From the IMG/VR virus record IMGVR_UViG_3300031963_000072, positions 17,921 to 81,920 of that record: 64,000 nucleotides of DNA. The stretch is one strand, 5' to 3'. The notes under the pieces were generated by a model that made no database searches, was not told the origin of the DNA, and saw only the letters and a program-made list of their open reading frames with translations. How positions within the stretch are numbered: the first letter of the stretch is position 1; every line of letters starts with the position of its first letter. The DNA is from a virus. The translations under genes and the position numbers were made by a program. Positions 1 to 64,000 of this stretch are shown here, in pieces.

Positions 1-12
1 CTGCGCTGAAGT

Positions 13-276
13 TTACTTGCGTCCGAGAATGTATTCGACTTTGGTCTTTGTGTATGGTCTAAGCGCGGGATCTGCAAGAAGCGCTGCAGCGCTCTCAGGG
101 TCTAGGCCTCTAAGCTCCGCAGTGACAGCGCTGACTTGCTCTTGACCGCGCTGATAGGCGCGTGCATCATCAGACATCTGATAGTCCCAGTCGACTCTGT
201 TGAGTCTGTTGACGAGGTCTGCCATTTCTACTTCTTCCTTGATGATTTGCTTGAGTTCGCTGAGTCTGATCTTCAT
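13..276 (-). CDS. hypothetical protein with N-terminal MKIRLSELKQIIKEE motif (putative virion protein)
   Basis: 87 aa ORF; GGAGAG SD-like site and ATAATTA motif upstream. Confidence 0.7.
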   Translation of the reverse strand: MKIRLSELKQIIKEEVEMADLVNRLNRVDWDYQMSDDARAYQRGQEQVSAVTAELRGLDPESAAALLADPALRPYTKTKVEYILGRK

Positions 277-294
277 GTCTCTCTCCGCTGCTAA

Positions 295-441
295 TTATTC
301 GAGAGAAATGGAATATGGTACGTTTGGGAAGATTACAGAGACTTTATCCTGTGCCTCCACGTAGTCCTTGGCGTACAACGTGAACTCCTGAGTACGGCCA
401 TTGGTGTAGAAGAGGTGCGCTCGCCACTTGAGCATGGTCAT
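295..441 (-). CDS. small hypothetical protein (48 aa, MTMLKWRAHLFYTNGRTQEFTLYAKDYVEAQDKVSVIFPNVPYSISLE)
   Basis: Not in the ORF track; translated by hand; ATGA overlap with the stop of 438..629 and fills the gap. Confidence 0.6.
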   Translation of the reverse strand: MTMLKWRAHLFYTNGRTQEFTLYAKDYVEAQDKVSVIFPNVPYSISLE

Positions 442-629
442 TCTGACACCCCCAATTCTTCGTTGTCGAAGTGGAAGTACTCATCGATGGCATTGCCGAT
501 CTCACGGATTACGTGCTCTCGGATCATCGCCTCCGTGGGATTGTCAGTGTGCTTGTGGGCACGCTGCCAACCCCACTCGAAGCCCTCTTCGAGGGCACGC
601 TGTAGAACTCTGTAGGATTTCACTCTCAT
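438..629 (-). CDS. hypothetical protein
   Basis: 63 aa ORF coupled (ATGA) to PolX gene. Confidence 0.65.
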   Translation of the reverse strand: MRVKSYRVLQRALEEGFEWGWQRAHKHTDNPTEAMIREHVIREIGNAIDEYFHFDNEELGVSE

Positions 630-1210
630 TGTTGCCTCACATACTTCTTGATGACGTTGCGACCAGTGCGTTCGACCGGCGGGACAAAGTCCATTTCGAG
701 CAGGTCAAAGAAGTCTTGCTCCTCGTAGACCGGGAGTTGAGTACCGTCAGGCATAGTAGGCATAACTTCTGTCATGCGGCCGCCACCTGACAGCTTCTTC
801 CACCGAGCAAAACATCCAGGAGTGAAGCCGTTGAATGCATTACCGTCAGAACCTGCAGCGCTACCGGTACGCATGAGAAAGAGACCGCCCCAGTTCTCAG
901 GCTTGGCAATAAAGAGGTCGAGGTTCATTCCTTCATTAAGTCGAACACGAACATACCGTGAGTCAGGCTTTGGAGTCCACGGAATGACTCCAGGAACGCT
1001 TGGTTTAATCGTTTGACCGACATCGCCTAGCAATTGTAGAAGTTTTTCTCTGTCAGCCACAATAGCAACCAGCTCGATGTCACCAACGACGGGCTTCTCC
1101 CGCCGAATAGAACCTGCAATCTCGATCCTATCCATTGCAGGAGCAATGTGATTGCGAACCTTGTCAGCGATGTTACGTGCTTCGGATAGTTCGATCTTGC
1201 CAATTCCCAT
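626..1210 (-). CDS. polX: minimal family X DNA polymerase (palm+thumb only)
   Basis: AGSIRR...GDIEL, NLDLF, MRTGS, EEQDFF..L.M.FVPP..R motifs of the PolX/pol beta core. Confidence 0.85.
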   Translation of the reverse strand: MGIGKIELSEARNIADKVRNHIAPAMDRIEIAGSIRREKPVVGDIELVAIVADREKLLQLLGDVGQTIKPSVPGVIPWTPKPDSRYVRVRLNEGMNLDLFIAKPENWGGLFLMRTGSAAGSDGNAFNGFTPGCFARWKKLSGGGRMTEVMPTMPDGTQLPVYEEQDFFDLLEMDFVPPVERTGRNVIKKYVRQQ

Positions 1211-1216
1211 GAATCT

Positions 1217-1246
1217 AGGATATCATAACAAGATCGAACTTTTCAC
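1217..1246 (-). promoter_or_regulatory. class A promoter GTGAAA-N18-TATCCT, 6 nt before polX ATG
   Basis: Same geometry as ten other sites in the window. Confidence 0.55.
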
Positions 1247-1331
1247 AAGTTCACGCAACATTTTTAACTTTACGTCAAAGCTGCCACTTCCAGCAGTTTT
1301 TCAACATTGTTGATGATGTTGAAATAACAAT

Positions 1332-1802
1332 TTAAAACTTTGGAAGTTTGACTCTTACTACGGATCCGTCAGGCATTGTCACTGTGGAATCATCTTCATG
1401 ATCTTCGACAACATTTTTTCTATTTAACAAGTGAGACTGCTGAAGCATAGAATCGTTTCTTGTAACGAAATCGGGAAGATTCTGGATTGTTTGTGGTGTG
1501 ACGTGTGATTTAGGACCCGCATACCACACGTTTGACTTGTCTAAAGCATTGTCTATCAGCTTGTTGACTTGGGCGGTCGCTCTTTGTATTAGTGTCTGCC
1601 TGAGAATTTCAGGAGATTCAAAAACTTCTCCATCGACTTGATCGAAAGTTAATTTCGTCTCTTTCTCAGGACCAGCCTGAAGAATGTAACTAACTTCTTC
1701 GCCTGCTAGAGTTTTTTTGGTTATGACCTCTACCACTTGCATTGGGTAGACTTGACTTTTCTTGTTGAGAATGAAGAAGAGAACTTGACCAACAGTGTAC
1801 AT
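1332..1802 (-). CDS. hypothetical protein
   Basis: 156 aa ORF in tightly packed operon. Confidence 0.7.
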   Translation of the reverse strand: MYTVGQVLFFILNKKSQVYPMQVVEVITKKTLAGEEVSYILQAGPEKETKLTFDQVDGEVFESPEILRQTLIQRATAQVNKLIDNALDKSNVWYAGPKSHVTPQTIQNLPDFVTRNDSMLQQSHLLNRKNVVEDHEDDSTVTMPDGSVVRVKLPKF

Positions 1803-1804
1803 AA

Positions 1805-2143
1805 TCAGCCCTCTTCAAAATTCTCTTCTGCGGACTCTTCTTCTTCAGATCCGTCAGAAGAAAGGTGGAAAACGCTCATGGGAGGCGGACCAACAGGAGC
1901 AACTATGTAATCCGGAGCTTCATCATTAACAGGGACGTTAGCGGCTTCACAAATGGCAGCAATCTTGTCCCAGAGCTTCTCTTCAAGAAATGCTCTGTCT
2001 TCAAGGTCTGCCAAATGCTGGCTGAGAGTCTTATTTACGTCCGGAGGCAAGACGACACTGAACAGATCTCTTAGATGAGCAATTTCTGTGCGAGTGAGTC
2101 GCAAATCATAGGTCTTGCGCTTCTTAATCTTTTCCTTCTTCAT
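1805..2143 (-). CDS. hypothetical protein, acidic C-terminus
   Basis: 112 aa ORF, ATGA-coupled. Confidence 0.7.
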   Translation of the reverse strand: MKKEKIKKRKTYDLRLTRTEIAHLRDLFSVVLPPDVNKTLSQHLADLEDRAFLEEKLWDKIAAICEAANVPVNDEAPDYIVAPVGPPPMSVFHLSSDGSEEEESAEENFEEG

Positions 2144-2343
2144 GGAGTCTCCTGATACCTGCTTCCAGGCTGATTTGGTTCATTAGAATCTGTACACTCA
2201 AATTTGTGACTTGTAGCGTGAGGACACCGCTTGTTACCGCACTTGATGCAGACTACCATCCTGTACAATACGGGGTTATCAATTCCAAGTTCAGGCCTGT
2301 TGATGCAATTGTAACAAGCGGTACACCTCTCTTCTTCCATCAC
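2140..2343 (-). CDS. Cys-rich putative Zn-binding protein
   Basis: CTACYNC...CIKCGNKRCPHA...C. Confidence 0.65.
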   Translation of the reverse strand: MMEEERCTACYNCINRPELGIDNPVLYRMVVCIKCGNKRCPHATSHKFECTDSNEPNQPGSRYQETP

Positions 2344-2633
2344 GCCTCCGCCGGATCTACGAGAGCTTCCATGAAGAGGTCGAAAGTATCCTTGTGATCC
2401 ACAGAAGACTGGATCTTGACGACCTTAAGCGCAGCTTGAAGTGTCTTCATGTCAAGCTTCTCCGAATATTCCTCTATGACAGATTTCCTGTCCTCCTTGA
2501 GGAGTTCCATCTCGTTGTCAATATTTTCAATACGACCTACAAACTCCTTGACGAGATCGCGAAGTGCATTGATCTCATCAGGTTGAAGATGTGCTACGTT
2601 GTATTGCTCAGGTGATTGCTTCTTCTTGGGCAT
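2340..2633 (-). CDS. GapR/DUF2312-like (T4 DsbA-like) dsDNA-binding protein
   Basis: FVGRIENIDNEMELLKEDRKSVIEEY...LDMKTLQAALKVVK pattern. Confidence 0.7.
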   Translation of the reverse strand: MPKKKQSPEQYNVAHLQPDEINALRDLVKEFVGRIENIDNEMELLKEDRKSVIEEYSEKLDMKTLQAALKVVKIQSSVDHKDTFDLFMEALVDPAEA

Positions 2634-2639
2634 GCATCT

Positions 2640-2669
2640 ATGATACTACCCCAACTAGAAATTGTTCAG
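2640..2669 (-). promoter_or_regulatory. class A promoter CTGAAC-N18-TATCAT, 6 nt before ATG
   Basis: Recurrent motif and spacing. Confidence 0.6.
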
Positions 2670-3706
2670 AGAGACTTGATTTTTTGAATCACTTCCCTAA
2701 AGTCTGAAACGTACGGGGACTCTTCTGGAATACCAGCGCTTAAGACACTATCGACCTGTGACTGCAGATTTTTTATGTAGAAGTCCTTCATTGACTTTCT
2801 AGTCGCATTTATTAACATTTTTTCTGCAGCTTCTTTTTCTTCTCCCTGAAGCTGTTTAATCTTTTCTGCTTCGGGAATCTTCTTTCCAGTTATGCGCTCA
2901 AGATCTTCTATCGTTCTGGAGTCTTTTAGTATTTGAACAGCTTGCGCATAGACATTTTTTAGAGAATTTTTGTAAATTTTGCTAGCAGCATCTTGTATTG
3001 CCTGGAAGTCACGAGATCCTGAAAGCGCCTTTCTTAGGAATTTCTTGTTGCTGAGTATCTTTTTTGCAGCTTCTTCCTCAGACACTTCTCTCAAAATGGA
3101 TTCACCAACAGACTTCCTTCTAGCTGAATCTCCGAAATTATTACTCATAACCTTGTCAAAAAGAGAATCCGAAGCGCCCCCTGTTAAAACAGAAAGCACG
3201 TCTTTGGCTACTCCGGGCGCCTTATGAAGAGCCAATGCAGAGAGGGCAAGATCAGGCGCAGTCATGAATGCAACGAAAGCAGCGTCTGTCGAACTGAGCG
3301 CCTTGTTAGTGCGTTCATATACGTCCTTGTATTGGCTTCTAATCTTATTGATGTCTTCCTTCTCTTTTCTGAAAATTTCAGAGTATCTGGCTCCGAGAAC
3401 GGGTATGAGCGTCGTTAAGATTGTAGCAAATCCAACCGTAAGAAGAGTCCTTCCTTTTCTCGTGATTTCCTTGGACTTGCCAACGGCAGTCTTAAAAACG
3501 TCAGTGAAGGGAGTTATAAAAGTATTCTTTAAATCTTCTTTGCTACCAAATGCCATTCCGTGTGGACCAGCAGCTGCGGATATGTCACCGGCAGATATGC
3601 CGGCGTCAGAGAGAGTAGAAGCTCCAAAGGAATCTTCTGACAGTAAAGTTCTTACATACTCTTTTAAAAGGTGAGAATCAGAATCAGCAGCTTTATTTTT
3701 TGACAT
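2666..3706 (-). CDS. hypothetical protein (putative virion protein, LLKEYVRTLLSE motif)
   Basis: Start moved to MSKNK (3706) to avoid a long overlap; central hydrophobic segment. Confidence 0.7.
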   Translation of the reverse strand: MSKNKAADSDSHLLKEYVRTLLSEDSFGASTLSDAGISAGDISAAAGPHGMAFGSKEDLKNTFITPFTDVFKTAVGKSKEITRKGRTLLTVGFATILTTLIPVLGARYSEIFRKEKEDINKIRSQYKDVYERTNKALSSTDAAFVAFMTAPDLALSALALHKAPGVAKDVLSVLTGGASDSLFDKVMSNNFGDSARRKSVGESILREVSEEEAAKKILSNKKFLRKALSGSRDFQAIQDAASKIYKNSLKNVYAQAVQILKDSRTIEDLERITGKKIPEAEKIKQLQGEEKEAAEKMLINATRKSMKDFYIKNLQSQVDSVLSAGIPEESPYVSDFREVIQKIKSL

Positions 3707-4880
3707 TTGACGTTCGCTTTCTAGAAGCCACCTTCTTTTCTTTGTCCCCGAGATGTGACAAAACCTGAGATTCTGCATCTGCTGCGAGGCCAATTCTCCC
3801 TCCTTGCGTAAAAAATTTCACGCCAAGTGCACTCTTTGGAGAAAAAGTAAAAGCTCCATTGTGATACCAAATTATTCCTTCAGCTTCACCTACAGCAGCT
3901 TCAACTGCCGCAGCGCTTATCAAACGATATAATTCTGTGATCGAAAGAGATCCATAAGTGGAAGGGTAAGAATTGGAAAGAGCACCGAGTATCTCTGGAA
4001 GAAGTTTGGCGAAATCTTTCATTCCCATCTCAGCAAATTTAGAAATGTCAATGACGCCCGTCCTTGCAATTTGCTTTAAAATGGGGGTGTTGGTAATTAA
4101 TTTGTCGGAAGTAGAACCCATCTTGCTTCCAACACTCGGCTTACCTTCTTTTACGTGCCAGGTGGCCGTTCCTATCGTCACGTCATACGGGCTGTTAGAG
4201 CTTCCTAATTTTGTTTCGGGGAACATTAGCGGTAATGCAAGTTCACCTCTGCCTATTTGAGTACCTGCCGTCACAGAGGTTCTTAAGTCTGCTATCTCTT
4301 GAAGGACTTCAGGGACTTCTACGACGCCAACAGGTTGCCTATTTTCTTTGTCTGATAAAATTGCAGATATTTCAGCTGGATAGCTCCTTGAGAAAAATTT
4401 CTTCAAAACATTTTGAATTGCTGCATTTTGAGGATAGCTTTCACTCAAGAGTCTTTCAATTTCGATTGCAACTTCAGGATGTTGATCATATCCTGATAGA
4501 AAAGATTCTGGGTCAAACTTCTTGATTCCAAGCTCTTTGCTTATGAAGTCTTTCAATAGATCTAGCTTGTCATCCGGTATGTCGTAGTCCTCGTCGCCAA
4601 TTTTTACATAGGATTCGCTAAGTTCTTCCCGAAGTCTTGCTGAGTGCCTCTTTGCAGAGGAAAGTTCTGACTTTAGTTTTGAAATTAGCCTAGAGTAATT
4701 TGCTCGAGCCTCTGAACCTCTACGCTGTCTGTCTCTCCAGCGAACTAGATCTACAATTCTCATTTCGAGATCTTCTATGTGTTCCTGAGAACCCCAGGGT
4801 GCCTTACCGTCTGTTACGTCGGCTTCGCGAATTCTTGTCTCAACAAGTAAGCTTACGTAGCTTTTTAAAGCTTCAATCAT
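3693..4880 (-). CDS. hypothetical protein with possible C-terminal PD-(D/E)XK nuclease-like domain
   Basis: GRGEL...PYDVTIG...WHVK; N-terminal LKSYVSLLVE..IREA motif; start moved to MIEAL. Confidence 0.6.
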   Translation of the reverse strand: MIEALKSYVSLLVETRIREADVTDGKAPWGSQEHIEDLEMRIVDLVRWRDRQRRGSEARANYSRLISKLKSELSSAKRHSARLREELSESYVKIGDEDYDIPDDKLDLLKDFISKELGIKKFDPESFLSGYDQHPEVAIEIERLLSESYPQNAAIQNVLKKFFSRSYPAEISAILSDKENRQPVGVVEVPEVLQEIADLRTSVTAGTQIGRGELALPLMFPETKLGSSNSPYDVTIGTATWHVKEGKPSVGSKMGSTSDKLITNTPILKQIARTGVIDISKFAEMGMKDFAKLLPEILGALSNSYPSTYGSLSITELYRLISAAAVEAAVGEAEGIIWYHNGAFTFSPKSALGVKFFTQGGRIGLAADAESQVLSHLGDKEKKVASRKRTSNVKK

Positions 4881-5064
4881 CTGTGTCTCCGGCTGCATTT
4901 TTCATCGCAGCAATCAGGTAATACTTGATGTGAACATCTGTGACGCTTTCGGCGTCTTTTAAGTTGAAAGCTTCTCTAACTCTTTCCACAAGCTGAGAAG
5001 AAACATCAACAGATGCGACTTGACCGCTCTTCATGGCTAATTCGACGGTTCTTGAGGCTATCAT
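4873..5064 (-). CDS. hypothetical protein
   Basis: 63 aa ORF in operon. Confidence 0.6.
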   Translation of the reverse strand: MIASRTVELAMKSGQVASVDVSSQLVERVREAFNLKDAESVTDVHIKYYLIAAMKNAAGDTDD

Positions 5065-5069
5065 TTTTC

Positions 5070-5651
5070 TTACTTCTTTTTTGGAGAAATAGGAACGGGT
5101 CCTGATGTATCTTCTGCTGAAGGACTCTTCTCGACCTTGTCTTTTTCAGGTGCCTTTATAACATTCGGCTTAATTGTTCTTTTTTCACCACCAGCTTCTG
5201 ATTTTTTCATTTCTACGCTAGCGGGAGTGTCGCTGGGATCTGTTGCTTGATCGGGAGATATTTCTCCCGTGACTATTTGACTCAAGCCCTTCAAGAAAGC
5301 AAGTAGTGCAGTTTTTTCAGCCTGACTAAGGCTGTTGACGTATTCGTCCATCTTTCCTTCTATTGCAGAATCTTTAAAAGACTTTCCTGCTCGAATAGTG
5401 TTGAGTTTATCCACTATGTCTTTCGTGGTAATCTCACCTTTTTTCAGCTTCTCTTTCTCAGAATCGACAGTCTTTGAAGATTGCTGCTGGTCATTTGAAG
5501 AAGCTTCCTCGTCTTCTTCTTCAAGCGGAGCTTGACGATTCTTTTCTTCAACAGCGTTTCTATACAGTTTTGACTTGATGCTCTCTTTGACAATCTCTTC
5601 GATTGCCTTAGAGAGAGACTTTTTTGTTTGAACCTTTGAGATTTTTTCCAT
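5070..5651 (-). CDS. hypothetical charged protein (putative virion protein)
   Basis: 193 aa; LSKAIEEIVKES motif; ATATTTA at 5669-5675. Confidence 0.7.
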   Translation of the reverse strand: MEKISKVQTKKSLSKAIEEIVKESIKSKLYRNAVEEKNRQAPLEEEDEEASSNDQQQSSKTVDSEKEKLKKGEITTKDIVDKLNTIRAGKSFKDSAIEGKMDEYVNSLSQAEKTALLAFLKGLSQIVTGEISPDQATDPSDTPASVEMKKSEAGGEKRTIKPNVIKAPEKDKVEKSPSAEDTSGPVPISPKKK

Positions 5652-5677
5652 GAGATTGCACCACAGCTTAAATATGA

Positions 5678-6070
5678 TCAGCTTTTGATTAGATCAACGC
5701 CAAGAACACACATCTTATTTTGTCTGTCAATTTCGAGCATCTTCGTTGAAGTAACATCAAAGGGGCCTTCAATACATAGCTCATCATTACCAAAGCGCAG
5801 GTAGAGCACCCTGCAGGAAAGCTTGCTGTTCGAGACTTCTTTAATGACTTGATATGCTTCATTCAGGCTGGTATATATGTCTACCTTTAGACACTGACAA
5901 TTATTTTCTATGGAAATTCCTGACAAATTTCCTAGTATTAGATCGAATTCAAATTCAAGAGCAACGACAAAAGAACTATCACTTGGTTTTTCGGTCACTT
6001 CTTGGTCGAGGTCTTGTATTCTACCTCGCAAAGAATCACTCATAATAAGTCTATCGTCATCTTGAATCAT
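5678..6070 (-). CDS. hypothetical protein
   Basis: 130 aa ORF overlapping PCD stop. Confidence 0.6.
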   Translation of the reverse strand: MIQDDDRLIMSDSLRGRIQDLDQEVTEKPSDSSFVVALEFEFDLILGNLSGISIENNCQCLKVDIYTSLNEAYQVIKEVSNSKLSCRVLYLRFGNDELCIEGPFDVTSTKMLEIDRQNKMCVLGVDLIKS

Positions 6071-6437
6071 GGGATAGACTATACACTACGTCTTTGTATA
6101 GTTCATCTGCATGTCTTGCATACTCGCGATCGAGCTCAGTAATCTGATCTAAATTATGTGTCTGAAGCGTGAGAGTAACTTCTTCATACTGCACAGTGAT
6201 CGTGGCGTGATGACCAGCTTTTTCTTCGTGGATTAAAAGCTGTCTTACGAAGTCATTTCTTAATTCATTAGAAATAAACTTAAATGTCTTAATAAGAGAA
6301 TTATTTGACTTTTTCCATCTGTCAGTCGCTATGACAGGTACGTCTTTCCCACGAGGAGTAACAGGTAGCTTGCCAAAGTCCATTGGCCTTCTTGCTCTAT
6401 CAAGAAACTCTTCGTGAAGACGTCTCAGGTGACTCAT
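6057..6437 (-). CDS. pterin-4-alpha-carbinolamine dehydratase (PCD/PhhB-like)
   Basis: W...LIKTFKF...EEKAGHH..I...V...LQTH...ITELD...A..AD signature; start at ATGA overlap 6437. Confidence 0.8.
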   Translation of the reverse strand: MSHLRRLHEEFLDRARRPMDFGKLPVTPRGKDVPVIATDRWKKSNNSLIKTFKFISNELRNDFVRQLLIHEEKAGHHATITVQYEEVTLTLQTHNLDQITELDREYARHADELYKDVVYSLSHDSR

Positions 6438-7189
6438 AAAATGACACAGCCTCCAACAACCGCAGCCTCGGTGAAAGAGGATCCGTGGGTCCAAACGTTC
6501 TTCTTTCTATCGATCACGCAAGAGCCTCCCTTGAACTTGAGATCGCGCTCCTTGCCTACACGGTTAGAGACAACCACATTAGCGCTTGTCTCCTCGGCGA
6601 GTTCGACCCACGTGGAGTCTGGATAACCATAGTCAGATCCCCAGTTTGTGAGAAGTGCGATCGTGTCCACTGAACCCTTCTTGTAGAAACGCTGTTCGTT
6701 CTTGTAGAACTTATACGAGTCTCTGTAATTGTTCATCACGTCGCGACAGATTAGGACACCTGTGCGACCTGCTCGGGTCACGATGACTGGGTGGAGCTGT
6801 TCAGAAGACTCAGCCCAGAGGTTGTCTGAGCCCCATAGATTGTGCTTCTGGCAATTCCCAACTAATCCGCTTGGTCCAACAATGGCTGCAGAATTATAGA
6901 ATTTTCCTTCACACACCTCAACATATCCGAACACGATGTGTGTATTGAAACGCTGAGCTATAGGAAGGAATGCTTCAGTCTGGTAGCCGTTCTTGTTCTG
7001 CGCGCAGTCCGCGGCTTCTCGCTTGCTGTTGAGAACGTAACCGCTAAGGCACAACTCTGGGAGGACGACCAGAGATGCACCTTTAGCGGCAGCCTCGAAA
7101 ACAAGCTGAGTGGCTGTCTGGAGATTGGCATAAACATCGTGCAATTCGGGCTTGAACTGCACGGCGGCTACGATAGGAGTTTCCATCAT
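6434..7189 (-). CDS. carbon-nitrogen hydrolase (nitrilase superfamily)
   Basis: Glu-Lys-Cys triad: VLPELCLSGY, KHNLW, GVLICRD. Confidence 0.9.
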   Translation of the reverse strand: MMETPIVAAVQFKPELHDVYANLQTATQLVFEAAAKGASLVVLPELCLSGYVLNSKREAADCAQNKNGYQTEAFLPIAQRFNTHIVFGYVEVCEGKFYNSAAIVGPSGLVGNCQKHNLWGSDNLWAESSEQLHPVIVTRAGRTGVLICRDVMNNYRDSYKFYKNEQRFYKKGSVDTIALLTNWGSDYGYPDSTWVELAEETSANVVVSNRVGKERDLKFKGGSCVIDRKKNVWTHGSSFTEAAVVGGCVIL

Positions 7190-8226
7190 TCCTCTTCAGC
7201 ACATCTCGTGCAGATTCTTGGATAGCCTTTGCCGCCGTTTGACTCGTATTCCTTCTTGTCGCTGAGCTTCATGTTCTTGCCGCACTCAGGACATTTTGGA
7301 CCCGACTCAGTCTTCTTTTCAGTAGCTTCGCTGACCTCGCCGGCGGAGTTCACGTATGGAGCTCCTGGAGCGACGAGGCGCATCTCACGCTTGACGTACT
7401 TGTCAAGGAACTCACGGAAACCGTCAAGCTCAGACACCATGTTCGGATGGTCTTTCATGAGCTGTACGTCAGCAGAAGTGAGCTCACCCGAGCTGTTGAG
7501 AAAATCAATGTAATCACTCATAGCTTTGAGGACAACAATTTGAAGATCGTCTTGATCCATTTTCGAAGCAAACTTGACCTTTGCCATCGCTTTTTCTGCA
7601 GCCTGTTTTGCACCCGACTCAGAAGCGTATCCAAGTTCCTGAGCTATCTGCTTGAAAGATGCACCGCCAATGTCTGTCTGCATAACATTCTTTCTCTCAC
7701 GACCAGCCGCAGGTGCGTCGGCTCTAACCATGGGTGCAGCGTCTTCATCATCTCGCCACTTATCCATCACGCCCTTGAGCTTGGACTTTCTCTTTTCGAG
7801 GTTACGCATATATTCTCCGCCATGGACTCCCGCTGGGATCTTTTTGACGGGAGGAAGCTCAGCTTCCTTTAGTATTTTACGGATCACGGCCCTAACTGTC
7901 TCTTCGACCTTCTTGTCGTTCTTCATTTGTTCGTCCTCTTCTTGTGTTTTTTCGATTGCATCTTTCATAGCGCTAAAGATGTCTTCAGCACAGTCATCAG
8001 ATATGTCGTCAATCATGCCAGACAAAGCAGCACGTAATTCTTTTCTATTTGCAGGTTTGAAGTTGGAATTTTCTGGATTAGTGACTGCAGCTGACGGATC
8101 TACAACAGCAGAGACTGAAACAGGGGAGTCTGAGAGATCAGACGTAGACTCCCAGCCGACCGAAGGATTCATCATGGATTCGCGTATAAGCTCTCTAATT
8201 GCTTTTTCTGTCGTAATGATCTTCAT
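7186..8226 (-). CDS. hypothetical protein with HTH-like segment and C-terminal Zn ribbon
   Basis: SFKQIAQELGYASESGAKQ; CPEC...CTRC; start moved to MKIITTEKAIRELIRES. Confidence 0.65.
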   Translation of the reverse strand: MKIITTEKAIRELIRESMMNPSVGWESTSDLSDSPVSVSAVVDPSAAVTNPENSNFKPANRKELRAALSGMIDDISDDCAEDIFSAMKDAIEKTQEEDEQMKNDKKVEETVRAVIRKILKEAELPPVKKIPAGVHGGEYMRNLEKRKSKLKGVMDKWRDDEDAAPMVRADAPAAGRERKNVMQTDIGGASFKQIAQELGYASESGAKQAAEKAMAKVKFASKMDQDDLQIVVLKAMSDYIDFLNSSGELTSADVQLMKDHPNMVSELDGFREFLDKYVKREMRLVAPGAPYVNSAGEVSEATEKKTESGPKCPECGKNMKLSDKKEYESNGGKGYPRICTRCAEEE

Positions 8227-8309
8227 CTCTTGCTCAAATTGAAAGATTGCAGTGAATTGCAGCAATTTGGATTACTACATTAACTGCTATGTTAAGTATT
8301 ATTCATACA

Positions 8310-8801
8310 TCAATTAGAAACTTGTCCTATTGCATATGCAGTTGCAATTGTGAAAATTACAGAGCTTGCAAATCCAATTCCAAACCATGTCGATCTGCTG
8401 GGTATGCTGCTTTTTAATTCAAGAAGTTCTTGCTCTGATCTAGCAAGCTCTTTCTCTAGCAATCGCACTTTGTTCTCACTTGAAGAAATTCTTGCGTCTT
8501 GAATGCTCTTTTCAGTAAGACACTTTGATTCCTGCTCTTTTAAATCAAAAAGTAATTTTGCTCTAGCAATACTGACGGCAGTGTCGACCTCTAACTTAAG
8601 TCGACTTTCAAAGACATTGTGGTCTGTTATTATTTTTATGGCTGCTGGTGGTGATAATAATATTCCGGGAAATGGAGCTGACTGACCTTTTGACATGGGA
8701 AACAGAAAGGCGGCGTCTTCTTGCACATTGCTTTCAATTTTTTGTGCAAGGGCTCCTGAAGAAGTGAGAGTAACTAGCAAAAAGAAGATATAGTTTTTCA
8801 T
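8310..8801 (-). CDS. secreted coiled-coil protein with C-terminal membrane anchor
   Basis: Signal peptide ending ALA-Q; C-terminal WFGIGFASSVIFTIATAYAIG. Confidence 0.7.
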   Translation of the reverse strand: MKNYIFFLLVTLTSSGALAQKIESNVQEDAAFLFPMSKGQSAPFPGILLSPPAAIKIITDHNVFESRLKLEVDTAVSIARAKLLFDLKEQESKCLTEKSIQDARISSSENKVRLLEKELARSEQELLELKSSIPSRSTWFGIGFASSVIFTIATAYAIGQVSN

Positions 8802-8803
8802 TT

Positions 8804-9217
8804 CTATCGCTTTGGAGAAGAAAGAACAGGAATCCCCAGTGCTTTGCTCATCTCTAAGCTTAGTCCTGCAGGATCTTCTTTGTATTTTTGTAGAAGCTTT
8901 TTGCTTTCTTCAACTCTAATATTTTCGATTTCTTTAAGTTTTTCTTCATGCTTGAGCAGAGAATTACTCAAATCTTCCTGCAGCTTTTTTAGATTTTCTT
9001 CGTGGCGTTTTCTCTCTTCAGCTTGAGAAGATAGAATCTTTCTCAATTCAGCATCGTGTATGTCCTGCATCTCTCTCAGCTTCTCAGAAGTCCTGACATT
9101 CTCTGATCTCAGATTTTCAGATACGCGATTTAGCAAGAATGCTGCAAGAAGAACTATGCATGCAGGTAAAATTGCAGGCTTCAAAAAATCATAGAGGCTC
9201 TTGAAAAAAGAATTCAT
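8804..9217 (-). CDS. N-terminally anchored coiled-coil membrane protein
   Basis: AILPACIVLLAAFLL TM then long heptad-rich region; start moved to MNSFF. Confidence 0.7.
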   Translation of the reverse strand: MNSFFKSLYDFLKPAILPACIVLLAAFLLNRVSENLRSENVRTSEKLREMQDIHDAELRKILSSQAEERKRHEENLKKLQEDLSNSLLKHEEKLKEIENIRVEESKKLLQKYKEDPAGLSLEMSKALGIPVLSSPKR

Positions 9218-9218
9218 T

Positions 9219-9533
9219 CTAGTTGGGCTTGTCAGGCTTATTTTTAGATATTGAAGGCAAAGAAGAATCAAGTCCTGTTTCTGCTTTCGTCTTCTTTAGA
9301 AGAAATTCTTGGACAACATATAAGTCGCTTATTGCCTTATTCTGATTATCAAGTGCAACAATAATTGACTCTATCGATCTCATGACTTGTGAAAGTTGCT
9401 GAGTTAACATGCTTACAGCTTTAGAAAGCATGTCAACATCTTGTGGCAAGTCTGCACTTTTCTTCAAGAGAGATGCGAGAAAATTCAGCACTCCTTCATT
9501 TTTTTCATTCGGGGGATCGTTGTTCGTTGTCAT
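9219..9533 (-). CDS. hypothetical coiled-coil protein
   Basis: ORF in operon. Confidence 0.6.
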   Translation of the reverse strand: MTTNNDPPNEKNEGVLNFLASLLKKSADLPQDVDMLSKAVSMLTQQLSQVMRSIESIIVALDNQNKAISDLYVVQEFLLKKTKAETGLDSSLPSISKNKPDKPN

Positions 9534-9813
9534 CGGATTCTTCAAGAAGATTGTACAATATCTCGCTATTGATATTGCTAATCTTATGATTTTTATCGAT
9601 CTTTTCGAGACTGTTAATTAATTTTTTCTTGGCAATTTTTTCAAGGAACTTTTCAGACTTGGTGCTATCCGAAACGGCAAATTCTGCTGCTTCTTGAAAA
9701 AGATCTTGCATTGTAATGCCATGCCTAAAGAGTTTTTCTCTAAGAAGCGTGTGAGTTTCACGAGATAGTTTAACGTGAACACTCTTCTTGTTAAAAAAGA
9801 TATCGGTCCTCAA
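9505..9813 (-). CDS. putative ribbon-helix-helix DNA-binding protein
   Basis: KSVHVKLSRETHTLLREKLFRHGITMQDLFQEA pattern. Confidence 0.55.
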   Translation of the reverse strand: MRTDIFFNKKSVHVKLSRETHTLLREKLFRHGITMQDLFQEAAEFAVSDSTKSEKFLEKIAKKKLINSLEKIDKNHKISNINSEILYNLLEESDDNEQRSPE

Positions 9814-10325
9814 GCCCCGCCAGCTCCTCCCATGGGACCTGCGGCACCAGCCTTAGGTGCCTGCACTTCATCGTCTTTCTCGGACTCAGACTGTCCTATC
9901 TCTATGCCATATGACTCTTGCAATTCAGCCTTAAATGCCTGAACGGCATCTCCCTCGTAGTTCTCAGAAAGATAGTTGGCAGCCCTGCGAAGTATTGTGT
10001 TCTTGACCTCGAGCAAAGAATCATAATTCTCAACAAGCCTCATGACATCTGAAACGAATGATCCCATGCTGATGTCTTCCAGTTTCGCCTTCTGCGGCTC
10101 TTCGGATTCCTCTTCTTCAGCTTCAGTTAGTTTACGCCAGTCCCATGTCAACTTGTTATGTGTGACTGATTCAAACTTTGCCTTGCTTTCTTCTTTTGCC
10201 TGAGATTCATACTGTGAGAGGTACTTGTCGATCTGAGAATCGACAGAATCTTCACCCGACTCCTTCTTCGGTTCTTCGTCAGCCTCTCGGAGAAGCCGCG
10301 CAAGTTCTTTCAAAGAATTCATCAC
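9810..10325 (-). CDS. hypothetical acidic protein (putative virion protein)
   Basis: MNSLKELARLLREA; LTEA sites. Confidence 0.65.
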   Translation of the reverse strand: MMNSLKELARLLREADEEPKKESGEDSVDSQIDKYLSQYESQAKEESKAKFESVTHNKLTWDWRKLTEAEEEESEEPQKAKLEDISMGSFVSDVMRLVENYDSLLEVKNTILRRAANYLSENYEGDAVQAFKAELQESYGIEIGQSESEKDDEVQAPKAGAAGPMGGAGGA

Positions 10326-11047
10326 TTCACCACCGTTGCGATCGCCTCTGCTCTCTTGAAGCGGTCTTCGATGACCTGCCAGTTGAACTCACGCATCTGG
10401 GCGATGAGGTAGCTCTTCTTGTCGCTGAGGTAATCTTTATAGTATGCGTGCTCCCACATGTCCATGACGATGACTGGATAGAAACCGATAGGAACATCTC
10501 CGCTGTGGTGTGAGACCATGAAGTTAACATACTTCTTCAGGAACATGTGGTAACCGCAAACTGCCCATCCACTGCCTGCTGAAAGGGCACATGCCATGAA
10601 GTCACGTTGCCAGTCATCGAATGTACCAAAGTCTCTCTCAAGCTTGAGGTACGAGAGGGAGTCCATCACAACTTCACTGTGGGGATCAAAACAGTTTGCG
10701 AAGTAAAGCTCATGTAGCCACGTTGCGTTGAGGTTGTATGTCTCGTCGAGCTTGAGAGAACGATAATCAGAATGACGAGAGTTTACCTCTGATCGATTGG
10801 CTGTGTCAAGCTTTGCTGACACCTTGTTCAGAGATTCAATGTAACCCTTATAAAGCTCGCTATGAGAATCTTTGGTCTTCTGAGACACAAACTCTGAAAC
10901 TTGCTTGAATTTCTTCTCTTGAGCGACATAAGACTCATCAAGCTTTTCTAAGGATATCTTCTCTTTCTTAAAGTGATCCTTTATGCTTTTTTTAACAATT
11001 CCGTCGACGTCGACGCCAGCAAGCAAATCCTTCTTATCATATGACAT
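10322..11047 (-). CDS. sod: Fe/Mn superoxide dismutase family protein with N-terminal extension
   Basis: H..LYKGY, LHELYF, DFG.F..W, GSGW, DMWEHAYY; start moved to MSYDK. Confidence 0.88.
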   Translation of the reverse strand: MSYDKKDLLAGVDVDGIVKKSIKDHFKKEKISLEKLDESYVAQEKKFKQVSEFVSQKTKDSHSELYKGYIESLNKVSAKLDTANRSEVNSRHSDYRSLKLDETYNLNATWLHELYFANCFDPHSEVVMDSLSYLKLERDFGTFDDWQRDFMACALSAGSGWAVCGYHMFLKKYVNFMVSHHSGDVPIGFYPVIVMDMWEHAYYKDYLSDKKSYLIAQMREFNWQVIEDRFKRAEAIATVVK

Positions 11048-11309
11048 ATTCGTTCTCCAGTGTGTCTTTGTCAACAATGAATAGCTTTCCCTCGGGTGTC
11101 TTAAGAATGGCATCTCTCGGTCCCACAGAAACTACCGTATATAAAATACCGTTGCGCTTAATTTTTAAGTCGGGTGAAAGAAGTGTCTTTTCTTTTCCGT
11201 CAACATTACCTTTAAAAGTAGCATCAACTTCTTCTGTAAGTCGAGCGAGTCTTGTTTCCCATTCTTCTCTCATAATTCTTATGATATCTGCGTCTTCAAG
11301 CTTCTTCAT
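11037..11309 (-). CDS. hypothetical protein (IIRIMREE motif)
   Basis: 90 aa; ATATTTA 6 nt upstream. Confidence 0.7.
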   Translation of the reverse strand: MKKLEDADIIRIMREEWETRLARLTEEVDATFKGNVDGKEKTLLSPDLKIKRNGILYTVVSVGPRDAILKTPEGKLFIVDKDTLENEYVI

Positions 11310-11739
11310 GACTACTAAATATAACGTCAGAAAATCTATTTACGACAATGCCGCACGTTCGCAATATAGTCAATCCTGACACGTCTCTATATTCTTGATC
11401 ATAAACTACTTCAGATATGTTGGCGTTCACTATTAACTTGGCACATTGCTGACACGGAGAGTGGGTCAAGTACATGATCTTGTTGCGATTGAAATTGTAA
11501 TCACATTTGACCAAGGCATTGACTTCAGCGTGAATAAATCCACTGTGTCCTGGATCATTTGAGTCTGGTTGATGTGGACCACCTCTGTAATTTCCATTGT
11601 ATCCAAGAGCAAGCAGCCTTGTGTTATCATCGGATACAATGATTGTGCCTACCTTTAGCCTTGGGTCATAAGACCTTTCAGCTACAGTCTTGGCTATGGT
11701 CATCCACGTCTGATGCCACGTAGGTCTATTGACTTCCAT
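11296..11739 (-). CDS. dCMP deaminase
   Basis: GYNG, HAEVNAL, SPCQQC Zn-deaminase motifs. Confidence 0.92.
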   Translation of the reverse strand: MEVNRPTWHQTWMTIAKTVAERSYDPRLKVGTIIVSDDNTRLLALGYNGNYRGGPHQPDSNDPGHSGFIHAEVNALVKCDYNFNRNKIMYLTHSPCQQCAKLIVNANISEVVYDQEYRDVSGLTILRTCGIVVNRFSDVIFSSHEEA

Positions 11740-12307
11740 GTATTTTCTGTCTCTGGTCTATGGAGAGGTGGTGTGAATAGCATCTCGGCTCATACAGTTC
11801 TGAACCGCCAACTTCTATTTCTTCTCCTCCTGTCTGTTTCTTGTGCGTATAGTGTGCATCTCTACCACACACAGTACAGACTGCAGTGCATTTCTCGACC
11901 TGGGTTGCCCAAACTAGCATTTTTTCTATTTCGCTAAATGGTTTTCCTGCAGCTGACATTTCAAGAGAAGAAACAACTATTGTGAATCCATAAGTAAAAA
12001 GCCACGTCAAAGCATCTGCTGAACCTGGTATCATAAAAGCTTCATCGACTGCAACAACGTGCGGTTCTTCATCGAGGCTTGTCAGATATTCAAGTATTTC
12101 AGCCCCTGTTTTTACACATACGGCCGGGACCTTCCAACCGCTATGAGTGGCAACTTCACTATAGCTGTATCTATCGTCTATATTTGGCTTAAAGATTACA
12201 ATCTTTTTATGCTGATATTTGTATTTTTCAAGAGTTGAAAGAAGGCGACTTGTTTTTGAAGAAAACATTGGCCCGCAGTAAACAATAAACTCTGGGTTAT
12301 TTAGCAT
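11726..12307 (-). CDS. tdk: thymidine kinase
   Basis: GPMFSSKT, DEA, CTVC...EPRC; start moved to MLNNP. Confidence 0.92.
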   Translation of the reverse strand: MLNNPEFIVYCGPMFSSKTSRLLSTLEKYKYQHKKIVIFKPNIDDRYSYSEVATHSGWKVPAVCVKTGAEILEYLTSLDEEPHVVAVDEAFMIPGSADALTWLFTYGFTIVVSSLEMSAAGKPFSEIEKMLVWATQVEKCTAVCTVCGRDAHYTHKKQTGGEEIEVGGSELYEPRCYSHHLSIDQRQKIHGSQ

Positions 12308-13269
12308 TTCTTTACCTCGTACCCTTTTACGATATCCCAGTTCTCTTCGTACCAAGCTATTGTTCTATCAAGACCTTCCCAAAATTGAACTTCAGGAACA
12401 TATCCAATTTCTGACTTAATCAAAGACAAGTTTGCGTGCGTGTGCATCACATCACCAGGTCGCCAAGGAGCTGTAACATACTTTGCATCTGGATACTTTT
12501 TAATTAAAAAATTAAGAATTTCTATGTTTTTCGTTTTGCTTCCACACGCGACGTTAAAATAATCTCCGTGAAATTCTTTTTCAGAAATGGCTGCCTTGTA
12601 GAAGGCCTGCGTTGCGTTGTCTACGTAACATAAGTCTCTTGATTGTGATCCGTCTCCGTCAGATCTCATGGGTTTTCCGCTTTTTATCGCAGTTAACCAG
12701 GCAGAAACAGCAGTTGAGTAAGGAGATCCGCCAAGCTGTCTAGGACCGAATACATTGAATAATCGCAAGCTTGCAGATTCAAGCTTATAATGCATCCAAT
12801 ATTGAATCAAATAGTCTTCTACGATAGACTTTTGCAAAGCATAGGGTGACTTAGGATTCTTCTGATATTCTTCTGAAGTAGGTAAAGTATCAGCGCCTCC
12901 GTAAACAGAAGAGGAGGAGGCAAATATAAATCTCTTTATATTCTTATTTGTGCAAGCATTGACTAAAGAAAGAGTCTTGGTCACGTTTGTTTCATGTGAC
13001 TCAAGTGGGTGGTCGACAGAAAAAGAAACTCTTGGAATTGCCGCCAAATGAAAAACGTAGTCGTATGTTTTATCCTCAATCTTCCGCAAAACTTCTCTGG
13101 AAGAAAAATCGTCGCAAAGAAATTCTTTGACAGACGGATTGACGTATTCCTTGTAACCGCTAGCCAGATTATCTACTACGGTGACTTCCCAACCATTAGA
13201 AATTAATCTGTCGGTCAAATGACTTCCAATGAATCCTGCACCGCCTGTTACTAATGCTCTTTTTTTCAT
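12301..13269 (-). CDS. NAD-dependent nucleotide-sugar epimerase/dehydratase
   Basis: TGGAGFIG, SSSSVYG, YALQK, NVFGP. Confidence 0.92.
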   Translation of the reverse strand: MKKRALVTGGAGFIGSHLTDRLISNGWEVTVVDNLASGYKEYVNPSVKEFLCDDFSSREVLRKIEDKTYDYVFHLAAIPRVSFSVDHPLESHETNVTKTLSLVNACTNKNIKRFIFASSSSVYGGADTLPTSEEYQKNPKSPYALQKSIVEDYLIQYWMHYKLESASLRLFNVFGPRQLGGSPYSTAVSAWLTAIKSGKPMRSDGDGSQSRDLCYVDNATQAFYKAAISEKEFHGDYFNVACGSKTKNIEILNFLIKKYPDAKYVTAPWRPGDVMHTHANLSLIKSEIGYVPEVQFWEGLDRTIAWYEENWDIVKGYEVKKC

Positions 13270-13283
13270 AGGGTTAATTTAAG

Positions 13284-13601
13284 CTATTTTAGAATTCTTT
13301 TTATAATTTGAGTCTTGAATTTTTCTGGGAATTCAAATTGATCAGCATAATAAACGATAGACTCGTTCCACTCTTTCACCAGATGAGATTCTTCAACACC
13401 TGCCATGTCTTGTTCAATCTCAGTCCAGATTCTATGCAACAATTTCTTGTCGTTGATTACGTTGAAGTCTTCAGAAGCTGCCTCTACAAGATAGACAAAA
13501 TTTTCAAAATTCTTAGGAGGTAATCTCCTCTCAATTACGATCTTTTTTATCTGATCCTGAAGAGAATCCCTGATAATTTTCTTTATTTGATAAATGTCCA
13601 T
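13284..13601 (-). CDS. hypothetical protein (QIKKIIRDSL motif)
   Basis: 105 aa; ATAATTA 4 nt upstream. Confidence 0.65.
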   Translation of the reverse strand: MDIYQIKKIIRDSLQDQIKKIVIERRLPPKNFENFVYLVEAASEDFNVINDKKLLHRIWTEIEQDMAGVEESHLVKEWNESIVYYADQFEFPEKFKTQIIKRILK

Positions 13602-13611
13602 AAAGTAATTA

Positions 13612-14607
13612 TCAAGTTTTCCAGAAGCTGTAGAGATTCTTCTCTACTTCATAAGGCATTAACTTGACAGGACGCTGAGGCTGTGATGCAGCCCAGACAA
13701 ACATTTTCTCTATTAGATCTTCGAAGTTTGTGTCATCTTTAAAGTTGAGATGTTCAATGGCTTTAGAATGATCACAATAGGCAATCTGAACTTCATCTCT
13801 TGCCTCAAGATGAACTACGCTTGTAGTATAGCCAAGTTTTTGAGCAACAGAGCAGAACATCTTTGAAGCCTCTAGAATCGATATCTTAGAATCCGCGCCA
13901 ATATTGTAGATCTCTCTATCACCTAGTGTCATCAAAGATTCAAAAGGCTCCATGTAATACTTGATGTCAGAAAAAGACCTGATCTGGGAACCGTCACCGT
14001 AGATGGTAATGGGCTGACCAGACAATGTTTGTCTAATCCAGATTCCAAGTACATTCCTGTATTTATCCCAGATATTCTGGTATATGCCGAACACGTTGTG
14101 AGGTCTTACTACCGAGTAGTTGAGATCAAATAAGCGAGAAGCGTGCTTCAGATCGAGCTCAACAGCGTATTTTGCAATTCCATACGGATCTTCAGGAGAG
14201 GGAACCATATCCTCTGTGTAAGGTGAGCTACATTCACTCCCGTAGACATCCATCGAAGAAGAAAATATTATTTTCTTTACACCGCCATTAATGCAACTGT
14301 TGATAACATTTGCAGAAGCAACCACATTGTTGGTGTAATTGAAGCTTCTAATAAAAGGACTCAATCCCACGGCAGCATATGCAGCAAAATGATAGACATA
14401 GTCTGGTTTTGTGTCTTTGAAAATCTGTCCCACATTTTTTTGATCCGCTAAATTTACCTGGTGGAAAACCAGGCGTGAATCAACGTTTTCAACATAACCT
14501 CCGCTAAGATCATCAATTCCAAAAACTTCGTGACCCTTGTCCAGCAGATGACGAGTTAGGTGAGATCCCAATAGACCAGCGCAACCTGTTACAATTATTC
14601 TAGACAT
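13612..14607 (-). CDS. NAD-dependent nucleotide-sugar epimerase/dehydratase
   Basis: TGCAGLLG, SSMDVYG, YGIAK, HNVFG. Confidence 0.92.
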   Translation of the reverse strand: MSRIIVTGCAGLLGSHLTRHLLDKGHEVFGIDDLSGGYVENVDSRLVFHQVNLADQKNVGQIFKDTKPDYVYHFAAYAAVGLSPFIRSFNYTNNVVASANVINSCINGGVKKIIFSSSMDVYGSECSSPYTEDMVPSPEDPYGIAKYAVELDLKHASRLFDLNYSVVRPHNVFGIYQNIWDKYRNVLGIWIRQTLSGQPITIYGDGSQIRSFSDIKYYMEPFESLMTLGDREIYNIGADSKISILEASKMFCSVAQKLGYTTSVVHLEARDEVQIAYCDHSKAIEHLNFKDDTNFEDLIEKMFVWAASQPQRPVKLMPYEVEKNLYSFWKT

Positions 14608-14615
14608 GAAATGAA

Positions 14616-15527
14616 TTATATCTTGTCGTTACGAACGTGGAGACTATTATAGCTTACGTCTAGAAGAATTTTACTAGGTTTCCAACTAAAAAATCTTGCA
14701 ATTTCTGTAGAAAGATGAGACAAAAATCTCAAATCGGGAGAACCATTTCCCACAGAATCTGTGCTTCTTAATTGACAAATGACTTTTAGATTGCCTTGTC
14801 TGTTAAGAAAATGTATTGAAGATATACACGTATCGCTAGAATAATAAAAGCGACGCGTGTCAAGATTCTGAGGAGTTTTATAAGGATTGTCTCCGGCAGT
14901 CTCTCTAGAGATGATTTCTTTACACTTGCTCAATATCTCCTTAAAGTATTGAGCTTCATGCTCAATTTCTAGACAGTCTACGTCGCTGTACTCTGGGGGT
15001 AGATTAAACCTTGCTCTAAACTGAACTTCTGCTTTCTCGTCCAATTTAGTCCACATTCTACTGAGAGAGCCAAAGACGGAAGGCGTAAGTTGCTCGTACT
15101 GATTTAGTGACTTCAAAGCCCTAGAAGTTAGAGATTCTCTATCGAGTTCTTCCCTGATGACAAGAACGTTGGGCAAAAAAGAAATCTTCTTGACTTCATC
15201 TTCAAAAATGTCGTGGAGGCGAACAAGGGAATCCTTGTCTTGAAAATCATCTCCTCTAACGCTAAGACGATCTATTAAAACATCTTTTGCAGGTAATAGA
15301 ACGATAAAGAAATTGTTTCCATCACACAGCTCTTCTCTAAGCGAATTTCTCAGATCTTCAGCAGCTGGCCTGTCGTACAGTCTAGCATAGCATAGCGTAG
15401 ACAGATACGACCTGTCTCTAATATTCCTTATGTATGAAGTTGCCTTATTGAGGTTGGAATATAGAGAAGTTTTTCCGCTACAATCAGGGCCTTCTATAAC
15501 AACGTAATTGACCGGTAAGAATGTCAT
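14616..15527 (-). CDS. dNMP kinase fused to truncated thymidylate-synthase/dCMP-hydroxymethylase-like domain
   Basis: IEGPDCSGKT, DRS (kinase); DTRR..C..SIHF...RSTD.......D...SLH (ThyA fold); ATGA-coupled to dnaE. Confidence 0.75.
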   Translation of the reverse strand: MTFLPVNYVVIEGPDCSGKTSLYSNLNKATSYIRNIRDRSYLSTLCYARLYDRPAAEDLRNSLREELCDGNNFFIVLLPAKDVLIDRLSVRGDDFQDKDSLVRLHDIFEDEVKKISFLPNVLVIREELDRESLTSRALKSLNQYEQLTPSVFGSLSRMWTKLDEKAEVQFRARFNLPPEYSDVDCLEIEHEAQYFKEILSKCKEIISRETAGDNPYKTPQNLDTRRFYYSSDTCISSIHFLNRQGNLKVICQLRSTDSVGNGSPDLRFLSHLSTEIARFFSWKPSKILLDVSYNSLHVRNDKI

Positions 15528-18500
15528 GCCATTTGCCTCATCTTGAAAATAGATGTAGAAAATCCCCACTGTGCGTCGTGCTGAGCCTTGCAAACCCACA
15601 AAGTATAGGGAAGAATATCATCTTGTGGGGTACCCCATACTCTAAGCCTTGCAGTTCTGAATGTATTGTCAAGTGTCTTGATTGCATAAAAGACTTTTCC
15701 GTTCTTTGTCTTCTTCTTCTCGACAGAAGAAGCGCAGAACCAGCCTATGCCCTCAGATCCTGCAGGAATATCGTGAATACTGTAGACCTCTTTTTCCTCC
15801 ACTTTCCGCATAACGTCCGGTGGAAACATTAAATCGCCGTCGACAGTTGAAGTCAGTTCGTATCTCACGCTTATCTTTTCAAATCTCTCCCAGTCTTCAA
15901 CAGTCGAAAGTTCTTCTAGTAGAAAATCGAGTATAGGCATCACAGGCTCACCAAGCTTCTCCTTCTTCTTTAGCTGAGAAGCAGTGAGACCGTAATAGCC
16001 CTTTCTAAGGGTCTCATAGTTATCGCCCTCTGTCAGGGCCATCAAGACCTGCCTATGGTTTGAAACCCTCCCGTACTGAAAGTCTTCAAGGGATTCAAGC
16101 CCTTCGATCTTACAAAGAGATGTTAGAACCGTCTTGTTAATCTTACTCGGCTTCCATTCTCCGTTATCGTTGAACAGAATGTCGCTAAGATTCTTGTAGG
16201 GTCTTGAGTAAATGATTTCGTCGACTGCGGCCGCACCGATACCTTTCACCGATGTAAGCGGCGGAACAAATGCTTGGGCTTCGTCAGAATATTGCCACTC
16301 TTTGCCAGAATAGTTGATATCGATCTTAGAGAAGGCGTACCCAATCGTCTTAATCTCAGAGATTGCCTTGGCTAGTGCGTCGGGATTACTGTTTTCCGAC
16401 TGTAGAATTGTAGCGAGCCATTCTTTCTCGTAATGGGTGTGTAGCCATGCTGCATAGTAGGAGTCAAGTGCATAGGCAACCGAGTGAGACTTGTTAAAGC
16501 CGTACAGAGAGAAGAACTCGATCTTATCGAACAGCTCGTGCATCATCTTTTCGGGAAGATTATGAAGGCGTTTCGCACCTTCAACAAACTTCTCACGGAG
16601 TGCTGCACGTTCGCCACCCTTCTTGTCTGCCGTGTCGAGAGACTTCTTGACAAGAGTTTTTCTCATTTGGTCGGCTTCACCCTCAGTGAATCCTGAAAGT
16701 TCCATTGCAAGAAGCATGAATTGCTCCTGGAATGTGATGAATCCTCTCGTTGCGCCGAGAACCTTCTCGATGAGAGGGTGATCGTACTTGATCTTCGATA
16801 GATCCTTACCAGCATCGACGTACATGTTGTGCACGTTCGCCTTGAGAGGACCAGGTCGATAGATTGCTGTTACCGCAGCAAGTTCGTCGATGTTATTAGG
16901 CTTCGCCTGCATGCAGAATTTGCGTGCGCCGCTGGCGGTAAATTGGAAAACTCCAACGAAGTTTCCTTTATGGTAAACATGCTCCCAGACCTTGGGGTCG
17001 TCCTGCTTCACGTATCGGCAGTTGAGATGCTTGTCAAAGAATGCTTTGGTGTCTGTAAATGAAGGATTAGGATTACCCTCTTTGACAAGGATGCGTCTAA
17101 TGCAGTTCTCTACGTCCTTGAGAAGCGTGAGACCCAAGAAGTCGAACTTAAGGAATCCGTTCTCCTCGAGGTTTCTGAAGTTCATGCCTTCAGACCAGGG
17201 AGTTTGTAGTTCACCACGGACACCAATGATTGGCATCGTAGCAGCCAAGTCATCAGGATCTGCAACGAGAACGCCACCTGCATGTCGACCTACAGATCGA
17301 TTCTGCATGAAGAGCGTCTCAACGTGAGCAGCGACGTCGGGATACTTCTCCATGAACGCACGGTATTTCGGAGAATGCTTCATGCAGTCCTCATGCTTCA
17401 GGACGAAAACAGACTTTTCAGTATCGTCATCTCGGGCAAGGTTCATCACCTCATCCTGAAGCGGACCTGTCATCTCGTTAACTTCCTCGAAAGGAACACT
17501 GTAGATCTTAGCGATGTCCTTGACAAGCGACTTAAGCTTCAAGGTATTGAAGTTGGAGACGGGTATGACGGCATCGTCGCCGAACAATTCTCGAGCTGCG
17601 TCGATCAGAGCATCTCGGTCACCAGCATCGGAGTCAATGTCAGGCCAAGCTACTTTCTGTCGATTGAGAAAGCGTCCCCAAAGCAAATTGTAGGGGATGG
17701 GATCGATCTGCGTAATACCAAGAAGAAAATTGACAAGAGATCCTGCGCCGCTGCCTCTTCCTGGGCCGAGGAGTGTCTTTGCCTCGGCCTTGTGGAAGAT
17801 CTTATACATCGTCACGAAGTAAGAAGCGTGCCCAAGGAACTTGATGTCAGACAACTCCATCTTCGCACGTTCAACGTACTCAGGCTTGTCAGCGAGACCT
17901 TCGCGGACGAGTCCTTCCTTGACAAGTTCTGTGAGCTGCTGGAATGTAGACTTCTCTGGTGTATCTAAGTGAGGTAGTTTCGCCTTCGTAGGAATCCAGG
18001 TGTCTTCGCACTCCTGCCAGGCGAGGTCGTGAGTACGCTCGATGGAATCTCTAACTAATTCTTCTGTCCCTCTGTAGAAGTCGTACTGTTCGTAGGACGC
18101 CTTGTACTCGTCCCACATCTGCGAGGCATTTTTGGGGTACAGCTCACACTTGAGATCTTCAAATTTAGGAAGAGCAGACTGTTCTAGCTTGGCACCCATC
18201 CACCCAAGCTTCTTGTACAGCTCGCGAGCCTGCCATTTAGAAGGATCCGGGTAGTGAGAATCGCAGGTTGAAACGAGCGGGATACCTGTCTTCCTGTGAA
18301 GTTCTATGAGATACTTGTTAACAGTGTGCTGTTTTTCAAGCTTATTGAATTGCAGCTCGAGGAAAAAGTTGTTACGCCCGACAGACTCTACAAATCTGTC
18401 TGCTACATTCTCAATGTCATTGAGAATCTCGATCTCAGACTTACCGTGAGCCTCACCGAGCAGAATTTTGGAAGAAAAATAGCCGCCGAGGCAGGCGGTC

Positions 18501-19120
18501 GACCAGATGATGTCGCTTCCATACTTCGACAAGAGATCAAAGTCAATTCTTGGGTATCGATAGAATCCATCCTTGTATGACAGTTTCACAAGTCTGTAGA
18601 GGTTTGCGAGACCGTTCTTGTTTTTTGCGACTGCCACCAGGTGGTAACGTCGTTGCCAATCTTTCGATTTAACGTCGACCGTCTTGGTCTCATTCTCGTC
18701 CTCTACGACAAGACCTCCCTGTTCTTCTTCGTCTGCATCGACGTCTGTAGGAGTCTTTGCTCTCTTCTCTGCCTCAGCAGCGGTCTTGGCGTCTTTGATG
18801 GACTGTTTATGAGCTTCGTAGTCGATCGACCACTGAGACAGAGATGGAACGAAGTAGAACTCAACACCGTAAAGCTGCCTATACTTAATGCCCTTCTTGA
18901 CAACCTTGGCAGCAGCGTTTTTAGCGTGGGCGTGTCCGTTGCCGTTGCCGTGATCTGTCAAAGCCCAAGCATCCATGCCTTGAGACTCTGAGGTGACAAA
19001 TGAGATATGGGATTCAGGATAGCCGAGTCCGTCGAAAGTGCTAAATCCTGAGTGGGAGTGTAAACCAACAAATCGTGTCGGCGGCCTGATTTCATCCAGC
19101 GTCTTGATGAGACTTGACAT
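15524..19120 (-). CDS. dnaE: DNA polymerase III alpha subunit (family C, DnaE-like)
   Basis: PHP motifs LHSHS.FS..DG, TDHG; GRGSGAGS, PDIDSD, HAGG, KFDFLGL, YGFNKSHS; start moved to MSSLI. Confidence 0.96.
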   Translation of the reverse strand: MSSLIKTLDEIRPPTRFVGLHSHSGFSTFDGLGYPESHISFVTSESQGMDAWALTDHGNGNGHAHAKNAAAKVVKKGIKYRQLYGVEFYFVPSLSQWSIDYEAHKQSIKDAKTAAEAEKRAKTPTDVDADEEEQGGLVVEDENETKTVDVKSKDWQRRYHLVAVAKNKNGLANLYRLVKLSYKDGFYRYPRIDFDLLSKYGSDIIWSTACLGGYFSSKILLGEAHGKSEIEILNDIENVADRFVESVGRNNFFLELQFNKLEKQHTVNKYLIELHRKTGIPLVSTCDSHYPDPSKWQARELYKKLGWMGAKLEQSALPKFEDLKCELYPKNASQMWDEYKASYEQYDFYRGTEELVRDSIERTHDLAWQECEDTWIPTKAKLPHLDTPEKSTFQQLTELVKEGLVREGLADKPEYVERAKMELSDIKFLGHASYFVTMYKIFHKAEAKTLLGPGRGSGAGSLVNFLLGITQIDPIPYNLLWGRFLNRQKVAWPDIDSDAGDRDALIDAARELFGDDAVIPVSNFNTLKLKSLVKDIAKIYSVPFEEVNEMTGPLQDEVMNLARDDDTEKSVFVLKHEDCMKHSPKYRAFMEKYPDVAAHVETLFMQNRSVGRHAGGVLVADPDDLAATMPIIGVRGELQTPWSEGMNFRNLEENGFLKFDFLGLTLLKDVENCIRRILVKEGNPNPSFTDTKAFFDKHLNCRYVKQDDPKVWEHVYHKGNFVGVFQFTASGARKFCMQAKPNNIDELAAVTAIYRPGPLKANVHNMYVDAGKDLSKIKYDHPLIEKVLGATRGFITFQEQFMLLAMELSGFTEGEADQMRKTLVKKSLDTADKKGGERAALREKFVEGAKRLHNLPEKMMHELFDKIEFFSLYGFNKSHSVAYALDSYYAAWLHTHYEKEWLATILQSENSNPDALAKAISEIKTIGYAFSKIDINYSGKEWQYSDEAQAFVPPLTSVKGIGAAAVDEIIYSRPYKNLSDILFNDNGEWKPSKINKTVLTSLCKIEGLESLEDFQYGRVSNHRQVLMALTEGDNYETLRKGYYGLTASQLKKKEKLGEPVMPILDFLLEELSTVEDWERFEKISVRYELTSTVDGDLMFPPDVMRKVEEKEVYSIHDIPAGSEGIGWFCASSVEKKKTKNGKVFYAIKTLDNTFRTARLRVWGTPQDDILPYTLWVCKAQHDAQWGFSTSIFKMRQMA

Positions 19121-19126
19121 GGTGTT

Positions 19127-27281: not shown

Positions 27282-27829
27282 TGTGGCATTATCCTTTGCT
27301 TGAGAAGGTAGATGTGTCCTTCGTGCTTGTCCTCGATTCCGGCGAGGAGATTGTCGAGACCACGTGTGAGAGTTCCGCAGGCCTTCATGTGCTCAACGAG
27401 GTGAGCAACAACTTTCAGGAAATTCATCTCTGCGAGATAGGAACGCTTGGCCAGCTCGGTGGGTTGCGGAATTGTGGATGTCATGCCGTATCCCTGAATG
27501 AGCTTGCAGAGTTGATTGTGGAGAAGCGCGATGTCGACGTTTGCCGTGGATCCAAGTCCGATTGCCTTCTCAGCGATGGAATCGATCTCTCCTGTGACAC
27601 CCTCGTAAAGGCGGGAGAAGAGTAAGTGGTCGCCATAGAAGGGATCGCCTTTTGTCGTCCAGTGGTGGTTCTGGTGCACAGATGCGAGGAACTTGAGGTT
27701 TGCGAGGAGCACAGAGAGTTCTGGGTAGGGAACTCCTCCCCATTCAGCAACCATGTTGTCGGTAACAATTCCAAGATTGGGCTCCACTACGAGAGCCATT
27801 TCAAGAGTTTCTACGAGTCTTCTCTTCAT
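27278..27829 (-). CDS. dps: Dps / ferritin-like protein
   Basis: HQNHHW..KG..FY.DH.LF..LY.....EIDSIAEK ferroxidase signature. Confidence 0.85.
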   Translation of the reverse strand: MKRRLVETLEMALVVEPNLGIVTDNMVAEWGGVPYPELSVLLANLKFLASVHQNHHWTTKGDPFYGDHLLFSRLYEGVTGEIDSIAEKAIGLGSTANVDIALLHNQLCKLIQGYGMTSTIPQPTELAKRSYLAEMNFLKVVAHLVEHMKACGTLTRGLDNLLAGIEDKHEGHIYLLKQRIMPQ

Positions 27830-27836
27830 TACATTC

Positions 27837-28982
27837 TCACTTCAAAGTAAGGTTAAAGCTGACTGAATCGAGGGCAGCTCCTGGTCCCCACGAGAGACGG
27901 TAGGGCTCTCCCTCGAGTGCCTGACGCTTGTTCCAAGAGTCTACGTAACGATCGAGAGCGTTCTCAGCCGTGACAGTCATCTTACCACCAGGGACTTTCG
28001 CATTTACAGGAATGAGCGTCTCCTTGTGGTTGCCCTCACCGAGGCGATACTTCTTGATGCCAGCTGGAACAGAGGCCTTACGAATGCTGAAGACCTTCTC
28101 AGCTTCTTCGATGTACTGAGAATTGGAAAGACTGGATTCTACCAGGTCGGCCGCAGGATCATTTCTGTCTTCAATGACAGGCAAGACTGCATCGTCGAGG
28201 TGAGATTCACGAAGCAAGCGGGCTGCTATAGCCTTGAGCGACCCCTCTCCGAGAACTTCCTCTTCACGAGCTTTTATGCAGTCATAAATGCATTTGAGAA
28301 GTTTCTCCCTGTCCAACTTAACTCCTGTAGTAGAGTAATGGCTGGCAACTACTCGTGTCGCGACCGTCTCTTCCCAATTTCCTTCGATATTACCGCCGTA
28401 TTCTTTACAAAGCTTGCTTGCAAGTCTTTCGTACCAGCTATCTGGTAAGTCTTTACCTGTGCTGCGGGTCTTGACTGCATCTCCAAGTGGCTCTTCTCCA
28501 TACATGTCAAATGGTTCTTCAACAGGTTTGACGTTTGGGAGACCTGATTCTTGTAGCCTCTTTTGTTTCACTATTGTCAATAGCTGATCATCATTAGGGA
28601 ACTTCCTGATAGACTCTTTTAAAGATCCGTAAGGAAGGCGTTTTGCTACTGCACATCTTACTGAAGAAGAAGGATCACTGAGAAGTCTCTCAGCAAGTCT
28701 TATTGGAAGCAATCTAGCTGCAAGCTTTCTTACTTCTGAGTGCTTGCTCATTAAAGCTTCCACCAAGATAGACGTTTTTGCAGACTTGTAGTCCGTCTGA
28801 CCCGTTGATTCAAAAAAATCCAGCTGTTCATTTGCAGCTTCCGCGACTCTCTCGCAACTTTTGGAGACCATGACGGGAGGGCCAAAAACGCGAAAGAGCT
28901 CGTCGCGAATTGCTGAATTCTTCTGTTCTTCTTTTATCGTTATCTTTGCTACTCGCTGCAGCTCTTCAAGCTTCAGATCCAT
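27837..28982 (-). CDS. hypothetical protein with HEAT/LRV-like repeats
   Basis: SEVRKLAARLLP / SSVRCAVAKRLP repeats; ATACTTA at 29004-29010. Confidence 0.7.
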   Translation of the reverse strand: MDLKLEELQRVAKITIKEEQKNSAIRDELFRVFGPPVMVSKSCERVAEAANEQLDFFESTGQTDYKSAKTSILVEALMSKHSEVRKLAARLLPIRLAERLLSDPSSSVRCAVAKRLPYGSLKESIRKFPNDDQLLTIVKQKRLQESGLPNVKPVEEPFDMYGEEPLGDAVKTRSTGKDLPDSWYERLASKLCKEYGGNIEGNWEETVATRVVASHYSTTGVKLDREKLLKCIYDCIKAREEEVLGEGSLKAIAARLLRESHLDDAVLPVIEDRNDPAADLVESSLSNSQYIEEAEKVFSIRKASVPAGIKKYRLGEGNHKETLIPVNAKVPGGKMTVTAENALDRYVDSWNKRQALEGEPYRLSWGPGAALDSVSFNLTLK

Positions 28983-29032
28983 ATTGAAAAGACTCCTAGT
29001 TTCTAAGTATTAAGCGCAAATGAAATCATACG

Positions 29033-29221
29033 CTATTTAGTGGACAACTTCATGTCTTTGGCCCACGAAGCTATCTTTTTCTTGGCGTCGTCTCTCACAA
29101 GAACGCTCTTTTTCTTAAATGCAGGATCGTCTAGAAGTTCTTCCGTATAGGATTCTTCAGGCTGTGAACCACTAATAGCCTTTCTAACAATCTCTCGCAG
29201 CTGTCCTAGAGTAATCTTCAT
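29033..29221 (-). CDS. small protein with MKITLGQLREIVRK motif
   Basis: 62 aa; ATAGTTA 6 nt upstream. Confidence 0.7.
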   Translation of the reverse strand: MKITLGQLREIVRKAISGSQPEESYTEELLDDPAFKKKSVLVRDDAKKKIASWAKDMKLSTK

Positions 29222-29757
29222 GAATAGTAACTATTAAACTGAAAGAAAGAAGACCAGTCAGGGTGCCAAGTTCCAGTAGGACTCACATCCCAGAAATGAG
29301 TCATTAACGGGATAGAAGGCGGCTTCCTCAAATGCATCCCAGACTCAGAAAGAAGTCTCGATCCTTTTCTAATATTGCACTTTTTACAAGCAGAAACACA
29401 GTTCTTCCAGTCTGTAGTTCCGCCTTTAGAACGCGGAAGCACGTGGTCGATCGTGATGGTCTTGTAGTCCAGATTTATTCCGCAATATTGACATTGCCAG
29501 TTATCACGGTTAAATAAGACTCTTTTTCTAAAACGTGGAGTAGAGTACTTGCGTGTCACCCGTTCGAAGAGCCGAACGGTAGCAGGAACCCTATAGGCAC
29601 TACCGGGAGTCGTGTAGACATCATCCCACGCGCTAGGAGATTCTCCCACCGTAATTACCTCAGCCCTGCATTTAAACAGCAGATTGAGAGCACGAATAGA
29701 CGATACGAAGTTAAGTGGTGTCCAATCAGCATTGAGTAGGAGAACGTTTCTTTTCAT
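29218..29757 (-). CDS. HNH endonuclease
   Basis: RD...CQYCG...TIDHVLPRSKGG...W.N.V.AC..CN..KG; start moved to MKRNVLLLN. Confidence 0.9.
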   Translation of the reverse strand: MKRNVLLLNADWTPLNFVSSIRALNLLFKCRAEVITVGESPSAWDDVYTTPGSAYRVPATVRLFERVTRKYSTPRFRKRVLFNRDNWQCQYCGINLDYKTITIDHVLPRSKGGTTDWKNCVSACKKCNIRKGSRLLSESGMHLRKPPSIPLMTHFWDVSPTGTWHPDWSSFFQFNSYYS

Positions 29758-29819
29758 TTCAGCTCCTAAGATCGGCGGCTTTGATGTAAATATCTTTCCG
29801 CTGATCGGCATCGAGGCCC

Positions 29820-30605
29820 TCATCGCTTTCTTTTCACGGTCCTCAAGTTTTCTACTGCATCATCAAAAATCTTTTCATCTTTCTCTATGCATATCCAGTT
29901 ACGCTTCAGGCCTTGAGCTGCATAAGCAGCTGTCATGGATCCACCAAAGGGATCCATGATCCAGTCACCCTCATTGGTGTTTGCGAGGATAGGGATCTCA
30001 AAAACCTGGAGTGGTTTCTGAGTGGGATGCACCTTTCCTGAAAAGATCTCAGTGATATCTGTCCAGACGTTTGTGCGCCTGTAGAACTCGCTCTTAGCGG
30101 GATACTTGGCGTTGTAACCAGCATATCCTCGCTTCGTGTCGAGGTAGGGAACATTGAAGGTAGCAGGCTTCTTGATGTTACCCTTCACCATGTACAGAAC
30201 TTCCTCACGGGTGGAGAGATAGTTGTGTTGTACTCCGTAGGCCCGCTTCTTGTGCCAAGTGATGAGGTTGGAGATTCGCATGGGCGTTTCGTACTCAACG
30301 CGGTGTGCATACTCAAAGAAAGGGCGGAAACCCGGAATACCGTATCCACCCCACACGTACATGGCACCACCGTCCATGATTAAATCGGAGAATGTGTTGG
30401 TCCATTCCACCATCCAATTTACGAACTTTTTCTGTCCGTCGTGCCACTTGTCCCACTCCTCATCGATGATGTTGCCGTAAGGAGGATCCGTGACGACTGC
30501 CTTCAGTTTGGAATCGCCGAGAACGTTCTTGATCTCATCGATCACCTCTTGTGAGGTGCAGTCGCCACAGATCGCCAGGCCGTCTTCGAATTTCTCAATC
30601 TTCAT
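29820..30605 (-). CDS. site-specific DNA methyltransferase (N6-A/N4-C, beta class)
   Basis: TDPPY, HPTQKP, MDPFGGS. Confidence 0.92.
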   Translation of the reverse strand: MKIEKFEDGLAICGDCTSQEVIDEIKNVLGDSKLKAVVTDPPYGNIIDEEWDKWHDGQKKFVNWMVEWTNTFSDLIMDGGAMYVWGGYGIPGFRPFFEYAHRVEYETPMRISNLITWHKKRAYGVQHNYLSTREEVLYMVKGNIKKPATFNVPYLDTKRGYAGYNAKYPAKSEFYRRTNVWTDITEIFSGKVHPTQKPLQVFEIPILANTNEGDWIMDPFGGSMTAAYAAQGLKRNWICIEKDEKIFDDAVENLRTVKRKR

Positions 30606-31030
30606 GTTGCTCTAATCTTATCAATTAGCTCGTCAGTGTTCAACTTGCGAGTGAGTCTCTTCTCCTGGCAAGGATCACAGAGGGTGCGGATCCACCCACC
30701 TGGTTGCTTATGACCGGGCACTCCACAGTCCTCACAGATCTTGTGAGACATTGCCTCGGCCATTCGGATGGCACCCCACATCTCTTCGTTGCCACCATAG
30801 ATGTAGAAGCGAAGGCCACCGAACTTCTCCTTCACCTGAGCGGCGAGAGGCTGTGCGGCCTCTTTCTCTTCCTCAGGGAGCCTGTAAATGACGTTATACG
30901 CCTCGTTCTGAAGGACTGCGCAGAGAGAGTCGATGATGTCGTACCAGCCATCACCGCACTCTGTGTACTTTAGATTGATAAAAATCTTTGGGTATTTCTG
31001 AAAAAGCTGCTTCTCTTTATCGGGACTCAT
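30602..31030 (-). CDS. conserved phage hypothetical protein
   Basis: GW..I...QVKEKFGGLRFY...CEDCG...W..TLC..C. Confidence 0.8.
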   Translation of the reverse strand: MSPDKEKQLFQKYPKIFINLKYTECGDGWYDIIDSLCAVLQNEAYNVIYRLPEEEKEAAQPLAAQVKEKFGGLRFYIYGGNEEMWGAIRMAEAMSHKICEDCGVPGHKQPGGWIRTLCDPCQEKRLTRKLNTDELIDKIRAT

Positions 31031-31038
31031 GATTCATG

Positions 31039-31068
31039 AGTATAGTACTAATTTCAGCTATATTACAT
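31039..31068 (-). promoter_or_regulatory. class A promoter ATGTAA-N18-TATACT
   Basis: Recurrent motif and spacing. Confidence 0.6.
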
Positions 31069-32788
31069 TCTTAGTATGCTTTTTCGATTCTAGCTTGAGG
31101 TAGTCTGGGAGGGCGTCCAGAATGGCCTCGATAGACTTTGTGTCAATCCCTTCGAGATCGTCTTGAATTGTCTTGATTAGATTGGCGTGCTTGCCGCCGC
31201 TGTCTTTGGAAGTGTTAATAAGCAGGTCTCTTGCTTTTAGCTTAACAAAATCAATCTCAGCGGGTATTCTCTTCAGGCCTCTAATCGCATCTTTCTTGTC
31301 TTTGGAGGACTTCGAAGAAGTAAAATTGCTTTCTGCTTGATTCAAGATTTTTATGATGAGATCAACTGATGTGTCCCCTATCATTTTCTTGCCGTCAGGA
31401 TCCATTTCGTCTAGTATGTCGACAATGTCCTCTATTGACTTGCTGTCATCGACCTTCTTTTTAAATTCCGACTTCTTCTTATTTTCTTCACCAGACTTCT
31501 TAACTTTGTCTACAATAGCGTCTATTTCCTTGTTAAGGTTCTCAGGCTCTTTTGAAAGCTTTAGATTCTTAACGATGTTTTTTAGTGCTATGACTTCACC
31601 CTCAGCAGGAGATTCATCCTTCTCTATCTTTTGAATGAATTCTTTGCCATCCTTGTTGTTTTGTAGCGCATTCTTGACTTCTTCTGGTACTTCCATCTCT
31701 AAGAGATTTTTTACCCATTGACGTGTCGATCCTTTCGAATGAATGAGCGCCATCTGTGCATCAATCACGTCTTTCATTGTTAGCGTATAAATGTTTGATT
31801 TTCTTTGGGTAGATTCAGCAACAGAAAATGAAGATCTTAGCTTGCCCTTCTTTAAAAGAGCAGAAAGAACTCTTGAAACAGTCTTTTCATCTTGCTGCGA
31901 CTTATCCTGAACATACTTCACAAAGTCTTTCACCAAAGCTTTTGGATTTTCTTTTGCCTTCTCAGCTGCTGCGCTGGGATCGACTCCTTTTTCTTCGGAT
32001 CTGCCGGCAGCAACAGCAGATGCTAACGCATCAAGCGATGTAACTGGTTTGGCACTTGTGTCAGCTGTCGAAGATGTCTTGGCAGCAGAGCCCATCATGT
32101 CTTTGACTGAGTCCTGTATTTCGCTTGAAACAGGATTTGATGTGACTGTCCTTATCAATTGAACAAGCTTCGGTGCTGGCATCATCATGATGTCGTCAAC
32201 AAGCGTTTCTATGCTGTTGACGTAAGGCATTCCTCCGCTGGAAGCACCAAAGAAAGATTTTAGATTTGCAAAGACTCCTTCTGGAACGAAAGCCTTTTTT
32301 AAGTTCTTTTGAACATTCTTGATACCATTGTCATCAAGCTGCTTCATGAGAGGCTGATCAGACTTTTCATCGAAGTTAGGGGCATTGTTTTTAATAACGC
32401 TTGCAGCATCTTTGAGACCTGTCTCGAGCGCGTTTAGCAGCATGGTAGCCTTTAGAATAGGGTTTTTTCCTGCCTTTGCTCCAAATTTTTGTGCAATCGC
32501 CGTGGCTCCTTTTTTTAACAAAGAACCCATGCCGCCACCAGTAAAATCATTGACATCGTTGCGCGCGTCGGTGATTGCTGCTCCGAGTGAATCTTTAAGA
32601 TTTGGATCAGACAAAGCTATCTTTTCTATAGATGCTAGCCTATCGAGAACACGCGTAGCTTTTTTTAAATCTTCTGCATCTAAAACTTCCATTATCAGTA
32701 ATGCAGTAGATTCAGCTAGAATTCTCTCTTGAATTTTTTGTTCTATCACAAGCTTGTTAAGATCTGAGTGCACGGGTTTTTTTGACAT
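31058..32788 (-). CDS. large helical hypothetical protein (putative virion protein)
   Basis: 576 aa, K/E-rich; ATAATTA at 32800-32806. Confidence 0.7.
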   Translation of the reverse strand: MSKKPVHSDLNKLVIEQKIQERILAESTALLIMEVLDAEDLKKATRVLDRLASIEKIALSDPNLKDSLGAAITDARNDVNDFTGGGMGSLLKKGATAIAQKFGAKAGKNPILKATMLLNALETGLKDAASVIKNNAPNFDEKSDQPLMKQLDDNGIKNVQKNLKKAFVPEGVFANLKSFFGASSGGMPYVNSIETLVDDIMMMPAPKLVQLIRTVTSNPVSSEIQDSVKDMMGSAAKTSSTADTSAKPVTSLDALASAVAAGRSEEKGVDPSAAAEKAKENPKALVKDFVKYVQDKSQQDEKTVSRVLSALLKKGKLRSSFSVAESTQRKSNIYTLTMKDVIDAQMALIHSKGSTRQWVKNLLEMEVPEEVKNALQNNKDGKEFIQKIEKDESPAEGEVIALKNIVKNLKLSKEPENLNKEIDAIVDKVKKSGEENKKKSEFKKKVDDSKSIEDIVDILDEMDPDGKKMIGDTSVDLIIKILNQAESNFTSSKSSKDKKDAIRGLKRIPAEIDFVKLKARDLLINTSKDSGGKHANLIKTIQDDLEGIDTKSIEAILDALPDYLKLESKKHTKNVI

Positions 32789-32820
32789 GACGCTTTCATT
32801 AATTATAACACAAAAGAAAA

Positions 32821-32846
32821 ACGGCAGAAATTTTCATTTCTGCCGT
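32821..32846 (-). terminator. intrinsic terminator after Hsp20 gene
   Basis: ACGGCAGAAAT-GAAA-ATTTCTGCCGT hairpin followed by T-rich tract on minus strand. Confidence 0.8.
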
Positions 32847-32874
32847 AAGGAAGTGATTAATCTGCTCTGTCTAT

Positions 32875-33267
32875 TTATCTCGTCTTAATTTCTATTGTTC
32901 TTGTCTTTGCAACAGTAGTTTTACCAAAAGTTAATGTCAAAACACCGTCTTCGTGTGTCGCTGTGACAGTTTCTGGATCGTAGTCCCTTGAAAGGACATA
33001 TGAGTACTTAAATTCTTCGCCCCGAAGTTTTCCTGTCACTTTAATGTCTCTCCCCGTTGCCTGAACGGAAAGATCTTTTGACTTGACTCCTGGTAAATCA
33101 ACGGAGAGATGAAGTTCATTGTCCTTCTCTTCAGTCCTGTACACAGAGGAGCTTGTATGTACTCTCGTTCGTGTCGTGTAGGGGGTCGAGTAAAGGTCCT
33201 CTAGTGTACGAAGGGTGTCGAAGAGAGTCGGGGTCTTCAGCATCGAATCGTAGTACTTGTTCAACAT
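32875..33267 (-). CDS. small heat shock protein (Hsp20)
   Basis: VDLPGVK..DL.V...I.V.G...A..EDGVLTLT alpha-crystallin pattern. Confidence 0.85.
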   Translation of the reverse strand: MLNKYYDSMLKTPTLFDTLRTLEDLYSTPYTTRTRVHTSSSVYRTEEKDNELHLSVDLPGVKSKDLSVQATGRDIKVTGKLRGEEFKYSYVLSRDYDPETVTATHEDGVLTLTFGKTTVAKTRTIEIKTR

Positions 33268-33357
33268 CTATTGTTCTCCTGTGGTCTTGAGGCTCATTGC
33301 CTCGTGATCCTACGATAATCATCCCCTCGAAGAAGGTAACCCCTTGAGTAACTTTTT

Positions 33358-33606
33358 TTAGATCAAGAGATCTCTAGTGATCTCTGCCTCTGCCTGCTTC
33401 TTTGCAGCTTCGGCAAGTGACTTCTCGTGCATCTCTGCGACCAGCTTGACGTACTCGGAATCGAGAGTGAGAGTTCCCTCTTCCTTTGGATCCTCCACGA
33501 GACGGACCTGTCGGAGTAGGTCAGCACCGTCGATACCGAAGATGACGGCTTCCTGAAAGATCTGGATCATTCTCATTGCAACGCTGTCTGAAATCTTGTA
33601 ACTCAT
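33358..33606 (-). CDS. hypothetical protein
   Basis: 82 aa with AGGAG SD. Confidence 0.7.
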   Translation of the reverse strand: MSYKISDSVAMRMIQIFQEAVIFGIDGADLLRQVRLVEDPKEEGTLTLDSEYVKLVAEMHEKSLAEAAKKQAEAEITRDLLI

Positions 33607-33617
33607 TTAATTCTCCT

Positions 33618-34208
33618 TTATGCCGGAATGTTTCTTGTAGTCTTTAATACCACGATTATTTCTGTAAACACAGATTCTTTTGGACGGTCTGACGCAACCA
33701 CATGCGCCTCCTTAGGATGTTTGTTTACCCAGTCAGCGTATAGCTTTCTGACATTCTCCTGAAGCTTTGCGTCTTTCTCGTAAACATCTTCAGGTTCATG
33801 TTTGTGAGGCTCACCAAGAAGCACGAGAGTGAAGTCAGGTTTTCTCAACTTTTTATAAAAGTAATTCACGAATCCGTCATCAACTCCAGCGGCTTTGCCG
33901 TAGACAGTAGTTGACAGACTCCACCTGTCGAAGATGAGATAGTCATACACATGATCAAGATCAGAGAGTTCTTTCGTCTGGAACAACCATCTATTTAGAA
34001 ACTGGGTCAACTGGAATACTCTAGGAAACTTCTTGGCATGTCCTTTCTCAAGCATCCAATAAATGGCCTTGTAGGTCATCTCATCGTGAATGGGAACTTC
34101 GACAACCTTTGCCTTCTTGCCGCACTGCCAAAGATACTCGCACAGGAGCGCGCTCTGTGTAGCTTTACCAACCCTATCAGGTCCCTCAATCACAATGATC
34201 TTACTCAT
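33618..34208 (-). CDS. tmk: thymidylate kinase
   Basis: IEGPDRVGKATQ, FDRW..S...YG, KPD. Confidence 0.9.
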   Translation of the reverse strand: MSKIIVIEGPDRVGKATQSALLCEYLWQCGKKAKVVEVPIHDEMTYKAIYWMLEKGHAKKFPRVFQLTQFLNRWLFQTKELSDLDHVYDYLIFDRWSLSTTVYGKAAGVDDGFVNYFYKKLRKPDFTLVLLGEPHKHEPEDVYEKDAKLQENVRKLYADWVNKHPKEAHVVASDRPKESVFTEIIVVLKTTRNIPA

Positions 34209-34864
34209 TCGAACGGTCCCCTCAGTTGTCCATCCTTTAACAGACCGAACGCCTCAAGTGTGGCATCAAACTGTCCTGTCTCCTTCACGAGACGGAGCAT
34301 GTCACCTGCAAGGTCACGAACCTCAAGCTGTGCATGCGTGGAGTAACGTAACCGAAGGAAATGAACGAAGGATCGAAAGTTGAACATCACGTCGGCGGTG
34401 AGCTGGTTTCCATACGGAACGTACATTCGAGCAGACTCCTTGGCACGCTTCCGAGGAACTCCCTTCTTCTCCAGACGAGTTAACACCTCATGGTACTTGG
34501 AGAGAGATGCCTCCATGTGTTCCACATACTTTGTCTTCTCCTCCGCATCCCAATCGGTGGGAACGTAGTACTTATCGTCCTTCAGTTCCTTATAACGGGC
34601 AGATTCGCCATTGACAGAGACTCCAATTCGGTGCTTGATGAGATGGATGTGTGTGGCTATCTCGGTGGTGCAGAGGAAGTGGAGTGACGACTTCTCGAAG
34701 GGTGTCTCATGTCCGTTTTCAGCGAGCATCTTCAAGAGCTTGGGAATTCTCTCACGTTTCTCGTCTGTTAAATCACGAGAGGTGGAGGTCCATGCTGACA
34801 ATGCGTGCGACTCATCTCCACCGTAGAAACCAATAAGTTCTACTCTGTTGGGTTGTTGTGGCAT
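34205..34864 (-). CDS. thyX: flavin-dependent thymidylate synthase
   Basis: GHETPFE, KHR...NGESARY, NFRSF.HF..LR...HAQ.E. Confidence 0.93.
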   Translation of the reverse strand: MPQQPNRVELIGFYGGDESHALSAWTSTSRDLTDEKRERIPKLLKMLAENGHETPFEKSSLHFLCTTEIATHIHLIKHRIGVSVNGESARYKELKDDKYYVPTDWDAEEKTKYVEHMEASLSKYHEVLTRLEKKGVPRKRAKESARMYVPYGNQLTADVMFNFRSFVHFLRLRYSTHAQLEVRDLAGDMLRLVKETGQFDATLEAFGLLKDGQLRGPFE

Positions 34865-34870
34865 AACGCC

Positions 34871-34900
34871 ATATTACTATACGCTGCGTACGAATTTCAA
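34871..34900 (-). promoter_or_regulatory. class A promoter TTGAAA-N18-TAATAT, 6 nt before thyX ATG
   Basis: Recurrent motif and spacing. Confidence 0.6.
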
Positions 34901-35161
34901 TAACTTCTCTTCGAGAAGTTCCTTCATTTCCTTCTCAAGCTCTTGAAGGACAGAATTTGCAGATGCAAGCATCTGTCGTTGCTTGGCAGGATCTTTTGAC
35001 ATCTGGCTGATGTGTCTACGAAGATGACGCTTGAGACCTTCAGTTGCATCAGATGCAACCTGAGAGAGTGCGAAATCAGGAATGCCTCGGGCATAGTCCT
35101 CTTTGAGGATAGACTTCACTTCCGAGGCAATCACCTGCTTAAGTGCTTGCTGCTTCTTCAT
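34877..35161 (-). CDS. hypothetical protein (LKQVIASEVKSILKE motif)
   Basis: 94 aa ORF. Confidence 0.7.
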   Translation of the reverse strand: MKKQQALKQVIASEVKSILKEDYARGIPDFALSQVASDATEGLKRHLRRHISQMSKDPAKQRQMLASANSVLQELEKEMKELLEEKLLKFVRSV

Positions 35162-35604
35162 TCCATTCCCTCAGGAGAATTAACTCCTGATTCTTCAACG
35201 GCAAGTTTGCCAAGAGCGAGAACGTATCTGTCGATAGCCATCTTAATATCTGTCACAAGCTCCATCTCAAGTTCATAGGAGTTAAACTCCTCAAGATTGT
35301 CTCTCAGTATATCAGCTTTGACGGTCTTTCCAGTCAAGTCGTAATACATGTTTGAAAGTTCAGCGTAGACCTTCTTGTTAATGGGTGTAAGAACTTGCTG
35401 TGAATAATTTGTCATCTCGTCATCGAGCGCTGCAACGAGCTGACCAGGCATGTCACTTGGATCTGCATTCTCAAAGAGAAAACTTTCCTGCGCGACAGAC
35501 TTCTTCCTGTTCTCGTACATGCTCTCATGGAGGTTCTTTCTAACTTCTGCCTCCTCGTTGATGAGGCCTGTGATCTTCTCAAGTTGTCTCTGGGTAAGTT
35601 TCAT
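35158..35604 (-). CDS. hypothetical protein (MKLTQRQL...LINEE motif)
   Basis: 148 aa; ATAGTTA at 35620-35626. Confidence 0.7.
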   Translation of the reverse strand: MKLTQRQLEKITGLINEEAEVRKNLHESMYENRKKSVAQESFLFENADPSDMPGQLVAALDDEMTNYSQQVLTPINKKVYAELSNMYYDLTGKTVKADILRDNLEEFNSYELEMELVTDIKMAIDRYVLALGKLAVEESGVNSPEGME

Positions 35605-35626
35605 TTTCGACTCCGAACTTAACTAT

Positions 35627-38140
35627 TCACCCACACTTGGAATTTCCGCAGGATTTGCACGTTAAGCAACCTTCCTGATAGACGAGACCGTCTGTAGCTC
35701 CGCAAGACGAGCACTTCTTGTCGGAAGTAGACTTCGTTCCATCTGGGATATAGCTCTTAAGAACTCGAGCGATGACTCTTGAGAAGCTCTGCATGTCGCT
35801 GTGCTTGTCCTTCTGAAGCTGCTCAGTGACATACTGGACGGGAATACCGTGGCGGAGGGCCAGCGAAAGTGAACGCGTGAATGCTCCGTGGAGTGGATTG
35901 GCGAAGAGCTCGACCACATCCTTGAAGACAACAACGTCATCATCACCGACAGGAATGGAGAGGTTGTATGTCGCCACACCATCCTTCTTGCCGTTCTTGA
36001 TGAGTGTTCCGTGCTTCGCCTTCTTCGGTACTTCAACGTGCGAGGAGAGGCCACAGAAGACTTCATAAGGCTTGTCATCCATCATGCCGACGAGGACGAG
36101 ATAACTTTCAGAACCTGACGTACCCTTCACGTTAATTCTGTGAATATCACACTGTAATTCCTTAGGCCTCTTTGGTGCGTGGTTTTCTGTGATGCCCGTG
36201 GGTTGTCCGTCAGCCTTCTTTTCTTCTGCCTTTGGAGCATCGGAAACAAGGACACCGGTGCGGCAACCGTCACGATACACCGTGAAGCCCTTGCAACCTG
36301 ATTCCCAAGCTGCCATGTAAACTTGGGCAACAGTCTCCTTGGTTGTGTCATTTGGAAGGTTGCAGGTCTTCGAGAGAGAGTGGCACACCCACTTCTGAGC
36401 AGCGGCCTGAAGCTTCACTGACATCTCCCAGTCGACATCGTTGGATGTAGCCTTCCAGTATGGAGACTCCTCGATCACATCGCCCTTGCCTGTGACTTCC
36501 ATCCACTTCTTATAGCCGTGGTGGTAGACCTTGTACTCCTGCCACTTGTCACCCAACTGGTCCACGAAGTCGACACGAGAATCAACATCATTTGGATTGA
36601 CCTTCTTCCTGCGTGTGTAGGAAACGAGGAATGCCGGTTCAATACCGCTGGTTGTCTGCGTGAGACACGAGACCGAACCTGCCGGGGCCGTTGTAGTGAG
36701 GGCGATGTTTCTGCGGCCGTGCTTCAGGTAATCTGAACGAAGCTCTGGATCTGCCGAGATCACCTTCTGAATGAACTCGTGCTCCGCCTCGAGCTTGTGG
36801 GAGAAGATAGGGAAGGCGCCACGTTCGGCGGCCATTCGAACGGAAGAGCGATAGGCATTCACCTCGAGAACCTTGTAGATCTCCTCGGTCTTGTCCACCG
36901 ATTCCTGAGAACCGTAGCGGATGTTGAGTGCTGCAAGAGCATCGCCCATGGCAGTAATGCCGAGGCCTGTACGGCGACCCTTCGAAGCTGCATCCTTGAT
37001 CTTGCGCCACAGGGCGAGTTCTGCGTGCTTCACAGCTTCAGACTCCGGATCCGACTCAATCTTGGAGATAATGGTGTCCACTGCCTCGAGTTCGAGGTCT
37101 ACGAGGTCATCCATCAGCCTCTGAGCAACCTTTGCGGCCCGACCGAATGCCACGTAATCAAAAGTGGCACCTGCATCATATGGGTTCTTCACGAACTTGG
37201 CGAGGTTGAGGAGGAGGAGACGGCAGGAATCGTAAGGTGAGAGAACGATCTCACCGCATGGGTTGGTGGAGACAGAGCCGTAACCGAGAGAAGCATATGC
37301 CTCTGTAGGTGTAGCCTTCTTGACCGTGTCCCAGAAGAGGAGACCTGGTTCAGCTGAGGTCCAGGCTGCATCGATGATCTGGTCCCAGACTTCCTTGGCC
37401 TTGACCACCTTAGTAACCCTGGCATCAGAAGGCGATGCATCGACTGGCCACCGAAGGGTGTATTCGGAATCGTCCTTGACGGCCTGCATGAAGTCGTCTG
37501 TAAGGCGAATGGAGATGTTTGCACCGGTAACCTTCTTAAGGTCACGCTTGATGTTGATGAATGTCTCGATCTCGGGATGATTAACGGAGACGGTCAACAT
37601 GAGAGCGCCTCTGCGGCCGCCTTGAGCGACTTCACGGCAGGTATTGGAGAAACGCTCCATGAAGACACCGATGCCGTCTGTCGTACCAGCTGCGTTCGCA
37701 GTGTGCATGCCTCGCGGACGAATGGTGGAGATGTCAAAGCCAACGCCGCCGCGGCGCTTCATGATCTGAGCCTGCTCCTGATCGGCAAAGAGAATGCCAC
37801 CATACGAATCCTCAGGGGCTGCGATGACGAAGCAGTTGGAGAGAGACTGGATCTTGTAGGGATTGCCCATCGCGGACATGGGAGAACCCTGTGGAACGAT
37901 CTCCCACTTCGACAGGTACTCGAAGATTTCTTCCTCGCTGAGCGGGTTTGGGTACTTCGCCTCGATGCGAGCGAACTCCTTGGCGAGACGCCTGTGCATG
38001 TCCGCCGGTGCCTTCTCGAGGAGAGAACCAGTTGAATCTCGCAGAGCATACTTGGAGAGAAACACAGAGGCAGCCAACTCGTCGCCTCCGAAATACTCCA
38101 ACGAACTTGCGTAAGCTTCTTCCTGTGTGTACTTAATCAT
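35627..38140 (-). CDS. nrdJ: class II (adenosylcobalamin-dependent) ribonucleotide reductase
   Basis: SLSNC, RRGGVG, RRGALM, TNPCGE, TTAPAGS, YRDG.R, C-terminal C..C..CG.SKC; GGAG SD before ATG 38140. Confidence 0.95.
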   Translation of the reverse strand: MIKYTQEEAYASSLEYFGGDELAASVFLSKYALRDSTGSLLEKAPADMHRRLAKEFARIEAKYPNPLSEEEIFEYLSKWEIVPQGSPMSAMGNPYKIQSLSNCFVIAAPEDSYGGILFADQEQAQIMKRRGGVGFDISTIRPRGMHTANAAGTTDGIGVFMERFSNTCREVAQGGRRGALMLTVSVNHPEIETFINIKRDLKKVTGANISIRLTDDFMQAVKDDSEYTLRWPVDASPSDARVTKVVKAKEVWDQIIDAAWTSAEPGLLFWDTVKKATPTEAYASLGYGSVSTNPCGEIVLSPYDSCRLLLLNLAKFVKNPYDAGATFDYVAFGRAAKVAQRLMDDLVDLELEAVDTIISKIESDPESEAVKHAELALWRKIKDAASKGRRTGLGITAMGDALAALNIRYGSQESVDKTEEIYKVLEVNAYRSSVRMAAERGAFPIFSHKLEAEHEFIQKVISADPELRSDYLKHGRRNIALTTTAPAGSVSCLTQTTSGIEPAFLVSYTRRKKVNPNDVDSRVDFVDQLGDKWQEYKVYHHGYKKWMEVTGKGDVIEESPYWKATSNDVDWEMSVKLQAAAQKWVCHSLSKTCNLPNDTTKETVAQVYMAAWESGCKGFTVYRDGCRTGVLVSDAPKAEEKKADGQPTGITENHAPKRPKELQCDIHRINVKGTSGSESYLVLVGMMDDKPYEVFCGLSSHVEVPKKAKHGTLIKNGKKDGVATYNLSIPVGDDDVVVFKDVVELFANPLHGAFTRSLSLALRHGIPVQYVTEQLQKDKHSDMQSFSRVIARVLKSYIPDGTKSTSDKKCSSCGATDGLVYQEGCLTCKSCGNSKCG

Positions 38141-38222
38141 GTTTAAAAATGTCTCCAAATGACGGGTTTATAACTATTTCGTCGAGTCGATAATTGCACT
38201 CAAGTTTCAGAACTCAATTATA

Positions 38223-39635
38223 TCACACTTCGGACGCAGGTTTTCCAAAATCCTTCTTAAGTTCTTTCCACTTGGAAAGAATTGCCTTCTTTTGTTCATC
38301 TTCCACTGCGATGCTGTTAACTTCGGGAGAATCAGACTCTCCTGTAATGTCAAATTTACTTCTTGCTGTATTGATCTTTATAGGATAGACTAGACCATCT
38401 CTACCAGCTCTGTTCTTTGCAATGTATAGACGGCCCCACCCACCTGCCTTTTCGTGGGGGCGACGTGAAACAGATACGATTACATCGCAGATCATTGCCT
38501 TGCCGTAAGCCTCAGACATGTTCGTCATGTCGATGACTTCACTGTTTGCACCGTCCTTGTTGGACTGAGATGCCGTCCAGATGGGAACGCCGATTTCCAT
38601 TGCCATACCACGCAATTCCTCATAGACGAGCTTGAGTTCATGACGAAGAGAGTCGAACTGTCGAGAAGACCTCATGATGTCTGCATAGTCAATGATGACG
38701 ATGTCAGGCTTAAACCCTTTCAAATCCAATCGCTCGATGTGTGACTTCAAAGTATAAACTGAAGCAGTATTTGTTGGATATTCCTTGATGAATAGTCTTC
38801 CAAGACGAGTCTCATCGTAATACTTTGCAACCTCGTCTTTTCTATCCATGACTTCGTTTGAATCGATGTCGCAGAGATTGGAGTCATAACGAATACCCAC
38901 AGCTGTTTCAGATAGCTCGAACGTGTAGTGGAGAACGTTCTTTCCTTCACGGAGAGCATTGGCTCCAATCATCGTGAGCCAGTGTGACTTACCGGAACCG
39001 GAGGCGCCGACGACACAGAGAAGTTCACCCTTGCCACTGCCACCGTTGAGGATCTCCTTCTTGTCGAGTTCTGGTAGACGAGTTGGGATTGTGTCGCGCT
39101 TTAGCTTAGTGAAACGGGCATCCATCTCGTTGAAGAAGTCGTGACCGACAGAAGGAGCTGTACCAACCTGAACTGCCTTCTTAATCGTCTCGACGATGGA
39201 CTCGTACTTGTTTGCCTGCATCTGGTCGACGGCAGATTCAAGAGCCTTCTTCAAGGCTTGTTTACGACAGAACTCAAGAGACTTCTCCTTGACGTATTGG
39301 AGGTCTCCTGGATCTGGGTTTGCCTTCATGCGTTGAAGATAATCGATGATCTGATCTCTGAGAATGACATCGGTTCCCGACTTCAAGTCGTCCTTGATGA
39401 TAGTCACAAGGAGCTGAAGGGATGGGTAAACCTTGTATTTACGAGAATATGCGAAGTACCTGTCGGCCAGGAACTTGAGGTAATTAACCTCAAAGTAGGA
39501 GATGTCAACAACCTCCATCATCTGCTCAGAGAACTTGTTGTCAACAAGAAGTGCCTGACAAAGCTTTTCTTGAAAGGATTTTCCAAACTGACCAAAGGAA
39601 ACTCCGTTAATCTTATTTTCGTTTTCTTGCATCAT
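38223..39635 (-). CDS. DnaB-like replicative helicase (T4 gp41-type)
   Basis: GASGSGKS, FELS, IIDYAD, WTASQ, KNR.G. Confidence 0.93.
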   Translation of the reverse strand: MMQENENKINGVSFGQFGKSFQEKLCQALLVDNKFSEQMMEVVDISYFEVNYLKFLADRYFAYSRKYKVYPSLQLLVTIIKDDLKSGTDVILRDQIIDYLQRMKANPDPGDLQYVKEKSLEFCRKQALKKALESAVDQMQANKYESIVETIKKAVQVGTAPSVGHDFFNEMDARFTKLKRDTIPTRLPELDKKEILNGGSGKGELLCVVGASGSGKSHWLTMIGANALREGKNVLHYTFELSETAVGIRYDSNLCDIDSNEVMDRKDEVAKYYDETRLGRLFIKEYPTNTASVYTLKSHIERLDLKGFKPDIVIIDYADIMRSSRQFDSLRHELKLVYEELRGMAMEIGVPIWTASQSNKDGANSEVIDMTNMSEAYGKAMICDVIVSVSRRPHEKAGGWGRLYIAKNRAGRDGLVYPIKINTARSKFDITGESDSPEVNSIAVEDEQKKAILSKWKELKKDFGKPASEV

Positions 39636-40600
39636 TTATTCTCCGAAGTGAACTTTAGACCGTCGACGCATGAGAGATCGTAAAAGAATCCCTCGTAGTC
39701 AAAATCGCTAATGCCTTCCTTCAGCAGGAGTTTGATGAGACCCATCTTATTTACTGTGGGCTTAAATGTATCCACAGCATGTTCTACACGTTTCATCTGA
39801 TCGCCTGACAACATACTTCCGTCCAGGTGGACTAGTTGCCAATTTCTAGTGACAACACTGGATTCTTCTATGACTCGCTTGTAAAGAATTCCCTTTTGAG
39901 TATGTGCGTAACTGATAAGATCTTGCAAAATAATGGTGTCTTCGCTGCCTAACATTGGAAATTTCTTTGCTACGCTCTTAAATCCAAGACCTTGAATGCC
40001 AGGTATGTTATCTGAGTCGTCACCACACAAACACTTCGCAAGTGCGAAGTTGTGTGCTCTGATTCGAAATTCTTCGAAAAGGTCTTCATCAGTGATGAAC
40101 TTTTTTCTGTATAGTGAATAGATCTTCACTTTCGATCCCAACAGCTGATACATGTCTTTGTCTGCAGATATGACAACCACGTTCTTTTCTCTAAAAGGAC
40201 CACGAACGAGAAATGCAACTATGTCATCGCCCTCACAGTCAGAGACGTATACCTGACATACAGGCACGTTCTTGAGCATGCTGAGAAGACTTATGAGTTG
40301 ATGCTGCTTGTTCTCCTCAGTATCGGGAATATCGTCGGCATAAAATCGATTAAGCTTACCTGGTTTTCTATTCGCTTTATATTCTGGGTATATCTTGCGA
40401 CGTCTTTGAGATCCTCCGCCTTCCCAGGTGATGTACACGCTTCTTGGCTGATACTCTCTGCAAAGGCGCTGCAGAGACTTGAGGAATCCTACACAGCCTC
40501 CCATTTGATATCCGTGTGAAGACATTTGTGGGAAAGCTGAGTAGGATCGCAAAAACATGTTCATGCCGTCCACAATGAAAATTGGTCTCTCGTCAGGCAT
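39632..40600 (-). CDS. 5'-3' exonuclease (Pol I N-terminal / T4 RNase H-like)
   Basis: VDG.N, YKANR, EGDD, SADKD, GD.SDNIPG. Confidence 0.93.
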   Translation of the reverse strand: MPDERPIFIVDGMNMFLRSYSAFPQMSSHGYQMGGCVGFLKSLQRLCREYQPRSVYITWEGGGSQRRRKIYPEYKANRKPGKLNRFYADDIPDTEENKQHQLISLLSMLKNVPVCQVYVSDCEGDDIVAFLVRGPFREKNVVVISADKDMYQLLGSKVKIYSLYRKKFITDEDLFEEFRIRAHNFALAKCLCGDDSDNIPGIQGLGFKSVAKKFPMLGSEDTIILQDLISYAHTQKGILYKRVIEESSVVTRNWQLVHLDGSMLSGDQMKRVEHAVDTFKPTVNKMGLIKLLLKEGISDFDYEGFFYDLSCVDGLKFTSENK

Positions 40601-40606
40601 GACTCG

Positions 40607-40636
40607 ATTCTACTTTCTCATTCACATGTTTTTCAA
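40607..40636 (-). promoter_or_regulatory. class A promoter TTGAAA-N18-TAGAAT, 6 nt before ATG
   Basis: Recurrent motif and spacing. Confidence 0.65.
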
Positions 40637-40992
40637 GCAATCGTGATATTGCCGTACCAGTGCTTTCCTACACCTTCGCCAATATCAAACAGCGCTTCAA
40701 GACGAATATTTCCATCTCCAAACATCTTTGTTCTATAAAGTCGAAACTGCTCAAAATTGGCGACTGCTTTGTGACAGCAAGAGTTAAACTCCTTGCTCTT
40801 GACAGGAGTTTGCTTATCACTGAGAAGTAGTAGTTCACATACTTTATGAGGAGCACAGACCTTGTATTCCAAGATCTTTGCAGATCCAAACTTAGCAAAG
40901 CAATGCTTCGTAAGTTCCCGTTTGCAAGTAAGAATGGCCTCGAGAAGACCGTTAAAGTCTTCCGAGACCTTCCACGTTACTTCAGTGTCCAT
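40633..40992 (-). CDS. hypothetical protein
   Basis: 119 aa, coupled to actin-like gene. Confidence 0.6.
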   Translation of the reverse strand: MDTEVTWKVSEDFNGLLEAILTCKRELTKHCFAKFGSAKILEYKVCAPHKVCELLLLSDKQTPVKSKEFNSCCHKAVANFEQFRLYRTKMFGDGNIRLEALFDIGEGVGKHWYGNITIA

Positions 40993-41996
40993 CAGAGAAT
41001 CTGCGATGCAATGAGGCAGCCACGTGCCACGGCATGAAGAGGATCGGACGCATGACGAACTTCCTTAACAGGCAGTGGGAAATTGTTCTCTCTCAACTTC
41101 TTCTCAAAGTGAGAAACGAACCCCTTGGCCTTCGTGGTGCCGCCTGCAACGACTACTGGTAGTGGGTCCTTAAACTTAGGAAGAGCCTTGTGACCGTCCA
41201 TGGCAGCAGTTAGCTGCTTCGTGGTGTAGTCGATGAGGCGATCATAATAAGAAGACACTGCAGCAAGGACCTGATTGTCGCTTGGCTTTCCAATCGTGAA
41301 GTCGCCCTGTTCCTTCTCTGCCTGAACAACAGAATCAGTCTCACCGGTAGCAACAGCAGCCATGCGATCGACCCAGTCCCCAGACTTAGTTGTGGAGAAC
41401 TTAACGATAGGCTCTCCGTTTAGAATGACACAAACGTTAACCATACCCGCGCCCCAAGACAAGGCAACACCGGTATAGTCATCGTCCGCAAGCTCCGAGT
41501 AACATAACGCCTCTGCTTCATTGATCGCCCGAGCTTCATAACCACATTCTTCGAGGACCTTCTTGACAACGTCCTCATGGTAGCCAACATCAAAATCATC
41601 ATCTTCCTGATCTACTGGTTGTGCTGGTACACAGAAGACGAGTTTCTCACCTTTCTTTGTGGCCTTCCCAGCAACTTCCTTAAGTATATACGAGAGAACA
41701 CGACGTGCGTCTTTTTCCTTGGAAGAGACAACGCCTCTGTACATGGGACGCTTAGCAGAGTCATTACGCTCCACTGCTTTCTCAATTGCGTCTTTACCTA
41801 GGATGATGTAGGAGCCATCTGCATCTTTTACGAAAACTTTTCCAGCAAGGCCCTTTTCGATCATCTTAGAAGCGATCGGCGTAGTGGGCTTAATCACATA
41901 GAAAGCGTCTCTAAAATCTTTGTAATCAACAGTTCCGCCTTCACCTTCTGATGCGAGAACAATAAATGAAGTTCCAACGTCTAATCCTTTAGCCAT
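40992..41996 (-). CDS. actin-like ATPase (MreB/MamK/ParM superfamily)
   Basis: GLDVGT, INEAEA, SWGAG, VVAGGT, PLHAVARG; start MAKGL with AGGA SD (alternative start 42068). Confidence 0.85.
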   Translation of the reverse strand: MAKGLDVGTSFIVLASEGEGGTVDYKDFRDAFYVIKPTTPIASKMIEKGLAGKVFVKDADGSYIILGKDAIEKAVERNDSAKRPMYRGVVSSKEKDARRVLSYILKEVAGKATKKGEKLVFCVPAQPVDQEDDDFDVGYHEDVVKKVLEECGYEARAINEAEALCYSELADDDYTGVALSWGAGMVNVCVILNGEPIVKFSTTKSGDWVDRMAAVATGETDSVVQAEKEQGDFTIGKPSDNQVLAAVSSYYDRLIDYTTKQLTAAMDGHKALPKFKDPLPVVVAGGTTKAKGFVSHFEKKLRENNFPLPVKEVRHASDPLHAVARGCLIASQIL

Positions 41997-42069
41997 GCGC
42001 TTTTTTATCCTTTCATCTGTAACAGGTGCCTTTTTAGTTAAAAAACCTGCTCCGAAACCCGTTGCCATT

Positions 42070-42393
42070 TTAACTATCTTTCATCTTCTTGAGTTGCGCT
42101 AGTTTGCTAGCAGCAGAAGATATGTTGTCGCTAGTAGTTGAAACAACACCTAGCTGCTTCCCTTTTGACTCCATTCCATCTGTGGAAATGTCAGTAACAT
42201 ACTTGGAATCATCTATGGAAATTTTTGATTTTACAGGATTGTTTTGCTTTTGCTCTCTTGCGACCGAAGACACAAAAGATGTGGTGCCGCCTAAGACAGG
42301 AGAATCATTCCGGGAGAATGATCTCTTAAAGGTGTCTAGCGAACCGGCTATGTACCCCAAAGCAAACGTAAGAATGAATAAAAAACTTTCCAT
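42070..42393 (-). CDS. small membrane-anchored protein
   Basis: N-terminal FLFILTFALGYIAG TM; basic C-terminal helix. Confidence 0.7.
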   Translation of the reverse strand: MESFLFILTFALGYIAGSLDTFKRSFSRNDSPVLGGTTSFVSSVAREQKQNNPVKSKISIDDSKYVTDISTDGMESKGKQLGVVSTTSDNISSAASKLAQLKKMKDS

Positions 42394-42395
42394 TA

Positions 42396-42824
42396 TTACT
42401 TCCCTGTGCTACCAAAGCCGCCTTCTCCTCTTTCAGTGCTGCTAAGAGTTTCTACGTGCTTCATGTCTGCATGAACGACAGGCATAAAAACCAGTTGAGC
42501 GATCCTGTCTCCCTTCTTGACAGTATAACGCAGGGAGTTGTGGTTTATAAGAAGAACTTTAATTTCTCCCCTGTAGTCTGAATCAATAATACCGGGAGAA
42601 TTAAGGACGGTCAATCCGTACTTAAGCGCAAGGCCCGACCTAGGACAAACCTGTGCTACATATCCTCGAGGTATTTCAAGGTGAAGTCCCGTTGAGACAG
42701 AAGCCCATTTGCCGGGTGGGAATGTGACTTCTTCGCTGGCGACAAGATCGCAACCGGCAGAACCAGGAGTTGCGTAGAGAGGTGGTACCTGGTTTCTATA
42801 TCCAACAATAATACTTTCACTCAT
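42396..42824 (-). CDS. dut: trimeric dUTPase
   Basis: AGCDL, PRSGLA, GIIDSDYRGE, GDRIAQ, RGEGGFGSTG. Confidence 0.96.
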   Translation of the reverse strand: MSESIIVGYRNQVPPLYATPGSAGCDLVASEEVTFPPGKWASVSTGLHLEIPRGYVAQVCPRSGLALKYGLTVLNSPGIIDSDYRGEIKVLLINHNSLRYTVKKGDRIAQLVFMPVVHADMKHVETLSSTERGEGGFGSTGK

Positions 42825-43998
42825 CAGACGTTATCTCCTCTTCGATAAGCTGTTCAATTGTACCTGGATTGATAGACAAGGCAGCATCAATGACAGCATC
42901 AACATACTTCTTGTACTTCTCATCCTTCATTACTTCACCGAAGTCTGCCTTATAGAACTTCTTGGTGATGAGGACCTCTCCCGTCTTCTCAGAAGAAACG
43001 ATGAGTTCTTTCCATGCACCCTCTCCCGTGATAGAGACCTTGTTGTCTTCAAAGACGACTCCTCCATTTTCCTTGCAGTGAGTGCGCACTTCGTCGAAGA
43101 TGTACTCGTGCTCCACGATTCCCTTGCCAAAGATGATGTCAAACTCGCACTTCTTGAAGGGAGGAGCAACCTTGTTCTTCTTAAGAGTGCAGATGACGTG
43201 AATACCGATGATGTTGCCGTCCTTGTCCTTCACGGGCATGCCGCTTGTGAGGGAGATACGAACAGAAGCGTGGAAAGGAATCGCCTTGCCGCCTGGTGTG
43301 GTGGTGGGATCACCGTACATGACGCCAATCTTGTCGCGGATCTGGTTGATGCAGATGAGCGTCACGTTGTTCTGCCCAATGACACCTGTGATCTTGCGCA
43401 TGCCCTTGGAGATGACGCGCGCCTGAAGACCGATCGTGTTGTCCTCATACTCACCGTCGAGTTCGGCCTTGGGTGAAGTTGCGGCGACTGAGTCCCAGAT
43501 GACGACGATGGGAACGTTCTTTTCAACGATCTGCTTCGCTTTTGTGATGGTTGACTCGATAATAGAGAACACCTCTTCTGTGCAGTGAGTGTCGACGTAG
43601 ACGAATCTCTTACGTACATCGATGCCCATATCGGACAACTTTTGGACTGGGGTAGCATTCTCCGTGTCCACGTAGACGACAAGCCCGCCCATCTTTTGGG
43701 CGACAGCCGCAGCATGGTAAGCTAAATGTGACTTACCGCTTGAGGGAGCACCGGAAATCTCAATAATTCTACCTTCAGGATAGCCACCATCAGCAGCATT
43801 CCTAATGGCATAGTTGAGTTGAATTGAGCCCGTATCAATCCATCGCTTCACGATGGTAGGTGCATCCATCTCAGAGAGATTGTAAGCGACGCGAGTTCCA
43901 AATTCTTTGTTAATTGACGTGATGAGATCTTTCATCATGTCATCAACTTCTGACTTCTTGGAAAGAGACTGTTCAGTATCTTTTTCTTTTTTTGCCAT
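42817..43998 (-). CDS. recA: RecA/UvsX-like recombinase
   Basis: GRIIEI.GAPSSGKS, WDSVAA, INQIR.KIG.MYG.P..TPGG. Confidence 0.95.
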   Translation of the reverse strand: MAKKEKDTEQSLSKKSEVDDMMKDLITSINKEFGTRVAYNLSEMDAPTIVKRWIDTGSIQLNYAIRNAADGGYPEGRIIEISGAPSSGKSHLAYHAAAVAQKMGGLVVYVDTENATPVQKLSDMGIDVRKRFVYVDTHCTEEVFSIIESTITKAKQIVEKNVPIVVIWDSVAATSPKAELDGEYEDNTIGLQARVISKGMRKITGVIGQNNVTLICINQIRDKIGVMYGDPTTTPGGKAIPFHASVRISLTSGMPVKDKDGNIIGIHVICTLKKNKVAPPFKKCEFDIIFGKGIVEHEYIFDEVRTHCKENGGVVFEDNKVSITGEGAWKELIVSSEKTGEVLITKKFYKADFGEVMKDEKYKKYVDAVIDAALSINPGTIEQLIEEEITSDE

Positions 43999-44018
43999 TT
44001 TAATACTCTCTAATAATA

Positions 44019-44045
44019 ATGGCGCCCAGTTTTCCTGGGCGCCAT
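44019..44045. terminator. hairpin after SSB gene (terminator or processing site)
   Basis: ATGGCGCCCAG-TTTTC-CTGGGCGCCAT perfect 11-bp stem. Confidence 0.75.
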
Positions 44046-44054
44046 CTTAAGACA

Positions 44055-44894
44055 TCAATCTTCGCCAATTAAGTCTGCAAATGCATCATCTAGAGACTGC
44101 TTTTTAGATTCAGTCTTCTCAGGCTTCTTTGAAGGAGACTTCTTGTCAGGAGACTGCTTGACTTCAGCTACCAAGCTTTCAAGCTCATCAACGGGTTCTG
44201 CGCCGCGAGTTGAGCCACCATCCTGGGCGGGTTCACTGCCGCCACCGTTGAGCCAGTTATTAAGTACAGCTTCAATCTCTTGCGTCGACTTAAGTCTGTA
44301 CATGTCGTCAATATTGGGGATATTATCCAGCCACTTCTGTGCCGTGGATGAGTCACTGTGAAGTGGCGTCGACTTACGTGCAGGATCGACGGTCGTGTCA
44401 TTGAACTGCTTGCCTGGTTGCTTCGAGATCGTCACCTTGAGATCGAAGCCTTCGGACGGAGAGAGGATGTCGCCAACCTCTTCGTCGAGGAAGAATCCAA
44501 GCATTCTCTGGTAAACAAGTTTACCAAAGCTCCAAATCTGGACGCCTTTGTCCTCCTCGCCACGAACAATTACAGGGGCATAGCAACGCATCTTTGGAGC
44601 TAGCTTCTTGGCGAGTACTCGGTCATCCGGCTTTCCGCTGCTATAGAGCTTTCTGATAAGATCATCGATAGGGTCGGGCTTTCCAAATTGCTTTGGTGTC
44701 AAAATACCTGAATTATCACCAATGTAATAAAACCACCTCTCTGCAAAAGGCTGACCATCTGGTGTGTTCTTCCAAGGCAGACAACGAACCTTGTGTTCAC
44801 CGAGTCCTGGCTTCCACATCTGTACCGAAGAAGTCTTCTTGACACCGCTGAGTTCTGCCACACGACGCTTAATTGCTTCCAAATCGATTGCCAT
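44055..44894 (-). CDS. single-stranded DNA-binding protein (T4 gp32-like)
   Basis: WKP...VR.LP, DPI, VRGEE..GV.IW.FGK..Y, G.D; acidic tail LDDAFADL; start moved to MAIDL. Confidence 0.85.
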   Translation of the reverse strand: MAIDLEAIKRRVAELSGVKKTSSVQMWKPGLGEHKVRCLPWKNTPDGQPFAERWFYYIGDNSGILTPKQFGKPDPIDDLIRKLYSSGKPDDRVLAKKLAPKMRCYAPVIVRGEEDKGVQIWSFGKLVYQRMLGFFLDEEVGDILSPSEGFDLKVTISKQPGKQFNDTTVDPARKSTPLHSDSSTAQKWLDNIPNIDDMYRLKSTQEIEAVLNNWLNGGGSEPAQDGGSTRGAEPVDELESLVAEVKQSPDKKSPSKKPEKTESKKQSLDDAFADLIGED

Positions 44895-44979
44895 GATTAT
44901 TCCTATTCCTTTTCCTCTATTCGCCTGCAGACAATAGCACCACACCACGTGGTGAACCATCGCCGTTATTTGAATCCTC

Positions 44980-45009
44980 AAACTAACACAAGGAGGATTG
45001 ACTGTTCAA
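44980..45009 (-). promoter_or_regulatory. class A promoter TTGAAC-N18-TAGTTT with long leader to SSB
   Basis: Recurrent motif and spacing. Confidence 0.55.
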
Positions 45010-45029
45010 AATAGTTGTCACAATAGAGA

Positions 45030-45320
45030 TCACTTCCAACGAGCAAAGTTCTTCTTGCTCTTCTTGAGCTTCTGACCCGGCTTCGTTGGGTTTGCGCCCA
45101 CGTCTGCCGAGGAAGCTCCAAGAGGCGCGGTGTAACCTGCGATATTGGCGACAACGTTCATCTCGTCCATCTCTTCCTTCTCCTCTTCCGAATCCTTATT
45201 CGCATCATTTTTTTTGCTATCTTGCTTCTTAGATCCCTTTGGAATCATCTGATTGGGTACGCGATAATCAGTCACCTCTGCGAGGACTGCTTCTATGTAC
45301 TGTCTCAGTAAAGCGCTCAT
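45030..45320 (-). CDS. hypothetical protein (LLRQYIEAVLAE motif)
   Basis: 96 aa; ATACTTA 5 nt upstream. Confidence 0.7.
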   Translation of the reverse strand: MSALLRQYIEAVLAEVTDYRVPNQMIPKGSKKQDSKKNDANKDSEEEKEEMDEMNVVANIAGYTAPLGASSADVGANPTKPGQKLKKSKKNFARWK

Positions 45321-45339
45321 GAGGATAAGTATTCAAGAG

Positions 45340-45927
45340 TCAAAGATTCTTTTCCTGTTTGCAAGAAATATAGTCAGCAAGATGAACAATGTCCGCAAGG
45401 AGAGGCTCCTTCATCTTGTAAGGGGCGTTCTCTTCAGCGTATTGACCATCATTTAACTTGATTGCAAGCCATTCGTCTTGGGTCAGCTTTAAGCCAAAAT
45501 GCTGACAAAGCCACACGCCTCTATCGGGAACAGTCATGTAGAGAATCTCTCTGTTATGCTTGTACATCTCACCAAGCTTCTCTCGATGCCAGTCTGAATC
45601 TTGGGGAAGATAATAATCTCTTTCGTGATCTCCTACCTTGCCCAGGTCGTGGAGAAGACAACCAATGATAAGAGAGTCCTTTGGGACTTCCCAATTAAAA
45701 GTCTTGCAAAGCTTGAGAGCATTGCTCAGTAGCCTAAGCGAGTGGTCAACTAAACCTCCGGGAAATGCAGCATGATACTCCTTCCTAGAAGAAGCAGGAC
45801 ACATAGCAAGTCTTTCACCTAGATGATCGACCAGTGCTAGTGCAGGAGCAGATCTATCTCCGAGCTTCTCCATGAAGCTACGAAACTTATCAAAATTTTC
45901 TGCAATTTGTTCGGGAGTTAATTCCAT
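45340..45927 (-). CDS. HD-domain phosphohydrolase
   Basis: PAS...YH...GGL.DHS, LLHDLGK, HLAD; start moved to MELT. Confidence 0.88.
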   Translation of the reverse strand: MELTPEQIAENFDKFRSFMEKLGDRSAPALALVDHLGERLAMCPASSRKEYHAAFPGGLVDHSLRLLSNALKLCKTFNWEVPKDSLIIGCLLHDLGKVGDHERDYYLPQDSDWHREKLGEMYKHNREILYMTVPDRGVWLCQHFGLKLTQDEWLAIKLNDGQYAEENAPYKMKEPLLADIVHLADYISCKQEKNL

Positions 45928-45934
45928 GCACATA

Positions 45935-45964
45935 ATGATAATCAATCTTCTTTGAGATGTTCAA
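45935..45964 (-). promoter_or_regulatory. class A promoter TTGAAC-N18-TATCAT
   Basis: Recurrent motif; 7 nt before ATG. Confidence 0.65.
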
Positions 45965-47150
45965 ACTTTACTGGAAAGGGAGACATGTATGTGGGAATGG
46001 ACACTTCTTTGATGCTCATGACGTCTTCGATTCTGTCGCGACTGACATCTACTATCATTGCGTCGTGCAGCACAAAAAGAGGACGTATTCCTTCAGGTCC
46101 AAGCTGCCTAAGAATGGAATCAAATCCCAAGAGAGACACATCAACGCCAGAAGACTGTGCATAAGTGTTCACCAATAGATTGTCTTGACCTTGTGGAATC
46201 ACAAGCGGTCTTCCGAACCTGTTGTTTATCTTTCCTTGAGAAGACAGCTGATCTTTTAGTTTTGCCCTTAGCACGTCTACTTCGAAGTACTTTCTGATGA
46301 CTTCGATGAATGCATCCAGCTTTTGATCAGAAACTCCTAGCCTTGCCTTGAGAGAAGCTCGAGAGATACCGTAAAGCTCCGACAAAACTGCGGTCTTCAC
46401 CACGTCTCTCGGCAAAATTCCCTTGAACAGCAAGTGAGACAGATCGTCGTACAAGTCTTCGGCAGTAGAGCTTCTTCCTGCCTCTGCAAGAACAATTCTT
46501 GCCTCTAGGGCTCTAAAATCGATGTATGCAACAATTCCGTTCTCAAAAGAAGATTTGACAATCCGCCTATTTTCTTTCTTTAGAATTAAGATATTGGGAC
46601 CTTCAACTACTGTTAGTCTACCAGTACGAGTTGCGAATCTATCATAGACAACAGAATGTGCAAATCCGCTTCTTTTTGGTCTAAAGCTCTCTAGACCGGG
46701 AGAAGCAGGAGTCTTATCAAAGATCTGCGCAAAAACTTCAGTATCGATGCATGCAGGACGAAAAGACGACAGCACTCTCGTGCCTGCAGACCAGGCAGTC
46801 TCGTAATAGCTGAAGGGTAAACTTGGAAAAACATCTGATGTTTCCTGAACAAGAATTTTAAAGAATTTTCTGAATTCTTCTTGCGGTAGAACAGATTTCC
46901 ACGGAATGGGAACAGAACCTGTTACAAGCGTCTTCATTGCAGTCAGATACTTTTCAGGAACTTCAGCCAAATTGTGACCATGCATCTTGAAGAGAGTGTC
47001 AAGGCATCTTGCTGACGGAGATGTCTTGAAGTCTCCGGTAAGATGCCAGCCATCACGAGGAACAGACTCAGACCAAACAAATCCCTCGAGATCACCGACG
47101 AGATGCTTTTCGGTTCCAAGAACCGAAGAATCGATAACAAATCTATGCAC
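45942..47150 (-). CDS. family A DNA polymerase-like protein, polymerase domain only
   Basis: TRTGRL, IDFRALEARI (motif A), R..VK......LYG (B), N..AQS, LHDA (C). Confidence 0.8.
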   Translation of the reverse strand: MHRFVIDSSVLGTEKHLVGDLEGFVWSESVPRDGWHLTGDFKTSPSARCLDTLFKMHGHNLAEVPEKYLTAMKTLVTGSVPIPWKSVLPQEEFRKFFKILVQETSDVFPSLPFSYYETAWSAGTRVLSSFRPACIDTEVFAQIFDKTPASPGLESFRPKRSGFAHSVVYDRFATRTGRLTVVEGPNILILKKENRRIVKSSFENGIVAYIDFRALEARIVLAEAGRSSTAEDLYDDLSHLLFKGILPRDVVKTAVLSELYGISRASLKARLGVSDQKLDAFIEVIRKYFEVDVLRAKLKDQLSSQGKINNRFGRPLVIPQGQDNLLVNTYAQSSGVDVSLLGFDSILRQLGPEGIRPLFVLHDAMIVDVSRDRIEDVMSIKEVSIPTYMSPFPVKFEHLKED

Positions 47151-47156
47151 TCAGAG

Positions 47157-47186
47157 AGTTTACTACAGATTTCTACTTGTTTACAT
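47157..47186 (-). promoter_or_regulatory. class A promoter ATGTAA-N18-TAAACT, 6 nt before GTG start
   Basis: Recurrent motif and spacing. Confidence 0.55.
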
Positions 47187-50124
47187 TGGTGCCGTTGCTT
47201 GGTCTTTCAAGTAACTTAGCGATTGATTCATCGACAATAGATTTGGCCCTCTGGTTCATAAGCCCAGCAACAGTCGGGGCCGCAGAGAATTTTCCGTAAC
47301 CGCTGGCGTACATGAACGTCCAGTTCGTGGTGAATTTTCCAGGAGATATAGAGTGCTGTAGCTGCGTGCAGTTATAAATGTTATCGAGTGAAGTGCCTGT
47401 CTCAAAGTCTACAAAATATGTCTGATACAGCTGCGCGATCGGCACTCCCATTGTTGTCATTGTAAGTTGTATAGGAACTGTTCTCAACGGCAGACCTCCG
47501 ACCTCTTCAAGCGGATTACTGCTAACGGTCCCTTGACCCTTGGCGTCGGCCTTTGATGCATTCATGATATTTATAGCACCTTGTAAGCCTGAAGTTGAGG
47601 AAGAGGCATTGCTGCTTAAAACGAGAGTCCCGTTGGTTCCCACAAAAATGCAGGGCACAGTAGACATTAAGTAGTCTTTAAGTCGCTTTCTGTCCTTGGG
47701 AAGGACCAATTTTTGCCCCCCAGGTCTCGCAATTGTTACTAGGCTGTTCACTTCGTCTGCGGCAACGCCTATGTCAGTCAAAGCCTTGTTGTATGCAACA
47801 CCACTTCTAAGTTTTTCCTGTAGAGCTCTTTGATGTTTTTCATCAAGACCGTTGATGATATTTCGAAGTTTGGCATCAGCGGGTCCTGTCAAAACCTCAG
47901 CTATCTCAAAACTATTGTCGCCTGTGTCTATTATTTGCTGGGCAAGTCTATATGGATTATTCGCTCTATCATAGATGTGAATTCTCTTTATAACTTTTTT
48001 AGACCCACCTTTTTTAGTACTGTTCTCCTCATAGTTAAGACGAGTAGCAGATCTCTTAAGTGACTCAACTGTGTGCTTTATCCTGTCGCTCTCTTCTCCG
48101 TTTTCTACGAACATCTCGATGACAGGCATTTTGAGGGCTCCATATCTACCGATCCACCGACTCATTCCTGCATCAGACTTGCCGTCGCTACGCTGTACCT
48201 TGCTGGGGTTGTCCAGGTCTATCTGATCGAAAAAAGAGTTCATGCCATATCCAATGGCGCGCTGATCTGAAAACTGTGTCTCTATGACAAGCCTTAAGAA
48301 GACTTGTAGACTGAGAGACTCAAGACCGTTGTTTTTGATCGAAGCAGCATAGGCATACATAAGGGCTGGTAGGTTTACAGGAAACTCTGCGATGCTTTGA
48401 CCGCTCAATGGACCGCACTGATCATTAAACCCATAGAAGAAGACCTGTAGTTCATCACAGGAGTTTGAGGCAGCAACGCTGGGTGCCACGAATGACATGA
48501 AAAGCTTGCCAAAAGAAACTACCTCTTTGTTGATTTTAAGATTAGGATTAAATTCTTTAGACTTCTCTATAGCAGCCTGACGCTTCTCCTTGTTCTTGTT
48601 GAATTCATCTATAGAAGTCTTAAGCGCAGGGTCGGAAAAATAAAGTTCTCTCTCAGGTTCGCTTGTTGGAATGAAGGGATCAGGTTTGTTGCCGAGAGCA
48701 TTGAACTTTGTTGTGACTGACGTTCCAATAGACTTCTTTATCTTTTCGTAGCTGTATTTCTTGTCATCAACGAGAGAGTCCAGCTGCGTGCCCAGTTTTT
48801 CAACCTGTTCTTTTGGAAGATTACTGTATTGTAGATTGCTCTTGAGAGACGCTATGGTGGACTTTACATCCTTTAGCTCGTTGAGAAAACCACTTGTCGA
48901 AGCTGCATTCAATAACTGCTCGGCAGCTATATTAACAGCGAATTTGTTCTCTCCGACAACTTTCTCTTTTATCGCAGCTATAGACTTTATTACTTCGTGA
49001 AAGTCTTTGATTTCACTGCTAACTTCATCAACAGTTAGGGATTCAAGCGCCTTGGCAGCCTTACTAACCAGCTCGAGGCTCATAGAAACCTGCCCAGAGT
49101 TATCAAAGGAGAATTGTGAGTTGACGACGGACCAGCATTCCCTTATGAGCATCGACTCATTTATAAACTTTGCATAGTCGTCTTCTTGCATCCTGTTCAT
49201 CGGTGCAAGCCAACCGTAAGTCGTCCAAATGACAGCCTTGTTGAATCCAGAGCTTCCTTTAATAAACTCTGCAATCTCTGATATCCTTGCCTTGTCGTGT
49301 ATTTTAAATTTTAACGTGCCTTTCTTGTGAGCAAAGTTGCCCGCTCCTGCGTTCGAAATGGTGACGTCAAAACCAAGGAGAGAGGCAAAGGGCAGGAACG
49401 GTTTGGCAAGAACAAGACGACCCTTGTGAGGCAAGAGACCTTCGATGTTCATGTTCGTAAGCGTCTGCGGCATTAAGAACATTTCCATGCCGGAGAGGCC
49501 AAAGTTCTGAGCCTCCTGCCCAGACTCCAATTTGAATATGTCGGAGTCTCTTATGACTTTATCTTGACTAGACTCTGGTTCCACTGCTCCAATTAGAAAT
49601 CTAAGAGAGCTTGGAGTATTCAAAGAAGTCAATGAAGCACCTTGAGTCTGAAATTCCACGTCAAGGTACGGCATCATAGAAGCAGCAACAATTGGGGGAG
49701 TGTAGTTTAAAAAGAAGTCTACGTTGTCTGTTCCGCGTGTGGCTGGGCTCAGGTAAGGGCTCCTCGTCACGAACGCGGCGACTTCAAAATTGTCGCCAAG
49801 CGAATCTATCATGTCGCTTAAATTTTTAACCTTGCCCCAGTAGGCGCCGTCCGCCAGATCCAGCCGCTTAGTGTTGGTTATTGCGTGAAATTGAATTCCT
49901 GTTTCACGTTTGTAGCTCTTGCTTGTCTCCGAATCTAATCCTTTAAAATGCTCATCGATCTTGTCGAAGATGATCTTGTTGCTGTAAATCTCACCGCGAG
50001 GCCCTAAGATCATTTTCGACAGAATATCAAGTAATCCCTCGCGCTGCGTGCTTGAATTACGAGTTCCTTGAAGATCAGCTGGCTTGAGATACTTGTAGAT
50101 GTCTTCCAGATTCTTGAAGTCCAT
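47173..50124 (-). CDS. putative baseplate hub protein
   Basis: Position after gpX-like gene; C-terminal MG.P....Q.YFVDF.TGT..DN.Y......H.I.PG.F.T pattern. Confidence 0.6.
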   Translation of the reverse strand: MDFKNLEDIYKYLKPADLQGTRNSSTQREGLLDILSKMILGPRGEIYSNKIIFDKIDEHFKGLDSETSKSYKRETGIQFHAITNTKRLDLADGAYWGKVKNLSDMIDSLGDNFEVAAFVTRSPYLSPATRGTDNVDFFLNYTPPIVAASMMPYLDVEFQTQGASLTSLNTPSSLRFLIGAVEPESSQDKVIRDSDIFKLESGQEAQNFGLSGMEMFLMPQTLTNMNIEGLLPHKGRLVLAKPFLPFASLLGFDVTISNAGAGNFAHKKGTLKFKIHDKARISEIAEFIKGSSGFNKAVIWTTYGWLAPMNRMQEDDYAKFINESMLIRECWSVVNSQFSFDNSGQVSMSLELVSKAAKALESLTVDEVSSEIKDFHEVIKSIAAIKEKVVGENKFAVNIAAEQLLNAASTSGFLNELKDVKSTIASLKSNLQYSNLPKEQVEKLGTQLDSLVDDKKYSYEKIKKSIGTSVTTKFNALGNKPDPFIPTSEPERELYFSDPALKTSIDEFNKNKEKRQAAIEKSKEFNPNLKINKEVVSFGKLFMSFVAPSVAASNSCDELQVFFYGFNDQCGPLSGQSIAEFPVNLPALMYAYAASIKNNGLESLSLQVFLRLVIETQFSDQRAIGYGMNSFFDQIDLDNPSKVQRSDGKSDAGMSRWIGRYGALKMPVIEMFVENGEESDRIKHTVESLKRSATRLNYEENSTKKGGSKKVIKRIHIYDRANNPYRLAQQIIDTGDNSFEIAEVLTGPADAKLRNIINGLDEKHQRALQEKLRSGVAYNKALTDIGVAADEVNSLVTIARPGGQKLVLPKDRKRLKDYLMSTVPCIFVGTNGTLVLSSNASSSTSGLQGAINIMNASKADAKGQGTVSSNPLEEVGGLPLRTVPIQLTMTTMGVPIAQLYQTYFVDFETGTSLDNIYNCTQLQHSISPGKFTTNWTFMYASGYGKFSAAPTVAGLMNQRAKSIVDESIAKLLERPSNGTNVNK

Positions 50125-50125
50125 T

Positions 50126-50422
50126 TTACCTCACATACAAAAGAGCATCAGAGAGATTAACCACGTTAATGACTGTGCCTGGTGGAGCCTGCAGTCCCCA
50201 GCCAATGCCACTTGCGATGGCCAAAATCCACCAATATTTGGCGTCGCCGTAAACCACGCCCGCAAGACCGTCCAATCTTTCACTTCCCGTGAGAGTAAAA
50301 GTTGAAATAATTGGTACGGTTCCTTCTTTGATGGCGCGCTTCAGAAGAAGAATCGATTCAGGAGTTCCCAGCTGTTGTCCCAGGTTTATGCGTGGATCTG
50401 TTCCGTATCTACTTGTTGCCAT
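50126..50422 (-). CDS. tail/baseplate protein X (LysM-like)
   Basis: ERLD.LA..VYGD..YWWILA.A.GI......PPG..I. Confidence 0.8.
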   Translation of the reverse strand: MATSRYGTDPRINLGQQLGTPESILLLKRAIKEGTVPIISTFTLTGSERLDGLAGVVYGDAKYWWILAIASGIGWGLQAPPGTVINVVNLSDALLYVR

Positions 50423-50431
50423 TGTCCACCA

Positions 50432-53400
50432 TCAAGTCTTTCTAAAGAAGCTGCCAACAGGATAGACAGGAGCCCTGTTTCCGCCTTCGTGATCGAGTCC
50501 GGGAGATATGTCGTGAATTGGAGAGAAGGAAATGGTGACTTTGCACATCTTGGGAGCTTTTCCCTTGTCTCCGTCTGTGCCGACCGCCCATGTAACTCTG
50601 TCATACCAATCAAAATTCATTGACTCTATGAATCCTGCAAGTCCTTTGCCACCAGAAGACTTGAAAGACTTGACGACTGCATTGTTGTTTTCTTCCATGA
50701 AGATTTTAGCTTCAGCCGTGTATCTATGCTGCTTCACGTTGCTGCTAACTCTTCCAATTTCAGCTTTATGTTTTGCATCAGTCGTTTTAGTGAATTTAAC
50801 TTGATCTTCTTTAAGAACTATTTTAATACCAGCGTTGGCATCGGGACTACTTCCCCAGGTGCTAATGGCGCCCGAGGAATCGAGATCGTCTTCTTTGAGT
50901 GGCACAATTTCAAAATAATACTTGACTGCTTCTGTATCGGACGAAGTAACATTGCCAGCTGTAGAAAGAAGTCTCAGTCCTACACCGTCGGGCCACGCAG
51001 TCTCACAAATTCTCATGATCTTTGCTCTGCTATCATCGTCCGGAGCTGCAGCAATAACGTGCTCTTTGTCCATTGGTATGAATGTATTTCCCGCAGAGTA
51101 AGCCTTTGCCTTTGAAAGTCTTTGGGCAGTAATTGATCCTTCACCGCCTTCTTGGTCTCCGCTGTCTGGTATTTCTACACCGTTAAATTTTGTGCCACTA
51201 TAAGAGTAGCCAAATAAACGGGCGAGGTTGAATTTACTGTAGTTTGATCTGATGAGGTCGCCTATTCTAACTCTGACAAGCGGTGACGCCTGTATCGTCT
51301 GACTGAATGGCATGTGCATGTTGTAATTCTTGTCAGGAGAGAGAAGTCTTCCCTCTGTATATTGAGGATAAACTAATGTAACAAGTTTATTAATCTTGTG
51401 CCACATTACCTCAAAATCTTCTGCGCTCGTCGCAGCAACATAGAAAGAAAAACCAATCTTTCTTTGTGTTCCTTTGTATGTCTTGACAGGTTCAACTCTT
51501 CCAAATCCTTCAGATGAATCGTACGCTGCTGTATAATCATCGCTTAGTGATGCAAGAAATGCATGAAAGCTCAGTATTTCATTCGTTCTAACGTCATGAA
51601 AGTAAAAAGGAACGTATTCTGAGTCAAGAGCAGCCTCCATTTCTTCTCTACGGAGAGTTTCTATCCTATCGTTCTTCAGAGACTTGGTGTAGACACCGTC
51701 AACTTTTTCACCAACTCTCTTGTGCTTAAAGCCCAGATAGTCGTCTTTTTCGTTTACATTTATTAAAAAGTTACCGTAATCAGGAACATCAGTGAAGCTT
51801 TCTGTCGATCCTTTTGGAGATACCTTTCCTATGCCGGCAGGGTACAAGATGAGATCTGAGGCTCGATAAGTCGACCAAGAAAGTCTCGTTGTATTTCTTT
51901 TTATTCTTCCCTTATGAACATTGTCTGTGTCTGAGTCGTCGTCTAATTTAGTCCTGTGACGACCGTCACTGTCAATCTTTGGATCATCAGCATCGTAAAG
52001 ATAAGCATCGCCAAGACGTGAAAAAACTTTAAGCGACCCCAAAAATTTGGAGTCTCTGAACACATTTACGAACTCGAGAGTTTGTTGAATTCCAGTGACA
52101 AAATTACCACTTCCAAACGACTTACCAAGAGAAAGAAGTGAATCGCTGATTGTCAAAAATGACCTGTTGATGCTACGAGCCATGACGGTGTAATATCCAG
52201 GATTTTTCATGGCAGAAGTTGCGGCGCCCAGTGTGGCTTGAGTCACAAGATTTCCGAGGCTTACGTCTGCTCCTCCTGGCGGAACTATTCCAAAAAAGAG
52301 AAGAGTTCCTACACTAATGCATTTTTCTATTGGATATATTGTAGGAGGAAATCCCAGAAGACCCAGTACGTTAAAATCGCTTCCTTGCGATACAATTGAA
52401 GCGATACTACTATAGTCGAGGCGCTTTCCGTTTTCATAAGACTTTCCATACGGCCTTATGCTTTTGTTATCCATGCCACGTTTTATTATTGGGAAATCCT
52501 TTCCGGGTATTAAACTTACAACAAGTGCAATAACGAGACTCAAGGCGACTATAAGAGCGACGGCCAACAGCTGCATTCCAAAGTTGGATATACCTGCATA
52601 CTGATCGAGGACGTTGTTAAGAGTTCCCCACGACTGCTTCGCGGGATTAATCAACAGATTGTCGTCTATTCCCTCCAGAGTTAAAGTCTCCAAGACGCTG
52701 GCTGCCTCTAACTGTTCTCTTTCGAGTCTGTAGACACCAAACTGGGCCGATCCAGGAAGAACTGCCCCGGCTACAGAGGCATTGTCTGTAGGATTGTTTC
52801 CCTCTGACAGCGACTTGAGCTCAAGTCCCGATCGAATTGAAAGTGCATTGCCTATCTGAGCGAGCCGCGCATGCGTGACGTTTCTTTCTGCGGCATTGGG
52901 AGGCAAATTATGGCCAAGCGGATACTTCTTCGCAAATTGAGGAGAATTAATACCTGTGTTATCCTCGTAGAGATTTTCTGGATTAAACCTGTTATATATG
53001 ACAGAGTTACTTATGTTTCCAGGATTGGGACTGCCGTAGTAGTTCTTTATCTCTTTTGAGAGGTCCTCTGGTTTCGCGTAACCAATTTGTGGAAGTGAGC
53101 CGCCCTTAGCGGACGGATTTATGACACCCGGGTTGGCTCCGTCAGGTGTGGCATTTTTTAAAAGCTTGTTACCGTCAACCTTGCCCGTTCCTTCCTGACG
53201 ACCTCTAAGAACTTCTAGGTTGGTGGCCGCCGAAGACCTACTCGATAGTACCTTTCCAGGTACGTACGTCTCTGACTCGTTGTCAGTGTTTAAATAAGCG
53301 CTTAGAGAGACGTCGGGATTGACCGGATATCCTTTTTGATCCTTGAGTGAGAGTTCAACTGGATCTTTCCTGTCAAGATGATTGATCGGATATGCATTCT

Positions 53401-53641
53401 TAACTGGGCTGGGAGAAGAAGGAGTCTTACCAAGCGTGGTGTCACTCATGTATGCAGCAAGCGTGGAGCGTGTCGACCTCGACACGTCTTTCTTCCTGTT
53501 GTCGACTCTGACGTCCCCCGGACTCCAAGGTATTCGCGGAATGTCTTCGGAGTCTTCAGTTCCCACGTCGTAAGAAAGACGAGTCTGTCCCTCTCCTATC
53601 GGAAATCCTCCGGTACCGGTGTCAATCTTGTCGTTGGACAT
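50432..53641 (-). CDS. large structural protein with tail-tube-initiator-like C-terminal domain
   Basis: F.AFL..LSDDY..AY.....FGR.EPV..Y..T.R.I.FSF; position after TMP. Confidence 0.6.
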   Translation of the reverse strand: MSNDKIDTGTGGFPIGEGQTRLSYDVGTEDSEDIPRIPWSPGDVRVDNRKKDVSRSTRSTLAAYMSDTTLGKTPSSPSPVKNAYPINHLDRKDPVELSLKDQKGYPVNPDVSLSAYLNTDNESETYVPGKVLSSRSSAATNLEVLRGRQEGTGKVDGNKLLKNATPDGANPGVINPSAKGGSLPQIGYAKPEDLSKEIKNYYGSPNPGNISNSVIYNRFNPENLYEDNTGINSPQFAKKYPLGHNLPPNAAERNVTHARLAQIGNALSIRSGLELKSLSEGNNPTDNASVAGAVLPGSAQFGVYRLEREQLEAASVLETLTLEGIDDNLLINPAKQSWGTLNNVLDQYAGISNFGMQLLAVALIVALSLVIALVVSLIPGKDFPIIKRGMDNKSIRPYGKSYENGKRLDYSSIASIVSQGSDFNVLGLLGFPPTIYPIEKCISVGTLLFFGIVPPGGADVSLGNLVTQATLGAATSAMKNPGYYTVMARSINRSFLTISDSLLSLGKSFGSGNFVTGIQQTLEFVNVFRDSKFLGSLKVFSRLGDAYLYDADDPKIDSDGRHRTKLDDDSDTDNVHKGRIKRNTTRLSWSTYRASDLILYPAGIGKVSPKGSTESFTDVPDYGNFLINVNEKDDYLGFKHKRVGEKVDGVYTKSLKNDRIETLRREEMEAALDSEYVPFYFHDVRTNEILSFHAFLASLSDDYTAAYDSSEGFGRVEPVKTYKGTQRKIGFSFYVAATSAEDFEVMWHKINKLVTLVYPQYTEGRLLSPDKNYNMHMPFSQTIQASPLVRVRIGDLIRSNYSKFNLARLFGYSYSGTKFNGVEIPDSGDQEGGEGSITAQRLSKAKAYSAGNTFIPMDKEHVIAAAPDDDSRAKIMRICETAWPDGVGLRLLSTAGNVTSSDTEAVKYYFEIVPLKEDDLDSSGAISTWGSSPDANAGIKIVLKEDQVKFTKTTDAKHKAEIGRVSSNVKQHRYTAEAKIFMEENNNAVVKSFKSSGGKGLAGFIESMNFDWYDRVTWAVGTDGDKGKAPKMCKVTISFSPIHDISPGLDHEGGNRAPVYPVGSFFRKT

Positions 53642-53652
53642 CTTCTCTCTTC

Positions 53653-53898
53653 CTACTCTTCAGCGCTTCCACTATTAATTAGCTCGCTGCTAATTTCTAG
53701 GTATGCGTTCTTTATGCCTTCGGGATCGTTTTGTAACGCGTGGGAGATCGGTTCGTACACCTGATTGAAGAACTTGACCATGAAGTCCTCTGCGTATGCC
53801 TTTATGGCGCGACGCTCTGCGTCGCTCGTCGCCTTTGAGAGCACTGTTTTGAACACGTCGTTTTCCCGAAGCTGCTTAAGATAGTCTTCTTTTTTCAT
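53653..53898 (-). CDS. hypothetical protein
   Basis: 81 aa ORF. Confidence 0.65.
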   Translation of the reverse strand: MKKEDYLKQLRENDVFKTVLSKATSDAERRAIKAYAEDFMVKFFNQVYEPISHALQNDPEGIKNAYLEISSELINSGSAEE

Positions 53899-53932
53899 GA
53901 GCTTTATCCCTTGTCAGCATTAAACTACAATA

Positions 53933-56900
53933 TTATTGAGAACCTGGGACTCCCGAAGCGTGGAGCGCTGTGTTGCCCGCAGGATTGCTCTTCACGAGAA
54001 CCGCCTTGTTGCCCTTGTCAGATTTGTCAAGAGCGAAGTTGATTCTGTCTCTTATGATGGACTTGTTGTTGCCTATCATGATCTTCTCGATCTCCTGTGC
54101 GTCCATCGAGACGTTAAAGGATACGTGGATGACCACTTCCTTGCTGTTTACTGTGTAGACGCCTGAAGATCCAAGACCGACCGATCCTGCAACTTGAGTC
54201 AAGCGGGCGCCTATGTTGATCTTTTCCAGAGCTGCAAGGGAGTCGTCCATCTTCTGGGTCGCGGCCACCATCTGTTGTACCGCAAGGAGAGACTTCGCGA
54301 TGGATGTCTTAATGACGTCACCTGAAAATGCGGCTGTTGATTTCACGAACTTCTCAAGCTCAGCTGAAAGTTCAGAAGCCTGTACTATCATGGTCTTTAT
54401 CTTTGGGGCTTGAGTAGCGGCCAGATCGAGCGCGGCGGTGCCGTGCTGTGTGATCGCCATGATAGCTTCAGTGATTCCATACCTGATCGTCATGAACTTG
54501 TCGTGTATCTGTGTGCCTCCCGGGACCGGAACTTTCATGATTTCATTGAGAGAATTTGCTGTCTCACTCAATTCTCTGAACATCTTGGCTATCTTGGGAG
54601 ACCAGACTTCTGTGAGAGATAGATAGTGACCCATCTTGCTCTCTCCTATTTCAGTGCCAGACGTGGTGACGACCTTGATGGCATCGACTATCGAATCTTG
54701 CAACTTCTTAAAAACAGCTTGCACTTTTCCATAATCGAGGGAGCCTATTCTGTCAACAGCGAGCTTTGTCATTCCACCAATATCTGCAAGATTTGCGAAG
54801 ATTCCTTGTATCTTCTGCATCTGAAGGAAGGCCTTGTTGACACTTTCCTCGTTTTTCGGATCTATAACAGACCAGTTGACATCATCAAGCTTTGCCTTCA
54901 CGGCCGCTAACTTGTCTTTAATGTTAAATCCTTTGTCCATTACCTTCTTAGCAAGCTCGTCGAGCTGCTTAAATCTCTCGGCGGCGTTCTGTATGGTAAC
55001 GGGCCCAAGCGCATCGAGCTGTCGCTTCTCTGCCTCTTTCGCCATTCTCTCTTCGTATTCTTTGGTTCCTTTTATTAAGGCGCGATCTTCCTTTTCTTTT
55101 TTTGCTAAAAGATCTTTTACAACTCTATTATTCTCTTCAATGTAAGCGTCTGCTATTTGCTCGGCTTCTCCCTTTGCTCCCATTCCAAAGATGCTTCTCA
55201 CACCAGCTAAGAAGCCAGTTCCATGTGCCTCTTCTCGATCTTTAAGCAATTTGATATTTCTGTCACTTGCAGCTTTTAGCTTATCAGCTGTTGACATATT
55301 TTGATCATTAATCTTTTCTATAAATTCATTGTGGTTGACAGCTTTAGAAGCCTTTTCAGACTCAGAGGCAATTGCATCATTCGCGGCTGTAAAAGCCAAA
55401 GCTGCAATAGCAACAGTTGCAGCTATAGCTGCTGTAACTGGATTTGAAAGAAAACTTGTGAGACGGGAAATAAGTCCAGGATTACTTCCGGCTGACGTTG
55501 CACCCGCTGCAAGACTTTCCGTTGCAGCTGTTGCAACTCTTTGACCGCCTTCAGCAATTGCCTTTTTTGCAGCAGCTTTTTCAAAAGCACCGGAAACTAC
55601 ATCCGTTACAGAGGAGACAATCTTCTTCTCAAGTGCTTTTTCTGCAAGTTTCCTCGTAAGACTGCCGAGTAGAGCACTGCTAATTGCGGGACCGAACTGG
55701 ATGGTGGCTGCTAGCCCTATCTGCTCCCACGTCGCCGCGTGGAAGATGGCTTTGAGACCCTCCCACAATCCTTCCTTGATCTTGAACATCAACTCTATGG
55801 CAAGATCTCTTAGTGCAGGGTACAATTCCTTCCAAGCAAACTTAAGCGCTTCTCCCAGGGGCCCGAATACATCTCCAAGCATCTTAGCGAAACCTGAAGC
55901 GGCAGGAATTCCTCGCTTAAATTCTTCTTTGTCAGAAATCCACGATGTTAAGGTCTTTATCGCATCTCGAGCGAAAGGAATTGCCTTCTCTGTGAGAAAC
56001 TTGGAGACAGATCCTACGATGTCAGAGAAGAACTTCTTTACCTTGAGCGTCGTTGGACCTGGATTTTCCATCTCACTTGTGAAGGAAGCATAGAGTTCTT
56101 TTGTCTTCTCCCAGATCATCTCCCCGGTCTTCGTGACGATGACTAGAACGGCTTTCCCAAACTTCTTGAATCCTTCCTTGACCTTCTCGCCAGACGGGCC
56201 GCCCGTGAAGTCTTTGAATATAAGCTTAAGTCTGTCGACAAAGTCTTCGATCTTGCCGCTGCCGCCTGTCTTGAAGACGTCAAACGCACGCAGAACGTCG
56301 TCGAACATCTTTTTAAATCTCTTCGGATCGAACACCTCTTTGATGCCGTCGAATATCTCGCTTACGCCCGGGAAGAACTTGACAAATTCTTTTCCAAACT
56401 TGACACCTTCCTGCGTGGCAATCCTGAGGACTTGTTTGACATTCATCATCATGCCGACGAATTCTTTGGACGTCTGTATTCCCCTGAAGAATCCTTCAAG
56501 GAAGTGATCCATCACACCGCCTGCGCCGCCGCCTCCAGACGGGAACGTTCTCTTGATCGAATCTCCGAGGGCCTTTATAGCCTCAGCCTGACTCATCGTT
56601 GCCTTCTCTGCTTTCTCTGCCTGGGTTCTCATGTTGTCAAGAGAGACACCTGCATTCTTAGCAGCGAAAGCTGAGTTCATCAGTTCGTCAGACATGCCTG
56701 TCTGTTGTTTGATGAACATCCTGTCCTGATAAGTGAGCTGAGACATGTCCTTGCCAGTTTTGGCAAAGGCTTTTCTAAGCAGCTCAACCTTATCGGCAGG
56801 ATTCTGAGCCATCATCATCTCTGTAGCATCGATGTTAGTGCCGTACTGCTCATTCAACTTCGACATGCCTTCAGCTGCCTGATCGTAGGTGGCTGTCTGG

Positions 56901-57928
56901 TCCATTATTGCAGTCAGCTTATCGACAGATACACCGAGCTTGTTCGCAAATGTTGCAGCGACGGAAAGCTCTTTGGTGGAGAGATGTCCGAAGTGCGCGA
57001 GGTCACCCATCGCTTTGGCCATGTCTTTTGAGATGACCTTGGCGTTGACTCCAAAGGCCTTGCTCATTCCAAGAGCCTGCTTCGTCATCTCGTTCTGCAC
57101 GACTGCGATGTCTTTGCCCATCCTGAGGGCGTTGGACGCGAGAGTTCCCATCTGCTCGTTTGTGATGCCAAGACCTCTCTGGTATAGCATCATGGCAACT
57201 CCGTTCTCTTTCACTTCCCCCTGAAAGACCTGGAAAGCTGCACCCATTCCTTGGGCCATTTCGGTGACGGCCTTTATTCTGCCAGCTAAGTTGCCAAAGA
57301 TGAGATACGAAGGAACCCCGGATTGGTTCATCGTCTCGACGTTCTTTGCTGTGTCTATTATGGCTCGAGACGATTCAGACTTTAAGTCTCCAAACGATTC
57401 TCTGACGTTCTCAAGAGCCTCAAGAAGTTCGTTGGATCCACCGGCAGAAGCCATCTTAAAGAGACCTGCCATCATCTTAAAGGGTATTGCAAGTATTGAC
57501 TTTCCTATCTCAAATATTCCGCCGGCGACAGATCCGAAAAATCCCAGAACGCTTTGCCCTAAAGCGACTATATTTTTAAATCCTTGCAAAAGTCCTGAAA
57601 AAGCTTTTCCTGCAAACAATATGCCTTTAGAAAGTTTTGCTCCGGAAGTTGAAACCTCTTTGAAAGTTTGAGAAGCACTGCGCGAGGCCTTCTCATTCTT
57701 TAGGACCTCCTTAGTGACTTTCTTCCAAGATTCAGGATCGAGTCCCTTTCCGTCCTGGTTGGAGATAGCATGCATCAGCTTTGCGACTTCCTCCATAGCG
57801 TCGCGCATCTGGGTGACGACCTTCAACTGTCGCTGAAAGGCGTCGAGAGCTTCTTCTGCGTACTTGCCGGCGAGTTTTGCATTCTCAGCAAGCTCACCTG
57901 CAGCCTTTGGATCCATCTCACCGGCCAT
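53933..57928 (-). CDS. tape measure protein
   Basis: 1331 aa helical A/G/K/M-rich protein with F/W-periodic amphipathic stretches, downstream of tube and chaperones. Confidence 0.85.
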   Translation of the reverse strand: MAGEMDPKAAGELAENAKLAGKYAEEALDAFQRQLKVVTQMRDAMEEVAKLMHAISNQDGKGLDPESWKKVTKEVLKNEKASRSASQTFKEVSTSGAKLSKGILFAGKAFSGLLQGFKNIVALGQSVLGFFGSVAGGIFEIGKSILAIPFKMMAGLFKMASAGGSNELLEALENVRESFGDLKSESSRAIIDTAKNVETMNQSGVPSYLIFGNLAGRIKAVTEMAQGMGAAFQVFQGEVKENGVAMMLYQRGLGITNEQMGTLASNALRMGKDIAVVQNEMTKQALGMSKAFGVNAKVISKDMAKAMGDLAHFGHLSTKELSVAATFANKLGVSVDKLTAIMDQTATYDQAAEGMSKLNEQYGTNIDATEMMMAQNPADKVELLRKAFAKTGKDMSQLTYQDRMFIKQQTGMSDELMNSAFAAKNAGVSLDNMRTQAEKAEKATMSQAEAIKALGDSIKRTFPSGGGGAGGVMDHFLEGFFRGIQTSKEFVGMMMNVKQVLRIATQEGVKFGKEFVKFFPGVSEIFDGIKEVFDPKRFKKMFDDVLRAFDVFKTGGSGKIEDFVDRLKLIFKDFTGGPSGEKVKEGFKKFGKAVLVIVTKTGEMIWEKTKELYASFTSEMENPGPTTLKVKKFFSDIVGSVSKFLTEKAIPFARDAIKTLTSWISDKEEFKRGIPAASGFAKMLGDVFGPLGEALKFAWKELYPALRDLAIELMFKIKEGLWEGLKAIFHAATWEQIGLAATIQFGPAISSALLGSLTRKLAEKALEKKIVSSVTDVVSGAFEKAAAKKAIAEGGQRVATAATESLAAGATSAGSNPGLISRLTSFLSNPVTAAIAATVAIAALAFTAANDAIASESEKASKAVNHNEFIEKINDQNMSTADKLKAASDRNIKLLKDREEAHGTGFLAGVRSIFGMGAKGEAEQIADAYIEENNRVVKDLLAKKEKEDRALIKGTKEYEERMAKEAEKRQLDALGPVTIQNAAERFKQLDELAKKVMDKGFNIKDKLAAVKAKLDDVNWSVIDPKNEESVNKAFLQMQKIQGIFANLADIGGMTKLAVDRIGSLDYGKVQAVFKKLQDSIVDAIKVVTTSGTEIGESKMGHYLSLTEVWSPKIAKMFRELSETANSLNEIMKVPVPGGTQIHDKFMTIRYGITEAIMAITQHGTAALDLAATQAPKIKTMIVQASELSAELEKFVKSTAAFSGDVIKTSIAKSLLAVQQMVAATQKMDDSLAALEKINIGARLTQVAGSVGLGSSGVYTVNSKEVVIHVSFNVSMDAQEIEKIMIGNNKSIIRDRINFALDKSDKGNKAVLVKSNPAGNTALHASGVPGSQ

Positions 57929-57942
57929 CTTTATCCCTCAGA

Positions 57943-58239
57943 TCAAAGAGGCCAGCGAACCCCAAGAACTCTTTCGAACTCTGCTGCAGTAGCATGCTTG
58001 AGACGCAGCTTCTGTGAGACAGACTCCAGGGTTGCACCAGGCTTGCGAAGTTCTTCATGAAATCTCTTGGATGCCATGAGTGCGTTCGCGACAGCTCGAA
58101 TCTCTTCCTTCGTGCCTCTTATCTTTGTATTCACAGGCTTTCCTACAAGCCAAGCGCCGAGGGAGGCTAAAAGAAGCTTTCCCGTCGTGTTAAGATAAAA
58201 CTCTTCCTTAAGATCCCCGGTTTCCTGGGTAGACTCCAT
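57943..58239 (-). CDS. hypothetical protein
   Basis: GAGGTG SD before ATG 58239. Confidence 0.65.
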   Translation of the reverse strand: MESTQETGDLKEEFYLNTTGKLLLASLGAWLVGKPVNTKIRGTKEEIRAVANALMASKRFHEELRKPGATLESVSQKLRLKHATAAEFERVLGVRWPL

Positions 58240-58296
58240 GCTAATCACCTCTCAACAGAGGGTAAATAAGAGGAAACAAAAAAAGATGCTGATAAT

Positions 58297-58569
58297 TTAA
58301 GTGAAACGTCTCAATCTTGAGGGAGACTGATCGCGAGTACGACCCTGCATTGACCTCACGTCTGGTGAGTTCTGATGCAAGGCCCTGCTCTGCGTCTGTC
58401 CTGACTCTGAAGTCCGCGTTAATTCTCTATTAATTCTTTCTATGAACCACCGTTTGTAGAAGACAGGCATATTTCTGATCTCGCTCCACGTGAAGCCGCC
58501 GTAGTATATCAGGAGAAACGCCGGCTCCATCACGAGAGCTTCTCTATCTTCCGGACGAAGGCCAAAGAA
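58297..58569 (-). CDS. tail assembly chaperone, downstream frame (probably reached by frameshift)
   Basis: Frame open upstream of GTG 58533, reading FFGLRPEDRE..., L.YYGGFTWSE..NMP...R.WF. Confidence 0.7.
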   Translation of the reverse strand, partial: FFGLRPEDREALVMEPAFLLIYYGGFTWSEIRNMPVFYKRWFIERINRELTRTSESGQTQSRALHQNSPDVRSMQGRTRDQSPSRLRRFT

Positions 58570-59416
58570 ACGTGACGCCGAGTGGCATGCTCACCTCCTC
58601 GGAGTGACCGCAAGAGGAACAGGTCGTCTCCTGCTTCATGATGATACCAGGCTCGTTGTCTCGCATGTAGTTGCGGAGAGCGAGAGAGTCACGTGCGGGC
58701 ATAACCTTAACAAAACTGGCTATCTTTGCTCTATCTTCTATGCCGTCAATCGACTGTATGGAGTAGAGGAGGCTTGTCGTGACGTTATTGTCGGAAGGAA
58801 GACCCAACTTCTTTTGCTTCTCAGCAAGAACCATCATCTCTTCCTCATCTCGACCGGTCATGAACTTGAATTTAACGTTCTTCTTTGAGACTGGGAGATT
58901 GAAATCAAAGAGATTCATACCAGGAATTACGGGATCGATCTCAAGACGCTTGATCGGTAATTCTCCAAGATTAAACTCGTGCTGCGACTTGACGTTACAT
59001 TCGGGACATTCCATTTCAACGGCGTATTCAGGACCATACCCAGTGATTCTAACAGCAACCATAAGAGCATTTCTATCGCCGCTGAGAAGGTCAAGTACGT
59101 TGACGGACTTATCAACGAGGCAAGACTTGATGAGCTCTGTGATGACCGTTCCCTTCTTGAGGAGAGCTCGAGAAGTCAAGATGTCTTCGTCTCTCGCAGT
59201 CATGGCTCTTATCTCTACGGTCTCCATGCCGTAAAGAGAGGAGTCCTGCGAGTACACTTTTCCGCTCGATGGTAGAGGAACGATTTCTTGTGGAATCTCA
59301 AGTCCAAAGTCTGCCTTTACCCTGTCTGCCTGCGACATCTTGGGCATCCTTGGGTCGACGCCTGCGGGACCCTGGTTTGCGAAAATTGCGTTCTTCTGCT
59401 CTCTATCGTCTGACAT
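58544..59416 (-). CDS. tail/baseplate assembly chaperone (T4 gp26-like)
   Basis: LPS.G..Y, MTA.DEDIL, L..GDR.A.....R...YG..Y, two CxxC, FLWP end. Confidence 0.8.
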   Translation of the reverse strand: MSDDREQKNAIFANQGPAGVDPRMPKMSQADRVKADFGLEIPQEIVPLPSSGKVYSQDSSLYGMETVEIRAMTARDEDILTSRALLKKGTVITELIKSCLVDKSVNVLDLLSGDRNALMVAVRITGYGPEYAVEMECPECNVKSQHEFNLGELPIKRLEIDPVIPGMNLFDFNLPVSKKNVKFKFMTGRDEEEMMVLAEKQKKLGLPSDNNVTTSLLYSIQSIDGIEDRAKIASFVKVMPARDSLALRNYMRDNEPGIIMKQETTCSSCGHSEEVSMPLGVTFLWPSSGR

Positions 59417-59535
59417 GTTGATTGCTCTCTCCTGTGTCTTATGAGATTATACTAAAGTCTGAGCAAGTAAATAAAACATCTAAAAAAACCAACCTAAATT
59501 TGTAGATTTATAAATGAATTTCTGGTGTAGAAAAG

Positions 59536-59542
59536 ATAATTA
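59536..59542 (+). promoter_or_regulatory. class B promoter ATAATTA for plus-strand cassette
   Basis: Recurrent motif followed by AAGGTG SD-like sites. Confidence 0.55.
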
Positions 59543-59561
59543 AGGTGAACAAGGTGAAACA

Positions 59562-59957
59562 ATGTCTCTAAACCATCCAGTACAGGGCGAGGGTTACGTC
59601 GCAGCATATCAAATATCGGCAACTCCGTTCGTCACATCATCGACTGTGTCTCTCGGTTCGACGAGGCAGATAGTCTTTCCGCAGATAACGAGATTTATCA
59701 CAATAAAGAACACGAGTACTTCCGGGAACACCATCGCTGTCGCATTCACGGCGGGTGGTCTACTTCCTGCGAACTCCAATTACTTCACGCTCAGCGGTTC
59801 TGAGTCGTTCTCCGGTGAGCTAAGAACTGACAGAATATTCATTTCAGGCTCTACGGGAGCAACGAATGCTTTCACAGTAGTGGCAGGTCTCACGTTCATT
59901 CCCTCGAAGATGCTCACCCCCATCACAGGATCGAACGGATTCCAGGGCGTTGGCTGA
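59562..59957 (+). CDS. beta-rich hypothetical protein (putative structural)
   Basis: 131 aa S/T/G-rich. Confidence 0.7.
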   Translation: MSLNHPVQGEGYVAAYQISATPFVTSSTVSLGSTRQIVFPQITRFITIKNTSTSGNTIAVAFTAGGLLPANSNYFTLSGSESFSGELRTDRIFISGSTGATNAFTVVAGLTFIPSKMLTPITGSNGFQGVG

Positions 59958-59960
59958 AAC

Positions 59961-60851
59961 ATGGGAACGATCATCAATTCTCCCGTAGTGATAGCGGGCG
60001 CAGTTAGATTCGGTGCATCATCACAGCCGCCTCCTAGCGTAGAGTATCTCGTGGTTGCAGGTGGCGGTGGAGGAGGATCCGGGGGTGACTCGAACAACGG
60101 TGGTGGTGGAGGTGGCGGAGCCGGAGGCTTGCTTACGGGAACCGAATCCATCACGAGTGGGTTATCCTATGCCATAACGATCGGTGCCGGAGGCGGAGGT
60201 TCAACAAATGGTTTCGCGGCGGCCAACGGCAGCAACACAACTGCACTCAGCGCAATTGCGATTGGAGGCGGTCGAGGTGGATCGAGGAGAGATGGCGGAA
60301 CTTTTTCCGGAGGTGGGAACGGAGGTTCAGGCGGTGGCGCGCATGGTAGCTCTGGTGCATCTGGTGCTGGCACTGCTGGTCCGCCGCGACAGGGCTACAA
60401 TGGTGGTGCAGCGGGAGGCACAGTCGCGGCCGGTGGAGGTGGTGGAGCAGGCGCCGCTGGTGGGAATGGAAGCGGTACAACTTCCGGTAACGGTGGCATC
60501 GGTGCCCTCTCTTCGATCGCGGGCATTGCTACGTACTACGCAGGTGGTGGTGGAGGCGGAGGAAACTCTGTCCCCGGTACCCCAGGATCAGGTGGTGCCG
60601 GTGGCGGAGGAAATGGTGCCGTGATCTACAGCACAGCTGCTACAGCAGGAACCGCAAATACGGGTGGCGGTGGAGGAGCTGGTTCTGGATTCGCATCAAG
60701 GGCAGGACAAGCAGGCGGGTCGGGAATAGTGGTGATCCGCTACCCCAACGTCTACAAGGCTGCAACAACAACAGGCAATCCCACAGTATCTAACTCAAAT
60801 GGATACATAACTTACACGTTCACGGGCACAGGAACGATACAGTGGGTGTGA
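59961..60851 (+). CDS. glycine-rich domain protein (putative fibre/adhesin)
   Basis: VEYLVVAGGG, YYAGGGGG, NTGGGGG, GGSGIVVIRY. Confidence 0.8.
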   Translation: MGTIINSPVVIAGAVRFGASSQPPPSVEYLVVAGGGGGGSGGDSNNGGGGGGGAGGLLTGTESITSGLSYAITIGAGGGGSTNGFAAANGSNTTALSAIAIGGGRGGSRRDGGTFSGGGNGGSGGGAHGSSGASGAGTAGPPRQGYNGGAAGGTVAAGGGGGAGAAGGNGSGTTSGNGGIGALSSIAGIATYYAGGGGGGGNSVPGTPGSGGAGGGGNGAVIYSTAATAGTANTGGGGGAGSGFASRAGQAGGSGIVVIRYPNVYKAATTTGNPTVSNSNGYITYTFTGTGTIQWV

Positions 60852-60867
60852 ACTCAGGAGAAGAAAC

Positions 60868-61242
60868 ATGGCACATTTCGCGAGGCTAGATGAAAACAAC
60901 ATAGTAACTGAAGTCTGTGTAGTCAACAACAGCGTTATAACCCACAATGGCGTAGAGTATGAAGATGCGGGAATCGCCTTCCTCACATCCATCACGGGTC
61001 ACGCTTCGTGGAGACAAACAAGCTACAATGGTAACATCAGGAAGAACTACGCAGCTCCCGGTTACACGTATGATCCTTCACGGGAGGCCTTCATTCCTCC
61101 TCAACCATTTCCATCGTGGCTCCTCGATGAGACAACATGCCGCTGGAGAGCTCCCGTTGCCTATCCCGCGGACGGTGGGGATTACATGTGGAATGAGGCA
61201 ACCGTGAGCTGGGATCTCATTGCAGAAACACCCACACCCTGA
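60868..61242 (+). CDS. conserved MAHFA-type protein associated with glycine-rich fibres
   Basis: MAHFA.LD..N.V..V.VV, W.QTSYN...RKNYA..G..YD...AFI.PQP.PSW.L. Confidence 0.8.
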   Translation: MAHFARLDENNIVTEVCVVNNSVITHNGVEYEDAGIAFLTSITGHASWRQTSYNGNIRKNYAAPGYTYDPSREAFIPPQPFPSWLLDETTCRWRAPVAYPADGGDYMWNEATVSWDLIAETPTP

Positions 61243-61251
61243 GGATCAACA

Positions 61252-62085
61252 ATGGCGGTATCGATCAATAATCCCATCACCATCAAAGGTTCCACTCGTT
61301 TCGGTGGAACCATGGTTGCACCCCCAACGGTTGAGTACCTCATCGTTGCAGGAGGTGGAGCAGGTTCGTATAGCAACTACAACAGCGGTGGCGGTGGCGG
61401 AGGTGCCGGTGGTTTGCTCTCGGGCTCCGTTGCGGTTTCTTCCGGCCAGGCCTACACGATCACGGTGGGTGCCGGTGGTAACGCGGCACGGCCCACCATC
61501 ACGAACGGCAACAACTCCTCTGCGTTCGGATTCACCTCGATAGGTGGCGGTAACGGTTTCGGTTCAAGCGGTGGTTCGGGAGGCGGTGCCGATGGCAACA
61601 TGGGCAACTCGTTCGGCCTGGGAACCGCGGGGCAAGGAAACAACGGAGGTGCGGGTGGCACCGGCAGCGGAGGCCAGCAGGGAGCAGGTGGCGGTGGTGG
61701 TGCAGGAGCCGCAGGTGGCAACAGGAGCGGAGGCACATCTGGCGCTGGTGGCATCGGGCGCGTGAGCTCCATCACTGGAACGGCTACCTACTACGCGGGA
61801 GGAGGCGGCGGCGGTGCATCCAACTCGGGCCCTGCAGGAGCGGGCGGCCTCGGAGGAGGTGGTGCAGGCGGCGGCACAGCGGTGGCAGGAACTGCAAACA
61901 CCGGTGGTGGTGGCGGTGGATCTGTCTATTTCGGAACAGGCGCGAACGGTGGCAGCGGGGTCGTCGTCGTGCGACATCTTTCTGCTTATAAAAATGCATC
62001 GACCACAGGCAATCCGACAGTCTCTACTTCAGGAGGCTACACAGCGTACACCTTCACAGGTACCGGCACGATAACGTGGAGCTGA
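61252..62085 (+). CDS. glycine-rich domain protein, paralog of 59961..60851
   Basis: Same conserved blocks as paralog. Confidence 0.8.
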   Translation: MAVSINNPITIKGSTRFGGTMVAPPTVEYLIVAGGGAGSYSNYNSGGGGGGAGGLLSGSVAVSSGQAYTITVGAGGNAARPTITNGNNSSAFGFTSIGGGNGFGSSGGSGGGADGNMGNSFGLGTAGQGNNGGAGGTGSGGQQGAGGGGGAGAAGGNRSGGTSGAGGIGRVSSITGTATYYAGGGGGGASNSGPAGAGGLGGGGAGGGTAVAGTANTGGGGGGSVYFGTGANGGSGVVVVRHLSAYKNASTTGNPTVSTSGGYTAYTFTGTGTITWS

Positions 62086-62116
62086 GGAGTTAATTCTCGT
62101 TTCTGCCGGCCACGTG

Positions 62117-62926
62117 TCAGGCAGGTCCATTTAGCGGGATTATTCCTGAGGTGTGCTGTTCATCGTGGCACTTCTCACACAAAACCACACCTGTGATGTT
62201 GTTCATCTCATGGTACCACGCCACCCACTCGGCGAAGCACTCCTTCCTGTCCCAATCATCTCCTGGTTCGCCGAGAGTCTGAATGCCCTTCTGCATGATC
62301 TCTGCGAATCTCTCTCCATCGTGGTGGACCTCTAAGTCCCTCGTCGACTCGCACTTCGTGCACTTGAATCCCGCAGCTTGAAGCTTTGGGAAGGCCCAGG
62401 TGCGGTAGATCTTCGACCTGCAGAGAGGACCAAGCGCAGAGGTGCCACCTTTCCATTGCGAGTGTGCGGAGCCAGTGAGAGAAGGTATGGCACCAGAAAG
62501 GCGATTGTCTCTCATTAATCTTGAGTATCTTTCGCCGTGCATCTTTTTCATCGTATTACTTGATTTTTGCAATCTATCATCACTCTCTTTTGTCTTACCA
62601 CGATTCCACGGATCGCGACCCCAGAGTCCCTCGTCACGCCGTTTCTTGAGACTCTTCTCCTTAGCTGTCTCGTTGTGACCCCAGTTGTTGTTGACACGTG
62701 ACGAGTGACCGCGGACGTATTTGGCAAATCCACGCTGAAGTGACCAGAATTTAGGCGTTTGACCGCAGCCGCAAGCGCACTTGACTTCGTCTCCGTTCAG
62801 GAAGAGATGACGATACAATTCGATAGATGAGAGCTTGTGCTTCTTTTGACTGTGAATTCTGATAGAGTCTAAGTCTGACGACTGATACTCTTTGCATGTT
62901 GGGCAGGTAAATGTAGAAAGGTCCAC
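62117..62926 (-). CDS. HNH homing-endonuclease-like protein with Zn fingers
   Basis: C2H2-like CPTC..H...H, CACGCG, PWNRG.TKE.D, WKGG, C..C....LEVHH...LC..CH. Confidence 0.75.
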   Translation of the reverse strand: MDLSTFTCPTCKEYQSSDLDSIRIHSQKKHKLSSIELYRHLFLNGDEVKCACGCGQTPKFWSLQRGFAKYVRGHSSRVNNNWGHNETAKEKSLKKRRDEGLWGRDPWNRGKTKESDDRLQKSSNTMKKMHGERYSRLMRDNRLSGAIPSLTGSAHSQWKGGTSALGPLCRSKIYRTWAFPKLQAAGFKCTKCESTRDLEVHHDGERFAEIMQKGIQTLGEPGDDWDRKECFAEWVAWYHEMNNITGVVLCEKCHDEQHTSGIIPLNGPA

Positions 62927-63006
62927 GGTATAAGTATACCACAGACCTCTTTACTTGTATATTCGACGTTTGAGTTTTTGTTCTTCTCTTTTGTCGAATA
63001 TTAATG

Positions 63007-63498
63007 TCAAAATTGAAGTACGCAGTTGTCGAAGCGGAGTGTGAGAGATATCTCCATTGGACCGCCGTCCTCGTAGGTCACCTCTCCGAAGTTCGCCTCG
63101 GTGATGAACGCGCCCTTGATGTCCCAGAGTTCCACGACGGTTCCGACTGGATCGAGCATCTTCAACTGGATGTCACGCTTGTAGAAGTCGGCGTAGCCTG
63201 CACGTCCCGACACCGATTCGAAGTGGGTGCGGATCCACTCCATGACCTGCTGCGCGCCCGAAGGAGCGATTGGGTCGTGGAGGGTGACGGCCATCGTGTT
63301 GAACGTCGTCTTGCCGGCGAGGTAGCGACGTGAGTTGATGAAGGGAACCTCGACCTCTTCCGTCGTGATGGTCGGGCGTGACGATGTCTTGATGATGTAT
63401 GCGTCGATGCCCTCGATCATGAGGACCCAACGGTTCTTGCGCTTGGGTTCGAATTTCGCGGGAATCATTGATTCGACGTTGAGTGTCTCAGCAGCCAT
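63007..63498 (-). CDS. tail tube protein (T4 gp19-like)
   Basis: FEPKR..R, RP, YLAGK..F..M.VTL.DPI.PS..Q.VMEW, YKRD....LDP.G.V.E.W..KG.F. Confidence 0.88.
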   Translation of the reverse strand: MAAETLNVESMIPAKFEPKRKNRWVLMIEGIDAYIIKTSSRPTITTEEVEVPFINSRRYLAGKTTFNTMAVTLHDPIAPSGAQQVMEWIRTHFESVSGRAGYADFYKRDIQLKMLDPVGTVVELWDIKGAFITEANFGEVTYEDGGPMEISLTLRFDNCVLQF

Positions 63499-63535
63499 GT
63501 TATTTCTCCTTTGATCTTTGCAGATTGATCAAGAT

Positions 63536-63542
63536 TAACTAT
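63536..63542 (-). promoter_or_regulatory. class B promoter ATAGTTA for tail tube gene
   Basis: Recurrent motif upstream of a definite late gene. Confidence 0.6.
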
Positions 63543-63607
63543 GAAAAAAATTTTTTTTTTACTATTTTTTTAACGAATCTATAATTCAAACTGAGGTACA
63601 AAAACAG

Positions 63608-64000
63608 ATGGGTGCAGTTAAAGGCAGAGAGATGAGAGAGGTGCAGTGTCCCCTATGCTCCTCTTTCAAGAGCAAGCGACTGACGGCGTTCGAGGCTCAC
63701 CTAGGCGAGGCACACGCTACGACCGTGAAAGACTTGTGGGACTCCATGAACGGAGGTCCCGGAAAATGTGCATGCGGGTGTGGCACAGAGACAAAATGGA
63801 AGAGTTGGTGGGACGGATACTCGAGCGTGGTGAACGGTCACAACGGATCGATATACGCAGTGTGTTCCCCAGAAGCGGCCGAGGAAATATCGAGAAAGAG
63901 GTCAGATGCGTTGAGAGGTAAGTCGACTTGGTCCAAGGGTCTCACGAAGGAGACAGATGAGAGAGTCCGCCTCCGCGGGGAGGCAACAGCCAGAGGCAGA
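63608..64000 (+). CDS. 5' part of second CACGCG Zn-finger homing-endonuclease-like gene (runs off window)
   Basis: Hand translation MGAVKGREMREVQCPLC...H...H...KCACGCG...GH...WSKGLTKETDER; open to window end. Confidence 0.7.
   Translation, partial: MGAVKGREMREVQCPLCSSFKSKRLTAFEAHLGEAHATTVKDLWDSMNGGPGKCACGCGTETKWKSWWDGYSSVVNGHNGSIYAVCSPEAAEEISRKRSDALRGKSTWSKGLTKETDERVRLRGEATARGR

What the first reader, a model, noticed from the sequence alone, without database searches (positions are those of the whole stretch)
14616..15527. dNMP kinase fused to a minimal thymidylate-synthase domain with the cytosine-specifying Asp
Seen: the C-terminal ~130 aa keep TRR, a Cys, RSTD and SLH, and the residue 11 positions after the R of RSTD is Asp (RSTDSVGNGSPD). 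Established: that position is Asn177 in dUMP-specific E. coli ThyA and Asp in dCMP-specific T4 gp42. The loop between RR and Cys is short and the N-terminal part of the ThyA fold seems absent. Inference: a dCMP-modifying enzyme, perhaps with altered cofactor use, channelling product to its own kinase. It is translationally coupled (ATGA) to dnaE.
Basis: partly seen in the sequence, partly recalled or inferred. Interest (0 to 1): 0.8.

Follow-up and report, generated by a model that had tools for sequence, protein, structure and literature searches.

The report
Phage kinase fused to mini thymidylate-synthase
An uncultured freshwater phage encodes, overlapping the end of its DNA polymerase gene, one protein that joins a thymidylate-kinase-like nucleotide kinase to a stripped-down thymidylate-synthase-type enzyme with a cytosine-type active site, so it probably makes an altered cytosine nucleotide by chemistry that is still unknown.

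Summary
Window 14616-15527 (- strand) encodes a 303-aa protein. Residues 1-147 are a YorR/thymidylate-kinase-like P-loop kinase. Residues 148-303 are a real but miniature thymidylate-synthase (TS) fold: VIA-align Z 11.0 to AfhB 9iqc, 10.6 to ThyA, 8.7 to T4 dCMP hydroxymethylase, and the next unrelated chain scores 5.7.

Cys234, Arg254/Ser255 and Asp265 have exactly the Cys-to-Arg (20) and Arg-to-Asn177/Asp179 (11) spacing of E. coli ThyA and T4 gp42. Across 73 distinct domain sequences the Asp is kept in 73 and the Cys in 72.

What is missing is internal segments and the C-terminal about 50 residues.

Pfam does not recognise the domain. The fusion occurs in at least 118 IMG/VR contigs, and dnaE lies upstream in all 80 loci fetched. 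Split versions, with separate kinase and mini-TS genes, exist, including in the cultured Geobacillus phage GR1.

dCMP as substrate, the C5 chemistry and the cofactor are inferred, not shown.

The scan has already reported this family on other DNA.

The parts
14616..15527 (-). Whole gene: 303-aa kinase / mini-TS fusion (stop TAA at 14616-14618)
   Evidence: Full-length AF2 model has pLDDT 94.5 and pTM 0.90. 218 homologues, mostly about 300 aa.
15087..15527 (-). Residues 1-147: YorR / thymidylate-kinase-like P-loop kinase domain
   Evidence: VIA-align: YorR 3kb2 Z 14.7 (rmsd 2.6, 140 aligned); deoxyadenosine kinase 2jaq Z 14.0; thymidylate kinases about Z 13. PHROG 761 'thymidylate kinase' E 2.8e-12. 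Family profile to YorR E 2.3e-12 and to TMPK E 0.005. Pfam Thymidylate_kin scores only 15.7 bits against a cut-off of 27.
15468..15491 (-). P-loop G13-P-D-C-S-G-K-T20
   Evidence: D15, G18 and K19 are invariant in 33 aligned homologues.
15408..15416 (-). D38-R39-S40 motif (position of the DR[Y/H] motif of thymidylate kinases; the comparison is from recall)
   Evidence: Invariant in alignment A1. Aligned with the DRF motif of YorR.
15240..15269 (-). LID-like segment R87...R91-G92-D93...Q96
   Evidence: R87, R91, G92, D93 and Q96 are invariant. Aligns to RLRVRGDEY of YorR.
14619..15086 (-). Residues 148-303: miniature thymidylate-synthase-fold domain
   Evidence: Domain model pLDDT 90.5. VIA-align wide: 9iqc Z 11.0 (rmsd 3.2, 143 aligned); ThyA 3ix6 Z 10.6; MilA Z 9.8; T4 dCH Z 8.7; the next unrelated chain is Z 5.7. 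Foldseek top hits are 9iqu at 7.8e-6 and 1b5d at 1.1e-5.
14955..14957 (-). Glu191, aligned with ThyA Glu58 (low-confidence part of the alignment)
   Evidence: E in 72 of 73 distinct domains. hhalign mapping.
14880..14882 (-). Tyr216, aligned with ThyA Tyr94
   Evidence: Y in 58 of 73. hhalign mapping.
14850..14855 (-). Arg225-Arg226, equivalent to ThyA Arg126-Arg127 (phosphate binding, supplied in trans in TS dimers)
   Evidence: R in 73/73 and 71/73. hhalign. In the homodimer model R225 of one copy touches R254/S255 of the other.
14826..14828 (-). Cys234, equivalent to the catalytic nucleophile Cys146 of ThyA and Cys148 of T4 gp42
   Evidence: C in 72/73. Aligned to the Cys of T4 dCH and AfhB by HMMER and hhalign.
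14757..14768 (-). Arg254-Ser255-Thr256-Asp257, equivalent to ThyA R166-S167-C168-D169
   Evidence: R 72/73 and S 72/73. The position equivalent to D169 varies: N 34, D 26, E 13. Spacing checked.
14733..14735 (-). Asp265, equivalent to ThyA Asn177 and T4 gp42 Asp179 (pyrimidine-specificity residue)
   Evidence: D in 73/73. Same +11 spacing from Arg in ThyA, gp42, gp48 and this protein. Role of the residue: Lee et al. 2026 (PMC13326640, section 24 read) and the title of PDB 6l18.
14637..14639 (-). His297, equivalent to ThyA His207; the protein ends 6 residues later
   Evidence: H in 72/73. hhalign..
15524..19138 (-). Context: dnaE-type polymerase (1204 aa) whose stop overlaps the fusion's ATG (ATGA at 15524-15527)
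   Evidence: A DnaE homologue lies upstream in 80 of 80 related loci.
19851..20834 (-). Context: divergent second ThyX (327 aa), possibly functionally linked
   Evidence: Pfam Thy1 E 9e-18. 47% identical to the ThyX that directly precedes the stand-alone mini-TS in Geobacillus phage GR1. Motif RHRAGTFAAQCTGDR carries Cys where the canonical copy at 34205-34864 has Ser.
19206..19667 (-). Context: nucleoside 2-deoxyribosyltransferase-like gene, co-conserved
   Evidence: Pfam E 6.4e-13. Present in 44 of 80 loci within the flanks. 37% identical to the GR1 homologue.
13612..14607 (-). Context: NAD-dependent NDP-sugar epimerase/dehydratase starting 8 nt after the fusion's stop; its link to the fusion is unproven
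   Evidence: Pfam Epimerase E 1.3e-47. No NCBIfam equivalog cut-off reached. An epimerase lies within 5 kb downstream in 50 of the 70 loci with enough flank.

Best explanation
The gene encodes a bifunctional, probably homodimeric enzyme of pyrimidine deoxynucleotide metabolism.

Proposed mechanism:
1. The C-terminal mini-TS domain binds a cytosine 5'-mononucleotide, most likely dCMP. The phosphate is held by Arg254/Ser255 and by Arg225/Arg226 from the partner subunit. The base is read by Asp265.
2. Cys234 attacks C6, as every TS-family enzyme does, and activates C5 for a substituent. Which one is unknown: hydroxyl, hydroxymethyl or something else.
3. About 100 residues of the usual folate-binding scaffold are missing. 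The donor or cofactor is therefore probably not bound as in ThyA.
4. The N-terminal thymidylate-kinase-like domain then converts the modified dNMP to the dNDP. This plays the role of T4 gp1 or RB69 gp159.
5. The product supplies the dnaE-type polymerase whose gene overlaps this one.

Shown here: the two folds, conservation of the catalytic and binding residues, the predicted TS-like dimer, and the conserved gene linkage in both fused and split forms.

Inferred: the substrate, the reaction, the cofactor, the order of the two steps, and that the product ends up in phage DNA.
For: Fold:
- In the unbiased search of 48,161 chains, the 7 chains with Z of 8 or more are all TS-family enzymes. The best is 9iqc at Z 11.0, and the next unrelated chain is Z 5.7.
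- Foldseek agrees.

Sequence:
- The C-domain profile hits T4 dCH at E 5.6e-4 and AfhB at E 9e-3. These are the two dCMP-specific branches, and they rank ahead of any ThyA.
- hhalign gives E 5e-8.

Residues:
- Spacing is identical to ThyA, gp42 and gp48.
- In 73 distinct domains: Asp265 73, Arg225 73, Cys234 72, Arg254 72, Ser255 72, His297 72, Glu191 72.
- The same invariant set appears in 16 stand-alone relatives.

Cytosine reading:
- The Asn177-to-Asp rule is stated in Lee et al. 2026 (section 24 read).
- An acidic residue sits 2-3 positions before the Cys: Asp232 here; at -3, D in 34 of 73; at -2, D or E in 56 of 73. gp42 (D) and gp48 (E) have this too; ThyA has Leu.

Kinase:
- YorR Z 14.7, thymidylate kinases about Z 13, PHROG 761.
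- P-loop, DRS and LID residues are invariant.

Dimer:
- ipSAE 0.88 against a best control of 0.21. That mark was reached by 20 of 30 proteins solved as pairs and 1 of 23 solved as single chains. The runs agree in at least 94% of contacts and the partner pLDDT is at least 91.
- The interface uses the TS sheet, and R225 reaches R254/S255 of the other copy.
- Solved TS dimers exist, so this pass may only reflect likeness to them.

Linkage:
- 118 relatives in IMG/VR. DnaE is upstream in 80 of 80 loci; TK in 67 and dCMP deaminase in 68.
- Split forms keep the partnership. GR1 has a separate 145-aa kinase (E 2e-8) and a 151-aa mini-TS (E 1.6e-11) next to ThyX and DnaE. A separate kinase gene lies near the mini-TS in 2 of 5 stand-alone loci.

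Not redundant with ordinary dTMP synthesis: the window has a separate canonical Tmk, ThyX and dUTPase.
Against: - No chemistry was measured.
- The domain lacks the C-terminal about 50 residues and several internal segments of ThyA. By the low-confidence N-terminal part of the hhalign alignment it also lacks a counterpart of Arg21 and of the Trp80/Trp83 region. A one-carbon or flavin cofactor site is therefore not evident.
- The diagnostic D169N of 5-hydroxy-dCMP synthases is not present here: the window has Asp257. That position is N, D or E across the family, so one shared chemistry is not guaranteed.
- Tyr216 (equivalent to Tyr94) is kept in only 58 of 73.
- ThyA Tyr209, which contacts the 3'-OH (role from recall), is not conserved. 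Deoxyribose versus ribose preference is therefore open.
- One relative (L072) has lost Cys, the second Arg, Arg-Ser and His.
- No DNA glycosyltransferase or dCTP-specific pyrophosphatase was identified among the window ORFs I scanned.
- The kinase domain scores below the Pfam and NCBIfam cut-offs. Its nearest structure, YorR, has no assigned function.
Confidence: 0.55

Rival explanations
1. Two-component variant. The mini-TS supplies only the nucleotide site and the Cys nucleophile. The co-conserved divergent ThyX flavoprotein supplies the cofactor chemistry (reduced flavin, or a flavin-carried one-carbon unit). The fused kinase phosphorylates the product.
For: - In Geobacillus phage GR1 the divergent ThyX gene ends on the base where the stand-alone mini-TS gene starts (5820-6788 and 6788-7243 in L084).
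- That ThyX is 47% identical to the window's divergent ThyX. The kinase, mini-TS and Ndt are only 30-37% identical, and DnaE 22%.
- The divergent ThyX lies within the flanks of 33 of 80 loci. A ThyX-like gene is present in 3 of 5 stand-alone loci.
- It has Cys where the canonical copy in the same window has the motif Ser.
- The window has a separate canonical ThyX.
- The mini-TS lacks most of the usual cofactor scaffold.
Against:
- No TS-fold enzyme is known to me to borrow a cofactor from another protein (recall).
- In the window the two genes are 4.3 kb apart, with Ndt and dnaE between them.
- The ThyX-like genes in the stand-alone loci are only 24-27% identical to the divergent ThyX and may be ordinary ThyX.
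Confidence: 0.17
2. Cofactor-free chemistry. The Cys adds to C6 of a cytosine nucleotide only to promote a reaction that needs no carbon or oxygen donor, for example hydrolytic deamination, C5-H exchange, or removal of a C5 group from a host-modified nucleotide. The kinase recycles the product.
For: - The cofactor-binding scaffold is lost while the nucleotide-binding and nucleophile residues stay invariant.
- The residue equivalent to D169 is free to vary between N, D and E. In ThyA that residue contacts the folate (recall).
Against: - A zinc dCMP deaminase is already encoded nearby in 68 of 80 loci, so a second deaminase is redundant.
- Glu191 and Tyr216, whose ThyA equivalents (Glu58, Tyr94) serve post-addition steps in TS chemistry (role from recall), are largely kept.
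- No precedent known to me (recall).
Confidence: 0.1
3. Non-catalytic module. The mini-TS is a nucleotide-binding, dimerising or regulatory appendage of a dNMP kinase (a pseudo-enzyme), used for substrate selection or allostery.
For: - The domain is reduced to about 60% of a TS.
- One relative (L072) has lost Cys, Arg-Ser and His yet keeps the domain.
- The predicted dimer interface runs through this domain.
Against: - The nucleophile Cys is kept in 72 of 73 distinct sequences, together with Glu191 (72 of 73). Binding alone would not require these.
- The domain also exists on its own as 144-228-aa proteins with the same invariant residues.
Confidence: 0.1
4. Ordinary thymidylate synthase plus thymidylate kinase: dUMP to dTMP to dTDP.
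For: TS fold plus a thymidylate-kinase-like fold. Weak TMPK family matches.
Against: - Asp, not Asn, sits at the Asn177 position in 73 of 73.
- The folate scaffold is largely missing.
- Pfam Thymidylat_synt matches only 2 of 50 domains at E up to 1.
- The same window already has a canonical ThyX, Tmk and dUTPase.
Confidence: 0.04

Closest known systems
T4 gp42 dCMP hydroxymethylase (PDB 1b49/1b5d/6a9a/6l18), working with the separate gp1 dNMP kinase
   Same: - TS fold (Z 8.7; Foldseek 1.1e-5). It is the best PDB sequence hit of the domain profile (E 5.6e-4).
- Cys, RR and R-S are kept, and Asp sits at the Asn177 position with the same 20 and 11 spacings.
- An acidic residue lies just before the Cys.
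- The logic of modifying dCMP and then phosphorylating it matches.
   Different: - gp42 is 246 aa against about 156 here.
- The RR-to-Cys loop is 24 residues in gp42 and 8 here. gp42 has 30 residues after the active-site His, against 6 here.
- gp42 uses methylene-tetrahydrofolate (PDB 6a9a is its ternary complex with dCMP and THF). The mini domain shows no evident folate scaffold.
- The kinase here is fused and thymidylate-kinase/YorR-like, not a separate protein.
Flavin/O2-dependent 5-hydroxy-dCMP synthases: phage HY126 AfhB (PDB 9iqu, 9iqc), RB69 gp48, DLP3 gp80, with their cognate dNMP kinases (Lee et al. 2026, PMC13326640)
   Same: - Top structural match: Z 11.0, rmsd 3.2, 143 aligned; Foldseek 7.8e-6.
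- Profile hit at E 9e-3.
- Already shortened TS proteins (217-238 aa) that end soon after the SAH motif.
- Asp at the Asn177 position.
- They need a dNMP kinase for incorporation (section 24 read).
   Different: - Their signature Asn at the D169 position is absent in this protein (Asp257). It is present in only 34 of 73 family members.
- Glu at the L143 position is Ser231 here.
- About 75-90 more residues are missing.
- Z 11.0 against 10.6 for ThyA is a tie, so the fold does not assign the branch.
- Flavin binding is untestable here.
Bacillus SPbeta prophage YorR (PDB 2axp/3kb2) and thymidylate kinases
   Same: Best structural and sequence match of the N-terminal domain: Z 14.7 and E 2.3e-12 with the family profile. 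The P-loop EGPDC..K, the DR(S/F) motif and RL.VRGDE are shared.
   Different: YorR is a 173-aa stand-alone protein with no function in its PDB name. There is no TS-like domain attached.
Geobacillus phage GR1 (OK896991.1) split module
   Same: The same parts occur as separate genes in one cluster: Ndt, a 145-aa P-loop kinase (30% identity, E 2e-8), the divergent ThyX (47%, E 5e-97), a 151-aa mini-TS (HMM E 1.6e-11; Cys, R-S, Asp and His kept) and a DnaE/PHP polymerase.
   Different: - Not fused.
- RR is R-Q.
- The D169 position is Asn.
- The cluster also holds a glycosyltransferase and a nitroreductase-like flavoprotein, which I did not find in the window.
- My search found no paper on GR1.

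Membership tests
Thymidylate synthase / dCMP hydroxymethylase superfamily (Pfam PF00303) | TS alpha/beta fold | tested here: met
   VIA-align wide: the 7 chains with Z of 8 or more are all TS-family enzymes (Z 11.0 to 8.7); the next chain is Z 5.7. Foldseek PDB and BFVD agree.
Thymidylate synthase / dCMP hydroxymethylase superfamily (Pfam PF00303) | Catalytic Cys nucleophile at the ThyA Cys146 position | tested here: met
   Cys234 aligns by HMMER and hhalign. Kept in 72 of 73.
Thymidylate synthase / dCMP hydroxymethylase superfamily (Pfam PF00303) | Phosphate-binding Arg-Arg (126/127) and Arg-Ser (166/167) | tested here: met
   R225 73/73, R226 71/73, R254 72/73, S255 72/73. No counterpart of Arg21 in the hhalign alignment, in its low-confidence part.
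Thymidylate synthase / dCMP hydroxymethylase superfamily (Pfam PF00303) | Match to the Pfam model at its gathering score | tested here: not met
   No PF00303 hit for the protein at E up to 10. Only 2 of 50 domain sequences match at E up to 1, best 0.064. No PF00303 match in the 81.9-kb record.
Thymidylate synthase / dCMP hydroxymethylase superfamily (Pfam PF00303) | Obligate homodimer through the large sheet, with Arg-Arg donated in trans | tested here: inconclusive
   The model gives ipSAE 0.88 against a best control of 0.21, with R225 contacting R254/S255 of the other copy. This is a prediction that may be recalled from solved TS dimers.
Thymidylate synthase / dCMP hydroxymethylase superfamily (Pfam PF00303) | Folate-binding scaffold (Trp80/Trp83 region, C-terminal lid) | tested here: inconclusive
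   The alignments leave about 100 ThyA residues without a counterpart, including everything after residue 213. The N-terminal half of the alignment has low confidence, and no ligand modelling was possible.
dCMP-specific branch (T4 gp42-type hydroxymethylases) | Asp at the ThyA Asn177 position | tested here: met
   Asp265, 73 of 73. Spacing identical to gp42 Asp179.
dCMP-specific branch (T4 gp42-type hydroxymethylases) | Acidic residue at the ThyA Leu143 position (3 before the Cys) | tested here: inconclusive
   The window has Ser231 at -3 and Asp232 at -2. In the family, -3 is D in 34 of 73 and -2 is D or E in 56 of 73. The loop is shortened, so equivalence is uncertain.
dCMP-specific branch (T4 gp42-type hydroxymethylases) | Uses methylene-tetrahydrofolate to make 5-hydroxymethyl-dCMP | not testable with these tools
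   Needs an enzyme assay.
5-hydroxy-dCMP synthases (AfhB / RB69 gp48) | Asn at the ThyA Asp169 position (diagnostic per Lee et al. 2026, section 28 read) | tested here: not met
   The window has Asp257. The family has N 34, D 26, E 13 of 73. RB69 gp48 has Asn186.
5-hydroxy-dCMP synthases (AfhB / RB69 gp48) | Flavin cofactor and O2-dependent hydroxylation | not testable with these tools
   Needs purification, spectroscopy and an assay.
Thymidylate kinase-like dNMP kinases (PF02223 / TIGR00041) | P-loop, DR(Y/H)-type motif and LID arginines on a TMPK-like fold | tested here: met
   The fold matches thymidylate kinases at about Z 13 and YorR at Z 14.7. P-loop, D38-R39-S40 and R87/R91 are invariant. 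The motif names are from recall.
Thymidylate kinase-like dNMP kinases (PF02223 / TIGR00041) | Match to the curated family models at their cut-offs | tested here: not met
   PF02223 scores 15.7 bits against 27. TIGR00041 scores 23.6 bits against 83.25.

The most novel reading that the evidence does not exclude
The mini-TS is a cofactor-site-less catalytic core that works with the co-conserved, Cys-bearing divergent ThyX flavoprotein as a new two-component pyrimidine C5-modifying system. With the fused kinase it supplies a dedicated DnaE polymerase with a so-far undescribed modified cytosine, in a widespread clade of large aquatic phages and in Geobacillus phage GR1.
Probability: 0.15. Interest if true: 0.9.

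Novelty: new variant of a known kind. Interest (0 to 1): 0.7.

Why it matters
TS-superfamily enzymes are the entry point of almost all known phage pyrimidine hypermodifications: hmC, hmU, 5mC and, since 2025-26, 5-hydroxy-C (Lee et al. 2026, discussion read).

This family would be a further branch, and the smallest one. It keeps only the nucleotide site and the nucleophile. It is hard-wired to a kinase and to a DnaE-type polymerase. Pfam and NCBIfam do not see it. It is nevertheless common: 437 cluster representatives at E up to 1e-3 and at least 118 IMG/VR contigs. The window's DNA recurs in freshwater metagenomes of several studies.

If it makes a modified cytosine, a large group of abundant aquatic phages has non-canonical DNA. 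That bears on restriction and CRISPR evasion, on sequencing bias in viromes, and on enzyme discovery for DNA chemistry.

It is directly testable, because the cultured phage GR1 carries the same parts as separate genes.

Tried and rejected
- Single-sequence searches of the C-domain gave nothing useful. Pfam at E up to 10 gave no TS hit. phmmer against the PDB gave only a chance phytase match. tblastn against 50,697 phage records gave only E of 1 or more; one of those weak hits, GR1, proved real once tested with the family HMM.
- A full-length tblastn against phages found only a partial kinase match in Pelagibacter phage HTVC119P.
- The pdb_via search with the full-length model was filled by kinases and said nothing about the C-domain. 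I therefore folded the domain alone.
- I tested whether the D/N/E residue at the D169 position goes with the neighbouring sugar epimerase. It does not. An epimerase lies within 5 kb in N-type 15 of 30, D-type 21 of 26 and E-type 14 of 14 loci. I therefore do not claim a glycosylated 5-hydroxy-C pathway.
- The epimerases reach no NCBIfam equivalog cut-off.
- No glycosyltransferase was seen among the window ORFs scanned. Not all ORFs were scanned.
- tblastn of the stand-alone mini-TS proteins: P0231 found nothing, and the GR1 protein found only itself.
- A BFVD hit to a 151-aa Synechococcus phage S-CBWM1 protein (E 2.5e-3) was not followed up.
- Sequencing runs: all holders are kept as contigs, so no read-level signal of base modification could be sought. 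Parts of the stretch without RNA-library cover mean nothing.
- Literature: searches found no paper describing a kinase/TS-like fusion. One search found AfhB/HY126 only through Lee et al. 2026. One search found nothing on GR1. The He et al. paper on AfhB is not in the library; I know it only from the PDB titles and the passage in Lee et al.
The list of nine metaviromic TS homologues tested by Lee et al. may be there, and I cannot exclude that one of them belongs to this mini family.
- Interdomain channelling could not be examined, because model coordinates are not returned.
Full report
**What is there.** Window 14616-15527 on the minus strand is one open reading frame of 303 codons. Its ATG (15525-15527) overlaps the TGA stop (15524-15526) of a 1204-aa dnaE-type polymerase gene in the sequence ATGA. 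Eight bases after its TAA stop, the next gene begins: an NAD-dependent sugar epimerase/dehydratase. The longer GTG-started frame is not the gene. Homologues begin at the ATG, and two with longer N-termini simply read into the dnaE overlap.

**The N-terminal domain (residues 1-147).**
- Single-sequence family matches are weak: Pfam AAA_28 and Thymidylate_kin fall below their cut-offs, and TIGR00041 scores 23.6 bits against 83.25.
- PHROG 761 'thymidylate kinase' matches at 2.8e-12.
- A 33-sequence family profile hits the SPbeta prophage protein YorR at 2.3e-12 and thymidylate kinases at 0.005-0.04.
- The full-length AlphaFold model is confident: pLDDT 94.5, pTM 0.90.
- Residues 2-147 of that model align to YorR at Z 14.7 (rmsd 2.6, 140 residues), to a deoxyadenosine kinase at Z 14.0, and to many thymidylate kinases at about Z 13.
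- The P-loop (D15, G18, K19), D38-R39-S40 and the LID-like R87/R91-G92-D93/Q96 are invariant in the alignment.
- I read it as a thymidylate-kinase-like dNMP kinase of the YorR type. Its substrate is not established.

**The C-terminal domain (residues 148-303).**
- I folded it alone with the family alignment (pLDDT 90.5) and searched without Foldseek against 48,161 chains.
- The seven chains with Z of 8 or more are all thymidylate-synthase-family enzymes:
  - AfhB 9iqc: Z 11.0, rmsd 3.2, 143 aligned
  - Brucella ThyA: Z 10.6
  - Burkholderia ThyA: Z 10.2
  - Elizabethkingia ThyA: Z 9.8
  - MilA: Z 9.8
  - Arabidopsis DHFR-TS: Z 9.6
  - T4 dCMP hydroxymethylase: Z 8.7
- The next chain, which is unrelated, scores Z 5.7.
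- Foldseek ranks AfhB and T4 dCH first. Viral TS and dCH models lead in BFVD.
- The alignment spans residues 14-230 of AfhB and -1 to 213 of ThyA. The N-terminal helix, the first strand and the long helix of the TS fold are therefore present.
- The domain is small because internal segments and the last about 50 residues of ThyA are missing.
- At sequence level, a C-domain-only profile of 50 sequences reaches T4 dCH at E 5.6e-4 and AfhB at 9e-3 in the PDB.
- hhalign against ThyA, gp42 and gp48, all fetched here, gives probability 92.9% and E 5e-8.
- Pfam's Thymidylat_synt model does not see the family: no hit for this protein, and 2 of 50 domains at E up to 1.

**Residues.**
- In E. coli ThyA, T4 gp42, RB69 gp48 and this protein, the Cys-to-Arg distance is 20 and the Arg-to-Asn177/Asp distance is 11. 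The positions are C146/R166/N177, C148/R168/D179, C163/R183/D194 and C234/R254/D265.
- Conservation across 73 distinct domain sequences (the window plus 72 from 79 complete loci; one truncated locus dropped, duplicates collapsed):

| Residue | Kept in |
|---|---|
| Asp265 | 73 |
| Arg225 | 73 |
| Arg226 | 71 |
| Cys234 | 72 |
| Arg254 | 72 |
| Ser255 | 72 |
| His297 | 72 |
| Glu191 | 72 |
| Tyr216 | 58 |

- By hhalign, these residues correspond to ThyA Asn177, Arg126/127, Cys146, Arg166/Ser167, His207, Glu58 and Tyr94. The last two lie in the low-confidence half of the alignment.
- The position equivalent to ThyA Asp169 is Asp here. Across the family it is N 34, D 26 and E 13.
- The one sequence that breaks the pattern, L072, has lost the Cys, the second Arg, Arg-Ser and His together. 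It looks like a decayed copy.
- According to Lee et al. 2026 (sections 24 and 28 read), Asp at position 177 marks dCMP-using enzymes. An acidic residue at position 143 goes with non-methyl products, and Asn at 169 marks the flavin-dependent 5-hydroxy-dCMP synthases.
- This protein meets the first criterion. It is ambiguous on the second (Ser231 at -3, Asp232 at -2). It does not meet the third.

**Quaternary structure.**
- Two copies co-fold with ipSAE 0.88 against a best control of 0.21. That mark was reached by 20 of 30 proteins solved as pairs and by 1 of 23 solved as single chains.
- The runs agree in at least 94% of contacts, and the partner pLDDT is at least 91.
- The interface runs through the TS sheet (165-169, 223-255, 292-297). 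It places Arg225 of one chain against Arg254/Ser255 of the other. This is the trans arrangement of TS active sites.
- TS dimers are solved, so the pass may be memory. I use it only as consistency.

**Distribution and linkage.**
- The word-indexed search found 218 homologues, nearly all about 300 aa.
- An exhaustive profile search with the C-domain alone found 437 cluster representatives at E up to 1e-3, 168 at up to 1e-10 and 76 at up to 1e-30. Most are about 300-aa fusions. A set of 164-228-aa proteins carries only the mini-TS, with the same invariant Glu, Tyr, Arg, Cys, Ser, Arg, Arg-Ser, Asp and His.
- The ESM Atlas also points to small viral clusters of 144-195 aa. In one of them, 12% of members carry PF00303.
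- One stand-alone member hits Bacteroides phage genes annotated as dCMP hydroxymethylase at E 2e-4.
- In IMG/VR, 118 stretches encode a relative, and 80 loci were fetched. By tblastn with the window's proteins, these genes lie within the flanks:

| Neighbour | Loci of 80 |
|---|---|
| DnaE homologue (upstream) | 80 |
| dCMP deaminase | 68 |
| Thymidine kinase | 67 |
| SOD-like protein | 56 |
| Epimerase | 55 |
| Nucleoside deoxyribosyltransferase-like gene | 44 |
| Divergent ThyX | 33 |

- Split forms keep the same company. In 5 loci with a stand-alone mini-TS, a YorR-like kinase gene lies beside it in 2, a DnaE in 3 and a ThyX-like gene in 3.
- The cultured Geobacillus phage GR1 has one cluster holding, in order:
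  - Ndt
  - an HD protein
  - a glycosyltransferase
  - a 145-aa P-loop kinase (E 2e-8 to the fusion's kinase)
  - a nitroreductase-like protein
  - a 322-aa ThyX, 47% identical to the window's divergent ThyX
  - a 151-aa mini-TS starting on the ThyX stop (HMM E 1.6e-11)
  - a PHP/DnaE polymerase
- The lead to GR1 came both from my weak hit and from earlier notes of this scan. I tested it myself.

**Context in the window.**
- The window belongs to an 81.9-kb IMG/VR record estimated at 25% complete.
- Besides the block around dnaE, it has a canonical thymidylate kinase (33618-34208), a canonical ThyX (34205-34864), a dUTPase (42396-42824) and a ribonucleotide reductase. The fusion is therefore not needed for ordinary dTTP synthesis.
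- A MazG-like NTP pyrophosphohydrolase lies at 25295-25672. Its specificity is unknown.
- The same DNA is held by 17 DNA runs, mostly labelled freshwater, dated 2017-2025. Ten of them may be the source of this DNA or filed with it.
- Contigs from three metatranscriptome libraries lie on the gene. Two of them bridge the dnaE/fusion junction: X20 at 15412-15699 exactly, and X19 at 15439-15619 with 3 differences. This is compatible with co-transcription. It does not prove it, because DNA can be present in such libraries.

**Interpretation.**
- The best-supported reading is a bifunctional enzyme. The mini-TS uses the TS-type Cys addition on a cytosine mononucleotide to change C5. The kinase passes the product toward the triphosphate pool of the adjacent polymerase. 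This is the logic of T4 gp42 plus gp1, and of RB69 gp48 plus gp159.
- What remains open is the chemistry. The scaffold that holds folate in ThyA is largely gone. The flavin-type signature is absent in this member. No partner was tested.
- The tight, twice-independent association with a conserved, Cys-bearing divergent ThyX makes a two-component mechanism the most interesting alternative.
- A non-catalytic role is unlikely given the conservation of the nucleophile. An ordinary TS/Tmk role is contradicted by the Asp and by the separate canonical genes.

**Novelty.**
- My literature searches found no paper describing this fusion or the mini-TS family.
- The closest published work is Lee et al. 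2026 on full-size 5-hydroxy-dCMP synthases.
- The scan itself has already reported this family on other genomes. I treat those notes as leads only.
- I class it as a new variant of a known kind: a new, minimal, kinase-fused branch of the TS superfamily.

Noticed in passing
window 19851-20834 (-), compared with 34205-34864 (-): The window has two ThyX genes. The 327-aa copy near dnaE is divergent (Pfam Thy1 E 9e-18; TIGR02170 35.6 bits against 87.9). Its motif reads RHRAGTFAAQCTGDR, with Cys where the canonical 219-aa copy (KHRIGVSVNGESARY) has the motif Ser. It also has a roughly 100-aa C-terminal extension. It is 47% identical to the ThyX of Geobacillus phage GR1.
   Followed up: partly
L072 (IMG/VR locus), about 10424-10876: One relative of the fusion has lost the catalytic Cys (to Asn), the second Arg of RR, Arg-Ser (to Lys-Gln) and the His (to Tyr) together, while keeping the domain. 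It looks like a decayed or repurposed copy.
   Followed up: no
window 40992-42068 (-): A 358-aa protein matches Pfam Volactin (PF25216) at E 9.7e-68, a family named after an archaeal actin homologue (origin of the name from recall). This is an actin-like protein in a phage replication module.
   Followed up: no
window 10322-11113 (-): A 263-aa protein carries an Fe/Mn superoxide dismutase C-terminal domain (E 1.8e-19). It is conserved in the same gene block in 56 of 80 related loci.
   Followed up: no
window 45942-47150 (-): A 402-aa ORF has a weak family-A DNA polymerase match (PF00476, E 1.1e-8, just above cut-off) in addition to the DnaE-type polymerase. An HD-domain protein lies next to it at 45340-45945.
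   Followed up: no
window 29218-30605 (-): An HNH endonuclease (29218-29823) overlaps an N6/N4 DNA methyltransferase (29820-30605, PF01555 E 8e-31). The phage therefore also methylates DNA in the ordinary way.
   Followed up: no
window 12301-13269 and 13612-14607 (-): Two NDP-sugar epimerase/dehydratase genes sit inside the nucleotide-metabolism block, with a 105-aa gene of no family between them. At least one epimerase is within 5 kb of the fusion in 50 of the 70 loci with enough flank. Their presence does not track the D/N/E residue of the mini-TS, and no glycosyltransferase was found among the window ORFs scanned.
   Followed up: partly
L084 (Geobacillus phage GR1) 2371-3750 and 5105-5704: The GR1 cluster with the split module also encodes a 459-aa glycosyltransferase and a nitroreductase-like flavoprotein. 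If they belong to the pathway, they hint at a flavin-dependent step and a sugar on the base.
   Followed up: no
BFVD hit A0A3G1L3Q7 (Synechococcus phage S-CBWM1, 151 aa): A small uncharacterised protein of a cultured cyanophage matches the mini-TS model (Foldseek E 2.5e-3, TM-score 0.52 normalised by the target's length). It may be another culturable carrier of a stand-alone mini-TS.
   Followed up: no
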